A stretch of 64,000 nucleotides of DNA. Origin: Marsupella aquatica. Lineage: Eukaryota; Plantae; Marchantiophyta. The stretch spans positions 8,704,234 through 8,768,233 of the forward strand of contig OZ316894.1 of NCBI GenBank assembly GCA_973895155.1, written 5' to 3'. Below, in pieces: positions 1 through 64,000 of the stretch. Within the stretch, counting starts at the first letter, position 1; every line of letters begins with the position of its first letter. The notes beneath the pieces are model-generated. The model saw only the letters and a list, made by a program, of their open reading frames with translations, ran no database searches and was not told the origin of the DNA. Both the position numbers and the translations under genes were made by a program.

Positions 1-3000
1 GTGCGGAAGCTTGTAACAAGGATACCGAAACCAAAAGTTAGGACCACGAGAACTATGCATGGTCATGCCTTTAGAAAATTAGTCCGTGACTTGGTGCCCA
101 ATTTTTATCAGTGGTGTGAAGGTCTCTTGAATATCCGAGGGGCTTTTCACGTAGTAGTAGTAGTACAAGAGTTGTAGGAGATAATGGTGGTGTTCAGTCC
201 ATATTGGTGCAAAGCCTGGTAACCTAGGGCTGTAGAAGGGTTCCCTTGGAAGAGGATTGTTAAGTAGTTACAAAGGTTTATTCGCCCATCCCGAGCCAAA
301 CACGACACTCGTCAAGGGACAAGACTGGTCCGGATGCGTAATCTTGACTTGGGTTTGTTGCTTCCCTGTGCTCTATCCCAACGATAGATCCCATTTGGTA
401 TTCACCCACCAAAATTTTCCCTTGCCACACCTCACACCTCAATATTGAGGTTTGAATACTAACACGGATCCATGAGTCTCATTTGTCGATCCAACTCCAA
501 AATAATTTTGAGATTTTTCCTTGTTCATCACAACTCCAATCACATCCATATTTTACTTTTTCAAAATATGTTGGACCAATCAATGGACCGACCTGAAAAT
601 GGAGGCAAATGCCAAGTGGGTCTGTGGATCCCGTCTAAGATTCAAAGTCGTGGATTAGCCTCTGACCACAAGCCACTCATCCATTTTCACATTTAAATAC
701 CAAATTGGATCCCATTTGGTCTTTGTAAAGTTCTTGATTTGTAAAATAACATGTTCTTATACCAAATGTGGGATCCATGCATGGATCCCACTTAGTATTC
801 AAACAAGTTTTTATGACTTTTTCCTTTCTAGATTTGCGAAATAACATGTTTGAATTACCAAATAGTGGGATACTTGGTATTCCTCTTAAAATTTTCATCA
901 TTTGTTTATTTTTTTAGAAATACAATATGTTTTTTTGCGAGAATTTGGCTGGTCTCAAATTTTTTCTTTTTCTATTTTTGTAGCGGCTCAAGAGTCTCAA
1001 GCTCTTCTTTCTAACGGTATCAATTATAAGGAATTTGGATAAATACCAACAAAGATATGACTTCCAAAGCGTGAGAGTATATAAACTTAATTTTCTCTAA
1101 TTTTGTAATTTCACCCCACAACTTAATTTTATCATATCTTAGTCAATTTTTCATTGTTTTGTACTATTTATAAACCAATTTAATGTGCTATTATAAAATC
1201 TTTTCATTTCACTATTTGAATTTGATTAAGGTACACATAAAAACATATCAATTATTGTCACAACTAGTGATGAAGATGTTAAGTATAAATTTGGATCATT
1301 TCAAGAGACTCAGTAAGCTAGATAGGATCTTTGGATTGACTTTGAAAAAATGATTGAAAGGTTAGGGGCTCAAAGTTAAAAATGACCCGATATCTCACTA
1401 GTTTTGGATTGAATTTATCAATTTATGGCTTATGCATTCCAAATGCCTCATATCCTTAGATTAAATCTGAAGTGGGATACGTGGTATCCCATTTTGTATT
1501 CAAATCCTTATGGCTTGTGCATTCATACTTCTCATTTGGTCCGTTAGTGTGTTTATTGTGAGATATTCGATGGGATACGTGGTATCTCACTTTACATTCA
1601 ACCTATGTCTTTCAAACCTAATGTGAGAGATATTCGTTTTTTAATTCTAAAATGAGTGTGATTCATCAGTTGAATCCGAAGTGCGTATCCCATTTTGCAT
1701 TCAATCTTGAATTTCCTGCATTTTGCACCTATATATTTCATATTCAGAGATTAAACGCAAAGTGGGATACGGGGTATCCCACTTTGCATTCAACCTTATT
1801 TTTTCATGTTTATGACACCCAAACTGGATTGATCGTATCCAATTGAGATTTATATGACCTCATCATTTCCAAAAGATATATCATTCTTACCTATTTTTCC
1901 AGTCTGATTCGAGGGGATACGAATTTGCATAGAAGGTGTGGATTGCTAGGGAGCAAGAGGATACGGGAGTGAGAAAAAATGAGCAAAAAGATTTGAGTTG
2001 GGGCTCTCCTATTTATAGTTTCTCCTTGACCGGGGTCAACTTCTAACTGTAGTTTCATTGCAATCGATTGAAAGTTATTGTTAAAAAAAATTTTCTAGGA
2101 ATATTCTTGACGGGTAAACCACCCTTGCCCCTTTTACTGTGTTTTTTTTTTGTTTTTTTTAAACCGCGGTGGGATCCAAAATGGCATACATCATATCCCT
2201 GTTTCGCATTCAATTCATTTTTATCATTTTTAAAATCTAAAATCTGGTTTTTTAGAGGGAATACTAATTCCGTATCTAGTATGTTTTTTTCTTATAATTT
2301 TTTCTTGCCACGGGCAAAATGAGAAGTGTGATCACACTTCTTGTTTGGTCCGTCATCTATGTTAAAGATGTTGTAAACTAAAAGGCATGATTGCGCCAAG
2401 ATGTCAATAAGTCAAAGATGTTATTTACAAAACAGATGATGTTGTGCAAACAATGTCAATGCGTAAAGGATGACATTTAGCAATGAAAAGATGTCAATGT
2501 GTAAAAGATATTTAAATCCCTCATTGCACAAAAGAAGTATATTCATAACCACTACAAAAACTACAAAAATATAATATTATAGGTTTTGATAGCTCAATTC
2601 CCGTGTCTCGCACAAAATATGTCACTCCGCAAGAAATTTTGTTTGCAAATTATAAAAATGTTACACAAAATATGTTGTTGCATCAAATATATCAGTGTAG
2701 AGTAGGGTTTTGGGAAAGAATCACTATTCTACCTTTAAACAACCAAAATTTGTTTTTGTTAAAAACTTGTGAGACCTAAAATATTATTTTAATACACTTT
2801 GAGATGTTTAAGCCAACATATATTAGGTCTAGAAAATAATTCTGATATTTTCAAAGTATTGAGTGTTTAGATACTTAACTCAAATATTGCGATATAATTA
2901 TCATCTATAGTGCAAGAATAAAAGCTAAGATTTAACAAAACAACCAAAAACCAAAGGCATGAAGATAGTATTAGGTGAATTTGATTATCTCTTCTCTACT

Positions 3001-3427
3001 TTCCCCCTGGTAACTTATGACTAAGTTAGGCTGTAATATAGTACATTAGTTAGAAATGATAGAAAAATTATAAATTTTGAACTTTTTCTAAGTCAAAGGT
3101 GCAGTATAGCTACCTTTTGTAACCATTTAGATCGATTGGACACTTTACCTAATATCATGCTACACCGAAGACTACTTCCTGTTCTGGATCTTGAACGACA
3201 GCGGAAGTCTTTACCTTTCTATCGGCATCCACTCAAGACATGGATGTAATTCGAGAAGCTATGCAAGAGAATACCTACACAAGAGTTCAGCAACCGGACC
3301 AGACAACACTACTCCAACAAGATTAGTTCTCTTACGACAATAGTTAAGATCAATCGATCTCCACCATTTTAGTTAAATAGTTAAAATAGTTAAAAAAGTC
3401 TCATACTTTTCCAGGAGATAGCCCTTA

Positions 3428-4808
3428 TGTAGTTGACCATACCCTGAAAGTATGGGCCAAAACCGACATGTCGTTTAGAAGTTATAGTATTTTTAGTTTT
3501 ATAAAAAGCGTGAGTGCACAAAGGCGCAACGGCGCTACTATGCCAAAGCGCAAAGGCGCAACCGTGCTTCCAACACTTAGAAAAATTTCCCGAAAAATGT
3601 ATTTTTTTATCCTATAACACTTTTCACCGATTTTATTAAGGCACTTAGACACCTCAGAAAAGTTTAAAATTTTGCCAACATATAACATGTATATAAATCT
3701 TCCACCTAGAAAAGTTTCACTCCATTTTGACTTTTATGTTAGAAATTAAAATTCTGATAAATTCACTATTTATTAGTTTTATCATAAAAGTGCAAAAAAT
3801 ACTTTTATTCCAGTTTACACTAGGGATAACTTTTAGTTAGTTTTTTATTCCAGCAACATTCTAGTGAACCTTGAGTACTCTTATAGCATATTTTCATACT
3901 TTTTACTTTAGTTTATGACCCTTGAGATATGAAAGGGCATGTCCTTTCATTATCTCTTTTCCCTTAGTTCCTGCCACCCTATATGTAGTTGAATTTATGT
4001 CACTTTTAGTGTGAAGAAATTTCATGAGCGCTCAGTTGCAAGATTGCAACTTTGTTACCTCCATTTGTAGCAAGCACTCCATTGCATATGAGTACTTAAT
4101 ACAAAAGAATTCTTCCCCCTTCAAGTCTAAATGAATGAGAAGTTTGGACCCTTGAAGTAAAATTATTGTGATTGTTAAATCTTTTGAGTATGTGGAAATA
4201 GATTCCTTGTTGATGATGTTTCACATATTCCTTAGTTCTTTATGCATAGTTTTTGGCGTGACATTGCTTGTGCACGGGATACAAAGATTGTTACTTATCA
4301 ATTACTTATGGCTTCAAATTTGATTATGATGGTGTCTCTTATTTGTGACACAAAGTACCGATTGGATACAGAAGTGATTGATTACTAGTCTTCACTCAGT
4401 ACCTTGGAAGGAAAAGTTGAGACATGTTGACGAAATTTTATTAATCATCCTAGTACCGTACTCCTTTCCAGAAATGTTCTTGCGAATATACCACCTAAAT
4501 CATATCAAATGAAGTTAAGTTGAGGAGTCACCTTGGTTGTTTCCTAACTCCCTCACCATACCTCAAGGTTTTCATTGTGTTTTATTAATTGTTTCCATTT
4601 TGTTAATTTTATTTTCAATGTCAAGCAGACATTTAAAACTATGCCTTGATGAGCAATCATAGTAAAAGGCTCAACTTTGTATTTTTGTTACCTTATTCAT
4701 TCATAAGTGCTAAATCATAGAAAATCATTCCTTACATGTTCTTCCATGGGAACGAATACTGAGTTTTGGATCTTAAATGTTCATTTATGTCCCTAGTGTG
4801 ATACTACA
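3428..4808 (+). mobile_element. Possible retrotransposon LTR (~1.38 kb), degenerate
   Basis: Bounded by TGTAGT (3428) and ACTACA (4808), a 6-bp terminal inverted repeat of TG...CA type. AT-rich and non-coding inside. No matching TSD (CCTTA vs TAGGC) and no second copy in the window. Confidence 0.35.
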
Positions 4809-7800
4809 TAGGCACTATTAAGAGTCCATAAAGAATTTGACTAAATTAACTATACCCAAAACTCTTCTCCAATTAAAGGCAACCATCTTTAAATTTAAAA
4901 AATATTATTGTAAAGTAACTTGTGTTAACTTTGTGACCAATGTCAGGACAAAGATGATACTCTTTCATTCAATCATTATTAATATTGCTTTTGGGTCTAT
5001 GCAATTTGTGAGGGTCCATTGGTGAATTTGTATCAACACCTTATCCAACATAAATGTCATATAGCCAATATGAATCTTTAGGTCTTTATATGATCTCAGG
5101 CATGCGCGTTCAATCAGCCTAGAAATTGGCTAAAGCATTATTCACTTAGTCACATCACACAACATTTTCCAACAAAGGATAGGCACACACTAAAGTTTAA
5201 TCGCAAAATTTATAGATTGTCATATAATTATTTTATTATTTCCATTTCAAGAAGAGTTTTCCAAAAGTTCAATGTAAGTCTGATTGATAAAATGAAAACT
5301 TTTCCTTTTATACTTAGGGGTAAGTTTTCTCGTTCTAAATAAAAATTGAAAAGATATGCAATCTCTTTAGTTCTTAACCTGTATGTATAAGTCAAAAGTA
5401 ATGCTAAAGTCCAAAACTAGATTATGAAGAAAGATACTCAACAAACATTTATAGTCTAATTTTTCTTGTACTAAATTTTATCACACTTCAAAAATAAAAT
5501 TGAATCAAAAACTAGATTGAAAGTAAGTCAAAACCAGATTGAAAGTGGGTTAAAATTGGCTCATCCCGGATTGAATAATTTTTTAATGATTAGGTTTTAG
5601 AGTGTTAGTCTTCATCGGTGTAAGGTCTACTATTAGATCAATAGAGAATTTACATCGTGATAAAAAACAACACAAAAAGTCATGTTATGGAGCAAAAAAA
5701 ATTATGTTGCAAACAAAAACCAAAATCCAAAAATATATTATTAAAAATAATATTTTCTAAAATATATTAGAATACAATATTTTTTTGCTACCCAAAAAAA
5801 TAAACAAAACAAAAAATACTCAATTTCAAAAAAAGTATCACCCATTTTTCTTACCAGTAACTTTTAATATTTTGTTGTTTGCTGTTTGCCCTCACGGTGT
5901 TTATACCCGATCAATGGCACTAAGAGATTTTGGCATAAAAATCGTTCCTCCATATGTAGTAGCAAAAGATGAGGTGAAAAATTAAATTGGATGTGATAGT
6001 GGTAGAAGATACATTATAATGAGGTGAATTAACTCATCTTTTTGCTAGAGTCACCCTGGGAGATGGAAGAGGAATTTTCTCCTCAAGTAGGTCTGGTCCA
6101 CCTCATAGAATCTCAATATTTTTTTAGATCAGAAAGGATAGTCTTTATGGCATAGAGACTTTCATCTACTTTGTCACCATAGTCATGTGTAATTTGAATG
6201 AGTAAAGGTATGAGAAGTGGATTGGACATGCTAACAAAGTACTTTCGAAAGAGTTGGGTCAGAATTAGGTTTCTTCTTTGCTCTTCAATTGATGCTCCAA
6301 GTGATCCATAATTCTAGAAATATTATTAAACAACGGCTGCTCAATCAATGTAGTACTCTCCTAACTTCCTTTTCTATAACATCTATTCAGATTGTAATTT
6401 TTTTTCTCTCTTCTTCCAATGTCTTATCCAATTATTGAACCTTAGCCTTATTGTCATCCTTTTTATTAGGTTTTCCACCTTTTCTAGGAGATCAACAAGA
6501 GCTACACCAATCACTTGGGATAGTCTTGAGAATACTGGCTTCATAATTCGCATTGTGATCTTGATGTCCAAGATATCTTTCAATACACAAGAGAAATGAT
6601 GAGATGTACATAGAATGGAAAATATTTTCTGAGGAGATTGTAACACCATTCACCGGTTAGAAAACTATTTTAGAATACGGTGTAGAAACCGGATCACAAT
6701 ATCCTCCGGATTTATCCAACCTTTTTTTCTATTTGGGTCTACAATATTAATTTCCTCTGGTTTTTATCATTATCAAAATCTGGTAAAGCTTAAAGCTTTG
6801 GATCCAAGATTGAGCCATATTTCATATAGGCACTTTTGGTTCCAAATGCATACTCTCATGCTTAAATAAAGTTTGGTCATGAGAATAAAGGTGCACTAGG
6901 TAGCAAGAGAGTGGAATAAGACCTCTGCTTGATAGGGCAATTATCTAAAATACCTCAAAAATAGTAGTCCAAAATACATCTATAGTCTTAAAGAAAGTCT
7001 CATACTTTGATGATCACTCTTTTTGGTTTTTTTGGATAGATGAAAGGAAACTAGGAAAGTCATGTGTGCATTGATTGATGTCCCATCCTTCTTTGGATTC
7101 ATCTTACCTTCAAATAAAGCACTCCTCTCTAAGATTGAAACCACTCCTAGGCCATCACTAGAAGCTTAGTCTGAGCTGTAAATCTAATTCAAAAGTGTCG
7201 TATAACATCAAATGTAAATATCAATAAATATGTGCTAAAACTTGGTGTTTGTTCTCGTGGAAGAACAAGAATGTGATGAAAAATATTTTGCATTATTTTA
7301 AAGTGGCTTAGAGAGGAAACTCATACCTCTATCAAATAAACACACAAGAAAAATAAATTTGAAAGAACTAAGAAAACACAAGAAAAATGTTTTTTGTCAT
7401 AAAATATGATAAGTAGACTTTTCAACTAAGCCAAATTTTAGCACTCCTTCATCACCACTACTTCAATTAAAAATGATTATGGTCAATTTTAATTGCTTCT
7501 CAAGCTCATACTTTCAATTCTCTACTTCCTAGCATTATCTCACTATACCCACAATAAGTTTTATGGATAAAGTTACTTGGTCAAACCCTGTAAACATACA
7601 CTAGTACATTTTGAGGCATTTTACCAATTTTATTTTCATTGGACACCTTCAAGAAATCCGATGCAGAAATCTCACTTGTCTAATACCAATAGCATCACAT
7701 ACTGCGATCTCATTTATATCAAAAAATGACAATCAGAAATGAATCGGAACTACCGATACCACAAAGTTTGGTAGTTTTGTCCTTAAAAGTGTCAAAAAAT

Positions 7801-7940
7801 ACTTTGCCCGATTCCATTTTATCGGATGTGTTCTGTGTATTTTGTGTCAACAGAGGCGAGTAATTCTAGACCGATAGTATGGACATGGAAACTCCCAATT
7901 TTATTGGAATCAAAAACATCCAATTATTTTGGGTTTTGCA

Positions 7941-10900
7941 ATGAAGTTGCATATCATTTCCCATAATGTACAGGGTTTGTATGGTATGGATAGAATATCC
8001 AGTTACGACAATTCATTCAACTGTGAGTAGGGAGAGTAAAGATGTTATCATATCACGTTTGGAAAGAGGCTGAATTCTTTAGTACTCCGGCTGGTGATGG
8101 AGCCATTGCTTTTCGGGATCCTGATGCTGACTCAGGTAAAGGTGGGTTGTTCATGGCTGTGGGCCCCAAGATGAGGTCATCTATTGGCCAAGTTGGTTTC
8201 CTCCCAAGTGGAAAAGGCATGTGGTGCACCTTTAAGCATCCTAAGCTAGGAGAGTTCGGGGTCTTTAATGTATATGCTTTGACGGGTCAAGATGGGGAGA
8301 AAGATCGTACCACTCTCTAGGGAAAAATTTTCCGTGAAATAAGGAATGATCTGGTGTGGATCATTACTGATGACTTCAATATGGTGGATAACTTACAAGA
8401 TCAAGCTGGTGGGCGTCCACATATGGTTGCTGGTAGAGAGAAAAGGGCATGGGATCACCTTAAGAGAAGAATGGGGTGGTTTGATATTTTTACTAGATAC
8501 CCTGGTCAGTTACGTTTTTCATGGTGCAATAGACGTTCGGTTAACTTGTTGCCAAGATCAGTACATATTTACAGACGTCTGGATAGATGCTATGCACCTA
8601 TAGAATCATCGAGCCTGGAGTTCTCTGTGATATCTAAGATTATACCAACGCAATATATGTCTGATCATCATTCTCTGAGCATCTATTGTACTGTTGGCAT
8701 TCACCATACTTACCCATCACGGTTCATTATGAATTCTGCACATTTTTCGGTCTTGAGCTTTCGACAAAAAATGACTGATTTATTCGTGGCGGAGCACACC
8801 AAAATAATGCGTAAAAAGCTTCCACCAGATAAAGTCTTGGAGATTTGTCTGAAGAAGGCTACTAATCTTGATCATGCTTGGGGTAAACAACAAGCTATGA
8901 TCAAAGTTTCTCAAGTATTATCCTTGAAAAAGTCACTATCATTGGCACAAGTTGCTCTAGAATTGGATCCACAGAATGTTGCCCTATAATCAGAACTCTT
9001 AGATTGTCAGCATCGGCTGAAAGAGATTGAAGATGGCAAGATGAAATGGATGCAAGAGGCATGTTCTCAGATACAATTCAACTCCTTTAAAGAAAGGGCA
9101 TCGGTCAATGAGATCAAAGGGTTGTATGATGGGGAAAATAAGATTTAGGGCGAATGGGACGGATCTGGCTAAGATTGCATCCTCATTTTACTCCAATCTT
9201 CTATCCTCTAAACACCGATCATCTGAAGCTGAGTTAAATGCAGTGTTGGATAAGGTTCAATTGAGGATTTTGCCAGAAGATCAGCAATCGATGGAGCAGA
9301 TGCTAGTTCTAGATGAAATTCTTGCAGCTACCAAAGCTTTAGGGAAGCATAAGCACTTGGACATGATGGGGTACCGGCTGAGTTCTTCTTGAGTTTCTAG
9401 GATTTTCTGGGCCCTCTTTTACTGGAGGCTTTTAAAGGCAGAGTAGAGGTTGGGAAATTTAACTCGAATTTCCTCAAAAGTACTATTGTCTTGCTACCAA
9501 AAAAAAGGATGAACTGAGGATTGAAAACAAACGTCCGATATCTTTGCTTACGGTAAGCTATAAGATTGGGACTAAGGCCTTTCAATTACGATTGATCAGG
9601 GTCTTGATTAAGCTTATTTCATCACAACAATATGCTTACCTACCAGGCCGCTCTATCCATCATACCATTATACTAACAAATGAAATGGTTGTCAAGGCTA
9701 TGGATGATCCGGATCCATACATTCAACATTGTCATCAAAGCCTTCGACAATGTTGAATGGCTATTCATCGAAAGGATGTTGGTCACAATTGGTTTTGGGC
9801 ATCGTTTCATTAATTTTTTCAGAGCAATTACGAAAGGAGCTTCTTCCAACATTCTGATAAATGGAAAGATCTCTTCTCCTTTTACTATTTCTCGTTCGGT
9901 TCATCAAGGATGTTTGATTTCTCCTCTGTTTTTTATCATAGCTATTCAAGGATTGGATAGTATGATATCTGATCATCTGGAGAAAGGGTTGTTGAAGGGG
10001 GTCCATTTCACGGATGTAAACGTGCATTTGGCACAACAATTTTATGCAAATAATACTACCATTGTTATCAAAACTGAAAAACAGAATATCGACAACTGTA
10101 AATGAATTTTTGAAGAGTTTGCATTGGCCTCTGGGCTGGGTTGCAATTGGGATAAGGCGTCGGTGGTTCTGTTGAGTAAGAATCCCATACCGGCTGAGCT
10201 GGAAGTTTTAAGTTGGAATTGGGAAAGTGTTGGTAACTTTTCTAAATTACTGGGCTTTATATTTGGTGCTGAAGGAATTGAGCATGCCAGCTCTCTGATT
10301 CGTATTCAAGGAATTCTGGAGAAAAAAATACTGTCGACGAAAAAATGACCGATGTCTTTTATGGCTTGGGTCTTATTTCTCAATCATATTATTATGGGAT
10401 CTTTATGGTTCTTTTTCACGCTGTGGAGTGGCTTTGATAAGGATATTCATGTCATCAAATTGATACTGATTAATTTTCTATGGGAAGGACAAGAGAGTTC
10501 GACTCATCATCGGGTTGACTTTTGTATACTCTCTCTTCTCAAGAAAGATGAGGAGTAGGCTTAATCTCGTTGGATCATCAGGTCACAGCACTAGCGGCTC
10601 GTTTCATTTTATTTGCACTAAAGGAAGGAGATCATCCTCTCCAGTTAATTCTTTGTTCACGCATTAAAAGTTTATCAGCGCACAAGTGGGGAACTTGGGA
10701 TTACTCTTGGGTGTACAATCAATGTCGCACTTTGTCTCAAGCTCGATCTGGAATCTGGTTCAATATTTGTCGTTATTGGAATAGGATAAAATTGTTGCTC
10801 CATTTTTTGGTCCCGGCTAATTTGTCTGCTTTATTGAATCATCCACTTTGGTCCCCGTCCATCAATTATATTGATATCAAATCAATTGGCTGCAAATTGA

Positions 10901-11794
10901 ATCAATAGAATGAGTTGAGAGAGTTGGGCTTATACCGATGGAAAGATGTAATTGATGTTTGGGCTGCTTCGCGTCACTGGGAGGAGTTAATTACATTGGG
11001 TGCTCAGTCCCAAAGTAAAAGAGCTTTTTTGGCTCTTATTGCCAATTCTAAGTTCCCAATGGTTCCGTTGGCTGATCCCGAGGGGAAAGCGCATGTAATT
11101 CAGAGCGGTTCCTAGTGACCAAATCATATGGAGGAATATCTAAAAACCATTTAGATGGACATGGAATCTATTTCTTTGGCAGCTTGCTCACAAGATTAAT
11201 GCTACTCAACATTATATCGGTAGGAGATCTTCTTGACATGATATCAATGGTATTCTTATCCCATTTTCTCGTTCTGATCCTCTTTGATGGTGTAAGCGAT
11301 ACGATGGAGAAGCTCATGAAGATATAATACACTGTCAATGGACATGTACTGAATCTCAACAGATATGGGGATGGATTGCCAGGGTGATGGACAGTGCTAT
11401 TAGTCTTCAACCTTCGGTGGTGTCTTTCAATGCTGTGCAAGCAATACTTGGTGCTCAGATTGCTGGAACTAATAGAGGCTTTCCATGTAAACTTTGACAT
11501 TTGATCCGAGGCCTCTCCAACTGGCATCTATGGAAAGCCAGATGTTCTCTAAAAAAAGAGGAGATTCACGTTTCGATCACTGGGATTTAGATTAAAATCT
11601 GGAGAGAAATACGGCTTTATCTCATGATAGCTTGGTCTCAAGGAATTCTACGACATAGGGCTGCTGGCCAAAGTCTCCAAGATCTTATAGGATGCATGAT
11701 CAGAGATTTTGGTAGAATAGAAGGCTTATTTAGTATTATTGAGGAGTCAATTATTGTTGAGTATAAGCCATTATGGGCTTTCGATCCGCCCTGA
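7941..11794 (+). mobile_element. L1-type LINE retrotransposon ORF2 (APE endonuclease + reverse transcriptase), pseudogenised
   Basis: Starts MKLHIISHNVQGL (APE S-x-N-V-x-G motif). Continues with VFNVYA, DDFNMV, RRLDRCY and SDHH (endonuclease), then QYAYLPGRSIHH, KAFDNVEW, SVHQGCLISPLFF and FYANNT (YADD decayed to YANN at 10043-10054), followed by KLLGF and FLWEG. Many frameshifts and stops; ends WAFDPP* at 11794. Confidence 0.92.
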
Positions 11795-14093
11795 ATTATT
11801 TTCAGGTTTCATTTGTGGCTTCTGGAATCAATTTTGATTTATTTAGCGGTAGGTTCTTAGTATGTGGATAGCCAGTCCTGTCTCTGGGATTGGCGCCTTT
11901 ATGCAGTTGTTCAGTCCCTAGTTTTATCGCTAAGTCTCTTCCTATATTTATTGGCTGAGTATGCCCTCATTTTTGCTCTGCTCCTTGGTTTTAGTTAGGT
12001 GGGCCTTGTAATTGGTGCCTTTCACCTTTCCCTTTTTGCCTTGTCAGCTTGGCCGAATGTGTTTGGTCTATGGATTCAACTAAAATTCAATAGTAGGATT
12101 GAGGATCCACTATGAATAACTTGACCGAGAGTACTTCCATAATAAAATTTATATCCAAGTTTAGTTGTAAGACTAAACCTAAATTATTTATATAAATTAT
12201 TTTTTATATAAAAATTATGACTAAGTTTCTTACAAATATAATCAAGGGGTGATCCGATTACTTGTTTTACCAAGGATAATAATCATTTATCCATGCGTGA
12301 AAACCAAGGGTCTAATTGAAATAAATTTGTAATTTCACCCGGATTAAGGCTAATAATAGTAACTAGTTTACCTTGGGTTAGTTATATGATAAAATTATGG
12401 AAAAATAATGTTGATTAAAAAGACTGTCGTTAAAACTTTGCAATGCATTGTAGTTTTAGAATAGACTTTGTTTGTCATGTATGTTTATTACGTTCTATTT
12501 TGCTAGTATTTGTTTAAATATTCTTTCTGTCTAGCTTAAGATTATAATTATTATTTTTAATATGGATGTATGAAAAGAAAAAATAATAATAAAACTAAGA
12601 AGAGTTACTCAATGAAAAAAATGCAAAGCTTAATATTTTATATATATCTGAGAGATTTGTGTGTCTTGTATTGTTTTGTGTTGTTTTGAATATTATTCTA
12701 ATTGCAAGTAAAAATATTGCTAACTATTTTGAAGAACGATTATGATGTAGACGCTACAAACTTTGTCATTGAAGCAAAGTTTGTAGCAACAGACTTTTAA
12801 AATTTTCTCAAAACAGATTTAACACGTGCTTTGATCTTTAATTGCTTCTCCCCAAAGTGGATTTGACGTGTGCTTTGTACTTTAACTTCTCCTCATATGC
12901 CATCTTTGGAGTCGTCTATATCAGATTGCTCTCCATCTTATTTTCCATTGATAATCTAAAAAGAGTATCATGATCTAGTAAATTTTCGGCAACATCTATC
13001 GGAATTTATATATTTTTCAAGCTCACCGATGTAGTCATTGCTCTTCAAATAAGAGATGCGGACCGAGACTAAAAATACTCTTCTATTGGGAGAAAAGGAA
13101 GGGAGAACTTATGTGCGAATAAACTAGTAGCCAGAATATGCAATGTGTGTGGAATGAACAGTTTAAAGATCATCTCAATGTTTTATACTATTTCGTTTTC
13201 ACTACTATTTAGTCAATTCAGTGCCACAAACGTAGGGCGCAATCTAGAATGGTTTTTGGAGAGGATAACCGTCTGTTAAGTTAGTAACACTAATATAGGA
13301 CGAAATCTATGATGGTTTCTAGAAGAAAGTAAATGTTTTATTGACGCGTATTAGAATTGATATAAAGTTCATTTGTCCTCTAATTATGGCTTTAATTTCA
13401 CGTTTGGCAACCGGCCCGAGATATACTAATTGCCACCGTAGTGAAGTATTGAGATGATTGCTTATGAGGGTGTTCATAGTTATTGGCTATCTAGTGTCCA
13501 CTCAATGGTAAACTAGTACTGTCCACTTATTTTTTAATTGTAGGTGAAATGATTGATCATAATTAATTGTAGTCATTCTGAGTCACTTAAAATGATTGGA
13601 TATTAATAGATAAACTATTTTAGAATTTTAGGGAGGTCTCAATATTGATGACAGAAACCATTTTGAACGGTGTACATGAATGTCTGTAAAACAGGTAGGT
13701 TTATAGCTGGTATGTGGTACTTCATATTCGTGGTCTATTCTCTCTGGGAGTTTGTATTGTATATCCATAAGCGTGTGAGTATTTTACCATCTCATGCGTA
13801 ATCGTATCTTATTTATGAAGCACCAAGTACGAGCTAGAGTTTGGCTAGGCTTCTAGTTTCTACATCCTAGATCCTATTATCCTTACACCCTTTAGGATCA
13901 TGCGACTAGTTGCGTGTAGTGCAGTATTTTGTGCTTACTTCAGGTAGTTGACGAACAGAACATGATAGTACGCTTATAGTCATATTCTTTGATGTACAGG
14001 ATCATAATTATTATGGAGACATCAACAATCTAGATTAGGGAAGACAGACAAGTTATTATAGGCATACGTGAGAAATAGGTTGGAAAAGGTTAC

Positions 14094-14889
14094 GTGATAA
14101 GTCTTGATCCTTCTAGGGTTTGTCACAATGTTTCTTTTGGGGCTGGAAAAAAATATTCTTTTATTGGAGGAATTTATGATGAGACTATTATATGCGGAGA
14201 TGATAAACTTTTGAAGGACATGATTGGGGTTACCTTATATGGGAAAGAAATCAACTTATTCGAGCTCCCATGGAATTGGAGAATGTGTTTGGCAATGTTG
14301 GTGATGATCAAGATCCAATCGATCAAATTTCTGATGGGAACAACCATAATGAGAGTCGGTCTGGTGTGGAAGTAGTTTTACCAAAGGCCTTGTGGATGAC
14401 ATGCCTGTAAAGGTGATGGATGAGAATAAGTTGATTTTTGCAGTGATAACTATACATGTTCTAGATCCTATAGTGAAATTTGGGGATGTCACCCTTTGGA
14501 ATACACATGTGAAAATTCGGATAAACGATTTTGTTGAGGGAGCTACCGTTGATCATTTCAAACATAGAGATTGCTTAAAAGTTTGGTCAATGGACAAACT
14601 CATTGCCAAAGATGACAGCTTGTTGTCTTTCCACAATATGAGGCAAGCTGTGGGAAAAAACACATCTCAAACAAGTGGCAAGCGATCCTACGTTTATAAA
14701 AGTAGGAAAATAAAGAGTCCATCTTCTCAGACATTTAAAAGAGACACATCTCTAGTACATCAAGATATATTGTTGATAAACACGAAAGATTGTTGTATTG
14801 AACATTGTTGTCAATATTTGGATCATAACTTGGCTATGACAATTAGGACCTACATGATGACACATGGCATTCTCACCAGACTCATATAG
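14094..14889 (+). pseudogene. Decayed, probably DNA-transposon-associated coding fragment ending in a CC-x3-CC cysteine motif
   Basis: Protein-like ORFs 14094-14375 and 14392-14889 lie in AT-rich repeat DNA. A basic stretch KRSYVYKSRK is followed by DCCIEHCCQ. No catalytic domain visible and the family is uncertain. Confidence 0.35.
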
Positions 14890-15849
14890 TGTTCTATCTT
14901 TTAGTAGTTGAATTTACAATTTACTCCCACAACATCTTGAGTTGATGGTACTTATAAATTCTTAACTCTGAACTCCAACATTTTTTCCAATGCATCCCTT
15001 AAACCTGAGACTACTCATTGTTTGAATCACGAGGTCTAATTCTACTATGCGACTTTTCTATAATTTTGTTAAGGATGTCATTTGTTAATTTTTCATTTTA
15101 AGTGCTAAAACAATTAACTTAGCTCTAAGTACTTAGTCTTACCTAGAGTATCTCAACACTCACTATTTAGTCTCTTTGACTTTCTACTATCTAATCGTAC
15201 CTCTTTTTTTACTTTATATCTATTTTATTCTTAATTGCAATTACATATAATTATAGATACTCTATTTTTACTCTAGTTAGTATATATACCTAGAGCAATA
15301 TCCAACATCAAGTTATAATGAAGGGTGATAATGAAGGGTAGGGATAAATGATACTGTAACAAAGGACATTGCATTGGAAACTTAAGAAAGAGCATGAACT
15401 TTGATAATTAGGTCATTCAATATTATTAGATTAGGGGATATCCATTAAATATTGGCTAATAGGGTATTTATGGAGACATCGATTTGAAAATAGTGTTAGT
15501 GGACTCCTATAATTTGTACGTACATAATATATGTATGGGTTGGATTTGGGATGTGGGCCAAAGGGACATAGTTCATATGTGCAACATTGTTGAATAAAGG
15601 TGGGTCATAATTGTAATTGTACTTTTTAATATTGTGTTCACATACATAATGCAATGTAGAGTCACTTATAAAACTTTGAAAGAGTTGCTTTAACTAAGAT
15701 ACAGTTGCAAGTTTCCAAATAGTTATAGATATGACTTCCCAAAATTCAGTAGAACTCAGTTAACAAGGTGTAACTAAGATGACACCAATAATTTTGGAGT
15801 CACTTTATTCTTCAAGATCTCACACACGTCATGTAAGGTAGGGTCTCAA

Positions 15850-16739
15850 ACATGATTCTTTTTCTCTAATGATGTTGCAACCATGGAAGCAACGAAGGAA
15901 GCAATTTGGTTGGATAGACTCATCATTGAGTGAGATCGTCACAGGGAATGTGAAGCTCTATTGTGATAGTCAGAGTGCGCTCCATCTTGTTATGAAGTAG
16001 GTGATGGATAACAAAATGAAGCACAAGTCTACATCAAGTACCATTTTATTAAGCAGACTATGTTTGATAATATGTTTGAGCTAGTCAAGATTGGTGATAA
16101 ATTCAACCCGACTGATACTTTTACCAAAGTGATTTATTTGGATAATTTTTCTAACCACCATGATGTGTTGCAGGTTTTGCAATTGCATCACAAGTAGATT
16201 AGGTTACATAACAATTACGTAGACATTGAGATATGCTCTTGCTTATTCCTTATATAGGCTACAGCTTAATTATGGTCTACTCTCGTTTAAAGAGGGAAAA
16301 ATCAATTTGTTTTTCTTTCCAGAACTTTCAGTTGAGTCATTATATAGGTAACAATCTTTACCCTTCCCTAGACTAGAGTCAAGGGGGAGATTGTTGGGAT
16401 TGACTCTTAGGTGTAGAGTTATGATTGTATCACAGTTAGGGCTAACCTTAGTCGCAGACTAGATTAGGTTAGTCATGTTAGGCACATACTATACCCAAGC
16501 GGTGTTTGATTGGATAGTGGAAACTCAGGCTCATTATTACGAAGTCAATTAAGAGATAGGGAGAGCTTGTGCTATGAATACTTGGTATGATCGATCAGCC
16601 TAGAATGCAGTAAAGCTCTTGTGTATTCCCATGGACGTAATCTCAAATGGAGGTGAACCATGTACCTCTCGATGTTGATACTTGTACATTGGATGGTTCA
16701 ATCATAGTTTATCGTTGCAATTGTTGTTTATGCTCAACA
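15850..16739 (+). mobile_element. Ty1/Copia retrotransposon 3' fragment (RNase H, PPT, 3' LTR)
   Basis: Translates to EATKEAIWL...VKLYCDSQSALHL...KYHFIK...KIGDKFNPTDTFTK, the Copia RNase H motifs. The polypurine tract AAGGGGGAGA (16381-16390) lies just before the LTR start TGTTGG. Confidence 0.9.
16392..16739 (+). repeat. Copia 3' LTR (348 bp)
   Basis: TGTTGGG...CTCAACA termini directly after the PPT. Homologous copies at 36014-36342 and 41459-41815. Confidence 0.85.
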
Positions 16740-17010
16740 AGATGGTTTACAATAAACTAAACAAGTAACAATAATTTATATATAGTGCAAATGTGAAGCT
16801 ATGCAGCTATCGACAACTTTGTCCCCATGCGGTTGTGGCCTGACCACCCAATGCATTGCCTGAGCCCAAGTTGCAAGAGATGGGGGACATGCATACTCCC
16901 TCCTCATATGTACATGAATTTCTTTTTTATTATAATTTGCATCTCGTCATATGTACATGAATTTTATTTTTATTATAATTTTCATGATGAATATATATCC
17001 TATGGTAATA

Positions 17011-17353
17011 ATTCAGCGCGATTCCAAATATCGATGCATATTAATGAGGCGAGAGGGAGGGTTTATAGGGTATTACAGTGTTGAGTATCGCGGTTACATC
17101 CGCTCACGGTTTTGGGCAGTCCGTACACCATTCGGGCAGCTTGTCCATTTTCGGCCATGGCACTCCCACACCTGTCCCCAAAATATGCCCAGGACTGTCC
17201 CTATTGAGATCCAAACCCATCCCGGGCCCGCACCCCCGATTGCACCAGCGTTGAAAGCCCCCTCTCGGGTCGCTTGCACTTTCACTCCGTCGCGATGTAT
17301 GCAGAAGGGATTGGTATTCCAGGGGTACGAGTTGAAGGGATGCGATACCTAAA
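17011..17353 (+). repeat. Left terminal inverted repeat of the MULE
   Basis: Reverse complement of 26325-26644. By hand count about 21 differences over the outer ~300 bp, mostly transitions, plus two short insertions near the inner end. Confidence 0.95.
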
Positions 17354-17869
17354 AAAGCAATTGGAGTCCAGAACATTCCTTCCCGCGCACACGACCCTTT
17401 GTCAGCATAGTGCAAGCCCTATTGCATACTCTTCCAATGGACGTTTTGGCAACCGACATTTGAGGTCAATGCGCATCTGGTTAGTGTTTGCATTACAAAC
17501 CATTCCCTCACAATGCGCTTCCAATGTTCACGTATTTTGCAGGGTGAATTCATTATTATGTACTTAAACACTGTTTGAATTGCGCAGAGAACTAGGTATT
17601 CTCAAGTCTCATCCAATTCATAGCGCAAACCGGCCGGTAAGAGAAAATCAATGTCGATGCCAACTTTGTTTGATGTGCAAGCAGCTGTGATGAGGGAGGA
17701 GACAGGGTACATAGGTCCATGTAGTGTCGTTGTTTTTAATTTCATTGCCACAAATTCTTTTCCAAAAAAGTTCCTATATTGAGATTGTACAGAGGTCATT
17801 CCAAGAGGGTTGTGTAAAATTTCAATAGAAGGTCCAAGGTAGAAGCATTGCAAACATGATGCGTTGCAG

Positions 17870-20800
17870 AATGGGACATATAGCGAGTTCTTCCGGTTTG
17901 AGTTGTTAACGGATGGTTCACTGGAGCCGAATTATGGGAAACCAGCTTTGCGGGCCGCTATTTGGGATGCAACACAAAATTTGTTGGGCCTGTCTACAGC
18001 TGCATTAGCCTGTATGAATCCACTAGATCAGTTCCAATTAATCCATGACGCTGTGAAGGGTGCGCCCCTTTGCAATGTTGTTTTCCAAATGAATCGCGGT
18101 ATACTGTCCATCAATGAGTTGGACGTTGTAGCATCAACTAGTACCCTGCTGCAGTCCCGTCTTTGGACCCAAACACGAACCCCTACACAGCCTGTCACAC
18201 CGCTCAACTCCCGAGCTCCACGCAGGGCATACCCTCCACGTTTACCATGTTCCAATGGCCTCAGCTTTGGAACACTTGCGTCAGGAGTCGTAGAATCCTC
18301 TCGTGCAACAAATTGCAGCAGTACCCCATCCATGGCAACCGCACAGTCACCTATAAGCGAAACCCAGGCAGTGTCGCGCACCACACCGACATCGACCACG
18401 GGAGACTCCTCACAGGTGGTACAGGAGGAAGGCGGTCACGATGATGACTTTTCAGAAACCCAAGGCACAATGTCATCCATTGTTCGATGCCTAGTAGAAG
18501 TTTTCAGCTCATCATTGGATGTGTACTCTGGGAGCAACCGGTAGTTGTAGAATGACTTTAGCGTTGGATTAACTTAGCATTCCATTTTGGAAGGAACTTA
18601 CTTTGTTACTCGCAGGCGCCTGAATGAACACTCATTGTTCGAGTGGCAGGACTATTGTATACCTATTTGCAGCAAAGTTTATTTATCTCAAAGACGGTGT
18701 CGTGCATACTATTCATCATTCCTTTCATCTGCTTTTGCTGCATGCCTTACATTTTATTGTATCCCCAGAACTCATTTAGTTTGCCATGAATGAATTGTCT
18801 CCCACATATCCATCTGCATTTCATTGTATACCAATCATTGTTCGACTCCATGCAAAATTGAATAATCAAAACGTACATTGTTATTCATTTCCTGAAATTT
18901 TCCTAAGCACGTACTGCGGTTGCACAAAATTACTTGCAGGTGTCAGGGTTTATGGCGCGAACAAAGCATCAGGTACTTTCCTTGCCATAGTTGACATGCC
19001 TTAGAGTAGTGTTTCATTAAAATGTGCATGATTATGGTAGGAATTAGGAATTATAGTGCTCATCCGGATTAGGGATTTCTCTAATTAAGTACAAAAGTTC
19101 TGTGACTTTACAATGTTAATCATTTTCTGTTACTATAATTCACTCTGTCACTCGCTCTGAAACTCACTCTGTCAGCGTCAATTCTTTTCAGGCTTCCAAG
19201 AAAAGATTGGCCATGTGGAGGTCTTCCACTCCATCCCCCCACCCAACTGACATGCACAGTCCCCACTTAGATGTCAGCCCCATGCCTCCACCAAACCTGC
19301 CGGTTCTTGCTCTACCACCACCACCCGGCCGTTTAAACAAGGATGGGCCAAGTCATCCGCCCCCTCTTCCTAGCGTACCCGGTCTGCTCACTCCCATGTT
19401 GGCTCTACCCTCTCCATGACCGTATGTGCCCAAGCCGCCTTCGCCAAGTCCAAGTGGCCCCGTCCATAACACAAACTGTGCGGTGCCCCAGGCCACTGAA
19501 GTTGACGATGTGGTGACGACAAAAGTAGTGTCGGGTCCCTCCGGTGGCATGGTCCTCGCGTCATGTGGCACAAAAAGAAAATCCAACGGTGGAGAACCAG
19601 AGTTAGCGCGTCCCACCAAGTTTACTCCACGAAAAGCAAAGGTGGGGGTTCAATATAGAGAGCAGTCGACAAGCTCTCGGCAAAAAGAAAATATACTTAA
19701 AGCCATTTCAGATTCAGGCAGTCCAGCGGAATCTGAACGTGATGCCCGAAAGACACGCAGTCGCAAAGACAGTAAAAGTCAAGTGGACTCTTTCCATTTG
19801 AAATGTGCGTCCAAGCCTCTCAAGTTTTGCAAATGCGCAGCTTTACCCGAGCCATGCAAGAATTGCAAAATTGTAAGAATGGACCTGCCCCCTCATCTTC
19901 CTATTCTTCTTCTTGTATGTTATTGTACAATTATATAGTGGGCTTCCCTCACAGTTGTTCTCTGATGTTCCATATAGGAGTCACACGTCATAACCCATGC
20001 AAAGGAGGGAGTCCATTATTCTGTGTATGGGGCCGGAGCAGTCTGTAAGATGTTGCCATGTAAGAATGTGGTTTTCAAGACCCATCGCACATATGGCTAC
20101 CATGTTTTCAAGAAGCATGGCCTCATCAGCCAAGGTACCCCTCCAGCACTATATACAAATGATCCTGTTGCACAACAACAACGTGAAGCTAGGAATGCTG
20201 CTAGAAGGAAGCAACCAAGAGCTGTTTGCTCACCGCAATACTACAACGTAAGGGCAACCCTGTGACAACGATGGAGCATGGCAAAGAGACGAGTCAAGTG
20301 AGTTTACAGCTGATCATACCTGTGCAAACTGGATGGGTGGACTGTGCTTTGTACATGGCAAAGAGTGGTTTTCCAATGCATAAACTAACAAAATTCTCGC
20401 TTTTCTATGTAGGTCAAGTACTCAACGCAACTTTGTCACACGCTTCGAGCAAAACCGGGCACAAACTCCCCAACCAGTCGTTGAATCTGAACCAATTTTC
20501 ATTATTTTCTTCAAGTACATCATGCCTACACTTAGCTTCAGCGCATGGGATAGTCTGATAAATGATCGCGATTGGGCTTGCTTGCAGGCATTGCTCTCCC
20601 AATGCCCGCACACGTCATATGTTTGTTCATGGGTGCAGCGCGCCCTTTCTGAAATTGTTGATGGTAGATACGCTCATTTAGACAATTCTGACATTGAGCG
20701 CCTCACTAGAACAGCTTCACTGTTGTCAACTTTCTTTGAGCCATTGGGTGGCTCATTCGAAGCCATTGAAGTCCATGATGCCATGGCAGTCCAACGCCAA

Positions 20801-21645
20801 CTGCTTTGTGACCAAGCACTGAAGTGGATGTGTACAAAATGAGACAACCTTCTTTGGAATGAGGAACACGGATGGCCACAGTATCAGACATTGGGTGATC
20901 ATGAGTACAAACAGTGGAAGGCCGACCGCAAACAAAAGGCCATTGACACTTACAAGCCGAACATTGTGACAATGTACAAGACAGTTTACTCATGCACAGA
21001 TGAGGAAGCAGTGAAGCAGGTACATTACCATGAAGCTCAACTGAAATTGTGTTGCATGCACGTTGGTTTCAGTATTCAATCAGGAAACTTAAAACATGTG
21101 TGATCTTGCATGTATAGGTTGAGCTGGAGGCAGTGTGGACGGACACATCAGACGATGAGCCAATATCAGAGTCTGATGCTGAAGCGAAGGATGAACGCCT
21201 CTGCCTTGACGTTGATGCGGATGACATTTTCCAAGAGATACGCCCACACATTGTGTTGGACAAGCCTGGCAGTCCTGTGGATCCAGAGTTTGAAGCACTT
21301 CCGCCATCTGAAAATGATAAGCTTCTTCCTTTAGAGGGTGAACTAGTGTCACCACTTCCATGCATGGCTGGTGACGCTGGACCATCCGAGCCATGGCTGC
21401 AGCCAAACTTTGTTGAAGAACCTCCTATGGAGCAAGCAGATGGCATTCAGCTGCACAGTACTTTGCCGATGCCCAAAGTTGGACCGCAGTCACCTCAGGC
21501 CAATTCCATAAGTGGCACTTCGGGTGGCGAGGACCTGCAATTCACTGCCCCACAGTCGCTTGTGGAACTCATGGAGCGAATTACAGCAGCGTCAGCTAAG
21601 TGCAATGATGTTCAAAATTTGCTAGACTCCTTGGACAGTCCGTAG
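17870..21645 (+). pseudogene. Second (partner) gene of the MULE; unknown protein with Pro/Ser-rich region, Cys cluster, C2H2 zinc finger and acidic tail
   Basis: Frame-consistent GT-AG exons 19192-19872, 19978-20297, 20413-21019 and 21118-21645. Upstream exons are less certain (~17870-18490, 18940-18972; start possibly near 17437). Motifs CKCAALPEPCKNC and CKMLPC-x13-HVFKKH. Three in-frame TGA stops at 19417, 20263 and 20840. Confidence 0.75.
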
Positions 21646-22253
21646 TGACCGAGTCTCCTTAGCAAACTTTGTCATGTGTAGTTTCCCAGACACAAACGTG
21701 AGTTCACATGTTGGGTATGTAGTTGCAATATTTGGAGGCCATCTTGCTTGGCATGTGACTCGGATTTTGTTATGCATAGTTACTTAGGGTCTTACTTGAA
21801 CGTCAAAGGACGATATGTTTGAATGATTACTTTTGAGTTTTGGAAGTGAGCCGTTACTAGGAGAGATGGAAATCCTGTGGGTCCATTGAATGATTATCCA
21901 AATATATAAAGTTTTCCAAATGTTTTTCACAGTTTCAGTATCCAGCCACGACAAGAACTGATTGCACGTGTTGCATATGTTGTTGTACCTAGGCATTGCG
22001 CTTTGTATTGCAATACACTGATAGATGATAGAAACACACAATATATAGTTCACACCATGTCATTCTCAGTCCCATGCAATGTTGACATTACAATGTCAAC
22101 ACATATATTGAAGCAACGTTATGTACTGAGGCAGTGACAGTGATGGAACAAATGGGCTTCACATCATGTAATTAAAATGGCGCTGCCATGCCAGAGGCGC
22201 AAAGAATCGCAAACACAATAAAAAATTTATTTTTTGGAATTCCGCTAAGTGAA

Positions 22254-25200
22254 CTAGTCGTCCGCAGATGACTCTACATGAGGGACAACACCTGGACGAC
22301 CGGTGGACCCTACTCCTTCAGAAAAAGCTTTCAAAATGATTGCAAAATTGGGTGACATTGCCCATGCCTGGCTGGACCCTATGTTTATATTTCCAAGTTG
22401 CATGCCCATTGTCGTCTGGGTGAGAGGAGAGTTGAGCACGTTTGGTTCTGAGGCGACACTAAGTACCTCCTCAGTTTGAAATGGCGGAGTGGCTCTTGTT
22501 TTGACGTTCCGGCCACTCTTATACGGTGTCGTGAGGGCACTTTTGCGTATGCGCTTAGTCAGGGCCTTTGTTGTTGGTTTCTCGTCGTGAATGTGGTCTG
22601 TCATTGCATTCGCCAAGTCTATAAGCGCGTCTATAGACTCCTTGTCAAATCTGCCTTGAAATGATGGTTGCTTTTCCTTTCTTTTCACCTGGATTTTCTC
22701 AGGTGCATTGAGGATGGTTGCTTTTCCTTTCTTTTCACCTGGATTTTCTCAGGTGCATTGAGTCCTGACACTAAATTGTGCAAGTCACCATGTGGATATG
22801 GGGCCTGGTTCTCCTTGTTGGTTGCATGATTGGTCTTCCCGTTCCGTTTTTGTGTCCTTTTAGCGCCCATCATTTTGTCAACCCAGCCTCGTTTCCTGAC
22901 TGTAGTTCTATCAGTGCCTTCGGCCGAGCTGAGTTTGTCATGACCCGCTTCTTGCTCTAGCTTTCCCACGTTCTGTTGTGCCTCTCTCTTCAGGCAAGAT
23001 TCCACCCAATGCTTCAACTCAACCAGAGCTTGCTTAGCAAGGGTTGGGTGGTACGAGATGGAGTTGTAACATCTCTCAATGAGTAGTTGAAATTCCTTCA
23101 ACTGCGGTGAAACCTCAATTTTGTTCGTCACATCTTGGTGGCCTGCCTCCCAAATATCCTCGTTCTCATATGTCAAGCAGATACTGCCTACCTCCGTCGC
23201 CAGTGGCAGAAGCTCTCCTTGTTGTACCTGAAAATGGTGGTCTAGGCCACCGAAAAATGAACCCATCTTTGTTCCCAACTGATGGAGAATTTCCAATTCT
23301 GACATCTTCTATGTAAGCAACAAAAATTTCATCTGCACAAGAAGAGGTCCTGTCGTGCATGAGATGGCGCATGGAAAATAGAATCCATCATTGTGTAACT
23401 GATGTCATTGGTAAGGGTCATATTTCACCTGATGTTTGCAGGCATTGCCCTGAAGCGAGTATCCACATGTACACGAGCAACTATCTTTGTCCCAGTCTGT
23501 GACTACGTGTTCCTTGGGACCCACACCCAAATAGTTGGATGATGTGCTGCGAACTGAGGCACAACTGGCCTCTCCACACCGAAAAGTGGTCACATTATCA
23601 TCTAGGATGGCCTTGGCCCGTTGTAGGGACTTGTGCACATGGGCTTCAATGGTCTTATTTCAAATTCGGCCCTGGAATTTGTCAGCCAAAATACACCAAT
23701 AGTAATTTTCCAGCACTCTTATTCGCCCAAGTAGCCAAGGAATGGAGCGCCCGACAATACTGTAGCGACCAGCCTTCAACTCCATCTTCAAAGTGTGATG
23801 CCAACGCTCGATTCCCCCATTTGTGTTTTGATTGGCGTGGTTGTAGCCCCGTAATTTTATTGCCCAGCTACACACCTTGCTGTGCCATTCTCGCTTGTAA
23901 TAAACAACAAATCCAGGTTGACTGTTTGTCCATCGGTTCATAAAGGCTTCAGACTCTTCAGTCAAATTTGCAGGGCATGCAAAGTCACGTTAGGCTCAGA
24001 ATTGACTACGGAGGTGGACTCACTCGTTACAAATGATGTAAACATGTGGAGGAGTGTGGCATGGACAGAATGAAAATGGAATTGAACTTACCGGGGCCAT
24101 TTGAGTACATGATTGCACCCAATTCTGCATTAATCTGTGCTTTGGCAAATGGGCAAAAGACTTTGGAGATTATGTTCTTTGTCCAGGCCCTTCGAACGTG
24201 CCATGTGCAGAAAGTAATATGCACTTCCGGGAATACCTGCCTGCAGTAAACATTCACACATTCCAAACGTTACACTAGGTCATCCTCTCTATTAGACTCA
24301 TCCTCTCTATTATGCACCACACCGCCCAATTTGATTCATCTGGAAATGTTTAGACACTCCTGCAGGTTTTGCACTAATATACCTGATTGCTGCTTGCTCC
24401 TCATCCGCTACATCAATGATCCAACAATTTGGCTTCCAAGGGAGGATCAGATTTAGCTCAGCCCTTCTGGCATTGACACGATCCTTCAGGGCATTCAGGG
24501 TTCGGCCCACATTTGCAGCTTTGTATGATTGCATAAGGGCAAAAGCAACGGGGATGGCATTCTGAAATTTGTCAAAGACAACCACCGTGTAAAAGGGAAA
24601 CTCCAAAACAAAGAAATAGGCAACAGTGTCGGGTCAGCTCATGTTTTATGGTACATGGCAGCAGCAGGGTATAAAAATTCAGGTTCTGACAATGCACTAC
24701 TTACCCCAAGGTGATTGGTGCCAAAAGTGGCATCAAATGCTACTGGCCCCTCATGCCCAAGTTGGGCTAACTTCTTTTGTTGCCAAGGAGACGATCACAT
24801 AAGAATGAAAGGTTGGTTGTGTGCTTTGACCTATGGCTGATACAAGAGAACTTGTTCTTCATTTTGAAGCACCCATAGTTTTGTCGCTTGCGCTTTGTCT
24901 GAGCAATAGTCGGGTTCACGCCGTCGCATACAATCCCTCACTCTCTGGACATCCCTAGGAGTGAGTTGCATGTCTCTTGACATGATGACATCCGCATCCT
25001 CATCTGGGTGGTCCTTACACCACCTAGTAAGGATTTCCTCAAAATGTGCATCAACAATTGCCCTGGCAGTCAAGCCTGCCCTAAGGTATCGTTCAATTTT
25101 GGTCCTTAGCTTCAATGAGATTCTTGGAGCAATATGTGCATTGCATTGAAAGGCAGTGGGATCTTTCAGGCCATGGCAGATATTTCCAGCCCTGTCCAAA

Positions 25201-25977
25201 TGGTCTTTCCGGATCCATTCGATCAGCACAGCCCCAGGCCGGTCCTCATATTTTGTGGAGGTGAATGAGCATCTGCAACCACGTCGTACAGACATTCCTG
25301 CAGTGCTCAAAGAGGAGAGTGAGTTGAATTTGGAAATGCATTTGGAAACAGCAAGTTCTCCCCAAAGCAAACAATGAGATTGTGAGAAAAAAGGCGAGGT
25401 TCACCTGTTAGCGTTTTTCTCTTCAGAAAGATTCCCGTTTCCTTGCATTTGAGTGTGTCTGGTACCTTCGTTGATTTCCAGCCGCGATAATCCTGAGGCC
25501 CATGACAACAACAATATAACGTAGTTGTCTTGACCAAAGGACGTGTCTTGTAGATGCGGTTCTCCACCATTTATCGGATAGTGAACTGTGTATGGAAATT
25601 GTCGCGCATATTCTCACCCCAAATGAAATCTTCACCCTTCCCTCTGGGATCCAAGCATAATCAGACTTCGAACCAAACCATTGAAGAGCATTGAGTTCAA
25701 ATTCACCAGGCCGTGGATTTTGAATTTGGTCACATTTCAAATATTCAGAGTGGCTTTTCCGCATGGGTGGACTTGCTGGTGGCACGGTATCATTGCGAAC
25801 CTCGTCCTCGATAGTAAGGCCACGTAGATGCTCTAAGACTTGATCCAGAGCATCCGGTTCAACTCCATCCGTGCTGGAAATATGATTTTCATCTATACTG
25901 TCCATTCTGTGCAAGCGCGGTATGTTTGTTGCACTGTTCTCCTTGTTGGTACTCTCTTGCAAAATTGGGTCGGACAT
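22254..25977 (-). pseudogene. MULE transposase (DDE domain + SWIM zinc finger), disrupted
   Basis: Exons approximately 25977-25405, 25297-24705, 24600-24383, 24240-24092, ~23967-23429 and 23332-22254. Catalytic motifs AFDATFGTN (D at 24732-24734), WIIDVADEE (D at 24412-24414), FCTWHVRRAW (CxxH) and NTNGGIERWH (E at 23807-23809). SWIM finger CSCTCGYSLQGNACKH; N-terminal RRGCRCSF...H...CHG. Disrupted by several stops, a frameshift near 25634 and a 50-bp duplication. Confidence 0.92.
22663..22762. repeat. Perfect 50-bp tandem duplication inside the last transposase exon
   Basis: GATGGTTGCTTTTCCTTTCTTTTCACCTGGATTTTCTCAGGTGCATTGAG occurs at 22663 and 22713. It shifts the frame; removing one copy joins ORFs 22685-23305 and 22254-22688. 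Confidence 0.93.
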
Positions 25978-26324
25978 TGGCACGAGCGTGGTGCCTTCAC
26001 ACAACCAACATATGATGTGGCGCCAAGTGCAGAACTTCTACCATGGATTCAAAGACATCGAATGCACCTCAGGTGGTGACATATTAGCACGCTGTTACCA
26101 CACGAATGATTGATTTTGGTACATTGCGCGACATTCCATTTCATTCGACAGAGCACACAGTTGTGGCAGAGAAGGAGAATGTGCAGAGTGCCTCGCAACA
26201 TGTCGCGGTTACATTCCCTTGCAGGAGTTCAAGCATGGGAGTCTCCGTCCCGCTCCCTCACAATTTTGAAACAGTATTCCTCATTTGAATGCGTACATAA
26301 CCGAGATTAAGGTGCCAAAAAAAA

Positions 26325-26644
26325 TTTAGGTAACTCGTACCCCAATCCCTTCTGCATACATCGCGAAGGAGTGGAAGTGCAGGCGACCCGAGAGGGGGGT
26401 TTCAGCGCCGGTGCAATCGGGGGTGCGGGCTCGAGACGGGTGTGGATCTCAATAGGGACAGTCCTGGGCATATTTTGGGGACAGGTGCGGGAGTGCCATG
26501 GCCGAAATGGACGAGCTGCCCGAATGGTGTACGGACTGCCCAAAACCGTGAGCGAATGTAACCGCGACACTCGACACTATAATACCCTGTAAACCTTCCC
26601 TCTCGCCTCATTAATGTGCATCAATATTTGGAATCGCGCTGAAT
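26325..26644 (-). repeat. Right terminal inverted repeat of the MULE
   Basis: Inverted copy of 17011-17353. The ORF-track translations RTCPQNMPRTVPIEI and HTCPQNMPRTVPIEI appear on opposite strands. Confidence 0.95.
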
Positions 26645-27710
26645 TGATAATACCCCCATATGCGCAATATTAATGAGTGAGCAATTAATGAGGGCGGAAG
26701 CACACATGCGAACGCCCCATTCATCAATTCAATTTTACAAAACCTTCCTTGCGCCTGGCGCAGTCTTGGAGGAGCGAATCCGAGGCGGACAGGCGGTCCT
26801 GTGTGCAGTACCCGGCGCGAAGGTAATCATGACAGTTCTCCTTCGTTCGGTACTTCGGTTCGGCTGATTCAGCTGATACGGTACTCCGTATGCGAGTTTG
26901 ATTTGATCAGACGGTGGTCGGTCGGGTCCTCTTCAACTGTCACAATGTCATGGGGCCCTGGTGAGATTATTAGTAGTAGTAGTAGTAAGAGCGTGCTGCT
27001 GCATGCACGCGAGCAGAACGAGGCCTCGGCGAGATGAAGAAATTACGTACATGGTAGTCCGTTAGTCAGTGTAACTAGCAGTGACTCCCTCGGTGTCTCG
27101 GTGATCACATCGCCCGCACGCAAATCCCAGTAATAAGTTCGGCTGCCTTGGAATGCTGCACCTGCCTGCCAGGAAGGCTGAGGAAGCCAGGGAGGAGCTC
27201 AAGTGGAGCTGCGGGTGGTAGGTGGGAGAGGTCATGAAGGTACTGCCGCCCTGCTCTCTTGTGTGATACGATAGCCGATGGGACAGAGGGTGATCGAGCG
27301 ACGACGACAGCGAAGAGTCGTTCGGTCCCGGCTTTGCGGTGTGGGCACTTTCCTTTTCTTGGAGCTCAGCTGAGCTGAACTCTCGTACTGACATGCGACC
27401 AATGTCTCACACATCCGGTCGAAAGCTTTTTCTCTGTGGGATTGCTCGTTTGTCACATTTTCATATTTAGAGTGAGAAACCTTGGGGCGACGGAGGTGCA
27501 CGGTGCGAGCGACTGGACTCGCATTAACGACGAAACTGGCTGCTTCGTTGGGCACGGTGGGATTTGAATGGTAGTAGTTGTGTCGTTTTTTGTTGACATT
27601 CGTGGAGAGGTTTATGATTCACGTACTCTAGGCAAGCGGTGAGAGAACAGGGAGGCGAGGTGTCTTGGTATAATTATATTGGCGAAAGCGGTTCATCCTG
27701 ATTCTGCAAA

Positions 27711-30700
27711 ATGTATAATAAGTGGGGAGGAGATCCTGTACAATTGGACGGGTCAGTCTCTGACGATGACCGCAGCAGAGTGAGCAACACAGACATAGAC
27801 AGAGCCTCTGTGAAGAGTCTGGAAGAGACCCAACAGAGCTGGCTCCTTGGGGCCGGCGAGCAGAAGAAAAAGAAGGGAGTGGATCTGGGATGTATCATCA
27901 TCAGCCGGCGAATGTGCTGCGTTTTGTTATCTCTATTTCTGTTTTGTGGAGTCGTGGCTGGCCTCACAGTTCTCATTATCAAAACGCTTCCAAGGCATCA
28001 TACTCCCGAGCCCGTCGCTGACAACTACACTCAGGCCCTGCACAAAGCTCTCCTCTTCTTCGATGCTCAAAAATGTGAGTCTTTCGTCTGTCATACTTTC
28101 TCGTTTGTTCTCGATGCGTTGTTCACCCAGACTACAAGAGATAGTTAGCAGGTCGGAGAGCTTCCCTTCCGTTCGTTATCATACGTGGACAATCGCTTAA
28201 CATCCACGTAAGTTAGTACTTCAAACAGCGCATTTATAGGGAGTGGCCAACTGTTTCAGAGAGTCGAGAGTCTCGTTGGTCACCCGTTTGGCGCCTTGAT
28301 CAGTTTTCGTACCCGGTCATTCCCGTGAGGATGTTGACAGTCGTGCTCGAGGTGCAGTTGGCAATTTCATATTCTTACTGTCGTACTACCTGTCTTGATC
28401 TGCTGGCTCAAAATGTCATGAGAAGGGCCTGTAGGGATCATATCGTCATGTAGCAGAAGTTTCACAGAAATATTTCCCATCGTTAAATTTCGTTTGTGCT
28501 TGGAGCTCTTCGTTCCGTTGGTTCGGTCGAATGCGAAATGTTCAATGAATAATGCATGGGCGCTTGCGTCGTTCAGCTGGGAAGCTCCCTAAAGGTGGGA
28601 TCCGTATCCCTTGGAGAAGTGATTCTGGATTGAGAGATGGATTGGATAATCCAGGAGGTATAAGAAAGGATCTTGTTGGAGGTTACTACGATGCGGGAGA
28701 TACTATCAAGTTCACTTTCCCGGGCGCCTACGCACTGACGATACTGAGTTGGAGCGTTGTGGAATACAAGGCGAAGTACGTTGCACTCAAAGAGTATGAC
28801 CATGTCCGGGACCTCATTAAGTGGGGCACGGACTACCTATTCAAAACTTTTAATTACACGAATGTGAACAAAACAAGTATAGCATACATCTTTGCTCAGG
28901 TAAGTCTTCTCTCTTCGCCCATCGTGTTTATGCCTTCTTCAATCCTTTGAAAGGGTTTTCTGTTTTGCGTTGGGTTTTCTTTCTTGTTTATCTGTTCTGA
29001 AGAAGCTCGCTTTGATCGCTTCGTGCTTCTGCGTTCTTATAGCATTGGAACGTCTGTCTCACCTACAGTATAATTATCGCTAGAAACATTTTATGTCTTG
29101 AAAGCCAACGGGGAGTCCACTGTGAGTGTAGGCGGATGGCCAGGTTTTCTTCCTCAATAGAAATTTTATACGTTGCAAAATTGTGCTAGACGGAATTTTC
29201 TATTGAGAATGTTGGTCCTGGCACATGTAAAGGGGGCAATTTTCTGTGTAGGTTGGATCGGGATCTCAACCTACGGCTTCTCAGAACGATCACTACTGCT
29301 GGGAGAGACCGGAGGCCATTGACTACTCGCGTTACGCTTATTCTGTGAATGCCGGGCCGGACCTTGCTGGGGAAATGGCAGCTGCAATGGCAGCTGCCTC
29401 GATTGTCTTCAAAGATCAGACTAGCTACTCAAACAAGCTTTTGGCCGCTGCGAAGTCTCTGCTATTTTTTGCTGAAGACAAGGGCAAGCGTACTCGCTAC
29501 ACTGCTCAAATATCAGATCCGGATTCTCTTCGTTTTTACAACTCTTCGGGATATTGGGATGAATACCTCTGGGCCAATGCATGGCTATACTTCGCCAGCG
29601 GCAATGTTTCATATCTTTCCAGGGCGACAACTGCTGGCCTGGCTCGAAATGCCAATGCAGGCAATGTCGGAGCTCGCTTCTACGGTGTCTTAAGCTGGGA
29701 TAATAAACTTCTAGGTGCCCAGGTGAGACAGAACTACAGTGCACTACAACTGTGCCTCGAAGGATTCAATTGGCGGTCTTTTGATTAACAGTCCCTCTAT
29801 GCTGCTACTGTAGTTGGTCCACGTTCGTGCCCATTTCAGGACAGGAACGATGATTTCCGGCTAATATCGCGACTATGCGTTAGGTTCTTGACAATTTGTT
29901 GAGCCCTATCGTTGATTGTGCTTATAAGATATTAAATTCTGTTTGCTGCTAGGTACTCCTGACAAGGCTGAGACTCATGGAGAGTCCACCGTATCCATTT
30001 GAGGATCTTTTGAATCATTACAATAACGAGACCAATCTTGTCATGTGTTCCTACTTGCCTAAGTACAAGCACTGGAACCAAACTCGAGGTTAACAACTGC
30101 CCCCCCCCAACATTCTAGTCCTTTCAGCTAAGAGCATGGATTTCCATTGCCGTCCCTTTCATCTCTAGTGAAGGGACTTATGGTTCAACCATGCCAAGCG
30201 TTTCATGCGTGGAATTCTGTGTTTTCAGCATTTTCATGCGAGCGTTTTCGTAACCTGATGTGGAATTCTGTGTTTGACACAGGTGGTTTGACTCTTCTCA
30301 ATTATGGCCAATCCTCCCCTCTTCAGTACACTGCCACTGCAGCCTTTGTGGCCTCTGTATTCGCAGATTATTTGATAACTTCAGATATCCCCGTGTGGCC
30401 GTGTGGCCCCGAATTCTTCCCCGCTGAGAAGTTGAAAGAATTTGCCCGTTCACAGGTGTGTTTCCTGCCAGCATGCTCCTCAACTGTATGCCACGAGTAA
30501 ATGGAAAGCCCTCTTCGTCGTGCAATAATTGCACTAGCCATATTCGAAGGATTCGTCTTCTGTTGTACCCCTGCCTTCAGCATTTGGTTGCAATTCCATG
30601 GCTTGTCAAATTCAGGGGAGTCTTATCACATACTGTGATTTGTAGTCAGACAGGCTTCATGCAACGGACTTGTTCTGATCATCTTCGTGTGTGGGTTTTG

Positions 30701-31118
30701 ATTTCCACAGATGGACTACGTGCTTTGGAAAAACCCAATGAAGATGAGTTATGTTGTGGGCTTTGGGAAGAAGTATCCACAACAAGTGCACCACAGGGGT
30801 GCATCGATTCCCAATGACAAGACTAACTACGGTTGTACTGGTGGCTTCAAGTTCAGGGATTCACATGCACCTAACATCCACGTATTAAATGGTGCAATGG
30901 TTGGTGGTCCAGACAAGAACGACAAGTTTCTGGACAGGCGCAATAACTATACATATACGGAGCCTACCCTTGCTGGGAACGCTGGCCTTGTAGGGGCTCT
31001 TATTTCACTTTCAGAAGTCACTCCTGGTGGAGTGGATCGCAACACTATCTTTGCGAATCTTCCATCTATGTATATTCCTCCCCCTCCTCCTCCTTCCCCA
31101 TGGAAACCATCCCCATGA
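27711..31118 (+). CDS. KOR1: KORRIGAN-type membrane-anchored endo-1,4-beta-glucanase (GH9 subclass A), 624 aa, 6 exons
   Basis: Exons 27711-28074, 28577-28899, 29252-29722, 29953-30088, 30283-30455 and 30711-31118; all GT-AG and frame-consistent, 1875 nt in total. Motifs QQSWLLG..KKKK.VDLGCII, a TM helix, [33 protein letters not shown] and a Pro-rich C-terminus PPPPSPWKP. Confidence 0.97.
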
Positions 31119-32061
31119 AAAGGTCTATTGACCCTCTGAATCCATGATTTTTTCAATGAACAAGCATTGGTGCCGATTGCAACCGTCACGGAAGGCAATC
31201 GCGATAACAGCATCCTCATGTCTTTTGGGTGCCTATCCGATTCTCTGCTCGTCATAGACAAATTTTGGTTTTCTGTATAATAGGTCTGAGAGGACTCTTT
31301 GAACCGAAAGGTCGAATTGGATAGTTCTGAGGAAGGTTGACGTTCTGCTTCTGTCACGATGTCCTCTCTGTAGTGAACCAAAACAATCCTCAAGCAGGAG
31401 CAAACGTTGAATACTGCAAGTACTGAATTCTGACCTGTTCACTAGAGGAATGCAGCCATAGCTTGATAATCAATCAGAGATTAGCTCCTGTGTCAATTTC
31501 CAAGAGTCAATTTTGGTTTTATAGTTGTACATATTTGGTGCTTGATGATCGGACCTTCTAGACGGTCAGTAGCCCTTTGCCAATATATGGAGTCGGGGTT
31601 TTGACTTCCACATTCGTGCCCCTGTCCTTAGCATATCGACAAAATATTAGTAATTGCTAGGAGAGGAGTTATTGATACCCTGAAGGTTTCCTGCGACTGT
31701 AGTAGAACTAGTATGTAGATGTCACCTCAAGACTCAGTTTATTCTCATTGTAACGGCTCATGTCCAGACTGAAGCCTTTACACCGCACATCACATGGGGA
31801 TAATTTGTTGTTGTATAGCACGGGCAGTAAAGGACTTGTTATTCGAACATCTTCTTTGAAGAATGAAGTGGTGTGTGTAGGCAATGAATTTCTGTATCTT
31901 CCAACCGCCCCTTACATCAACGATTGGCACCCTGCAATGCTTTCAAGCATGTCCAGAAAGTAGACCTGGATCCAAGTGCCATTCTTTGGAAACTGGCATC
32001 TACATTGGGCCTAGCATTGTATTCCTGCTTAAAAGAGATAACAGATAGGATTTCTAGAAAG

Positions 32062-32174
32062 AACTGCCACTTGGGCAATTTTTACAGAAACAGAGAAAAA
32101 TTGGATTGGATTTTGAAAAAAAAACTGCCCCTTGGAAATTATTACAGAAACAGAGAAAAATTGGATTGGATTTT
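32062..32174. repeat. ~60-bp tandem duplication
   Basis: TTACAGAAACAGAGAAAAATTGGATTGGATTTT is repeated at 60-bp spacing. Confidence 0.8.
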
Positions 32175-32954
32175 TACAGAGAAAAACTCAGCGCGGCCTG
32201 AACTTTGAGCCTGGAATATATCTAAACGAATGTTGGAATGTAACAGCTTGGTTAGTTTGTAAAGCTTCCTCTCATCAGAGGAAAACCTCGCGTCACCACT
32301 CACCGCTTCTGTTCTGGCATGACGAATGACGAAAAACTTGGGCCCGGAAAATAAAGCTAAATGGTTATTTATTTAGGCGGCACTATTCCATGAGCCTTTC
32401 AAGAGAAGAGGGCACAGAAGGAGATTACGAGCTTTACATCTTATTTGAAGAACATCGAAAATGGTACTCTTTCCTTGGTTTCTTACTTGAAGAACTATAG
32501 AAAATGGTACTCTTTACTGACAATAGTGCTATGGCAGATTCCAAAGCTCAATCCTTCTGTAGTAATAATTCTTAGAACAAGGTAATTCTGAGTACCTCTA
32601 CCTACGATCTGCACAACCCTGTCACAAGACCATGAACTTGGTGTTCAGGGCGTAATATATGTTTCCTACCAAAAATGAAGAACTCATTGCTGGACAGTCC
32701 TGTCCGTTCCCAAGTGTTTTTCAATTGTCCAATATCTACAATAGAATCTTTACCTAGCAAATTCCATGTCATATTTTCCAAGACGTGCAGGCCAATGAAT
32801 TGAACGTAGGGGGACTAGACCTACTACCACCAGCAACATCTCAAGGAATCCTCAAGCAAGACCAAACTACCACCAGCAGCATCTCAAGGAAGAGGAAGCC
32901 AGTGGCAAGTTCTCTGCATCAGCTGTCTGAAGTAATGAGTGAATGGGCGCAGGT

Positions 32955-33135
32955 AGTAATAACTAGCCAGACTGGGAGCAAGTAGTAATAACTAGCCAGA
33001 CTGGGCGCAAGTAGTTATAACTAGCCACGGTTCTTTGAAAGTAAATAGAGATGAAGAGTCAAAAAGTGTTTAGAATAACTAGCCAGACTACCAGTTCTTT
33101 GAAAGTAAATAGAGATGAAGTCAACAAGTGTCTAG
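32955..33135. repeat. Compound short tandem repeats (~29-bp unit x3 plus a duplicated block)
   Basis: TAATAACTAGCCAGACTGGG recurs, and GTTCTTTGAAAGTAAATAGAGATGAAG appears twice. Confidence 0.7.
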
Positions 33136-34129
33136 TGCAAAAATGAAGTTCTCTAGGCTACTCTCATAAGTAAGAACCCCACTCTATTTACTCTAAAACC
33201 CCACTTTGAGAAATTTCCTATCAAAGGAAATTTGGTTATAGATGCCATATATTTTTATTCCAAGGGGAGAAAAAATAGCATAAGGACATTCTGTACTTAT
33301 ATCTTGGATGTCAACATGACATACAACAATAGTACCATTTGATAGTTATCATAAAATACTCCGCCAGAGAGCACACATTCTCCTCAATGTAAAAAATAAA
33401 TATCTTTTGCTTGTAGCATGGAACCATCCTGGAGCAACCAAAATGACGGGTCATAAGTGGAAATCAAATGCAAATACAAAACATCTAGAATGATGGAAAT
33501 GTAAAGAGAGAGAGGGGAATAAGCACTATAACCCTCTTTGAATGGATTCCAAGTGATACATGGATTGCAAATGCTCAAAGATGTGAAGACTCAAGTTTAA
33601 GGTTCATGCCATTGAAAAGGGGTTATGTTAGCTCATTGAAAGGAAATGAATGAAGAAAGAAAACTTTACCCATTAGAGTCCCATTTGATTATTGAGGCTT
33701 GGAGTAGACAAACCATTCTTCTTGGAGTAGATAAACCATTGGTGTGTAACTAAGAGCCCAAAGGATACGGTCACCCTCCCGTCATTATGCTATTGTCTCA
33801 AAATCTCACGGTATACAACATTCCTTTTGTAAAACTCATCTTTTCAATCAGAATATGCATCATTTCCTATCATTATGCAAATGTCATTTTGAACTCCAAC
33901 CCTAGATAGGTCAAACGTGCCATTGCAGCGAAGCTTAATCTTAGAAAATCAGTTGTTATACCTTTGGTAGTTGATGACATTCGTGAGTGAAAGGCTGAGA
34001 GACACTGGTTGCTGAATTAGTGAGGTGGGCACTGTTTAGAGGTACCTTGGAGTACCATTGGGTGCTGGACTATCTGAGGCACATGATCGTATTGCATCTG
34101 GTTATTCACTTGGTTTCTATGTTTTCTCT

Positions 34130-35900
34130 CATTTACTGGCCAACTTCTATTCGCAAACAGGTTCTACAGACTATCCCAGTCTATCGTATGATGTTCTTAC
34201 TTACGGTCCCTGTTGTGTTGGGTAATAAATTGAAAGCCCCTGTGTAGAAGAAGTTTTCTTTGGGGCACAAACACAGAGGGGGAGGAGAGGGGGTGGGGGG
34301 GGGGGGGGGGCGAAGAGAATCCCCTAGATGACAACCTTGGACAGTTTAGGCTCAGAATGGACCAAATTGTATGAGGAGAACCTGCAATTGACAAAGTGAC
34401 AAAATTATAGATCTGTGTGAAGGAACCACCAGTCTATGATGGACTTGATGCTACTTAGTACTCTCCATATTTCCTTAGGGGGATTGTAATGCACCGGAGA
34501 ACTTTGGGTGCCTGGGAACAAGCAAGAGATAATTTGGTTTTCCACCCTGATACCGCGGCTATCCCTGGGGACTGGGCAATGGAAGATCTAATACAATGTA
34601 TGATTAACTGTTATGACCTGCGTGAGGAATCTATAGTGGATATAACTTGGATCTGCGGCCGGTTAGAATCTGCAAGGTTTATGATTTTTTGTTCCCTGCT
34701 GAGATTGCTTGGAAGGATCTGGAAAATAAGCTACTTCATCTGAGAGAATTGCTAACTAGAAATAGAACCCTTTGCTTGTCTCTTATTGAGGCTATTCGCA
34801 AAACTGATTTTTGGGGAAGCAACGGTATCTTTCTGCCGGGCAATGGTGCTAGCTTGAAAAGGATGTTGTGATCAGGAGGTTCAGTCTATATAATTGCAGG
34901 GTGTATGAAATGCTTCAACCCAAGGGATCGGACCATCCCCAACTCTCGGGGTTTGACTTCCACAAAAATGGCACATTGATCACGTGTGACAAAAGATAAG
35001 GTCATTTTATTGATTCTGAGGGAAAACTTAAAACAAATTTTCAGAAGAACAATAGGGTCTTTTCAATAAGATTTTTGGAATATTTCAAAAATCTTCCAAC
35101 TTTATAGGGGTCAAAAAATACTTTTTTTCTTACATTTTAGGGGATTTGAGACCTAAAAGTATTGTAGGTGATGGGGAGGCCTCCATATATTGAGACCCCC
35201 GAGCCCTGATTACACAGGATCTGGGGCGTGATATATATGGAAAATTATCTGGAAAGCTGACTTTCTACCAAGGCAAAAGCACTTATTTGGAGGATCCTTG
35301 CTCACAGACTATTCCTTGATCTAGAGCTTTGAGAATTGCAAAGTTGACTGGAGTCTGTTTACATGCTCTTGGCCCTCACTCCGTGTGAAATAAATGAACC
35401 CCTTGCAACTGTGACCCCTTTCTGTTTACCCCTTGTTATTTTCATTTTACTATAAACAATTCCCTTGCTATTGACTATAATTATAATTTTTAGTTTTAAA
35501 TGAATAAAAATTATACTTGGGGCATTTGCACATCCTCTATATATTAATTAACACTGAGGGCCTAGGGTTATGCCCTGGAAGTATAGAAACTATTCTGCAC
35601 ATTTTTATAAACTGTAGACACACACATTGCTGAAGGGAAATTAACCCCAAAACTGGGTGAATTGTGGTATCATCGGCTGCAATCTGCACTTAGTGGATCT
35701 GATTCTTTCTGCTCTAGGAAAGAGTCCTCTAATCAAACTACAAATCTTTTTGTTGTACCGTATCTTATTATCCATCTGGAATGCATGTAATGGCCAGATC
35801 TTTGATTTGTCTAAAAATCATGCCTTTGATGAGCCACTTGAAATTTTGGAAGCCTTACATCACTTAGTTGCTATGGTTGCTGCAGCCGGTTTGACCCACA
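34130..35900 (+). mobile_element. Fragmented 3' part of an L1-type LINE ORF2
   Basis: Relic motifs KQVLQTIPVY...FLWG, WKIIWKADFLPRQK..WRILAH (zf-RVT-like), ETILHIFINC and SIWNACNGQIF occur in the expected order, interrupted by indels. Confidence 0.7.
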
Positions 35901-36013
35901 AGTACTTAAGGATCCTCATCAGCCCCGCTCTTTGTGCTCTCTTAAATTTTTAACTCTTGGGTTGGTTTTTGGGTGTGCTCGTATCTTAAGGGGTGTGCAA
36001 GGTTTTCTCTCTC

Positions 36014-36342
36014 TAAGCATAGACGACAATCGCAACGGTAAGCACATGACACATCCAACGTGCAAGTAGTCGACACAAGAGATACGTGATTCACCTCCTC
36101 GAGGCTACGTCCACGGGAACACACAAGAGAGCTTTACTGAACTCGATCTAAGCCCGTCGGCCATACCAAGTCTCCACAGTGTAAGCTCTCCTCATCTCTC
36201 AAGTGGATCCATAACAATGAGCCTAAGTTCCACTTATCCAAGCAAACATCGTTTGGCATATAGTGTGCATCCTAGTTACCCTAACCATGTCTTCGACTAC
36301 GGTTACATGTCATAACCCTAGACCTTGAGTAAATACCTAACA
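36014..36342 (-). mobile_element. Copia solo LTR, same family as 16392-16739, 3' end slightly eroded
   Basis: The reverse complement starts TGTTAGG and aligns by eye along the LTR (GAGAGCTT...CTTGGTATG...CAGTAAAGCTCT...TTCCCRTGGACGTA...GGAGGTGAA...TTGGATG...CGTTGC.ATTGT.GT.TATGCT). Confidence 0.8.
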
Positions 36343-39300
36343 CACACTAGGGGCACTCCAAGCATGAGAGATGTCCAACAAAGTGTAAGATGATAGTAAG
36401 CTCCAGATTCCCTTTCCACATACAAGCAATTACAAGCAGCTCTATGAAGGAATGGGAAGTCAAGTCCCCACTCTGGTACTCCTAAAAGCTGACCTGTCAT
36501 TTTTACCTTATAACAAACCCTACTTCCTCTGATAACCCATTGGGTACTATCAAGAGGGAATGGGGAGTTGAAAAGGCACGTGTAAGTGCTAGGCTATGAC
36601 CCTGGCCTCTAGTCTATCCTCTAATTTCTCTAGGGTAGCTCTCCCGTCTTCCACCTAGATAACACTTGGATTTTGAAGATTCTTGGGCTCAACCTTTCTT
36701 GGATTCTACAACTGGCACTTTCGCTTCACTCTACTTTTGTTTATCAGTTTTATGCAGGGCCCCCCTATGTAGAAATGTTGGACTGCAATATTGCCGTTTC
36801 CCCCCTCTACTGAATTATGACAACCTTATAACAGAATCCTCAACCCTTCCAGAACTTTGTCCTGGAATCTTTTTGGCAAGGTTTTGGGACACATCCCCTT
36901 TGCTGGTAGATTCAAGCTAAAGAGATAAACTGGTAAGGAGTTCAATATCTATGGCTGAACAAACCAGTAATGTCACAGAAACAACAAAAACAGCTGAAAG
37001 ATAATTGCAGATCTGACCTTTCAACAAAACAACCACTATACTATCCACTTAAAAAGCTCAACATACAAGGGGTAGGTGAGGCGATAGTGAGGAATATCAT
37101 TGTAGTCAAGGTCAACATTGAATGGAAGGAATAAAATATTCCTCCATGTTGCTTTACTATAATTTAGGGTGCCTTTTCAGTTTTGTCATAACCTGTTGTC
37201 AAGTTAACTAGCTGCAATGGTATATACTTCCCCAGAGTGGACACTCAGTTGTCTCAAAAAAACAATCAACAACTCACAGGTAACATGCAATAATACTTAA
37301 AACAGGACTAAAAACAGACAAAGGAGCTGACAAGGACCAAATAATCAAACATTTTTCTGGGGCTCATGATTGCAGTCTAAAAGTTAAAGTATGCAGTAAC
37401 GTGCATCCACAGTGAGCATCAGGTCACTGCAGTGGGCATGTGACATTGACATTTTGAGGGGGAGCATTTTTACGACGGCCAGTCTATGTGTCGATTTGCA
37501 TTCGATACAGTAGTCCTCGAAATATTAATTAATTTTCATTCTAAAAAACAACTCAAGATCAAAATATTGTGAAATAAAAGCCTGGATGGACACACACATT
37601 GTCTTGGATTGGGTAAAGCAATTGTTGCCCCTACACCCAAAAGAAAAAAGAACTGATAGAGGATTGCACTTGACTACTATGACTATCTTGGGGAAAGTAC
37701 TCAAGATTTCATGGTGACCCTAAGTAATGACATGACAATTTTCAAGTTCAAGGTTATCAAGTAGTCAAGTTAGTGAGTAAACTGGTTTGGTAATGTAATT
37801 GACACCAGCTGCAAAAGGTAAGGAGACAGTTTACAAGTCACATTTCAGTAAAAAATGTAACAGTGTTATCTGAGTTAAATTAAATGTTCTGAGCAAGTAC
37901 ATTCAACCTTTTCCAGTCCATCTGGGTTTCATAGACAAAGTGGATCAGAGCTTTAGTTTCAAATATTGTTCTCCTTTTTCATATTTACAAAACAACGTTC
38001 TTACTATTTACATACATGACAAAATTCTTTCCACCCTCCTTGCCAACCCAAACAAACCGCCAATCACCTATCGTGATAGACCCCACAAGTTTTTGGCAGT
38101 AGGGCCCAATAGTTATTGGCTTTTTGGGTGAACCGAGATGGCACTAGTGTAACTGAATTGACAGAAGTACTAGACGTAGTCTGGGTCCATCATGTTGCAC
38201 CATATATGAAAAGAAATTTACTTTTCTCAATTTTCTCGGTTTTAGCAAAAATCATGAAAAATATTACAAACACTGATAGCTTAATGTTTCATTAACTTAA
38301 TAAATAAATAATCTTAAATTGTTCCTTGTTGCATGGCTTACAATTCTTCCACTCTCACACCTGAGAGATAATTTGCTCACACCAACAAATATGAAGACCA
38401 ATATTGGAAATTGGAGTTCAAACTTTCCATCGTCTTAGCCTTCACTTCATTGCTATTTTCGCTGACAGTTGTCTGTACAGTGTCTATTGGGCCTCGCTAT
38501 TGTACTGCTTCCTGGAGGTTATTCTATGGTGTTGATTTCTTCTAGTTTTGTGTACCTCTTGTAATGCTAGACACCAGAGAAACTTTAGGGGTGGATGCCT
38601 TTATTGTGATCACTGACAAGTTTAAGGGGAGAATATCTACTGTAAGTGATCTTAGATGGGGATGCATGTGGATAAATGCACCAACTGAAAGACACTTGTG
38701 GGAGCTAAAAAGACCTGGAGTCTTTAGGGTTTTGCTAGTGTCCACAAAGACTCAGAGTGAGTCTCTACATGATATTGCTGAAGATATATTTGAGGGTGAG
38801 TTTACAAGACATGTGACAATGAATGTGGTCTGACACTAAATCTGGATCTTATAATGTGTGGGGGAAGTTTGCTTTACAAGGACTCAGAGGTTGGATATCA
38901 CATTGCCAAAAACCAAAGCAAGATGGCTTTATAAGAACTCAGACGTTGTATATCACACTGTCAAAAATAAAACAAAAAACCCAAACCAGACAATAAGGCC
39001 CCAAAGGCAATATACCCAAAAAAGGAGGGAAAACACAGAAAACAACACAAGAAGGCCAAAGGTCAGTAGTGTGACCCATCCTACATGGCAAGTAGTGGAC
39101 CATGAAAATGTTAATGTGGACTGCTTATTTTGTGTCTAGAATTGTAGACCACTTTCACAGGTGATATCAGCAGTTCCAAACTTGAAAGGATTTGCATTTA
39201 TTACGGACCCCCATGAGAGGTCTCTTGCAAATTCCCTGCCACGAGGTTGCGCCACATCACCACAACTAGCCACAAACACGAATAATCCTACTTTTAACAA

Positions 39301-39569
39301 TAACAAACGTGCACATTCTTGTTTGTGGCAAAAGCAACGTAATTTTTGGGGCGCCATGCCGTAAATATTGAACGTAAAAAAACCAAAATAAAAAAGGGAG
39401 ATATGTCATTTAGTAAAATAAAATTACCATTTTGATGTTTGTCAAAGATATATCAGTGTTTTATATCAAAATGCTTGTATTTTTAAATTTTTTACAAGCT
39501 TGAAAAAACCAACCAATAGAAATGTACATAGTTAAAACCCCTTTGGCTTCACATTGTAAAACTAAATAA

Positions 39570-40056
39570 TCAATCTCCTTAGTACTTGATAAAATCTATC
39601 AATGTTTGATTCATTGGGAAACTCAAGATCAAGATTTAGAAACTCGTGACCTCTTTAGTATTGTCTTGATAAAATCTCTCAATGTCAAACTCATTGGAAA
39701 GCTAAAGTAAAAATTAAAAACTCATCATCTCCTTAGTACCTGACAAAATCTATCAATGTTAGTTTCATTGGAAAGCTAGAGAAATTGAGATACTCATGAT
39801 CTCTCTAATTCTTGACTAATAATCTCAATGTCACACATTAGAAAGCTAGAGAGATTGAAAACCTCATGATCTTTTTAGTATCGTGACAAAATCTGATGTA
39901 AAATTTGTCAATGTCAGACTCAATGTTGGAAAGCCAGAAGAATTCATGGACTCATGATCAATATTTCTTATACTCACACTCATTGGAAAGGTAAAGAAAT
40001 TCAAAATCTCATTTGGAACTTGACAAAATTTGTCAATCTAAGACTCATTGGAAACC
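39570..40056. repeat. Degenerate tandem array of ~7 units (57-88 bp, mean ~72 bp)
   Basis: Consensus approximately CTCATGATCTCTTTAGTACTTGACAAAATCTATCAATGTCAAACTCATTGGAAAGCTAGAGAAATTGAAAA. CATTGG-like anchors at about 39612, 39692, 39766, 39836, 39925, 39981 and 40046. Confidence 0.8.
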
Positions 40057-41458
40057 CTTTTTCAATTAAGAGATATCACAATCTCATCATCGTCACAAAC
40101 TTAGCTGTTGAAAATTGATTTCTTTGATTACGTCGTCATCCCTTGTCCACAATGCTTGCTTCCCGGCTTGAATTGTTTGCATTCCTCTAGTCTTCAACTG
40201 AAGCTCACTTTGAACACAGATTGACGCCAAATGCAGCCTCTATGTCAGAGAAACAATCGTTGGTCTCCCTCTCACACCATAGCTTTCTTAAATAAAAATA
40301 CTACAAATCCTTCATGTGAAGCGATGACTCGTTTGTTTTATGTGTTCTTCCCACCGAATCGACAAGCACTCTTTTGCCAATAGCTAAGTGTTGTCCTTCA
40401 GTCTGTCTTGTGACAATAATGCTCAATGTAACTCACAAACAATCATGAATGAATGATAGAAACACGATTTCTCCAGTGTGTAAGCAAAAACCGTCAAAAA
40501 ACTCAATTCCTCCATATTCAACCTTCCGTTGATAAATCTCCTCTATCTTTTGAGCGTTTTCTTTTGTACGAGCACACACCGAGACCATCGGGAGACTCAA
40601 AACCGTCGATTACCGTCTTGTTGAAAATTGATTTCACTCTATCAAACAAAAATTCCTTGGATGAACATGGGGCTCCACGGATTAATTGACATGTACCAAT
40701 TTTGTTATAGAGGATATCTTTATAACAAGAAGTGACACTCCAATTTGATTTACTGAAACAAGCCACACCTGCCCCCAAGTCTTGTGAAGTCAACTCAACT
40801 ACCGCTTTGGATCCAGGTTGCTGACTTCACTCAGGGTTACTGAGAAAACTAGATTATTTCTAAGCAGTGGAGGGCAAATTCTGTATTCTTGCTAGAATCC
40901 ATGGAAGTAAGCTTCTGAAAGGGTTTTTGGGCTCACCTTACTTAAGAGTGAAGGTCAGTTACACAGGTCATGTGCAGGCAGGTAGACAAGAGTGCAACAT
41001 ACATTACCCATGTGGAGGTTACAAAAGTTACAACATTCGTCCTGTTTGAACCAGTCTTTAGAAAATTCTGGATGGAAGTATATATGAAAGAGACAAACCA
41101 AAATAAACAGGGTTGTACTTGATTTTATCAAGGGGAACCTATGCAATAAAGGGTTGGCTGTTTGCAACCTTCTCACTTGACCAGAGCACCCACTTCGCTC
41201 TATCATGGACATCATCAGACTGAAAATATCCAGTGCTCAATTATGCCAACCTTGAAATCAAACCTGCCAAAAGACAATGCCATCGCCTAGGGGTGGTTTG
41301 AAGTCCTGGCCAAAGTGACCATTCTATACATACCAAAACGGGTGTCCAAGATAGTGTAAAGCCAATTGTAACCCTTTTCCCTCCATAGAGGTCCAGATGT
41401 AAACTGCAGATGAAATATAGGTGGCCGGCCCAATTATATTCTAAAGCCAACCTAAGGG

Positions 41459-41815
41459 TGTTGAGCAAAACAACCACTACTCATAAGACAACAGCACACG
41501 TGCAACATCCACTGAACACACAAATAGTCAACACAAAAGATATGTGTTTCATTTCACCAAAGATTACATCCATGGGAACACATAAGAGAGTTTTTCATTA
41601 CTGAACTTTGAGCTTGTCCGCCATATCGAGTCTCCATAGACTAAGCTTGTCCTATCTCCCAAGTGGCTCCGTAATAATGAACCTAGTTTCACTCACTAAA
41701 TAATTTATGCTAGTGTACGTTTTGGGGACATATCTAATTGTAGCCAAGCACATGACTATGATTTGACTAAATGCGGTTGCAGAGTAAGTCTAGACCTAAG
41801 AGTAAATGCCTAGCA
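41459..41815 (-). mobile_element. Copia solo LTR with 5-bp TSD
   Basis: TGTTGAGCA at 41459 is the reverse complement of the LTR end TGCTCAACA; the other terminus is CCTAGCA at 41815. Flanks AAGGG/AAGTG (4/5 match). Internal blocks match the other two LTR copies. Confidence 0.78.
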
Positions 41816-43916
41816 AAGTGGAGACATAATCTCAACAAAGGAAACTACAGAGATTTATTTTTAATCTTCTTGCATGTCACTTCAATAATGCAACTGCAAT
41901 TACTCTTCCTACTTTAATATGGGATATAAGACTTAAGAGATTCCCTATCTCTTATCTTGTGCAAAATATGCTTGTATGTCAAACACATTGATTTATTGAA
42001 GGTATGATGGAAATCAGCTTTATTTTAAATTTCCTTCATCATCTAACCTAACCTTTAATAATATGCAATCTTGCTCTTGCCTCTCACATTGTCCACCAAA
42101 AAGTAGACTTTTGGCGGGAATTAATGCCGGCCTCCCAATTTGAATGAAGGTTTTGGGACTACCAGATGGTATGGGGTAGTGAGTGTTGATCTAGGTGCAC
42201 ACACAGAATTTGGATAAGGTGGGAGTGCTGTGCAGGGATGAGGTGGAATTGCCATGCTCAACCCAGGTATGCACTCACTTCCCCAATTAGTAATCTGTGC
42301 AATTCCCCATCTGCAAGAAGAGTGAGAAAAGGAGCATTAACTTGCAAGTTTCAAACCTGGGCCAAGAAGAAAAAGTCCCTAACTCTAAACACATGGGCTA
42401 GTTGTCCTTTGCTGAAAGAAACAAGGCAAAGATGCTACATTTCACCCAGTTTTGTTACAATTAATGTATATAAAATCAAGCTCCAAAAAACTCTAGTTGT
42501 ATAATTTGGGTTTCCAATCTTCCCGTGATTATCCAAATTGGTGCCGTCCACACCACATTTACACAAGCTATTGTTGCTCACTTCTAAATTTAGAGTCTGC
42601 TATACATGCTTTACTTATACTATATAAAGTGAACATTGTAGTGTTCATTTGGGGCATGAGAAGAAATTTCTCAAATGAATCTATTGTGGGTAGAATCAAG
42701 AAAACAATGTTCATCCCATAAGTAGAGATTTTTGTGATTTTTCTCTTTGTTGTTTTAGTTCATTAATTTCCATACAACCTCACTTCTTGTGAGAGGGCAT
42801 TATCCAAAGCACCATAAATGTAGGAGAGGTAAAAACCACATGTAATTTTACCACACAAATTAAAATAATAAATTGTATTAAAAAACACAAGATTTGAAAC
42901 ACCAAATGTAGGAGAGGTAAAAATAAACTACAACTTTTACCATACAAATTAAAGTAAGAAATTGTATAAAAAGTCACAAGATTTTCTTTTAACTGCTTTC
43001 ATGTTTTTGACCAATTGCATGCACTTCTTGCATGGCACTTTAACTTCTATTTCAGAGATTCGATTTTTCTTGTATGCTCCACAAAAATCATTCAAATTTT
43101 TACTTACATTAATTGTTTGTTTCTTACATTAATTTTTAAAAAGTTTTTTCTTACAATTACAATTTTTTTTGTTTTCCCTCTTTTTAATTAAAGAGATTTA
43201 TTTCCTCATCCTCTCCCTCCAGCCAAGTGCTTTTTTTTGGCCCTATTCGAGCATTTGAGAAACATTTGTTGGGGTAAATTATTATATTTTATCGTGACGT
43301 GATTCTTCATGGGAATACGGTATTTCGTGCTTCATGGGAACTCAAGCAGTACGTTCTGGCTCGTTAATGTTTACAGTACTGGTTTGACATGTAAAAGGTT
43401 ATTTAACAACACTGTTAATTCTTGCTCCTTCCTCCACGCCTCGTCTGTTCCTCTGTAGCCTTGTTAAAAGTGTCTGACACACAACTTTTACGGCCGTGAG
43501 GTACGCTAAAATAAATGTATCGCAAGGACTGAAGGACAGGATGATGAACACGCAGAATGACTGAATGACCGAAGGGAGCGGAGACTCTACGACTGTACAG
43601 GACGAAAGGAAAATTTAGTCAATTGATAGAAAAAATGAGTGCGATGGCCGCTGCAGAAGGAGCAGCGCAAGAAGTGTAAGTACACGATAAAAGACGCATG
43701 CAATTGGCGTCATACTCAACGAAACCGCCCCAAGCGAAATATCGTGTATTCGTGTACACACGCACGAAGGAACATTCCCTCCCAGCCTCCCAGGCCAATT
43801 ATCGTGTATTCATGTACACTAGCCCGATTGCACACGAAGGGCCCCTTGTACATACTGTATACTCCCGTGCATGGGGGCTTTACAAGATCTAGGAGTCACA
43901 CAAGAACTAGGACATA

Positions 43917-44062
43917 GGTCTTTCCTTTGTATATCTGACATGAAATCGTAGCCATTTAAACGTGAGAACGAATTGTGCGTTAGGAGATACTGTACAGTAG
44001 GTCTTCCTTTCTAGATCTGACATGAAATGGCAGCCATATAAATGTGAGAACGCATTGTGCGT
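43917..44062. repeat. Imperfect ~82-bp tandem duplication
   Basis: GGTCTT..CCTTT.TA.ATCTGACATGAAAT.G.AGCCAT.TAAA.GTGAGAACG.ATTGTGCGTT occurs twice. Confidence 0.75.
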
Positions 44063-45915
44063 TCTACCTACTGTAGACTCCAGTGCCCCTCCCTACTAAG
44101 GGTTGTAATATCAGCCATTCAAATCTGGAAAGAGACCATGAACTTGGGGTACAATGCATCAAAATCAGCAAAACCATCGCCTGCCACACCATGTGGGTCC
44201 TTTTTATTTGCTGATGTGGCCACTAATTTTTTATCAGAAGCCTAGACCACCTTTGGTTTAAAGTGTAAAGAATGAACCCCATGTGATAATGACATTTTAG
44301 GATCGTAGATTGATTTTCTCCAAACTTGATACATTGGCTTAGACATTAATTTTTTCTTGGTTTAGTCATTTGAAATTTTGGTGCAATGTGACAAGGGAAC
44401 ACCACAAACACCTTTGGAAATTTGTAAGTCTCTGAGTTCTCAATGAAAAATATGACTATATACTAGGTTTATCCAAAATATCTGCGGACTATGCTTCCAA
44501 GGAGCCCCAAAATAGCAAGTGAGATATTAAATGTTAGAGGTAGCTGCTCAAGAATTTTCAGAAGTGTGAAGTGTGGACAAAGAATAATAGAATAATTTTT
44601 AGAAATCTCTCTCAGTTTTCAATGAAAACTAGGTATGTGAGACTCATTGTAAAGTTCTTTCCAAACCATCTTTCCAAGTCTCGTCTAAAGAGCCCAGTAG
44701 AAGAGCTCAAGACCAGAGTATTCAAGCGCGATCATTAATGTCCAATTTTGCTGTTAAAAACACTTCAGAAACGAGAAGATGTAAAGTAGTGAAAGCCTAT
44801 TACGTACCATCCATGGGGTTGGATGGTTCACAGGCTCTGTCCAGGCTTCAACTTCAATGTACGCCAAAATGCCAAATTAATACGAGTATCTGAGTACAGC
44901 TGAATGTGATCTGGTTCAAAAGATCGTAATCTTCCTGTCCAAACGAACACGGATTTGATTGTTGCGATTTGAAGTTGAATCTTCAGTTTCCTGCAAACGC
45001 GCAACTACTACAGTCTTTTGTCTTCTTTAACGCATCATTTAATTGCGACAAGACAGTACAACCCATGGGCCCTGCGCAACTACTCTGTTGCGCGACTGAG
45101 CTTCGTACTGTATCTCGTAAAGTAGTGGTAGCGAACAATCTGCTCCAGGAATTAGATTAGGCACAAATTGACTTTTGGATTTCTCTACTTTTTGAGCTCA
45201 AATTTTCAAACTGCTCGAGTATTTATGGAAAAGATTGATGGATGCGGCGTGCCCGTTTCGCGCCGGTGCTGACAATAAATGTCTGGCGCAGTCTAGAACA
45301 CGGTATCCCTACGAGAGAGGTGGAAAGCAGCGCGTACTACGCCGTAGCGGGAAGGTTTATTCGTTTTTCCTGTCGCCTGTCCGTTTTCAGTAGATTTCCT
45401 TTGTTGACTGTACTAAATGTAACTGCTGACTTGTGGGCTATGGCCAAATTTTAATCTTGGCAAACTTTTGGAATTCGTTAAGCTATTAAACTTTTAGAGT
45501 AACAAATTTGTCAAAACTAATCCCCATTTTTGTTTTGTTGGGTGGATTTTTGGGATTGTGGGGGAAGGGGGCGGGGCGGGAAGGGGATGAAATTTCATTT
45601 GAACCACACTGCTAAAAGAACAGAATGAGCCAAAAAAGGGACACAAGATCCCAGAGACAGGAGATCGAAATAAACTGGGGAAAGCAAAGGAAAAACCCTA
45701 GAATGACCAAAGAGCCAAAAAAACCTGAGAGTACTAATCACTAGAGTAACTGAAGTCTGCTAACTCTATGGAGGAAACTACATAGGAGGGTCATGAAGGG
45801 AGATGTTTCTCAGTCCATGAAACCAGTTGCCTAGGCCCTCTGAAGAATTGTCAATTGGTGAACTGTCTATAGTGCAATAAACACTCATTATGTAAAGAAT
45901 GTTTTTTGTTCCTTT

Positions 45916-45916
<1 letters not shown>

Positions 45917-45966
<50 letters not shown>
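45917..45966. repeat. (AG)n microsatellite
   Basis: About 25 perfect AG units. Confidence 0.95.
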
Positions 45967-45968
<2 letters not shown>

Positions 45969-46156
45969 CATCCTAGACAAGTAGCCTGTGCACCTTTCTT
46001 GGTTTATATTTCTCAAGACAAGTTCTTGATGGGGCACACCCAGATAAACCCTCCCCTCGGGACAGGTGTCCCCTGCCCAGACTGCCAGTGAATTTGAAAT
46101 TTGAATTTACATGAATAACCTTACATTTCTCCCCTGCCAGAAGCTGTAAGTTTTTT

Positions 46157-46326
46157 TCTCACTCAATTTTGATCATTTTCTAGTGAGGTTTTTTTTCTGA
46201 AGTGTAGATGAGATCTCACTCAATTTTGATCATTTTCTTGTGTGGTTTTTTTCTGAAGTGTAGATGAGATCTCACTCAATTTTGATCATTTTCTTGTGTG
46301 GGTTTTTTTTGAAGTGTAGATGAGAT
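46157..46326. repeat. Minisatellite, 3 x 56-57 bp
   Basis: TCTCACTCAATTTTGATCATTTTCT.GTG.GG(T)n..GAAGTGTAGATGAGA starts at 46157, 46214 and 46270. Confidence 0.92.
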
Positions 46327-47558
46327 GTACTGTGTGAGAAGTGGATTGCAGCATTAATTTACAAATAATATTTTACCAGGGATCAATGGGACGGCCATTG
46401 CAAGAGCACCCAGTTGCAAACTCAACTATTGGGTTTCAAGAGTGAGTACTCTAGGGTACTTATATGCAGATTAGTGATCTAATTAAAAGAATAGCCCTGG
46501 CCCGTGGATGACACTGTTGACAAGGTAGCTCTAACAGCGTAGGTGGTAGGTGGTAACTGTGCAGTCAATGCAGCAAAAGAACTTTGCCCACAGAGCCGTC
46601 CAACTGAGAAATTTTTAAAGATTTGTGGCTGGTCCATGCCTAATTTGTTTGGAGGGGCCCCATCAAGCAATTGTCTTAGTTTTCTCAGTTCACACATTGG
46701 ACGTAACTTCCAACTCAAGATTTGTAGTTGTTCAAGAATACTATACTTATTTCCGGGTATCAATAAACCCATTCCAATACTCTGTAAACCCTGAACTGTC
46801 CAAGAACTTTTAGGAGGTCAAAGCTTTTTGACCATTTTAAATTTGTTGTCACGACCATTTTGGAGTAATTATGGTAACCAGGTTTTGAAAATGGATAGGG
46901 GCCCTCAGGTACTATTGAGAGATTTGGATAACTCACTTTGGTGTTTGGTGGCAATGTTCTAAGACGAATGGAGGAGAGTCCTCATTTTCGATCCCCACTG
47001 CTTAAATTTTCAGACTTATCTCTCCCCTGCAAGAAGCTGTCTCTTGCATGCCAGATGTGGTACATTCAGGTGCGTGGTAGTGTTGCCCGGCCACTCTTGC
47101 CAAACTATGTGGACAGCAGCAATAGTTCAATCTTGAGTTACCTGGACGGCTATGACGACAAGGAAGCCAGCAGAATGCGGGACATAATGCCAATTTGTAT
47201 GGGGGCTCTGTTCCAGCTGCTCTCTGCCAAAGATGAGCAGGGATACCACTTGTCTTGCTATTGAGGCCAATGCCTGGTCACACTTAGATTTCACATTTTA
47301 TCATTCTGTAAGAGACCCCAATTCAGATTAGGGTCTAACTGAATTGGAAACTGTCCATTTGAAGAAAGTCACCAACACATTGTTGGGGACCCTTTTGAAG
47401 ACTCTCACATGTGAGAAGTATCCAAGGTTACCATAGTTAAATCCTGCCACCTACTAGTAATTAACCTATGTAAGGACTGGGCCAGGCATCTGCTCAGAAT
47501 GAAAGCTGGCAAATCCACTTATGGGGATGTCTCAACTACATGACCTTCCTTGGGCTGC

Positions 47559-48062
47559 ACTATGAAAAATCCATGAAGATAGTTCACAGATCCCATCAGT
47601 TCCCCCAAGACCCCCATGAATGTAATTACTTTGCAGGGGTAGACGCTGTATTGTAGGCTACACTGATAGATTTTGTCTATGGCAGACCCACTGTTAGGTG
47701 CCCCGCCAGCACCTGTTCACTGGCCGGTCTTTGGGGGTTTGCTCCTTCTGAGGTGGTTAAATTTCCTGTTTGGGTTCCTTTCCTTGGGGCCTGCTTCTCT
47801 CCTGGTTCCGACTATGAAAAATCCATGAAGATAGTTCACAGATCCCATCAGTTCCCCCAAGACCCCCATGAATGTAATTACTTTGCAGGGGTAGACGCTG
47901 TATTGTAGGCTAGACTCATAGATTTTGTCTATGGCAGACCCACTGTTGGGTGCCCCGCCAACACCTGTTCACTGGCCGGTCTTTGGGGGTTTGCTCCTTC
48001 TGAGGTGGTTAAATTTCCTGTTTGGGTTCCTTTCCTTGGGGCCTGCTTCTCTCCTGGTTCCG
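47559..48062. repeat. 252-bp tandem duplication
   Basis: Copies 47559-47810 and 47811-48062 are nearly identical with a few substitutions. AC microhomology at the junction. Confidence 0.95.
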
Positions 48063-50996
48063 ACCTCTCCCGACCTTTGACCTCTGGTCCCCCCGGATGA
48101 TGACCCTATCTTATGGGCCGCCCTTGTTGTGGCTTTTTAAATGAAATTCAATTAGTTTTTCTGAGGCAAAAAAAACATAAGGTAGTGCACTAATTCTCCT
48201 ACAGTACCGAAATTAGTTGATTGCAAAGCACATGCAGATCAACGTCTAAATTGACCACAATCACCTCACTGATTAAATCATATTCATATGATTGATAATT
48301 GGCCCCTCTACCGGCAAACCACAGTCATCCACCGTCTACTCAACAACGGCGAAGGCCTCAGGGCCAGTTCTGTAAATTATCATTGCTCTTGAACGGTCAC
48401 ACTCTGATCACCTACGCAGAAATGAGGCACAACGGCAATAGTCGTCACACTGTAAGAGAGTGTCATCCTACGAATACAGTCAGAGAACAATGAGCTCAGT
48501 TGTCCCCCTAGGATTCTTCAAGAGTTTTCCGAACGTTTGTATCCTCCCCTTTACATACAGGTTGTATCTCGAGACACGGGGAATTGTGGGCAGGCTGTTA
48601 CAGTGCGACCTTCATACTACAGTGATTTATTAATAGGACCCTGACCGCCGTCGGGAAGCGGGATTGTGTGACGAATTTGCAACTGTTTAACGACAACCTT
48701 ACTGTAGGACTCTGTCATGACACAAAGGGGCAAACGACGGACTCTGGTATGACATGTCGCTGAAGACCATGCAGTAGGGCAGTAACTAACTGGCGTTCAC
48801 TGTTCATTGAGGGTAGTTTTTAGGAGTGTGGGGGCACTGTGTTTTTTTTCTTTCACCGAATCAAATTGGAAGGTCACTGTTTGCTCTAAAATGAGACTCC
48901 AAGCCAAAGTTCTTTTAGTTAGAAATGAATCTTAACAAATGCTAATCCCTTGAATGAAGGAGCCCAAGTTGGAAATGGTTGGACCACCTTGGGATCCAAA
49001 TAATACACATCAGCCTTTACTTGGACCCACTTCTTAACATGTGAAATTGGTCGATATGTTACTGGAATCCACCCTGAGTTCTTGTGAAGCCAGTAATAAA
49101 TGTTTCCACTCATTATACAGTGTACTTTTAATCTTAGAAGGAATAAACTTATACACAAAGTGGCTGAAACCAGATGAGTTGGTCAACATTCAATTCAAGT
49201 TCAGGGTGAGTTATTGTATGACATTAAAATAGTGCGTGTTCAATACTGGGTAAAATTGTGCTTAGGCCTTCCGGAGTTCCCTAAGTCACCCGAGTCCATA
49301 ATAGTAGAGAATTAGCTTTGGAGATGGGTTCGGCCAGAACGAGAGGAGGAAATAACTTGCCTGATATTTGTTGTACTAAGCAACTTCTTGGCAGATTTTA
49401 CTCTCACTAAATGTTAGCATGATGGGAATGGGAATGGCGACAGTGGCTATCATGCTCTCCGTTTATATGAAACTCTTTATGAGCCCTGTTTTAAGCTATA
49501 TAATCAAAATCGAAAGATGGTTTTCAGGGTGCTGGCTTGAATATCCTCACATCTCTATTTATATTCAAAGAAGGGGCCCCCCACTCATGCTAGTGTCTTG
49601 TAAAGCCACCCCAATTTGCTAGTGTGTATTTTTTTAGGGCCAACGAAGGGGCACTCAGGCTAGTGTCTGGTACTCTGGTGGAGCTAACCCCGATTTGAAA
49701 ACCGAGTCAATGACAAAGAACTGAGTTAATACAAGCTTCCTTTCTTCTGTCTCGAACGGTAAAGTTGCTTTTAATGCGCCGAATTGACCAGGCGTTCGTT
49801 TTACCCTTACTACGATGGTACAATTCCCTCCGGCCCTTGCTTTGGAGTTACCCCTGTCTTCCCTTCCCTAGTTCCCTCGTTTGAATGAGGAATTGGCGCT
49901 AGCGCGAGGGCGAGGGCGAGGGCCGTCGTGTACCGAAGGTTCTGTTCCTCCTGCTTTAGTTCGGCCATTCGCTTCGTTGTCTGTCGACTTGTCGTCGATC
50001 TCAATGCAACGAAACGATTGTCGTCGTGGAACGCGAGGGAATGGTGATGAAAGAGCTGGCTTGACTGATGGCTTTTGGCTGGGTGGCTGAGTGCCTTCAG
50101 GAAATGAATGGCAAGTACTGTAAGGTGGGTTTCGAAGGGGACGGAATGGGAGTATCGGAAGGAAGTACTGTAGAGGAGTGAGATGAGGATGAAGCCGAGG
50201 GGCATTTTCGTTCTTCTTGGTCCTATCACTTCTTGAGCTGAGGTACGGCATCTCGCGCTCGTAGCTCGTAGAAGCTTCGAAGTTAACGGGCCGTGCACAT
50301 TGAGTACGTAATGACAGTTCTGTACATTCTGCGTACCACCACAGGTAGTCAGTCAGAGCTCTGAATTTTCTCGATCGGCATTGCAATGTGTTTGGTGCTT
50401 TCCGTTGCGCACCTCCCCTCACGTCGCTCGCTCTTGTGAGGAACAGTAAAGTTACTGGCGTGATTGCACCCCTGTCACATTGTGAACGAATTCTGGTCTG
50501 TAGCTGCTGCCGCCTCCTCGCATTCGTGTCGGTTTCGGCAGTGCAGCGTTGTGATTTGGATGTGGATGGGTTCATGCAAGAGCAGTGGGAGATTCACATG
50601 ATTTTTCCCGTCCTGCTGGTTTTGACATTCCTGAATTTGCTGCCGGAATTGACCGTATCGATGACTCCGATTCGTGCATCTTGCGCAATGGCATTATCTG
50701 GTCATTGCCTTGATTGGTTATTCTTATCTGGGTTTCCATAGAGTGCCGAGTATCTCGGATCTACATGGCATTCCGGTGTATACTGTTCATGCGGGTGAAT
50801 TCCTCAATTTGCACTCCCGACAGATTGTAGAACGTTGATGGCGTTCCTCTAGCCTGAAGCCGAATTCTCGTGGTTCCTGGAAGTAAACCCCGATCTGGCG
50901 CCGCGCACCCAGATTGTCGCGATAATGCGGTCCTCTTTTACGCTTCTTATCACTTCTACATAAGCGCGTGCCATCTTCGGAAAGAACTGGGGAAAG

Positions 50997-53900
50997 ATGA
51001 ACGACTGCTGGCCTAGCAGAAGCTCGTCGTTCCTGAGGTCAACGTTGTGCAGCGAATTGTGGTCTTGGCAGGGAGAAGGGGACCGCCACACGGTTGCTAC
51101 CGGCAACAGTGCATGCTTTGATGTTGAGACAGTGGTAGAGATCGATGGGGTCAAGGTCGGACCTACACGATCTCATGTGGCACTTCGAAACATGCGGATA
51201 GAAAGATCTAGATCATCCCAGACGACACCAGCTTCATCAGATTCTAGCAGTAGTTTTGGCAGCAGTTCTGAGTTCGAACTAGCGCTGGTATTTGAAAAGC
51301 CAGGTCGATACACGCTGCCAATTCTCGACATCACACGAATTCGATGCAAATATCTCCATCAAGGTGACTACGGTTGAATATTATGCGGTTTGTAGGTTTT
51401 CCTGAGTACTGACGATGTCGGGATTGTGGGAAACTGCCGGCCACACGTGATGTGAGGACATGCCGGCCTTGTGTTATCGTGATTCTCTTGAATGCGTATG
51501 ACGGTAAATGTAGTTATGTGATTCTTGCTTCGATGGTCAATGAGCGGTCACAGGACAGGCTTAACGAATGTCATCGTTGTACTTGTTCCCTCTTCTACAG
51601 CATCAAGCTGGACGATACTAGGCACCCTTTGCTTCGCGACTTATCTTATTGCAATTGCTCCTGCCTAATTGAACGTTCGGGAGTCTGTGTATCTTACGAA
51701 GATATCGGTCGTTGGTATTTTACGCGCAGGTAAGGCGAGCATCGAAGCGAGAGATTCGCTATTCCTTTTCACAGCAGCCTCACAAAATGAATTGGAGAGG
51801 CTGTTAGAAGTCGCCAGAGATGTGAAAGCAGTTAAAACGCTTGCAGATTCTCGATTATGCACTACCTGCAAAGAGAAAGGGGAACTAAAGAAGAAAAAGC
51901 GCAAACAAAAGAGGGAACTGCAACAACAGCAACCACCAACGGTAGGCATTTCGCTTCCCTGGTCAGAGTTGTCTATTGAGTGAGTGCACTTCACTTGCCA
52001 GGGACAGGGACGCATTTCTTAAAGTTGGTCTTGTCGCCCTATGCGCCCGAAGACTTTATGAGAGAGGAGTATTTTGGTTCTTGACCGATGTCGAAGCCTT
52101 CAACGGGGGTGGCAACATCATTGTTACTTGATGAACCGTCTGATCCGTGTTGGAAGTCATTCCAAGCGTACCGACCATCGAAGCACTGATAGATTTATGC
52201 AAAATCCCGAAGTTAGCATTTCTCTATGTCATCGACGGTTGGGCTCTGGGGAAATTATGCAGTGCTGGCTTCGTATCTTCTCTCCAGGTAGACTGAATGG
52301 ATTCACAAAACCCTGGCCTCGTTGTAGAAAAAATGAGCAGAAAGAGAGAGCCGCAAGGTTGATTGAAGATTCGGTACTTGACGTTGCCCGGTCCTTCTGT
52401 GGCACCTCTCACTCACACAGGATTCGGAGCCAACTTCTTGGCTGGATGGAGAATGCCAAGCCACAAAGAAGCAGAAACTTAAGGCAAGCTCCGGAAGCCT
52501 AATATAACATTTCCAAATCTATAATTCAAGAGGTCTTGGTAAACGTGGCTGGGCCTTCCTCTAAAATTGCAGTTCTCATGGAGCGTCATGTCAATACCTG
52601 CAAGAAAAAAAGGTTGACATCAGCATCAGAAATCCCCGGCGTGATTCGTTTTCTTCGGAGAGGAAAGATTATTAAAATCCCGTTGGTGTCTTAGTCATTG
52701 GTCGCGATTTCAAGCTAGGTTCGCCACACTACTGTTATTCGCTACCGTAATCCGAGGTCTTAACCAGTTTGTGGACATGACCGCAATCTTAGGAGACACC
52801 GTTGTGCGGAGTATTCACTTTCTAGCAGCCAGCCATGGCAATCGTTTCTTGCCTTTTCGTATGAACTGCCCTTGAACAAATGGCCAAATGTATTGAAAAA
52901 TCGTACAAAGGAGACTGCTACTTGGTAGGCGTCGGGTGACTTGCAGCGGTGACTGTGAGAAGAGTTTCAAAGCTGTGTCGTGGCTCATCATTTTTGTAAG
53001 TTAACATGTCCACATTATCGACTTTGTTATTTACAACAGGTTTTGGAGTGCGCTTTTCGAAGGAAGTCACTGCCGAGTCTCGCCGACACCGATCAAGAAC
53101 CTGTTTATTGCATCAGGGATCTCCTCAAGAGTAAGGAACACGGATCTCGAAAACACAGTAAGATGGGAGTGCCACAGTTTGAAGTCGGTGACTCCCTTCG
53201 GATCCAAAGTGATGACAACAATTCGGTCTCACAGGAGGACCTCTCCTCAGAGCACTCCTCCATGTTTTACGGTTAGCTGTCTACCCCTCGCCTTTTCTTT
53301 CATCCTGGTTACATTGTCCGTCCGTCTGTTCGAGTCATTTCTTCCAAGGCTTGGATCTAAGACCCTACGCGCCGCGCGTTGCAAAAGCAAGATACAAAGT
53401 GTCCTGAACTCGTTAGGTCTTCAGTGGCAGGCGCCACTTATTTGCTGTCTTACATTTAGCTCGCTGGCGACTTTGCTAGGTCGTTCAGTGTTGACTTCTG
53501 ATGGAACAACATGATTAGATCCTTCATCGCTTGAACTGTTGATTACCTGCCGATCTTTTAGTCAATACGGACGAGGTGTACTTCTTCTGTGCAGTGCATG
53601 TCCTCTCCCGTCTTCCAGTTGTCAGCTTCGAATCCCCTCATGCGAGCTTACTCGGAGTTTCGCTTGCGCTAGTCCTACTGCCCTTCGAATCTGTTAGTTT
53701 GATCCGCTTGGGTTGTCGATCTCAAGTTCCAAGCATGCAGTTCTGAGCAAGCGACCCACGTGTCTTCAGGTTAATTTGTCGGACGCCGCTTGTGAGAACA
53801 AATTAGGTGTCTCGCAGCGGTGATGCATAGCGTGGCATATGCAGAGTAAATAGTAACAGTTCCCATACAATGTCCCGTCAATTTGTCAGCGTGTATGCAA

Positions 53901-56900
53901 CCTACTCTGTCTCCTTCTTAGCACTCCCTCATCCAAAAGCAGCTTGAGTGATCATGGTTCGAGACCTAGGGATAATTCTTATGAGAATGTTCGGGTGAGT
54001 TCAATACCAGGCTGAAATGACGATTATTTCCACGAGATTTCAACGTCAGCGATTCTCCTTGGTCAATTATTAGTCTGCCAGTGAGGCTGTAGTCAATATG
54101 TCCCCCACAAGTTGGTTTCACTATTTAATACTTAATAAGTAATTGGCCAGGTATCATTCTGGAAAATATAGAAGTCGTCGTGTAACTGACGCCCTAGTAC
54201 TACCTTTAAGTGGTCTCAACTCTTCAGTCTGATATTGACGTCACGAGCGCTGGTTGCCATGTGAGAGGTGGTGAAATTCGTTCTGCACATTTTAAATCAA
54301 ATCCTCTGTTGTGTATGCACAGCTCGTAATCGATTTGAAACTCTTGACTTCACAATTTATGGCCTGTTTGAATATGGGCGAGTGTAATTGTGGGCATGGT
54401 TCCCGTTTCATAATGAGCTGTGTGGACAGGTGTCGATAACCTGATTTCGTTCACTGACTCAAACTGGTTGTCTCAACAACATTTTTTGCTTCACATAAGC
54501 TAGATAACAAACTCGTGGAATTTGCTCATGTGCAGATTGTGAGAGACAGGAACAATTAACTTTTGAAGATGAAAGAGGACATCTTTCGCCAACTTTAGCT
54601 GTGCCCAACAACAGTAGTTCGGTAGTGCAAAAGCCTCCTCGAGTCGGCCAGAGAAAGAGCAGCGGCAAGCGCAATGGACGCGAAGGATTAAGAGCAGGGG
54701 AAGGAGCAATGGAGGAGAAGGAGAACCTCGACGTGTTCGCTGATGAGGATCTAAAAACGATTGGAGATGAGACGCTGAACAAGTTCGCTCAGAGAAGGGG
54801 TATGAACGAGGTCATGAGGAAGGTGCAGGAGGAGCAGAGGAGAGTGAAGGAAGAGAAAAGACGCAAAGACGAACGTAGGAAGTTTGAGGTGGACGAGAGG
54901 AGAGAATCAGAAGAGAGGGCGAAGATGCTCCAGCAAAAAGAATCATTGAGGAAGTTATTGGAACAAGAGAGGCAGTGGAAGGACGACTCGGAAGCGAAAA
55001 GAGGGGAGGAGCGCAGGTCGAAAGAGGAGGACGACAGGAAGCTGAAAGCTGACGAGGAGCGACTGAAGAAGTCTCTGGAGAGACGGCTTCATGTGGAGAA
55101 CAGGTTACGAAAGGAGGAGACGAGGAGGGAAGAGGACAGAAGAAAGGAAGAGGAAAGGCGAAAGACATTAATGGCGATAAGGTTTCAGGACGAGCAGAAG
55201 CGGAGGAAAGATGAGGAAGGCAGGTCGCGAAAGGAGGAGAAAAGGAAGGAAGAGGAGAAGAGAAAAGAAGAGGAAAGACGGAAAAGATTAATAGAGACAA
55301 AGCTACAAGAGGATGAGAAGCGGAGGAAAGATGAGGAGGATAGGCGGATTAAAGAGCTTAAGCAGAGAGAAGAAGAGCGCAAATTGCAGGAGCAGCAGCA
55401 ACTGAGAGAACAAGAGCAGAAATTGAGAGAACACGAGCGCAATTTGCACGAGCAGAGACTGAGGGAAGAAGGGATGAAATTGCTGGAGCAGAAGTTGAGA
55501 GACGAAGAGCGCAAATTGCACGAGCAGAAACTGAGAGAAGAAGAGCAGAAGCTGCAAGAGCAGAGATTGAGAGAAGAAGAGCGCAAATTGCAGGAGCAGA
55601 AATTGAGAGAAGAAGAGCAAAAGCTTCGGGAGCAGAAATCGAGAGAAGAAGAGCGCAAAGTGCAGGAGCAAAAAAAGAGAGAAGAACAGCGTAAGTTACA
55701 GGACCATAAACTGAGAGAAGAAGAATACAAGCGAGTAAACGAGGTGGAGCGCAGATTGCAGGAGCTGAAGCAGAGTGAGGAACAAGACAAGCAATTCAAG
55801 GAAGTGTTACGTAGATTGCAGGAGCAAATAGAAGAGCAATTAGAGGAGCAGGAGAAAGACGAAGAGAAAACCCAGGAGAATAGGAACTTATTCAAGGAGG
55901 AGGAAGATCGTCAGAATTTGAGAGAACATGAAGAATTGAGAAAATTTCAAGACTCTGTGAAAACTACAAGTCGCCTTTCACACCGGTTCCGGAGGAGTCG
56001 GGTATCAGCAGAAGCGAGGATGTCGCCGAAGGAGATCAGGAAAATACTCGAGGAACAGCTTGATAGACTGGATCCGTGGAAATTAGATGAGGAAATGAAA
56101 AGGTGGCGATCTGAAGAGATCGACAGGTTGGCGAAAGAAGACAGGTGGGCCATGCCCGATCATGATCGTTCGATTCTGGAGGAGCAACGAAAGCGAGCTG
56201 AAGAGGTGATGAAAATGTCCCAAAGATTGAACCGGAAGCCAAGTCAAAGAGTGACGGACGACGCCGAGGCCAGGAGTGCCCCTGGAAGAACTGAAAACAT
56301 CAAAGGTCAAACCTGTGCGTCCGCTGAGGTCAATCGTGCAGGGGAGAGTGCTGAATTTCAAAATAAATGTTCCCAAGACAGGACATTTCTCGATCACTTG
56401 TTTGGCTCCTGGGGGAACCCGAGTCTGAGCTTTGACTCTGAAAGACTCGGAAAGGGAAGAGAGAGTTTCAAACCAACGGAGACATTTCTCAAACCAGATG
56501 TAAGTTGCAATTTTGGATTATGCTGTGGACTTTTAAGTTCTCTGCCCTTCCATACAAACGATGAAGAGGTTCATAGCTGTGGCGTATCTACTCTTTGTCA
56601 ACGCTTCGTGTCGAATGTGTGTCTCGTTATATTTTTATGAAGATTACTCTTCTCCTTGCCCAATACATAAAATTAAATCACAGTGATATTTGTAGGATCC
56701 GCTAACTATAAATAACAGCAGACACTTGGCTACGTGCAGAGGTTAAGGCAAGAAGAGCTGAGGAAAGCCGAGTTGGAACGTAAGAAGGTAAAGGCTGTTG
56801 ATGCTTTTGTCCACATTTTCACTTGAGTAGGAAGGACTTTGATGCCAGTTACGGTCTAAGAGGCGGTCAGTAAACTCAATTGAATTTGTATCCCTCGTCA

Positions 56901-58021
56901 AAGTTTGAAGTCATATATCCCACCGGTTGTTGCAGCAAGGCGAGCGTTGCTTTGAATTTGACTAAACCGAAACTGAGGTAGCATTGAGAAGGTTGTCAAG
57001 TCCATGGACTATTCAAGAGTCACCAGCTTGATAGTAATGAGTCTGGTTGTATAAACAAATCAACCCCACACTCATGTCGTATGCCTTTGCAGGCTGAGAA
57101 GTCTGCGGATGAGGAAAGGAAGAGACTTTCCCAGGAACGAATGAAGGCTGCCAAATTAGAGGCAAAACGCTTAGACAAACTGCTCAAAGAAGCTCAAAGA
57201 CGAGCCAAGGCCGACGAACGTCAAAGGCAACAGCAAAAGGTTAGTAGAGTAACGTTGGCAAACCGTTGTGATGATAGTCATGGATGAGGTTTTCCACTGA
57301 TGTCGTGCGATGTCTTCTTGTGGCTGGTCAATATTCAGAGAAGCCCGAGTCTCTCTAAGGTTGCTGTGGCCAGTCTTTTGAGAGACTTGATGTCTCTGTG
57401 GTTTTGTGGTCAGTGAGTAGACGTAGTGAACGTCCTTGTGGATGAACAAAGTGGTTCTTGCTAATGCTTTCAAGAAAGCTTCATTTTCTGTAGTCCCGAT
57501 ACTAATTTTCGACGTGCCTTTATTGCTTGACACAGGCACAGGAGCAAGTGAGACCAAAAACAGTTACTTCTTCAGGTAAGAAATATTCGGGTGCATATCA
57601 TACTGTTCTCTAAAGATCACCTTCTTTGACAGAACGTGGCAAAGGCTTTCATTTTATTCTTCTATGTTATTGAGCAGTGGTTATTGGATCTGCAGGCTTT
57701 TTGAGGGCCCACTATTTGACTTATCGACAGTATGAAGACGCATGGAACGTGCTGAAAACGTCAGGACAAAAATCGCCTCTTGCTTACTCCAACATTCCTT
57801 GGCCTCCTCATAATAATCCATTGTTTGTTGAAGAAGGTGACTCTCTAGCTGCCCAAAGGCGCAAATTGCGGATAGCCCTGCTAAGATGGCATCCTGATAA
57901 ATTTCAGTCCCTCTGTGGTAACAGACTGTCCCTCTTCGACAAGAACACCATCGAAGCAAGGGCGAAAACTGTAGCTCAGGAAGTAATTGTGTGGAAGAGT
58001 AAATTGGACAACATGTCTTGA
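50997..58021 (+). CDS. ~1110-aa protein: putative PH-like N-terminal domain, long charged helical/coiled-coil region and NFKBIL1-type C-terminal domain
   Basis: Exons 50997-51363, 51730-51941, 53040-53271, 54536-56499, 56740-56787, 57093-57239, 57536-57575 and 57696 (or 57678)-58021; GT-AG and frame-consistent, 3336 nt. The C-terminus YEDAW...LAYSNIPWP...LRIALLRWHPDKF...TVAQEV matches the NF-kappa-B inhibitor-like 1 (J-domain-like HPD) signature. Confidence 0.85.
55365..55725 (+). repeat. Coding tandem repeat, ~36-bp / 12-aa unit (QEQKLREEERKL)
   Basis: About 9-10 units of GAGAGAAGAAGAGC(G/A)(C/G)AAATTGCA(G/C)GAGCAGA.ATT within exon 4. Confidence 0.85.
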
Positions 58022-59731
58022 ACGTGCCACTCTCCTGGCGATCATGTTTGTCACCAACAGACCGATTTTCTCCCACGGGCAAAGCACGTGGCAACCTTCT
58101 GAGCCTCGTTTTCCACCTGTAAACTCAAAAGTAGTGGACGCAGGCTGTAGTCCCAGACACGACAGCATTCATATCTCAATACTTAATCCATGTTTGTCCA
58201 GCTCACGGACTGCATTTTTTGGATCATTCTCTATTGTTTGGCAGATATGTTGCTCCTACATGGTGTGTTTTTCATTTGAGCCATGAAAGTTTTTAGTAGG
58301 TCGCAATGAAAGCGATGATACCTTCGCAGTAGAGCACCCTTTTGTAATTTAGCACTTTACTAGAGGCTCGGGATTATGATTGGATCCTGAAGACTCGGTA
58401 GTCCCTCGTAGATTGTTCCTGGCAGCTTCAAGACTCGCCAAGCAGCAGATTATAATTTCTGCTGGTGAGCATGCAGCCTTCTGATCCTGGTGGAAGCTCC
58501 AATGTGATTTCGGTGTTTTATAAAACGTTTCGATTGAATCCAATTGCGTGGTAATTAATCTAGCTGATGCCAAAATCTGACTTAATCAGTGGAGCTTCTG
58601 CTGGCGGGAGAGAGCAGCTATGTTGGGAAACCAAATGTGCGTCCAAATCTTTCTTCACCACGCTAGTGGTTGTCCTGTTTCTCCTTGAATATACTTTTGA
58701 AGTATCTGTCCATCGATTCTGAAGATTAATGTTCATTTTGTACAAATCACGATTGTAACCTTATCTGTGAACTGATTACTTCCCTCCTGCGAGGCAGCTG
58801 TGGTTTGTGCATGCGATAAGTGGGCGGGTTTTTGGCATTCTTTAGTAATACATTCGTGTCTCTCCCCGAATGGAAACATGAACGAGTCCCTGTTGGATCT
58901 GATCTTTAGCGAGAACCTGGTTTACATATTGAAAGTCTTTGAGTTATTAAAACCTATTCCACTTGTATGCCCATTTAGTGGCTATTGACCAAGATTGGAA
59001 GATGAAAGACCTCTAACTTGACTTCCTTTGATGGCTTGAGTATACAGGTCCATGTAGTTGTAAGATCCCTTGTGCAGAGTAGGTTTCCTCTTTCATGTGC
59101 CGTTTATGGAAATAATTGCGCGAAGGCTTCAAACCACTGACCTTCTGATGTATCTTCACTGATCCTGGTGTCAGAGTCACCCTGAGCTCCAAAGCAGACC
59201 TCTGGTCCAACTTTGATCATTGTGCCAGATGAAATTCCAACAAAGGTCTCTTGCGGTGGTGGCTCCGTTTGGTATGCAAGCTCAATGATCGCTGCCTATC
59301 GTTGCACCTTGTGGACATACTCTATCATGAATCACTGAGCCTGCAAAGCTACTGGAGATATGTCTTGAACAAATTTCGATCTGTCGGGTATTTGTCAAGC
59401 CAGTCACCTGCAGGAGAGTTGAAAAATCGTCGCCTGGAAATAAATTTGTGCTCTTCATAAAATCGAAACCACACTTTTCAAGCCTTACATGTACAGTTGG
59501 CGAACTGTAGAGTGTGCTCTTTAAATCTAGGGTAAGCGACTTCCTCAGCTCGAAGAGCTGTTCACTTCACTTACCCCTCGGGATTAAGACGTCTCGCACA
59601 ACTCAACAGTTTTTACGTTGTCCAGACCTCAAGAGCCGAACTCGTGTTCATGTCACGAAATCTCTGCAAGGGAATTTCTCATCATGAATCTGATTGAACT
59701 TACTTCAAGAGTTTGGATCCCTGGGGTTTAA

Positions 59732-59756
59732 CTCTCTCTCTCTCTCTCTCTCTCTC
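59732..59756. repeat. (CT)n microsatellite
   Basis: About 12 CT units. Confidence 0.9.
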
Positions 59757-60079
59757 ACCTAGTCGGTCCCTATTGGATCCCTGGGTATGACACCCTTGTG
59801 GCTGCCCTGAAGCAGCCCATGCTCCAGAGAAAATAGTCTATCCATGTTCGGATGGGTCTGTTGTTCTCGATGAATTCACGTTGGCCAAGACAGCCCATTT
59901 TACCTTTCCAAGAAGAAATTCTACCGGCCATTCGTTGACCCCAAGGTACCATGAAATCCAAGATGAGAAATCCCCTCCCTGACATGATGCGTGACAGGAG
60001 GAAAAATTCGTCGCTTGAAGTAAGTTCAGTCAGAGTGGGCTATGACCAAGCCTGGGCTGCAAAGTGTACTGGCTGAGGA

Positions 60080-60248
60080 GAAAGGAGAAATCCCACCACT
60101 ACCCCAGGCCCACACACACATCCACAACCTTTGCATGTGGAGGGGGCACACATCCTCCACAACCTTTGCATGTGAAGGGGGGATTGAACTTGGACCTCTC
60201 ACTTCTAAGCTAATCCCCTGGGCAACTGACCAAAGCCAGTTGGCTGAC
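60080..60248 (-). mobile_element. Probable tRNA-derived SINE remnant
   Basis: The minus strand reads GTCAGCCAACTGGCTTTGGTCAGTTG... (A-box-like) then ...GAGAGGTCCAAGTTCAATCCCCCC (B-box-like GTTCAATCC), followed by a duplicated CACATGCAAAGGTTGTGGA. It does not fold as a full tRNA. Confidence 0.45.
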
Positions 60249-60563
60249 AACTCGAGTTCTCATCCTTTGCCATGACCGGGCCCAACATGTCGTGTGTCTA
60301 TTGCACTATGGGCCTGTCGTGTGTCTATTGTACTGTGGCATCAGCTGAATTTTGGTACTAGCTTGTCCCGAGAGAACTTGGGGCGTTCAGTGGCTGGAGA
60401 GGTCTTACTATCCTATAACTGTCATGAGGTTTCCAGCAATTTTTACTTAGTGTTGACAGTCCGCCTCTCGATGCTTTCCATGGGAGACTTGTTTCACATT
60501 CCTTAATACTGTCCAAACATGGTTGTTCTCCCGTCCCAGTGCTAGTGAATGCCACTCCGTCTC

Positions 60564-60749
60564 AGTTTTATGTCCTCTGTTGTTTGTTGCGATTCTCACT
60601 ATGCGCTTGATATTCAAATGTGACGGGTGCACTACAATTTTAGTGACTAAAACTGTAGTTTTATGTCCTCTGTTGTTTGTTGCGATTCTCACTATGCGCT
60701 TGATATTCAAATGTGACGGGTGCACTACAATTTTAGTGACTAAAACTGT
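60564..60749. repeat. Perfect 93-bp tandem duplication
   Basis: Copies 60564-60656 and 60657-60749 are identical. Confidence 0.95.
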
Positions 60750-62941
60750 GACTTCGTGTGAACTGCAATTAGAGTGACAACTCACATTATTTTATGTGAC
60801 ATGAAAAAATTTAAGGGCTACGCAATTAGTGAAACTAACACTAATTGTGATGGAAAATGTAGCTATGATGAGTTCGCATATTTAGAGTGGCCTTTTTCTG
60901 TCCTCCAGCGGGTGTTGCGTTCTTGTGCCCATCACAGCAGAATGATGATGAATGCTAGCAATATGCACTTATCCATGTTTGTACCACACTGTAATCGCAC
61001 ACACAACGGGCTTTGCACTTTGGATACAATAGACCACCACATATATCCACGTATCCATGTTTGGACCATATTAGAAGCACACACTTTCATGACTTTGCAC
61101 CTGTAGATAAAACATGCACTTATCGATGTCTGCAGTAATCCACTCTAGTCTGCAGTGTACCTGTAGATAAAATATGCACTTCTCGTAGCCTGGGTTAGGG
61201 CATTACCAGCCTCAGGGCCAGTAGCACCTTGCCACATGGCAGAAAACCAATGGAGGATGACCTTGGGTTAAGTGAGGAAGAGTAGCCCGTATTTAAAATG
61301 GGGTTCAACCTAGTATTTAAAATAGTTTGTGGAGAGGTTTGAGAATAATGGTCAGTTTGGGGAATAGGTTAGTAAACAACCGAAAATGACATAGCCAAGC
61401 TTTGGAGTAAAGCGTTTTTTACACTTAGAGGGACGGTGCACTTAGGCAGGGATGTGCAGTGTTAGATTTCATTGCTCGTCTTCCTCTCTTCTCTCCCTCT
61501 CACTCGTCTTTCTTGGTATGCCTTTCTCTCCTCTGCTGCTCAGTTCCTCCATCGATCAATCAATCGGCCGACCGCTGTCCCTCACAGTAGGATTTCATTC
61601 CTTTCCCTTCAATCGCTTCGCAAAGTATCGGCCTATTCCATTCAGCCAGAGTTCAATTGTTTTTCAGTACTTCACTCCATTCCATTCGATTGCAGAACAT
61701 TGCCTTTGCATGCTTGTCCGGGATGTAGAAGTCCAGAGCTTTCCAATGTTCCGGACGAATCAGCGGCACGGAATTGTGTTCAGCAGCGGCGACGATTAGC
61801 TACTGCTTTGCTGGAGCAATTATTGAGTCGGTTTCTCCCACCATTTCTTCAGTCGAGGAGACGTTCAAGGACTGTGCAATTAGGTATTGTTCTTTCTGTG
61901 TGTGAGGATTTCTTTGTGTGGTTTTGGACTCTCTGGAACGTCCGCGGATTCAGTTTGAGCTGCAAGCCGCATCCCGGCGTCTATATCTTTGACGATTTCT
62001 TTGTGTGCTTCAGAAGCTCTGTATCTTCCGCGGATTCCGTTCAGCTTCGAGCTTCGTTGATGACCGTTGATGACTTGATACCATCCAAGCACTAAGCACC
62101 AAGCACTGAACTTTTGCATCTGTATGATTCCTCTCGTCGGTGCCAAATTAATTCTGTGCGGAAGTTTTTACGCTGCTGTCTCGGCCACTCGTAGGTTAAA
62201 GCAGTCGAATTAAATATGTTGAATTTGTTTCCATCCGTATCCCGTTGTTTCGTGCGAGGTCCGGGTCGGACGAGCCGTCACGAAACATTACGAGATGGAA
62301 TTTGTCCTCTTTGGTCTTAACTGATAGGTACCAGTACTTTGCAGTCTTGAGCTTGAAATCGGGACAATGGAGCTGGATCCTCTTGAGAATAGTTCAGTGA
62401 GTCCAACACCTGGCTGAGACTGGCCAGTTTTGCCACTAGTCGCATTGCATCGTCAGCGATGGTCCTCGTTCGATCACTAGACTGCCGGTGGGCCTGAGCC
62501 AACAGGATCTTCTATCGATGTTTGTTGTCCTTCGTTGACCAACTTGAATTTCCCTAAGAGAACTCTTCATTGAGTAGGCGGATCACCGTCCCCAGGTTGA
62601 GGTGGCAGACTCTCTTCTGAAGATCCTTCACCAATTGCTGTACTTAACGTCGCTTGTGACCTCAGCTTGGAAGATCGACCAAACATTTATGCCCGCAAAA
62701 GTTGTGGACGAATCAAATTGTGGTCGTGATTCTTGTAACGAACGGAACTGGTTGTTTTTCACTGCATATTCCGCTTCAAGTAAGTGGCTAAACGAAATCG
62801 CTTTCCTTGTGCAGATTCCGCGAGACGGGAAAGTGCAACTTTGAGAAGATGATATAAAATATATTATTGAACTGAGTTTAGGTGAAAACGTGTCCTCGAT
62901 TCGACCGGATTAAGAGCATTGGCAGGCGCAAGTATCGATCA

Positions 62942-64000
62942 ATGATGGTGTTGATGGGTACGCTGAATCCACCATCTTTCTCTCTTTGCAGCCCTTGCCA
63001 AGCCGTGGTGCAGCAGGATGCCCGTGCCATCAATCGGCGATTATGCGAGAACAGGTCGAAGCTTGGGGGAAGTGTTTATCTCCAACAAGTAATAACACTC
63101 AGCCAACAGGGTCGATCTTTGAATTCTTGGCAGACGCGAACAGAATGGCTGAGTCATAGGCCGAAGGGGTTGGGTCGGCAACACAGGTGGGAACTAGCAC
63201 GGTCTAGTGCGGATGAGAACGGCGACACAGACGAGTATCGGAATGAAACAGAGGAAGCTCAGAAAGAGCTGGAGGTTGTCGACTTAGTCACCTCGCAACC
63301 ATCAGTTGAAGCTTTAACTGAAATTGACAGTAGTATTACGGTTACGCGGTCATCATCGTCATCGCCGATTCGTAATCAACCACACAAATCTGGTACTCGA
63401 TTCCCGCAAACGATCACACCCATTCTAGAGCGGTGTCTAGTATAGGATACAAAATTCATTGCTAATGCTCCTCTTGCCTGCAAACAAGTATTCATATGGC
63501 ATTCTCCTTCGTGAACTTCAGAGCTGCTACTTGTTTGACAATCTTTTCCTACTAGTTTCCGTCCAGACTGCGATTCATACCTGGCTTCAATTATCATTGT
63601 CTTGAAGTTAGTTTAAGGTCAAAGTCCTTCAATTCATGATGATCACATACTTTGGCAGCATACAGAATACGTATGTTGTAATGCTCTGTTGGCCTCTTCC
63701 ATTGGCGTTAAAGCTTCGTCATATTTACAAGCTTAACGAAATAGCCATCAACCAGTTTGCATTCGCTGAGGTGACTACGGACCAGGCCTGATCATGGATT
63801 CTCGGGTCCAGCGAACTTCGGCAGCTTCGGCACAGATCCTATACACCTCTGGAGATATCGTTGAACCCCAATTACATATTAATAATTCGATTAGATCAGA
63901 TCTAGAAGGTCTGCAGTGGTATAATTAACTGAGATTGCTCTTCTCCTGGACTTCCCTCAGGGCGCGGACGTGGAGGTGGAGGCGGATTGCAATGGGTTTT
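62942..64000 (+). CDS. 5' part of a gene for an unknown, possibly plastid-targeted protein (continues beyond window)
   Basis: ATG at 62942 opens a Ser/Arg-rich transit-peptide-like segment followed by an acidic linker. Donor TCTG|GTAC at 63392 and acceptor CCCTCAG| at 63960 join in frame (GRGRGGGGGLQWV). A CT-rich leader begins near 61470. Confidence 0.55.

Follow-up and report, generated by a model that had tools for sequence, protein, structure and literature searches.

The window analysed here, a stretch of 64,000 nucleotides from contig OZ316894.1 of Marsupella aquatica, holds an element bounded by long terminal inverted repeats (TIRs), the left one at 17011-17314 on the plus strand and the right one at 26342-26644 on the minus strand. 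When 17010/17011-17314 is aligned with 26342-26644/26645, the two TIRs are identical at 284 of 304 aligned bases (93.4%), and they continue for about 15 bp past a 9-bp indel, reaching some 320-330 bp in all, which bears out the ~320-340 bp and ~93% identity given in the first-pass annotation. The best target-site duplication, of 8 bp with one mismatch, flanks both TIRs (17003-17010 and 26645-26652, with seven of the eight bases shared). Long TIRs and a target-site duplication within the range of 8-11 bp, given for MULEs in PMC6446971, are thus both found here, as in the Mutator superfamily. Three genes are enclosed, with the transposase on the minus strand and two further genes, ORF-B and ORF-C, on the plus strand, and the convergent stops at 21643-21645 (plus) and 22254-22256 (minus) are 608 bp apart; that stops at 21645 and 22254 face each other across ~600 bp had been read correctly. 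Contigs from organism A span the left and right junctions of the element with no differences, in runs that may represent the source sample itself. At the left junction, a contig from organism B reaches just 28 nt into the element, and given that this falls under the threshold of 31, an insertion common to organism B is not claimed.

The transposase gene (22254-25977, minus strand, six predicted exons and a probable ATG at 25977) has a homologue in the liverwort Calypogeia fissa, CAM6089789.1, with which it shares 33-63% identity. The catalytic residues are a D at 24734 (FDATFG), a D at 24414 (IDVAD) and an E at 23809 (IERWH), accompanied by a CxxH at 24209 and a SWIM finger at approximately 23430-23500, i.e., the DDE/MULE domain, CxxH and SWIM finger of the Mutator superfamily are all present. 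The C. fissa protein scores 44.4 bits against the Pfam MULE family (cut-off 27.6), and single exons of the window remain under the Pfam cut-offs (MULE 11.7 bits, SWIM 18.7 bits). The gene may resemble Arabidopsis At4g13970/At1g60560, identifiers that a literature search did not return. Its damage comprises five in-frame stops, a frameshift near 25630-25650 and a perfect 50-bp tandem duplication, located by repeat comparison at 22663-22762 (plus strand), which shifts the frame and is missing from one diverged copy in the contig comparison. Given that in-frame stops are also carried by ORF-B (two) and ORF-C (three), the copy is dead, and the transposon can no longer be called complete, as it had been at first.

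ORF-B (17651-18544, plus strand) is intron-less and has 297 codons, counted from an ATG at 17651 or 17657, and its extent follows from colinear homologues in C. fissa, such as CAM6096920.1, which shares 37% identity with it over 296 residues, from start to stop. Two stops, at 17780 and 17840, interrupt the frame in the window copy. An early model had placed an intron at 17708-17789 and a first exon in frame 1; it was given up because the homologues run through in a single frame. From the 12 matches that formed the homologue set, P0011 (2652 aa, without an aligned stretch) was removed as spurious, and P0010 (73 aa) was excluded from the ORF-B tree. The layout consists of an N-terminal RPA70-C-like OB fold, a disordered Ser/Thr/Pro linker and a conserved C-terminal helix, and the C-C-C-H ligands of a predicted zinc ribbon are kept in 11/11, 10/11, 11/12 and 12/12 of the alignment rows, respectively. 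ORF-B and its homologues have 150-300 aa and a single OB domain, as against the four of full RPA70.

The likeness to RPA70-C comes from the model of one homologue, P0004, for which this domain was the best match in both of the fold searches. In Foldseek the match has a probability of 0.98 and an E of 0.04, and no match reaches E 0.001; in VIA it has a Z of 9.5 and an rmsd of 3.7 over 111 aligned residues with 17% identity, and the top four of 48,161 chains (Z 9.1-9.5) are all RPA70-C or Teb1 OB-C. The model itself is modest (pLDDT 59, pTM 0.52, residues 28-80 below 50). The Pfam RPA families stay below the cut-off, sequence searches of the PDB with ORF-B returned nothing meaningful, and a viral fold library has no match at E 0.001. 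Binding of single-stranded DNA is not implied by the fold, because RPA70-C on its own may be mostly an assembly domain.

The second plus-strand gene, ORF-C (18952-21645), has 718 codons in five predicted exons; its exon models, like those of the transposase, the micro-exon and the shared transcript discussed below, are predictions from sequence. Exon 1 (18952-18972) is a micro-exon of seven codons, MARTKHQ, running from the ATG to a phase-0 donor (CAG|GTACTT), and is followed, through GT-AG introns in frame, by exon 2 (19192-19872), which has a basic ASKKRLA start, is proline-rich and basic and includes a Cys cluster. Exon 3 (19978-20297) encodes a C2H2-like zinc finger (C-x4-C-x12-H-x4-H), exon 4 (20413-21019) a helical domain, and exon 5 (21118-21645) an acidic low-complexity tail and a terminal helix before the stop at 21643-21645. 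In-frame TGA codons lie at 19417 (exon 2), 20263 (exon 3) and 20840 (exon 4). The predicted start, MARTKHQASK, matches the H3 tail ARTKQTARK (PMC8166343) at six of the first nine residues, with K4 and K9 in register, and on this gene model it has the M-small-R-x-K form of H3 mimics; plant CENH3s also begin with MARTKH (PMC11288735, PMC10264360). In the six frames of the window MARTK occurs only here, and resampling gave it in 3 of 200,000 cases, in a test devised after the motif was noticed. For the remainder of the protein the searches brought little: exon 3 has weak Atlas matches to C2H2 clusters (0.89-0.91, recognition below threshold) and PDB sequence matches at E 0.7 or worse only, exon 4 has a poor structure model (pLDDT 45), no homologue among 229 candidates of more than 250 aa and no Atlas match, and no ORF-C homologue was found in the protein and Atlas searches made with exon 4. 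The partner gene first described as unrecognised is therefore recognisable in part, through the RPA70-C-like fold of ORF-B and, by prediction, the H3-tail-like start of ORF-C.

The plus strand had been taken for a single gene, so that the element would have two, as in MuDR, with ORF-B and ORF-C spliced into one large partner protein. Both do lie on the same strand behind one TIR, and two weak donors of phase 0 (18416 and 18419) would allow an in-frame splice to the acceptor at 18939 and so into the MARTK exon. However, the ORF-B homologues, themselves gene predictions, stand alone as proteins of 150-290 aa, and in 5 of the 13 that were aligned the same C-terminal motif is found at the same place, where the helix and stop would be lost in a fusion; a word-based search for ORF-B among proteins of more than 399 aa, itself a weak search, gave none among 314 candidates; and an H3-like motif is most effective at a free N-terminus (PMC8166343). 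One spliced partner protein is, then, very improbable, although such a fusion may occur as a minor isoform, and ORF-B is very probably a gene separate from ORF-C, which brings the count to three, with the layout VANDAL-like in number and no longer that of a MuDR-like pair.

The regions of ORF-B and ORF-C are multi-copy in all four DNA runs, where the summed contig depth relative to the neighbouring GH9 gene is 4.3-8.6x for ORF-B, 3.7-7.8x for ORF-C and 5.2-9.8x for the transposase, mostly from contigs less than 95% alike; such a depth does not equal copy number. Many diverged contigs cover the whole element in each of the four runs, as expected of dispersed copies, and include a deletion copy that fuses 21081 to 22660, also present in all four, and a diverged second copy over the region of ORF-C exon 4 (20593-21749). 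The element reads as a damaged member of a Mutator family with three genes and multiple copies, probably one of liverworts. In C. fissa, ten ORF-B homologues are spread over contigs of eight sizes, and a single 90% cluster takes in four of the ten, on three contigs, which is the pattern expected of a mobile gene. The transposase CAM6089789.1 and the ORF-B homologue CAM6089791.1 belong to a contig of the same size (27,222,350 bp) and are two accessions apart, with CAM6089790.1 between them and in the same order as here (~0.001 by chance). This pairing, read from accession numbers and contig size, speaks for an old association that the element itself encodes. Searches for related loci found none in metagenome contigs by transposase patterns (0/190 and 0/100 stretches) or in viral contigs by ORF-B patterns (0/50).

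These copies bear on whether the extra genes are passive old cargo, with ORF-B a piece of a host or Helitron RPA70 and the start of ORF-C a captured first exon of CENH3. Gene fragments are captured by MULEs (PMC6446971) and RPA is carried by plant Helitrons (PMC9033089), and the shared MARTKH opening and the lack of any homologue found for ORF-C would fit such an origin. Against it, the zinc ligands and C-terminal helix are retained among ORF-B homologues that are only 25-47% identical, and one of these is, by accession order, near a related transposase in C. fissa; in Selaginella, Pack-MULE cargo and its parent share 93-99% identity (PMC6839031), as against 17% for ORF-B and RPA70-C. The differences among copies are also biased by codon position: the 10 of 10 listed in ORF-B and ORF-C exons fall at position 1 or 2, with the window copy the odd one out in each (p ~0.017 if positions are equal), in a count that rests on 40 of ~2600 differences. 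Passive cargo is therefore an unlikely account, and we hold with good confidence that both accessory genes are element-encoded. The nearest relatives of ORF-B being dispersed multi-copy genes, and a transposase being present, the element does not resemble a Pack-MULE, and the earlier view of a TIR-bounded MULE with extra coding capacity of its own, other than recent Pack-MULE cargo, is supported.

Among the known systems, VANDAL21/Hiun of Arabidopsis (vanA, vanB, vanC) likewise combines a transposase with two accessory genes. Unlike VANDALs, which to our knowledge lack long TIRs, the element in the window has them, and its non-coding parts hold no tandem target-motif arrays of the VANDAL kind (minimum length 20), the only repeats inside it being the coding duplication of 50 bp and some short stretches that occur twice. 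One of the VANDAL21 accessory genes opposes silencing (PMC6446971, PMC5735166), and VANC is MAIN-like and dicot-specific (PMC13547354). No VANC-type (MAIN-like) Pfam domain was found on single plus-strand exons, and none of seven plus-strand exon pieces matches any Pfam family above the cut-off, which agrees, as far as Pfam on these pieces goes, with the claim of a partner resembling neither MURB nor VANC. Maize MuDR (mudrA/mudrB) shares the long TIRs and genes reading inward from both ends, but has two convergent genes instead of three, with accessory proteins that appear to be of other kinds; protein searches with ORF-B and ORF-C pieces gave no match named as MURB. The MuDR accessory protein is required for insertion, and MURB binds the N-terminus of MURA (PMC12973397).

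The RPA-like ssDNA-binding proteins of plant Helitrons are also transposon-borne (PMC9033089) and similar to ORF-B by predicted fold, and the zinc-ribbon OB fold of host RPA70 DBD-C is common to the model of the ORF-B homologue. Unlike both, ORF-B belongs to a cut-and-paste TIR element; its one OB-C domain, whose zinc ligands are C-C-C-H, is followed by a long disordered linker and then a terminal helix, and the identity is 17%. A hAT of Pyrenophora tritici-repentis is also a three-ORF TIR element with H3-derived coding sequence (PMC3538342), although there it is a whole histone in a fungus and here a predicted nine-residue tail on an unrelated protein of a plant MULE. The predicted ORF-C start has the M-small-R-x-K form that PHD readers can bind in H3 N-terminal mimics (PMC8166343), which are human or viral proteins, unlike this transposon accessory protein.

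Taken together, we favour, with somewhat better than even confidence, a dead three-gene MULE copy whose RPA70-C-like and H3-tail-like accessory genes are likely element-encoded. In a working family member, the transposase gene would be read inward from the right TIR and its product would cut and paste the element. ORF-B and ORF-C would be driven by a promoter within the left TIR or close to it, possibly through one transcript that yields ORF-B when unspliced and ORF-C when spliced. At 17637, 14 bp upstream of ORF-B, lies a strong donor, and at 18939, 12 bp upstream of ORF-C, an acceptor; a splice between the two would therefore take out ORF-B, and in the leader tested one short upstream ATG would then precede ORF-C. 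ORF-B could, at a little under even chances and judging from its modelled fold, bind ssDNA at the excision gap or the insertion site, aiding integration or copy-increasing gap repair. Tentatively, ORF-C may be a zinc-finger protein that regulates chromatin, its ARTK...K9 tail engaging the readers and writers of H3K4 and H3K9 or acting as a decoy for them, and it would keep the family active, doing the job of VANC by other means.

The three genes may also have other jobs, with ORF-B a decoy that enters host RPA/CST-like complexes through its OB-C and terminal helix, and MARTKHQASKKR no more than a basic stretch for nuclear localisation in an ordinary transcriptional activator. The fold searches do rank the RPA trimerization core and OB-C domains from telomere proteins at the top, ORF-C begins with a stretch rich in lysine and arginine, and its C2H2-like finger and acidic tail are typical of activators; nevertheless, a match to H3 that is in register, includes both lysines and has a micro-exon of its own argues against a mere basic stretch, and these other jobs appear improbable. 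The fullest version of the reading favoured here remains speculative: an old liverwort Mutator lineage would have evolved, independently of MURB and VANC, a pair of proteins of its own, namely a private RPA70-C-derived ssDNA binder for transposition and an H3-tail-mimic zinc-finger protein (K4 and K9 on the micro-exon) that acts against silencing as a decoy or recruiter of H3 readers and writers. Alternative splicing of transcripts from a single promoter in the TIR would yield both.

Few accessory proteins of MULEs are known, most of them still lack an explanation, and among them only MURB and VANC are known to have tested roles. A literature search found no report of an H3 N-terminal mimic as a transposon accessory protein and no description of this family in the open literature, with single MULE matches to the Pfam RPA-OB and histone families as possible exceptions. 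A sequence-specific regulator with an H3-mimic tail could become an epigenome tool. An accessory pair with recognisable parts offers testable ideas on the integration and copy gain of MULEs, as well as on the resistance to silencing of transposons outside the flowering plants, and the three-gene MULE layout would have arisen more than once, with unrelated cargo. If the H3-like tail works as proposed, this would be a transposon that uses virus-style histone mimicry against the silencing of its host.

The Mutator-like transposon (MULE) at 17011..26644 is bounded by terminal inverted repeats (TIRs; 17010/17011-17314 and 26342-26644/26645) in which 284 of the 304 aligned bases are identical and 17 of the 20 substitutions are transitions. 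The TIRs claimed in the first-pass annotation are borne out by this identity and by the target-site duplication that flanks the ends when these are set at 17011 and 26644, which has 8 bp with one mismatch and falls within the 8-11 bp range of MULEs (PMC6446971).

The GC content of the element is ~46%, against ~35% in the DNA to its left, and the host GH9 endoglucanase gene begins ~1 kb beyond its right end. This gene (27702-31118), which we take to be KORRIGAN-like, has an N-terminal membrane stretch, and the element is inserted within its upstream region. The TIR motif ATTAATGAG (17040; 26607 in reverse) occurs twice more just beyond the right TIR, at 26669-26692 (the window contains 4 matches, where 1.1 would be expected), possibly as the remnant of a related end or through a target preference, and a 43-bp tandem duplication (16900-16985) lies 25 bp to the left of the element. 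Elsewhere, a very high-copy repeat remnant (15568-16700) has a depth hundreds of times that of the host gene, its loose ends presumably being of copia-type retrotransposon origin. Broken LINE-like reverse transcriptase remnants (8321-10105, RVT_1 match), near-perfect tandem duplications of 252 bp (47559-48062) and 93 bp (60564-60749), and 34-bp inverted arms 595 bp apart (46015-46677), possibly a MITE, were also observed, together with a 710-codon open frame (54508-56640), which is Glu/Arg/Gln-rich and coiled-coil-like, contains 36-bp and 120-bp tandem repeats, and had no Pfam match.

On the minus strand, the spliced transposase gene starts at about 25977 and reaches 22254; it encodes FDATFG, IDVAD, CTWH and IERWH motifs and a SWIM finger. 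When its exon 2 was used as the query, one of 218 candidates matched, the Calypogeia fissa protein CAM6089789.1, which exceeds the Pfam MULE cut-off and whose alignment covers most of the gene, with an identity of 24-63% by piece. The element had been read as complete, which does not hold for the window copy, as in-frame stops interrupt the transposase (five, together with a frameshift near 25630-25650 and a 50-bp duplication), ORF-B (two) and ORF-C (three, all TGA). At least some of the transposase lesions are private to this copy, given that, in contigs of four public DNA runs, Arg replaces the stop at 23662 (in all four runs, and in the majority of the contig depth in three), an additional base is found at 25630 in some of the contigs, and the duplication is absent from one diverged contig.

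The single large partner gene proposed for the plus strand dissolved into two, since homologues align to a stand-alone ORF-B (17651-18544), the remainder being the predicted ORF-C (18952-21645). In a full HMMER search, the stop-free stretch 17843-18175 matched 12 proteins, comprising seven C. fissa proteins, four Logan proteins and a protein labelled P0011, which was rejected as spurious; one cluster yielded three additional C. fissa homologues. The homologues (73-289 aa) align to one window frame, 17651/17657-18544, from start to stop (CAM6096920.1 with 37% identity over 296 residues), the same C-terminal helix motif occupies the same position in 5 of the 13 aligned, and four candidate zinc ligands are conserved in 11/11, 10/11, 11/12 and 12/12 of the covering rows. 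Because of this full-length alignment, with the motif and ligands kept, ORF-B is, on sequence comparison, one intron-less gene of 297 codons, and its fusion with ORF-C into one gene is very unlikely. A strong donor (17637) and an acceptor (18939) flank ORF-B on either side and, as they bracket it, one transcript from the left TIR could yield both genes, giving ORF-B when unspliced and ORF-C when spliced.

The fold was modelled on P0004, an ORF-B homologue, from a 15-row alignment, and the top match of this modest model (pLDDT 59) in both fold searches was the C-terminal zinc-ribbon OB domain of RPA70 (RPA70-C), with a probability of 0.98 and E of 0.04 in Foldseek, and Z of 9.5 and rmsd of 3.7 over 111 residues in VIA-align. 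Only 4 of the 48,161 chains reached Z >= 8 in VIA-align, namely RPA70-C (three) and Teb1 OB-C, with more RPA and telomere OB domains ranked below them. Sub-threshold Pfam matches (Rep_fac-A_C, E 0.08, in one homologue; CDC24_OB3, E 0.01-0.12, in three) agree with an RPA70-C-like fold. We infer that ORF-B may bind ssDNA, a function that the fold by itself does not show.

The ORF-C model has 718 codons in five exons, separated by four canonical GT-AG introns of 219, 105, 115 and 98 bp, and no homologue was found among the protein candidates or in the Atlas and PDB sequence searches. The N-terminal third of the predicted product is rich in Pro and basic, the tail is acidic, and the model further contains a Cys cluster, a C2H2-like finger (weakly supported in the Atlas) and a helical domain. 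Exon 1 is predicted to have 21 bp, and the predicted spliced start, MARTKHQASKKR, is identical in register at six of nine residues, K4 and K9 included, to the N-terminus of histone H3, ARTKQTARK (PMC8166343); the CENH3 of poplar and Chionographis starts MARTKH (PMC11288735, PMC10264360). Across all six frames of the window, MARTK occurs only once, at this predicted start; when the 647-bp gap was resampled 200,000 times, 3 of the resamples contained it, the test having been devised after the motif had been noticed.

The public runs that contain the element are these four DNA runs, from two organisms (A and B), with no run recorded as RNA among them. Their contigs were placed on it at 80% likeness, and most contigs over it are <95% alike (962 of 1221 in X1, a run from organism A). 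The summed contig depth relative to GH9 was 4.3-8.6x for ORF-B, 3.7-7.8x for ORF-C and 5.2-9.8x for the transposase and, since such a sum is not a copy number, is taken to mean no more than that each of the three genes has several diverged copies. A deletion copy that fuses ORF-C (21081) to the 3' part of the transposase (22660) was found in 4/4 runs, its junction having just 30 letters on the shorter side. The organism B copy over 21598-22689 is ~97.5% identical, against ~99% for the GH9 exons of organism B, and may represent this very insertion in a closely related organism.

Among the 40 differences listed, from which codon positions were tallied (~2,570 more exist), all 10 in ORF-B/ORF-C exons fall at codon position 1 or 2 (p about 0.017), the window copy deviating from the remaining copies in each, and at one the other copies have Gly, as in homologues; for the transposase, 6 of the 8 listed do so, with the window copy deviating. 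The 10 C. fissa ORF-B homologues lie on contigs of eight different sizes, four of them, in one 90% cluster, being spread over three contigs. CAM6089789.1 (transposase) and CAM6089791.1 (ORF-B homologue), found independently, are on an equal-sized contig and two accessions apart, a proximity expected by chance at about 0.001, and the gap, if gene order follows accession order, as this linkage assumes, leaves space for one intervening gene, as in the window element. The ORF-B sequences form two clades, and since CAM6089791.1 falls in the more distant one, the association of transposase and ORF-B appears to be old. Judged by these closest relatives, the window would come from a liverwort or another bryophyte. 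It is unlikely that the accessory genes are old cargo carried passively.

MULEs with several genes are already known (MuDR, VANDAL, Mutyl), and RPA or OB folds go unmentioned in the searched passages of the Arabidopsis TE atlas (PMC13547354) and of a 2026 preprint (10.64898/2026.08.24.746577). Three liverworts, Calypogeia not among them, were represented in a survey that covered 1007 plant genomes. In its Table S6, with 1846 clusters, a single entry gives REPA_OB_2 as an accessory domain of MULEs and another single entry places Histone on the transposase of a MULE; these two, which receive no comment in the main text, are a thin precedent for the accessory genes of the element. RPA is also transposon-borne in Helitrons (PMC9033089), and a fungal hAT has a whole H3 gene aboard (PMC3538342). 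Searches confined to the literature turned up no description of the element's family, and none of a transposon accessory protein that mimics the H3 tail.

Given MULE biology, the DDE transposase would move the element by cut-and-paste. It is improbable that the same three genes perform different jobs from those proposed here, in which ORF-B, by analogy with MURB, which is required for insertion and binds MURA (PMC12973397), would most likely help the handling of ssDNA in integration or gap repair, and ORF-C, by analogy with VANC (PMC5735166) and histone mimics (PMC8166343), would most likely counter silencing via its predicted H3-like tail.
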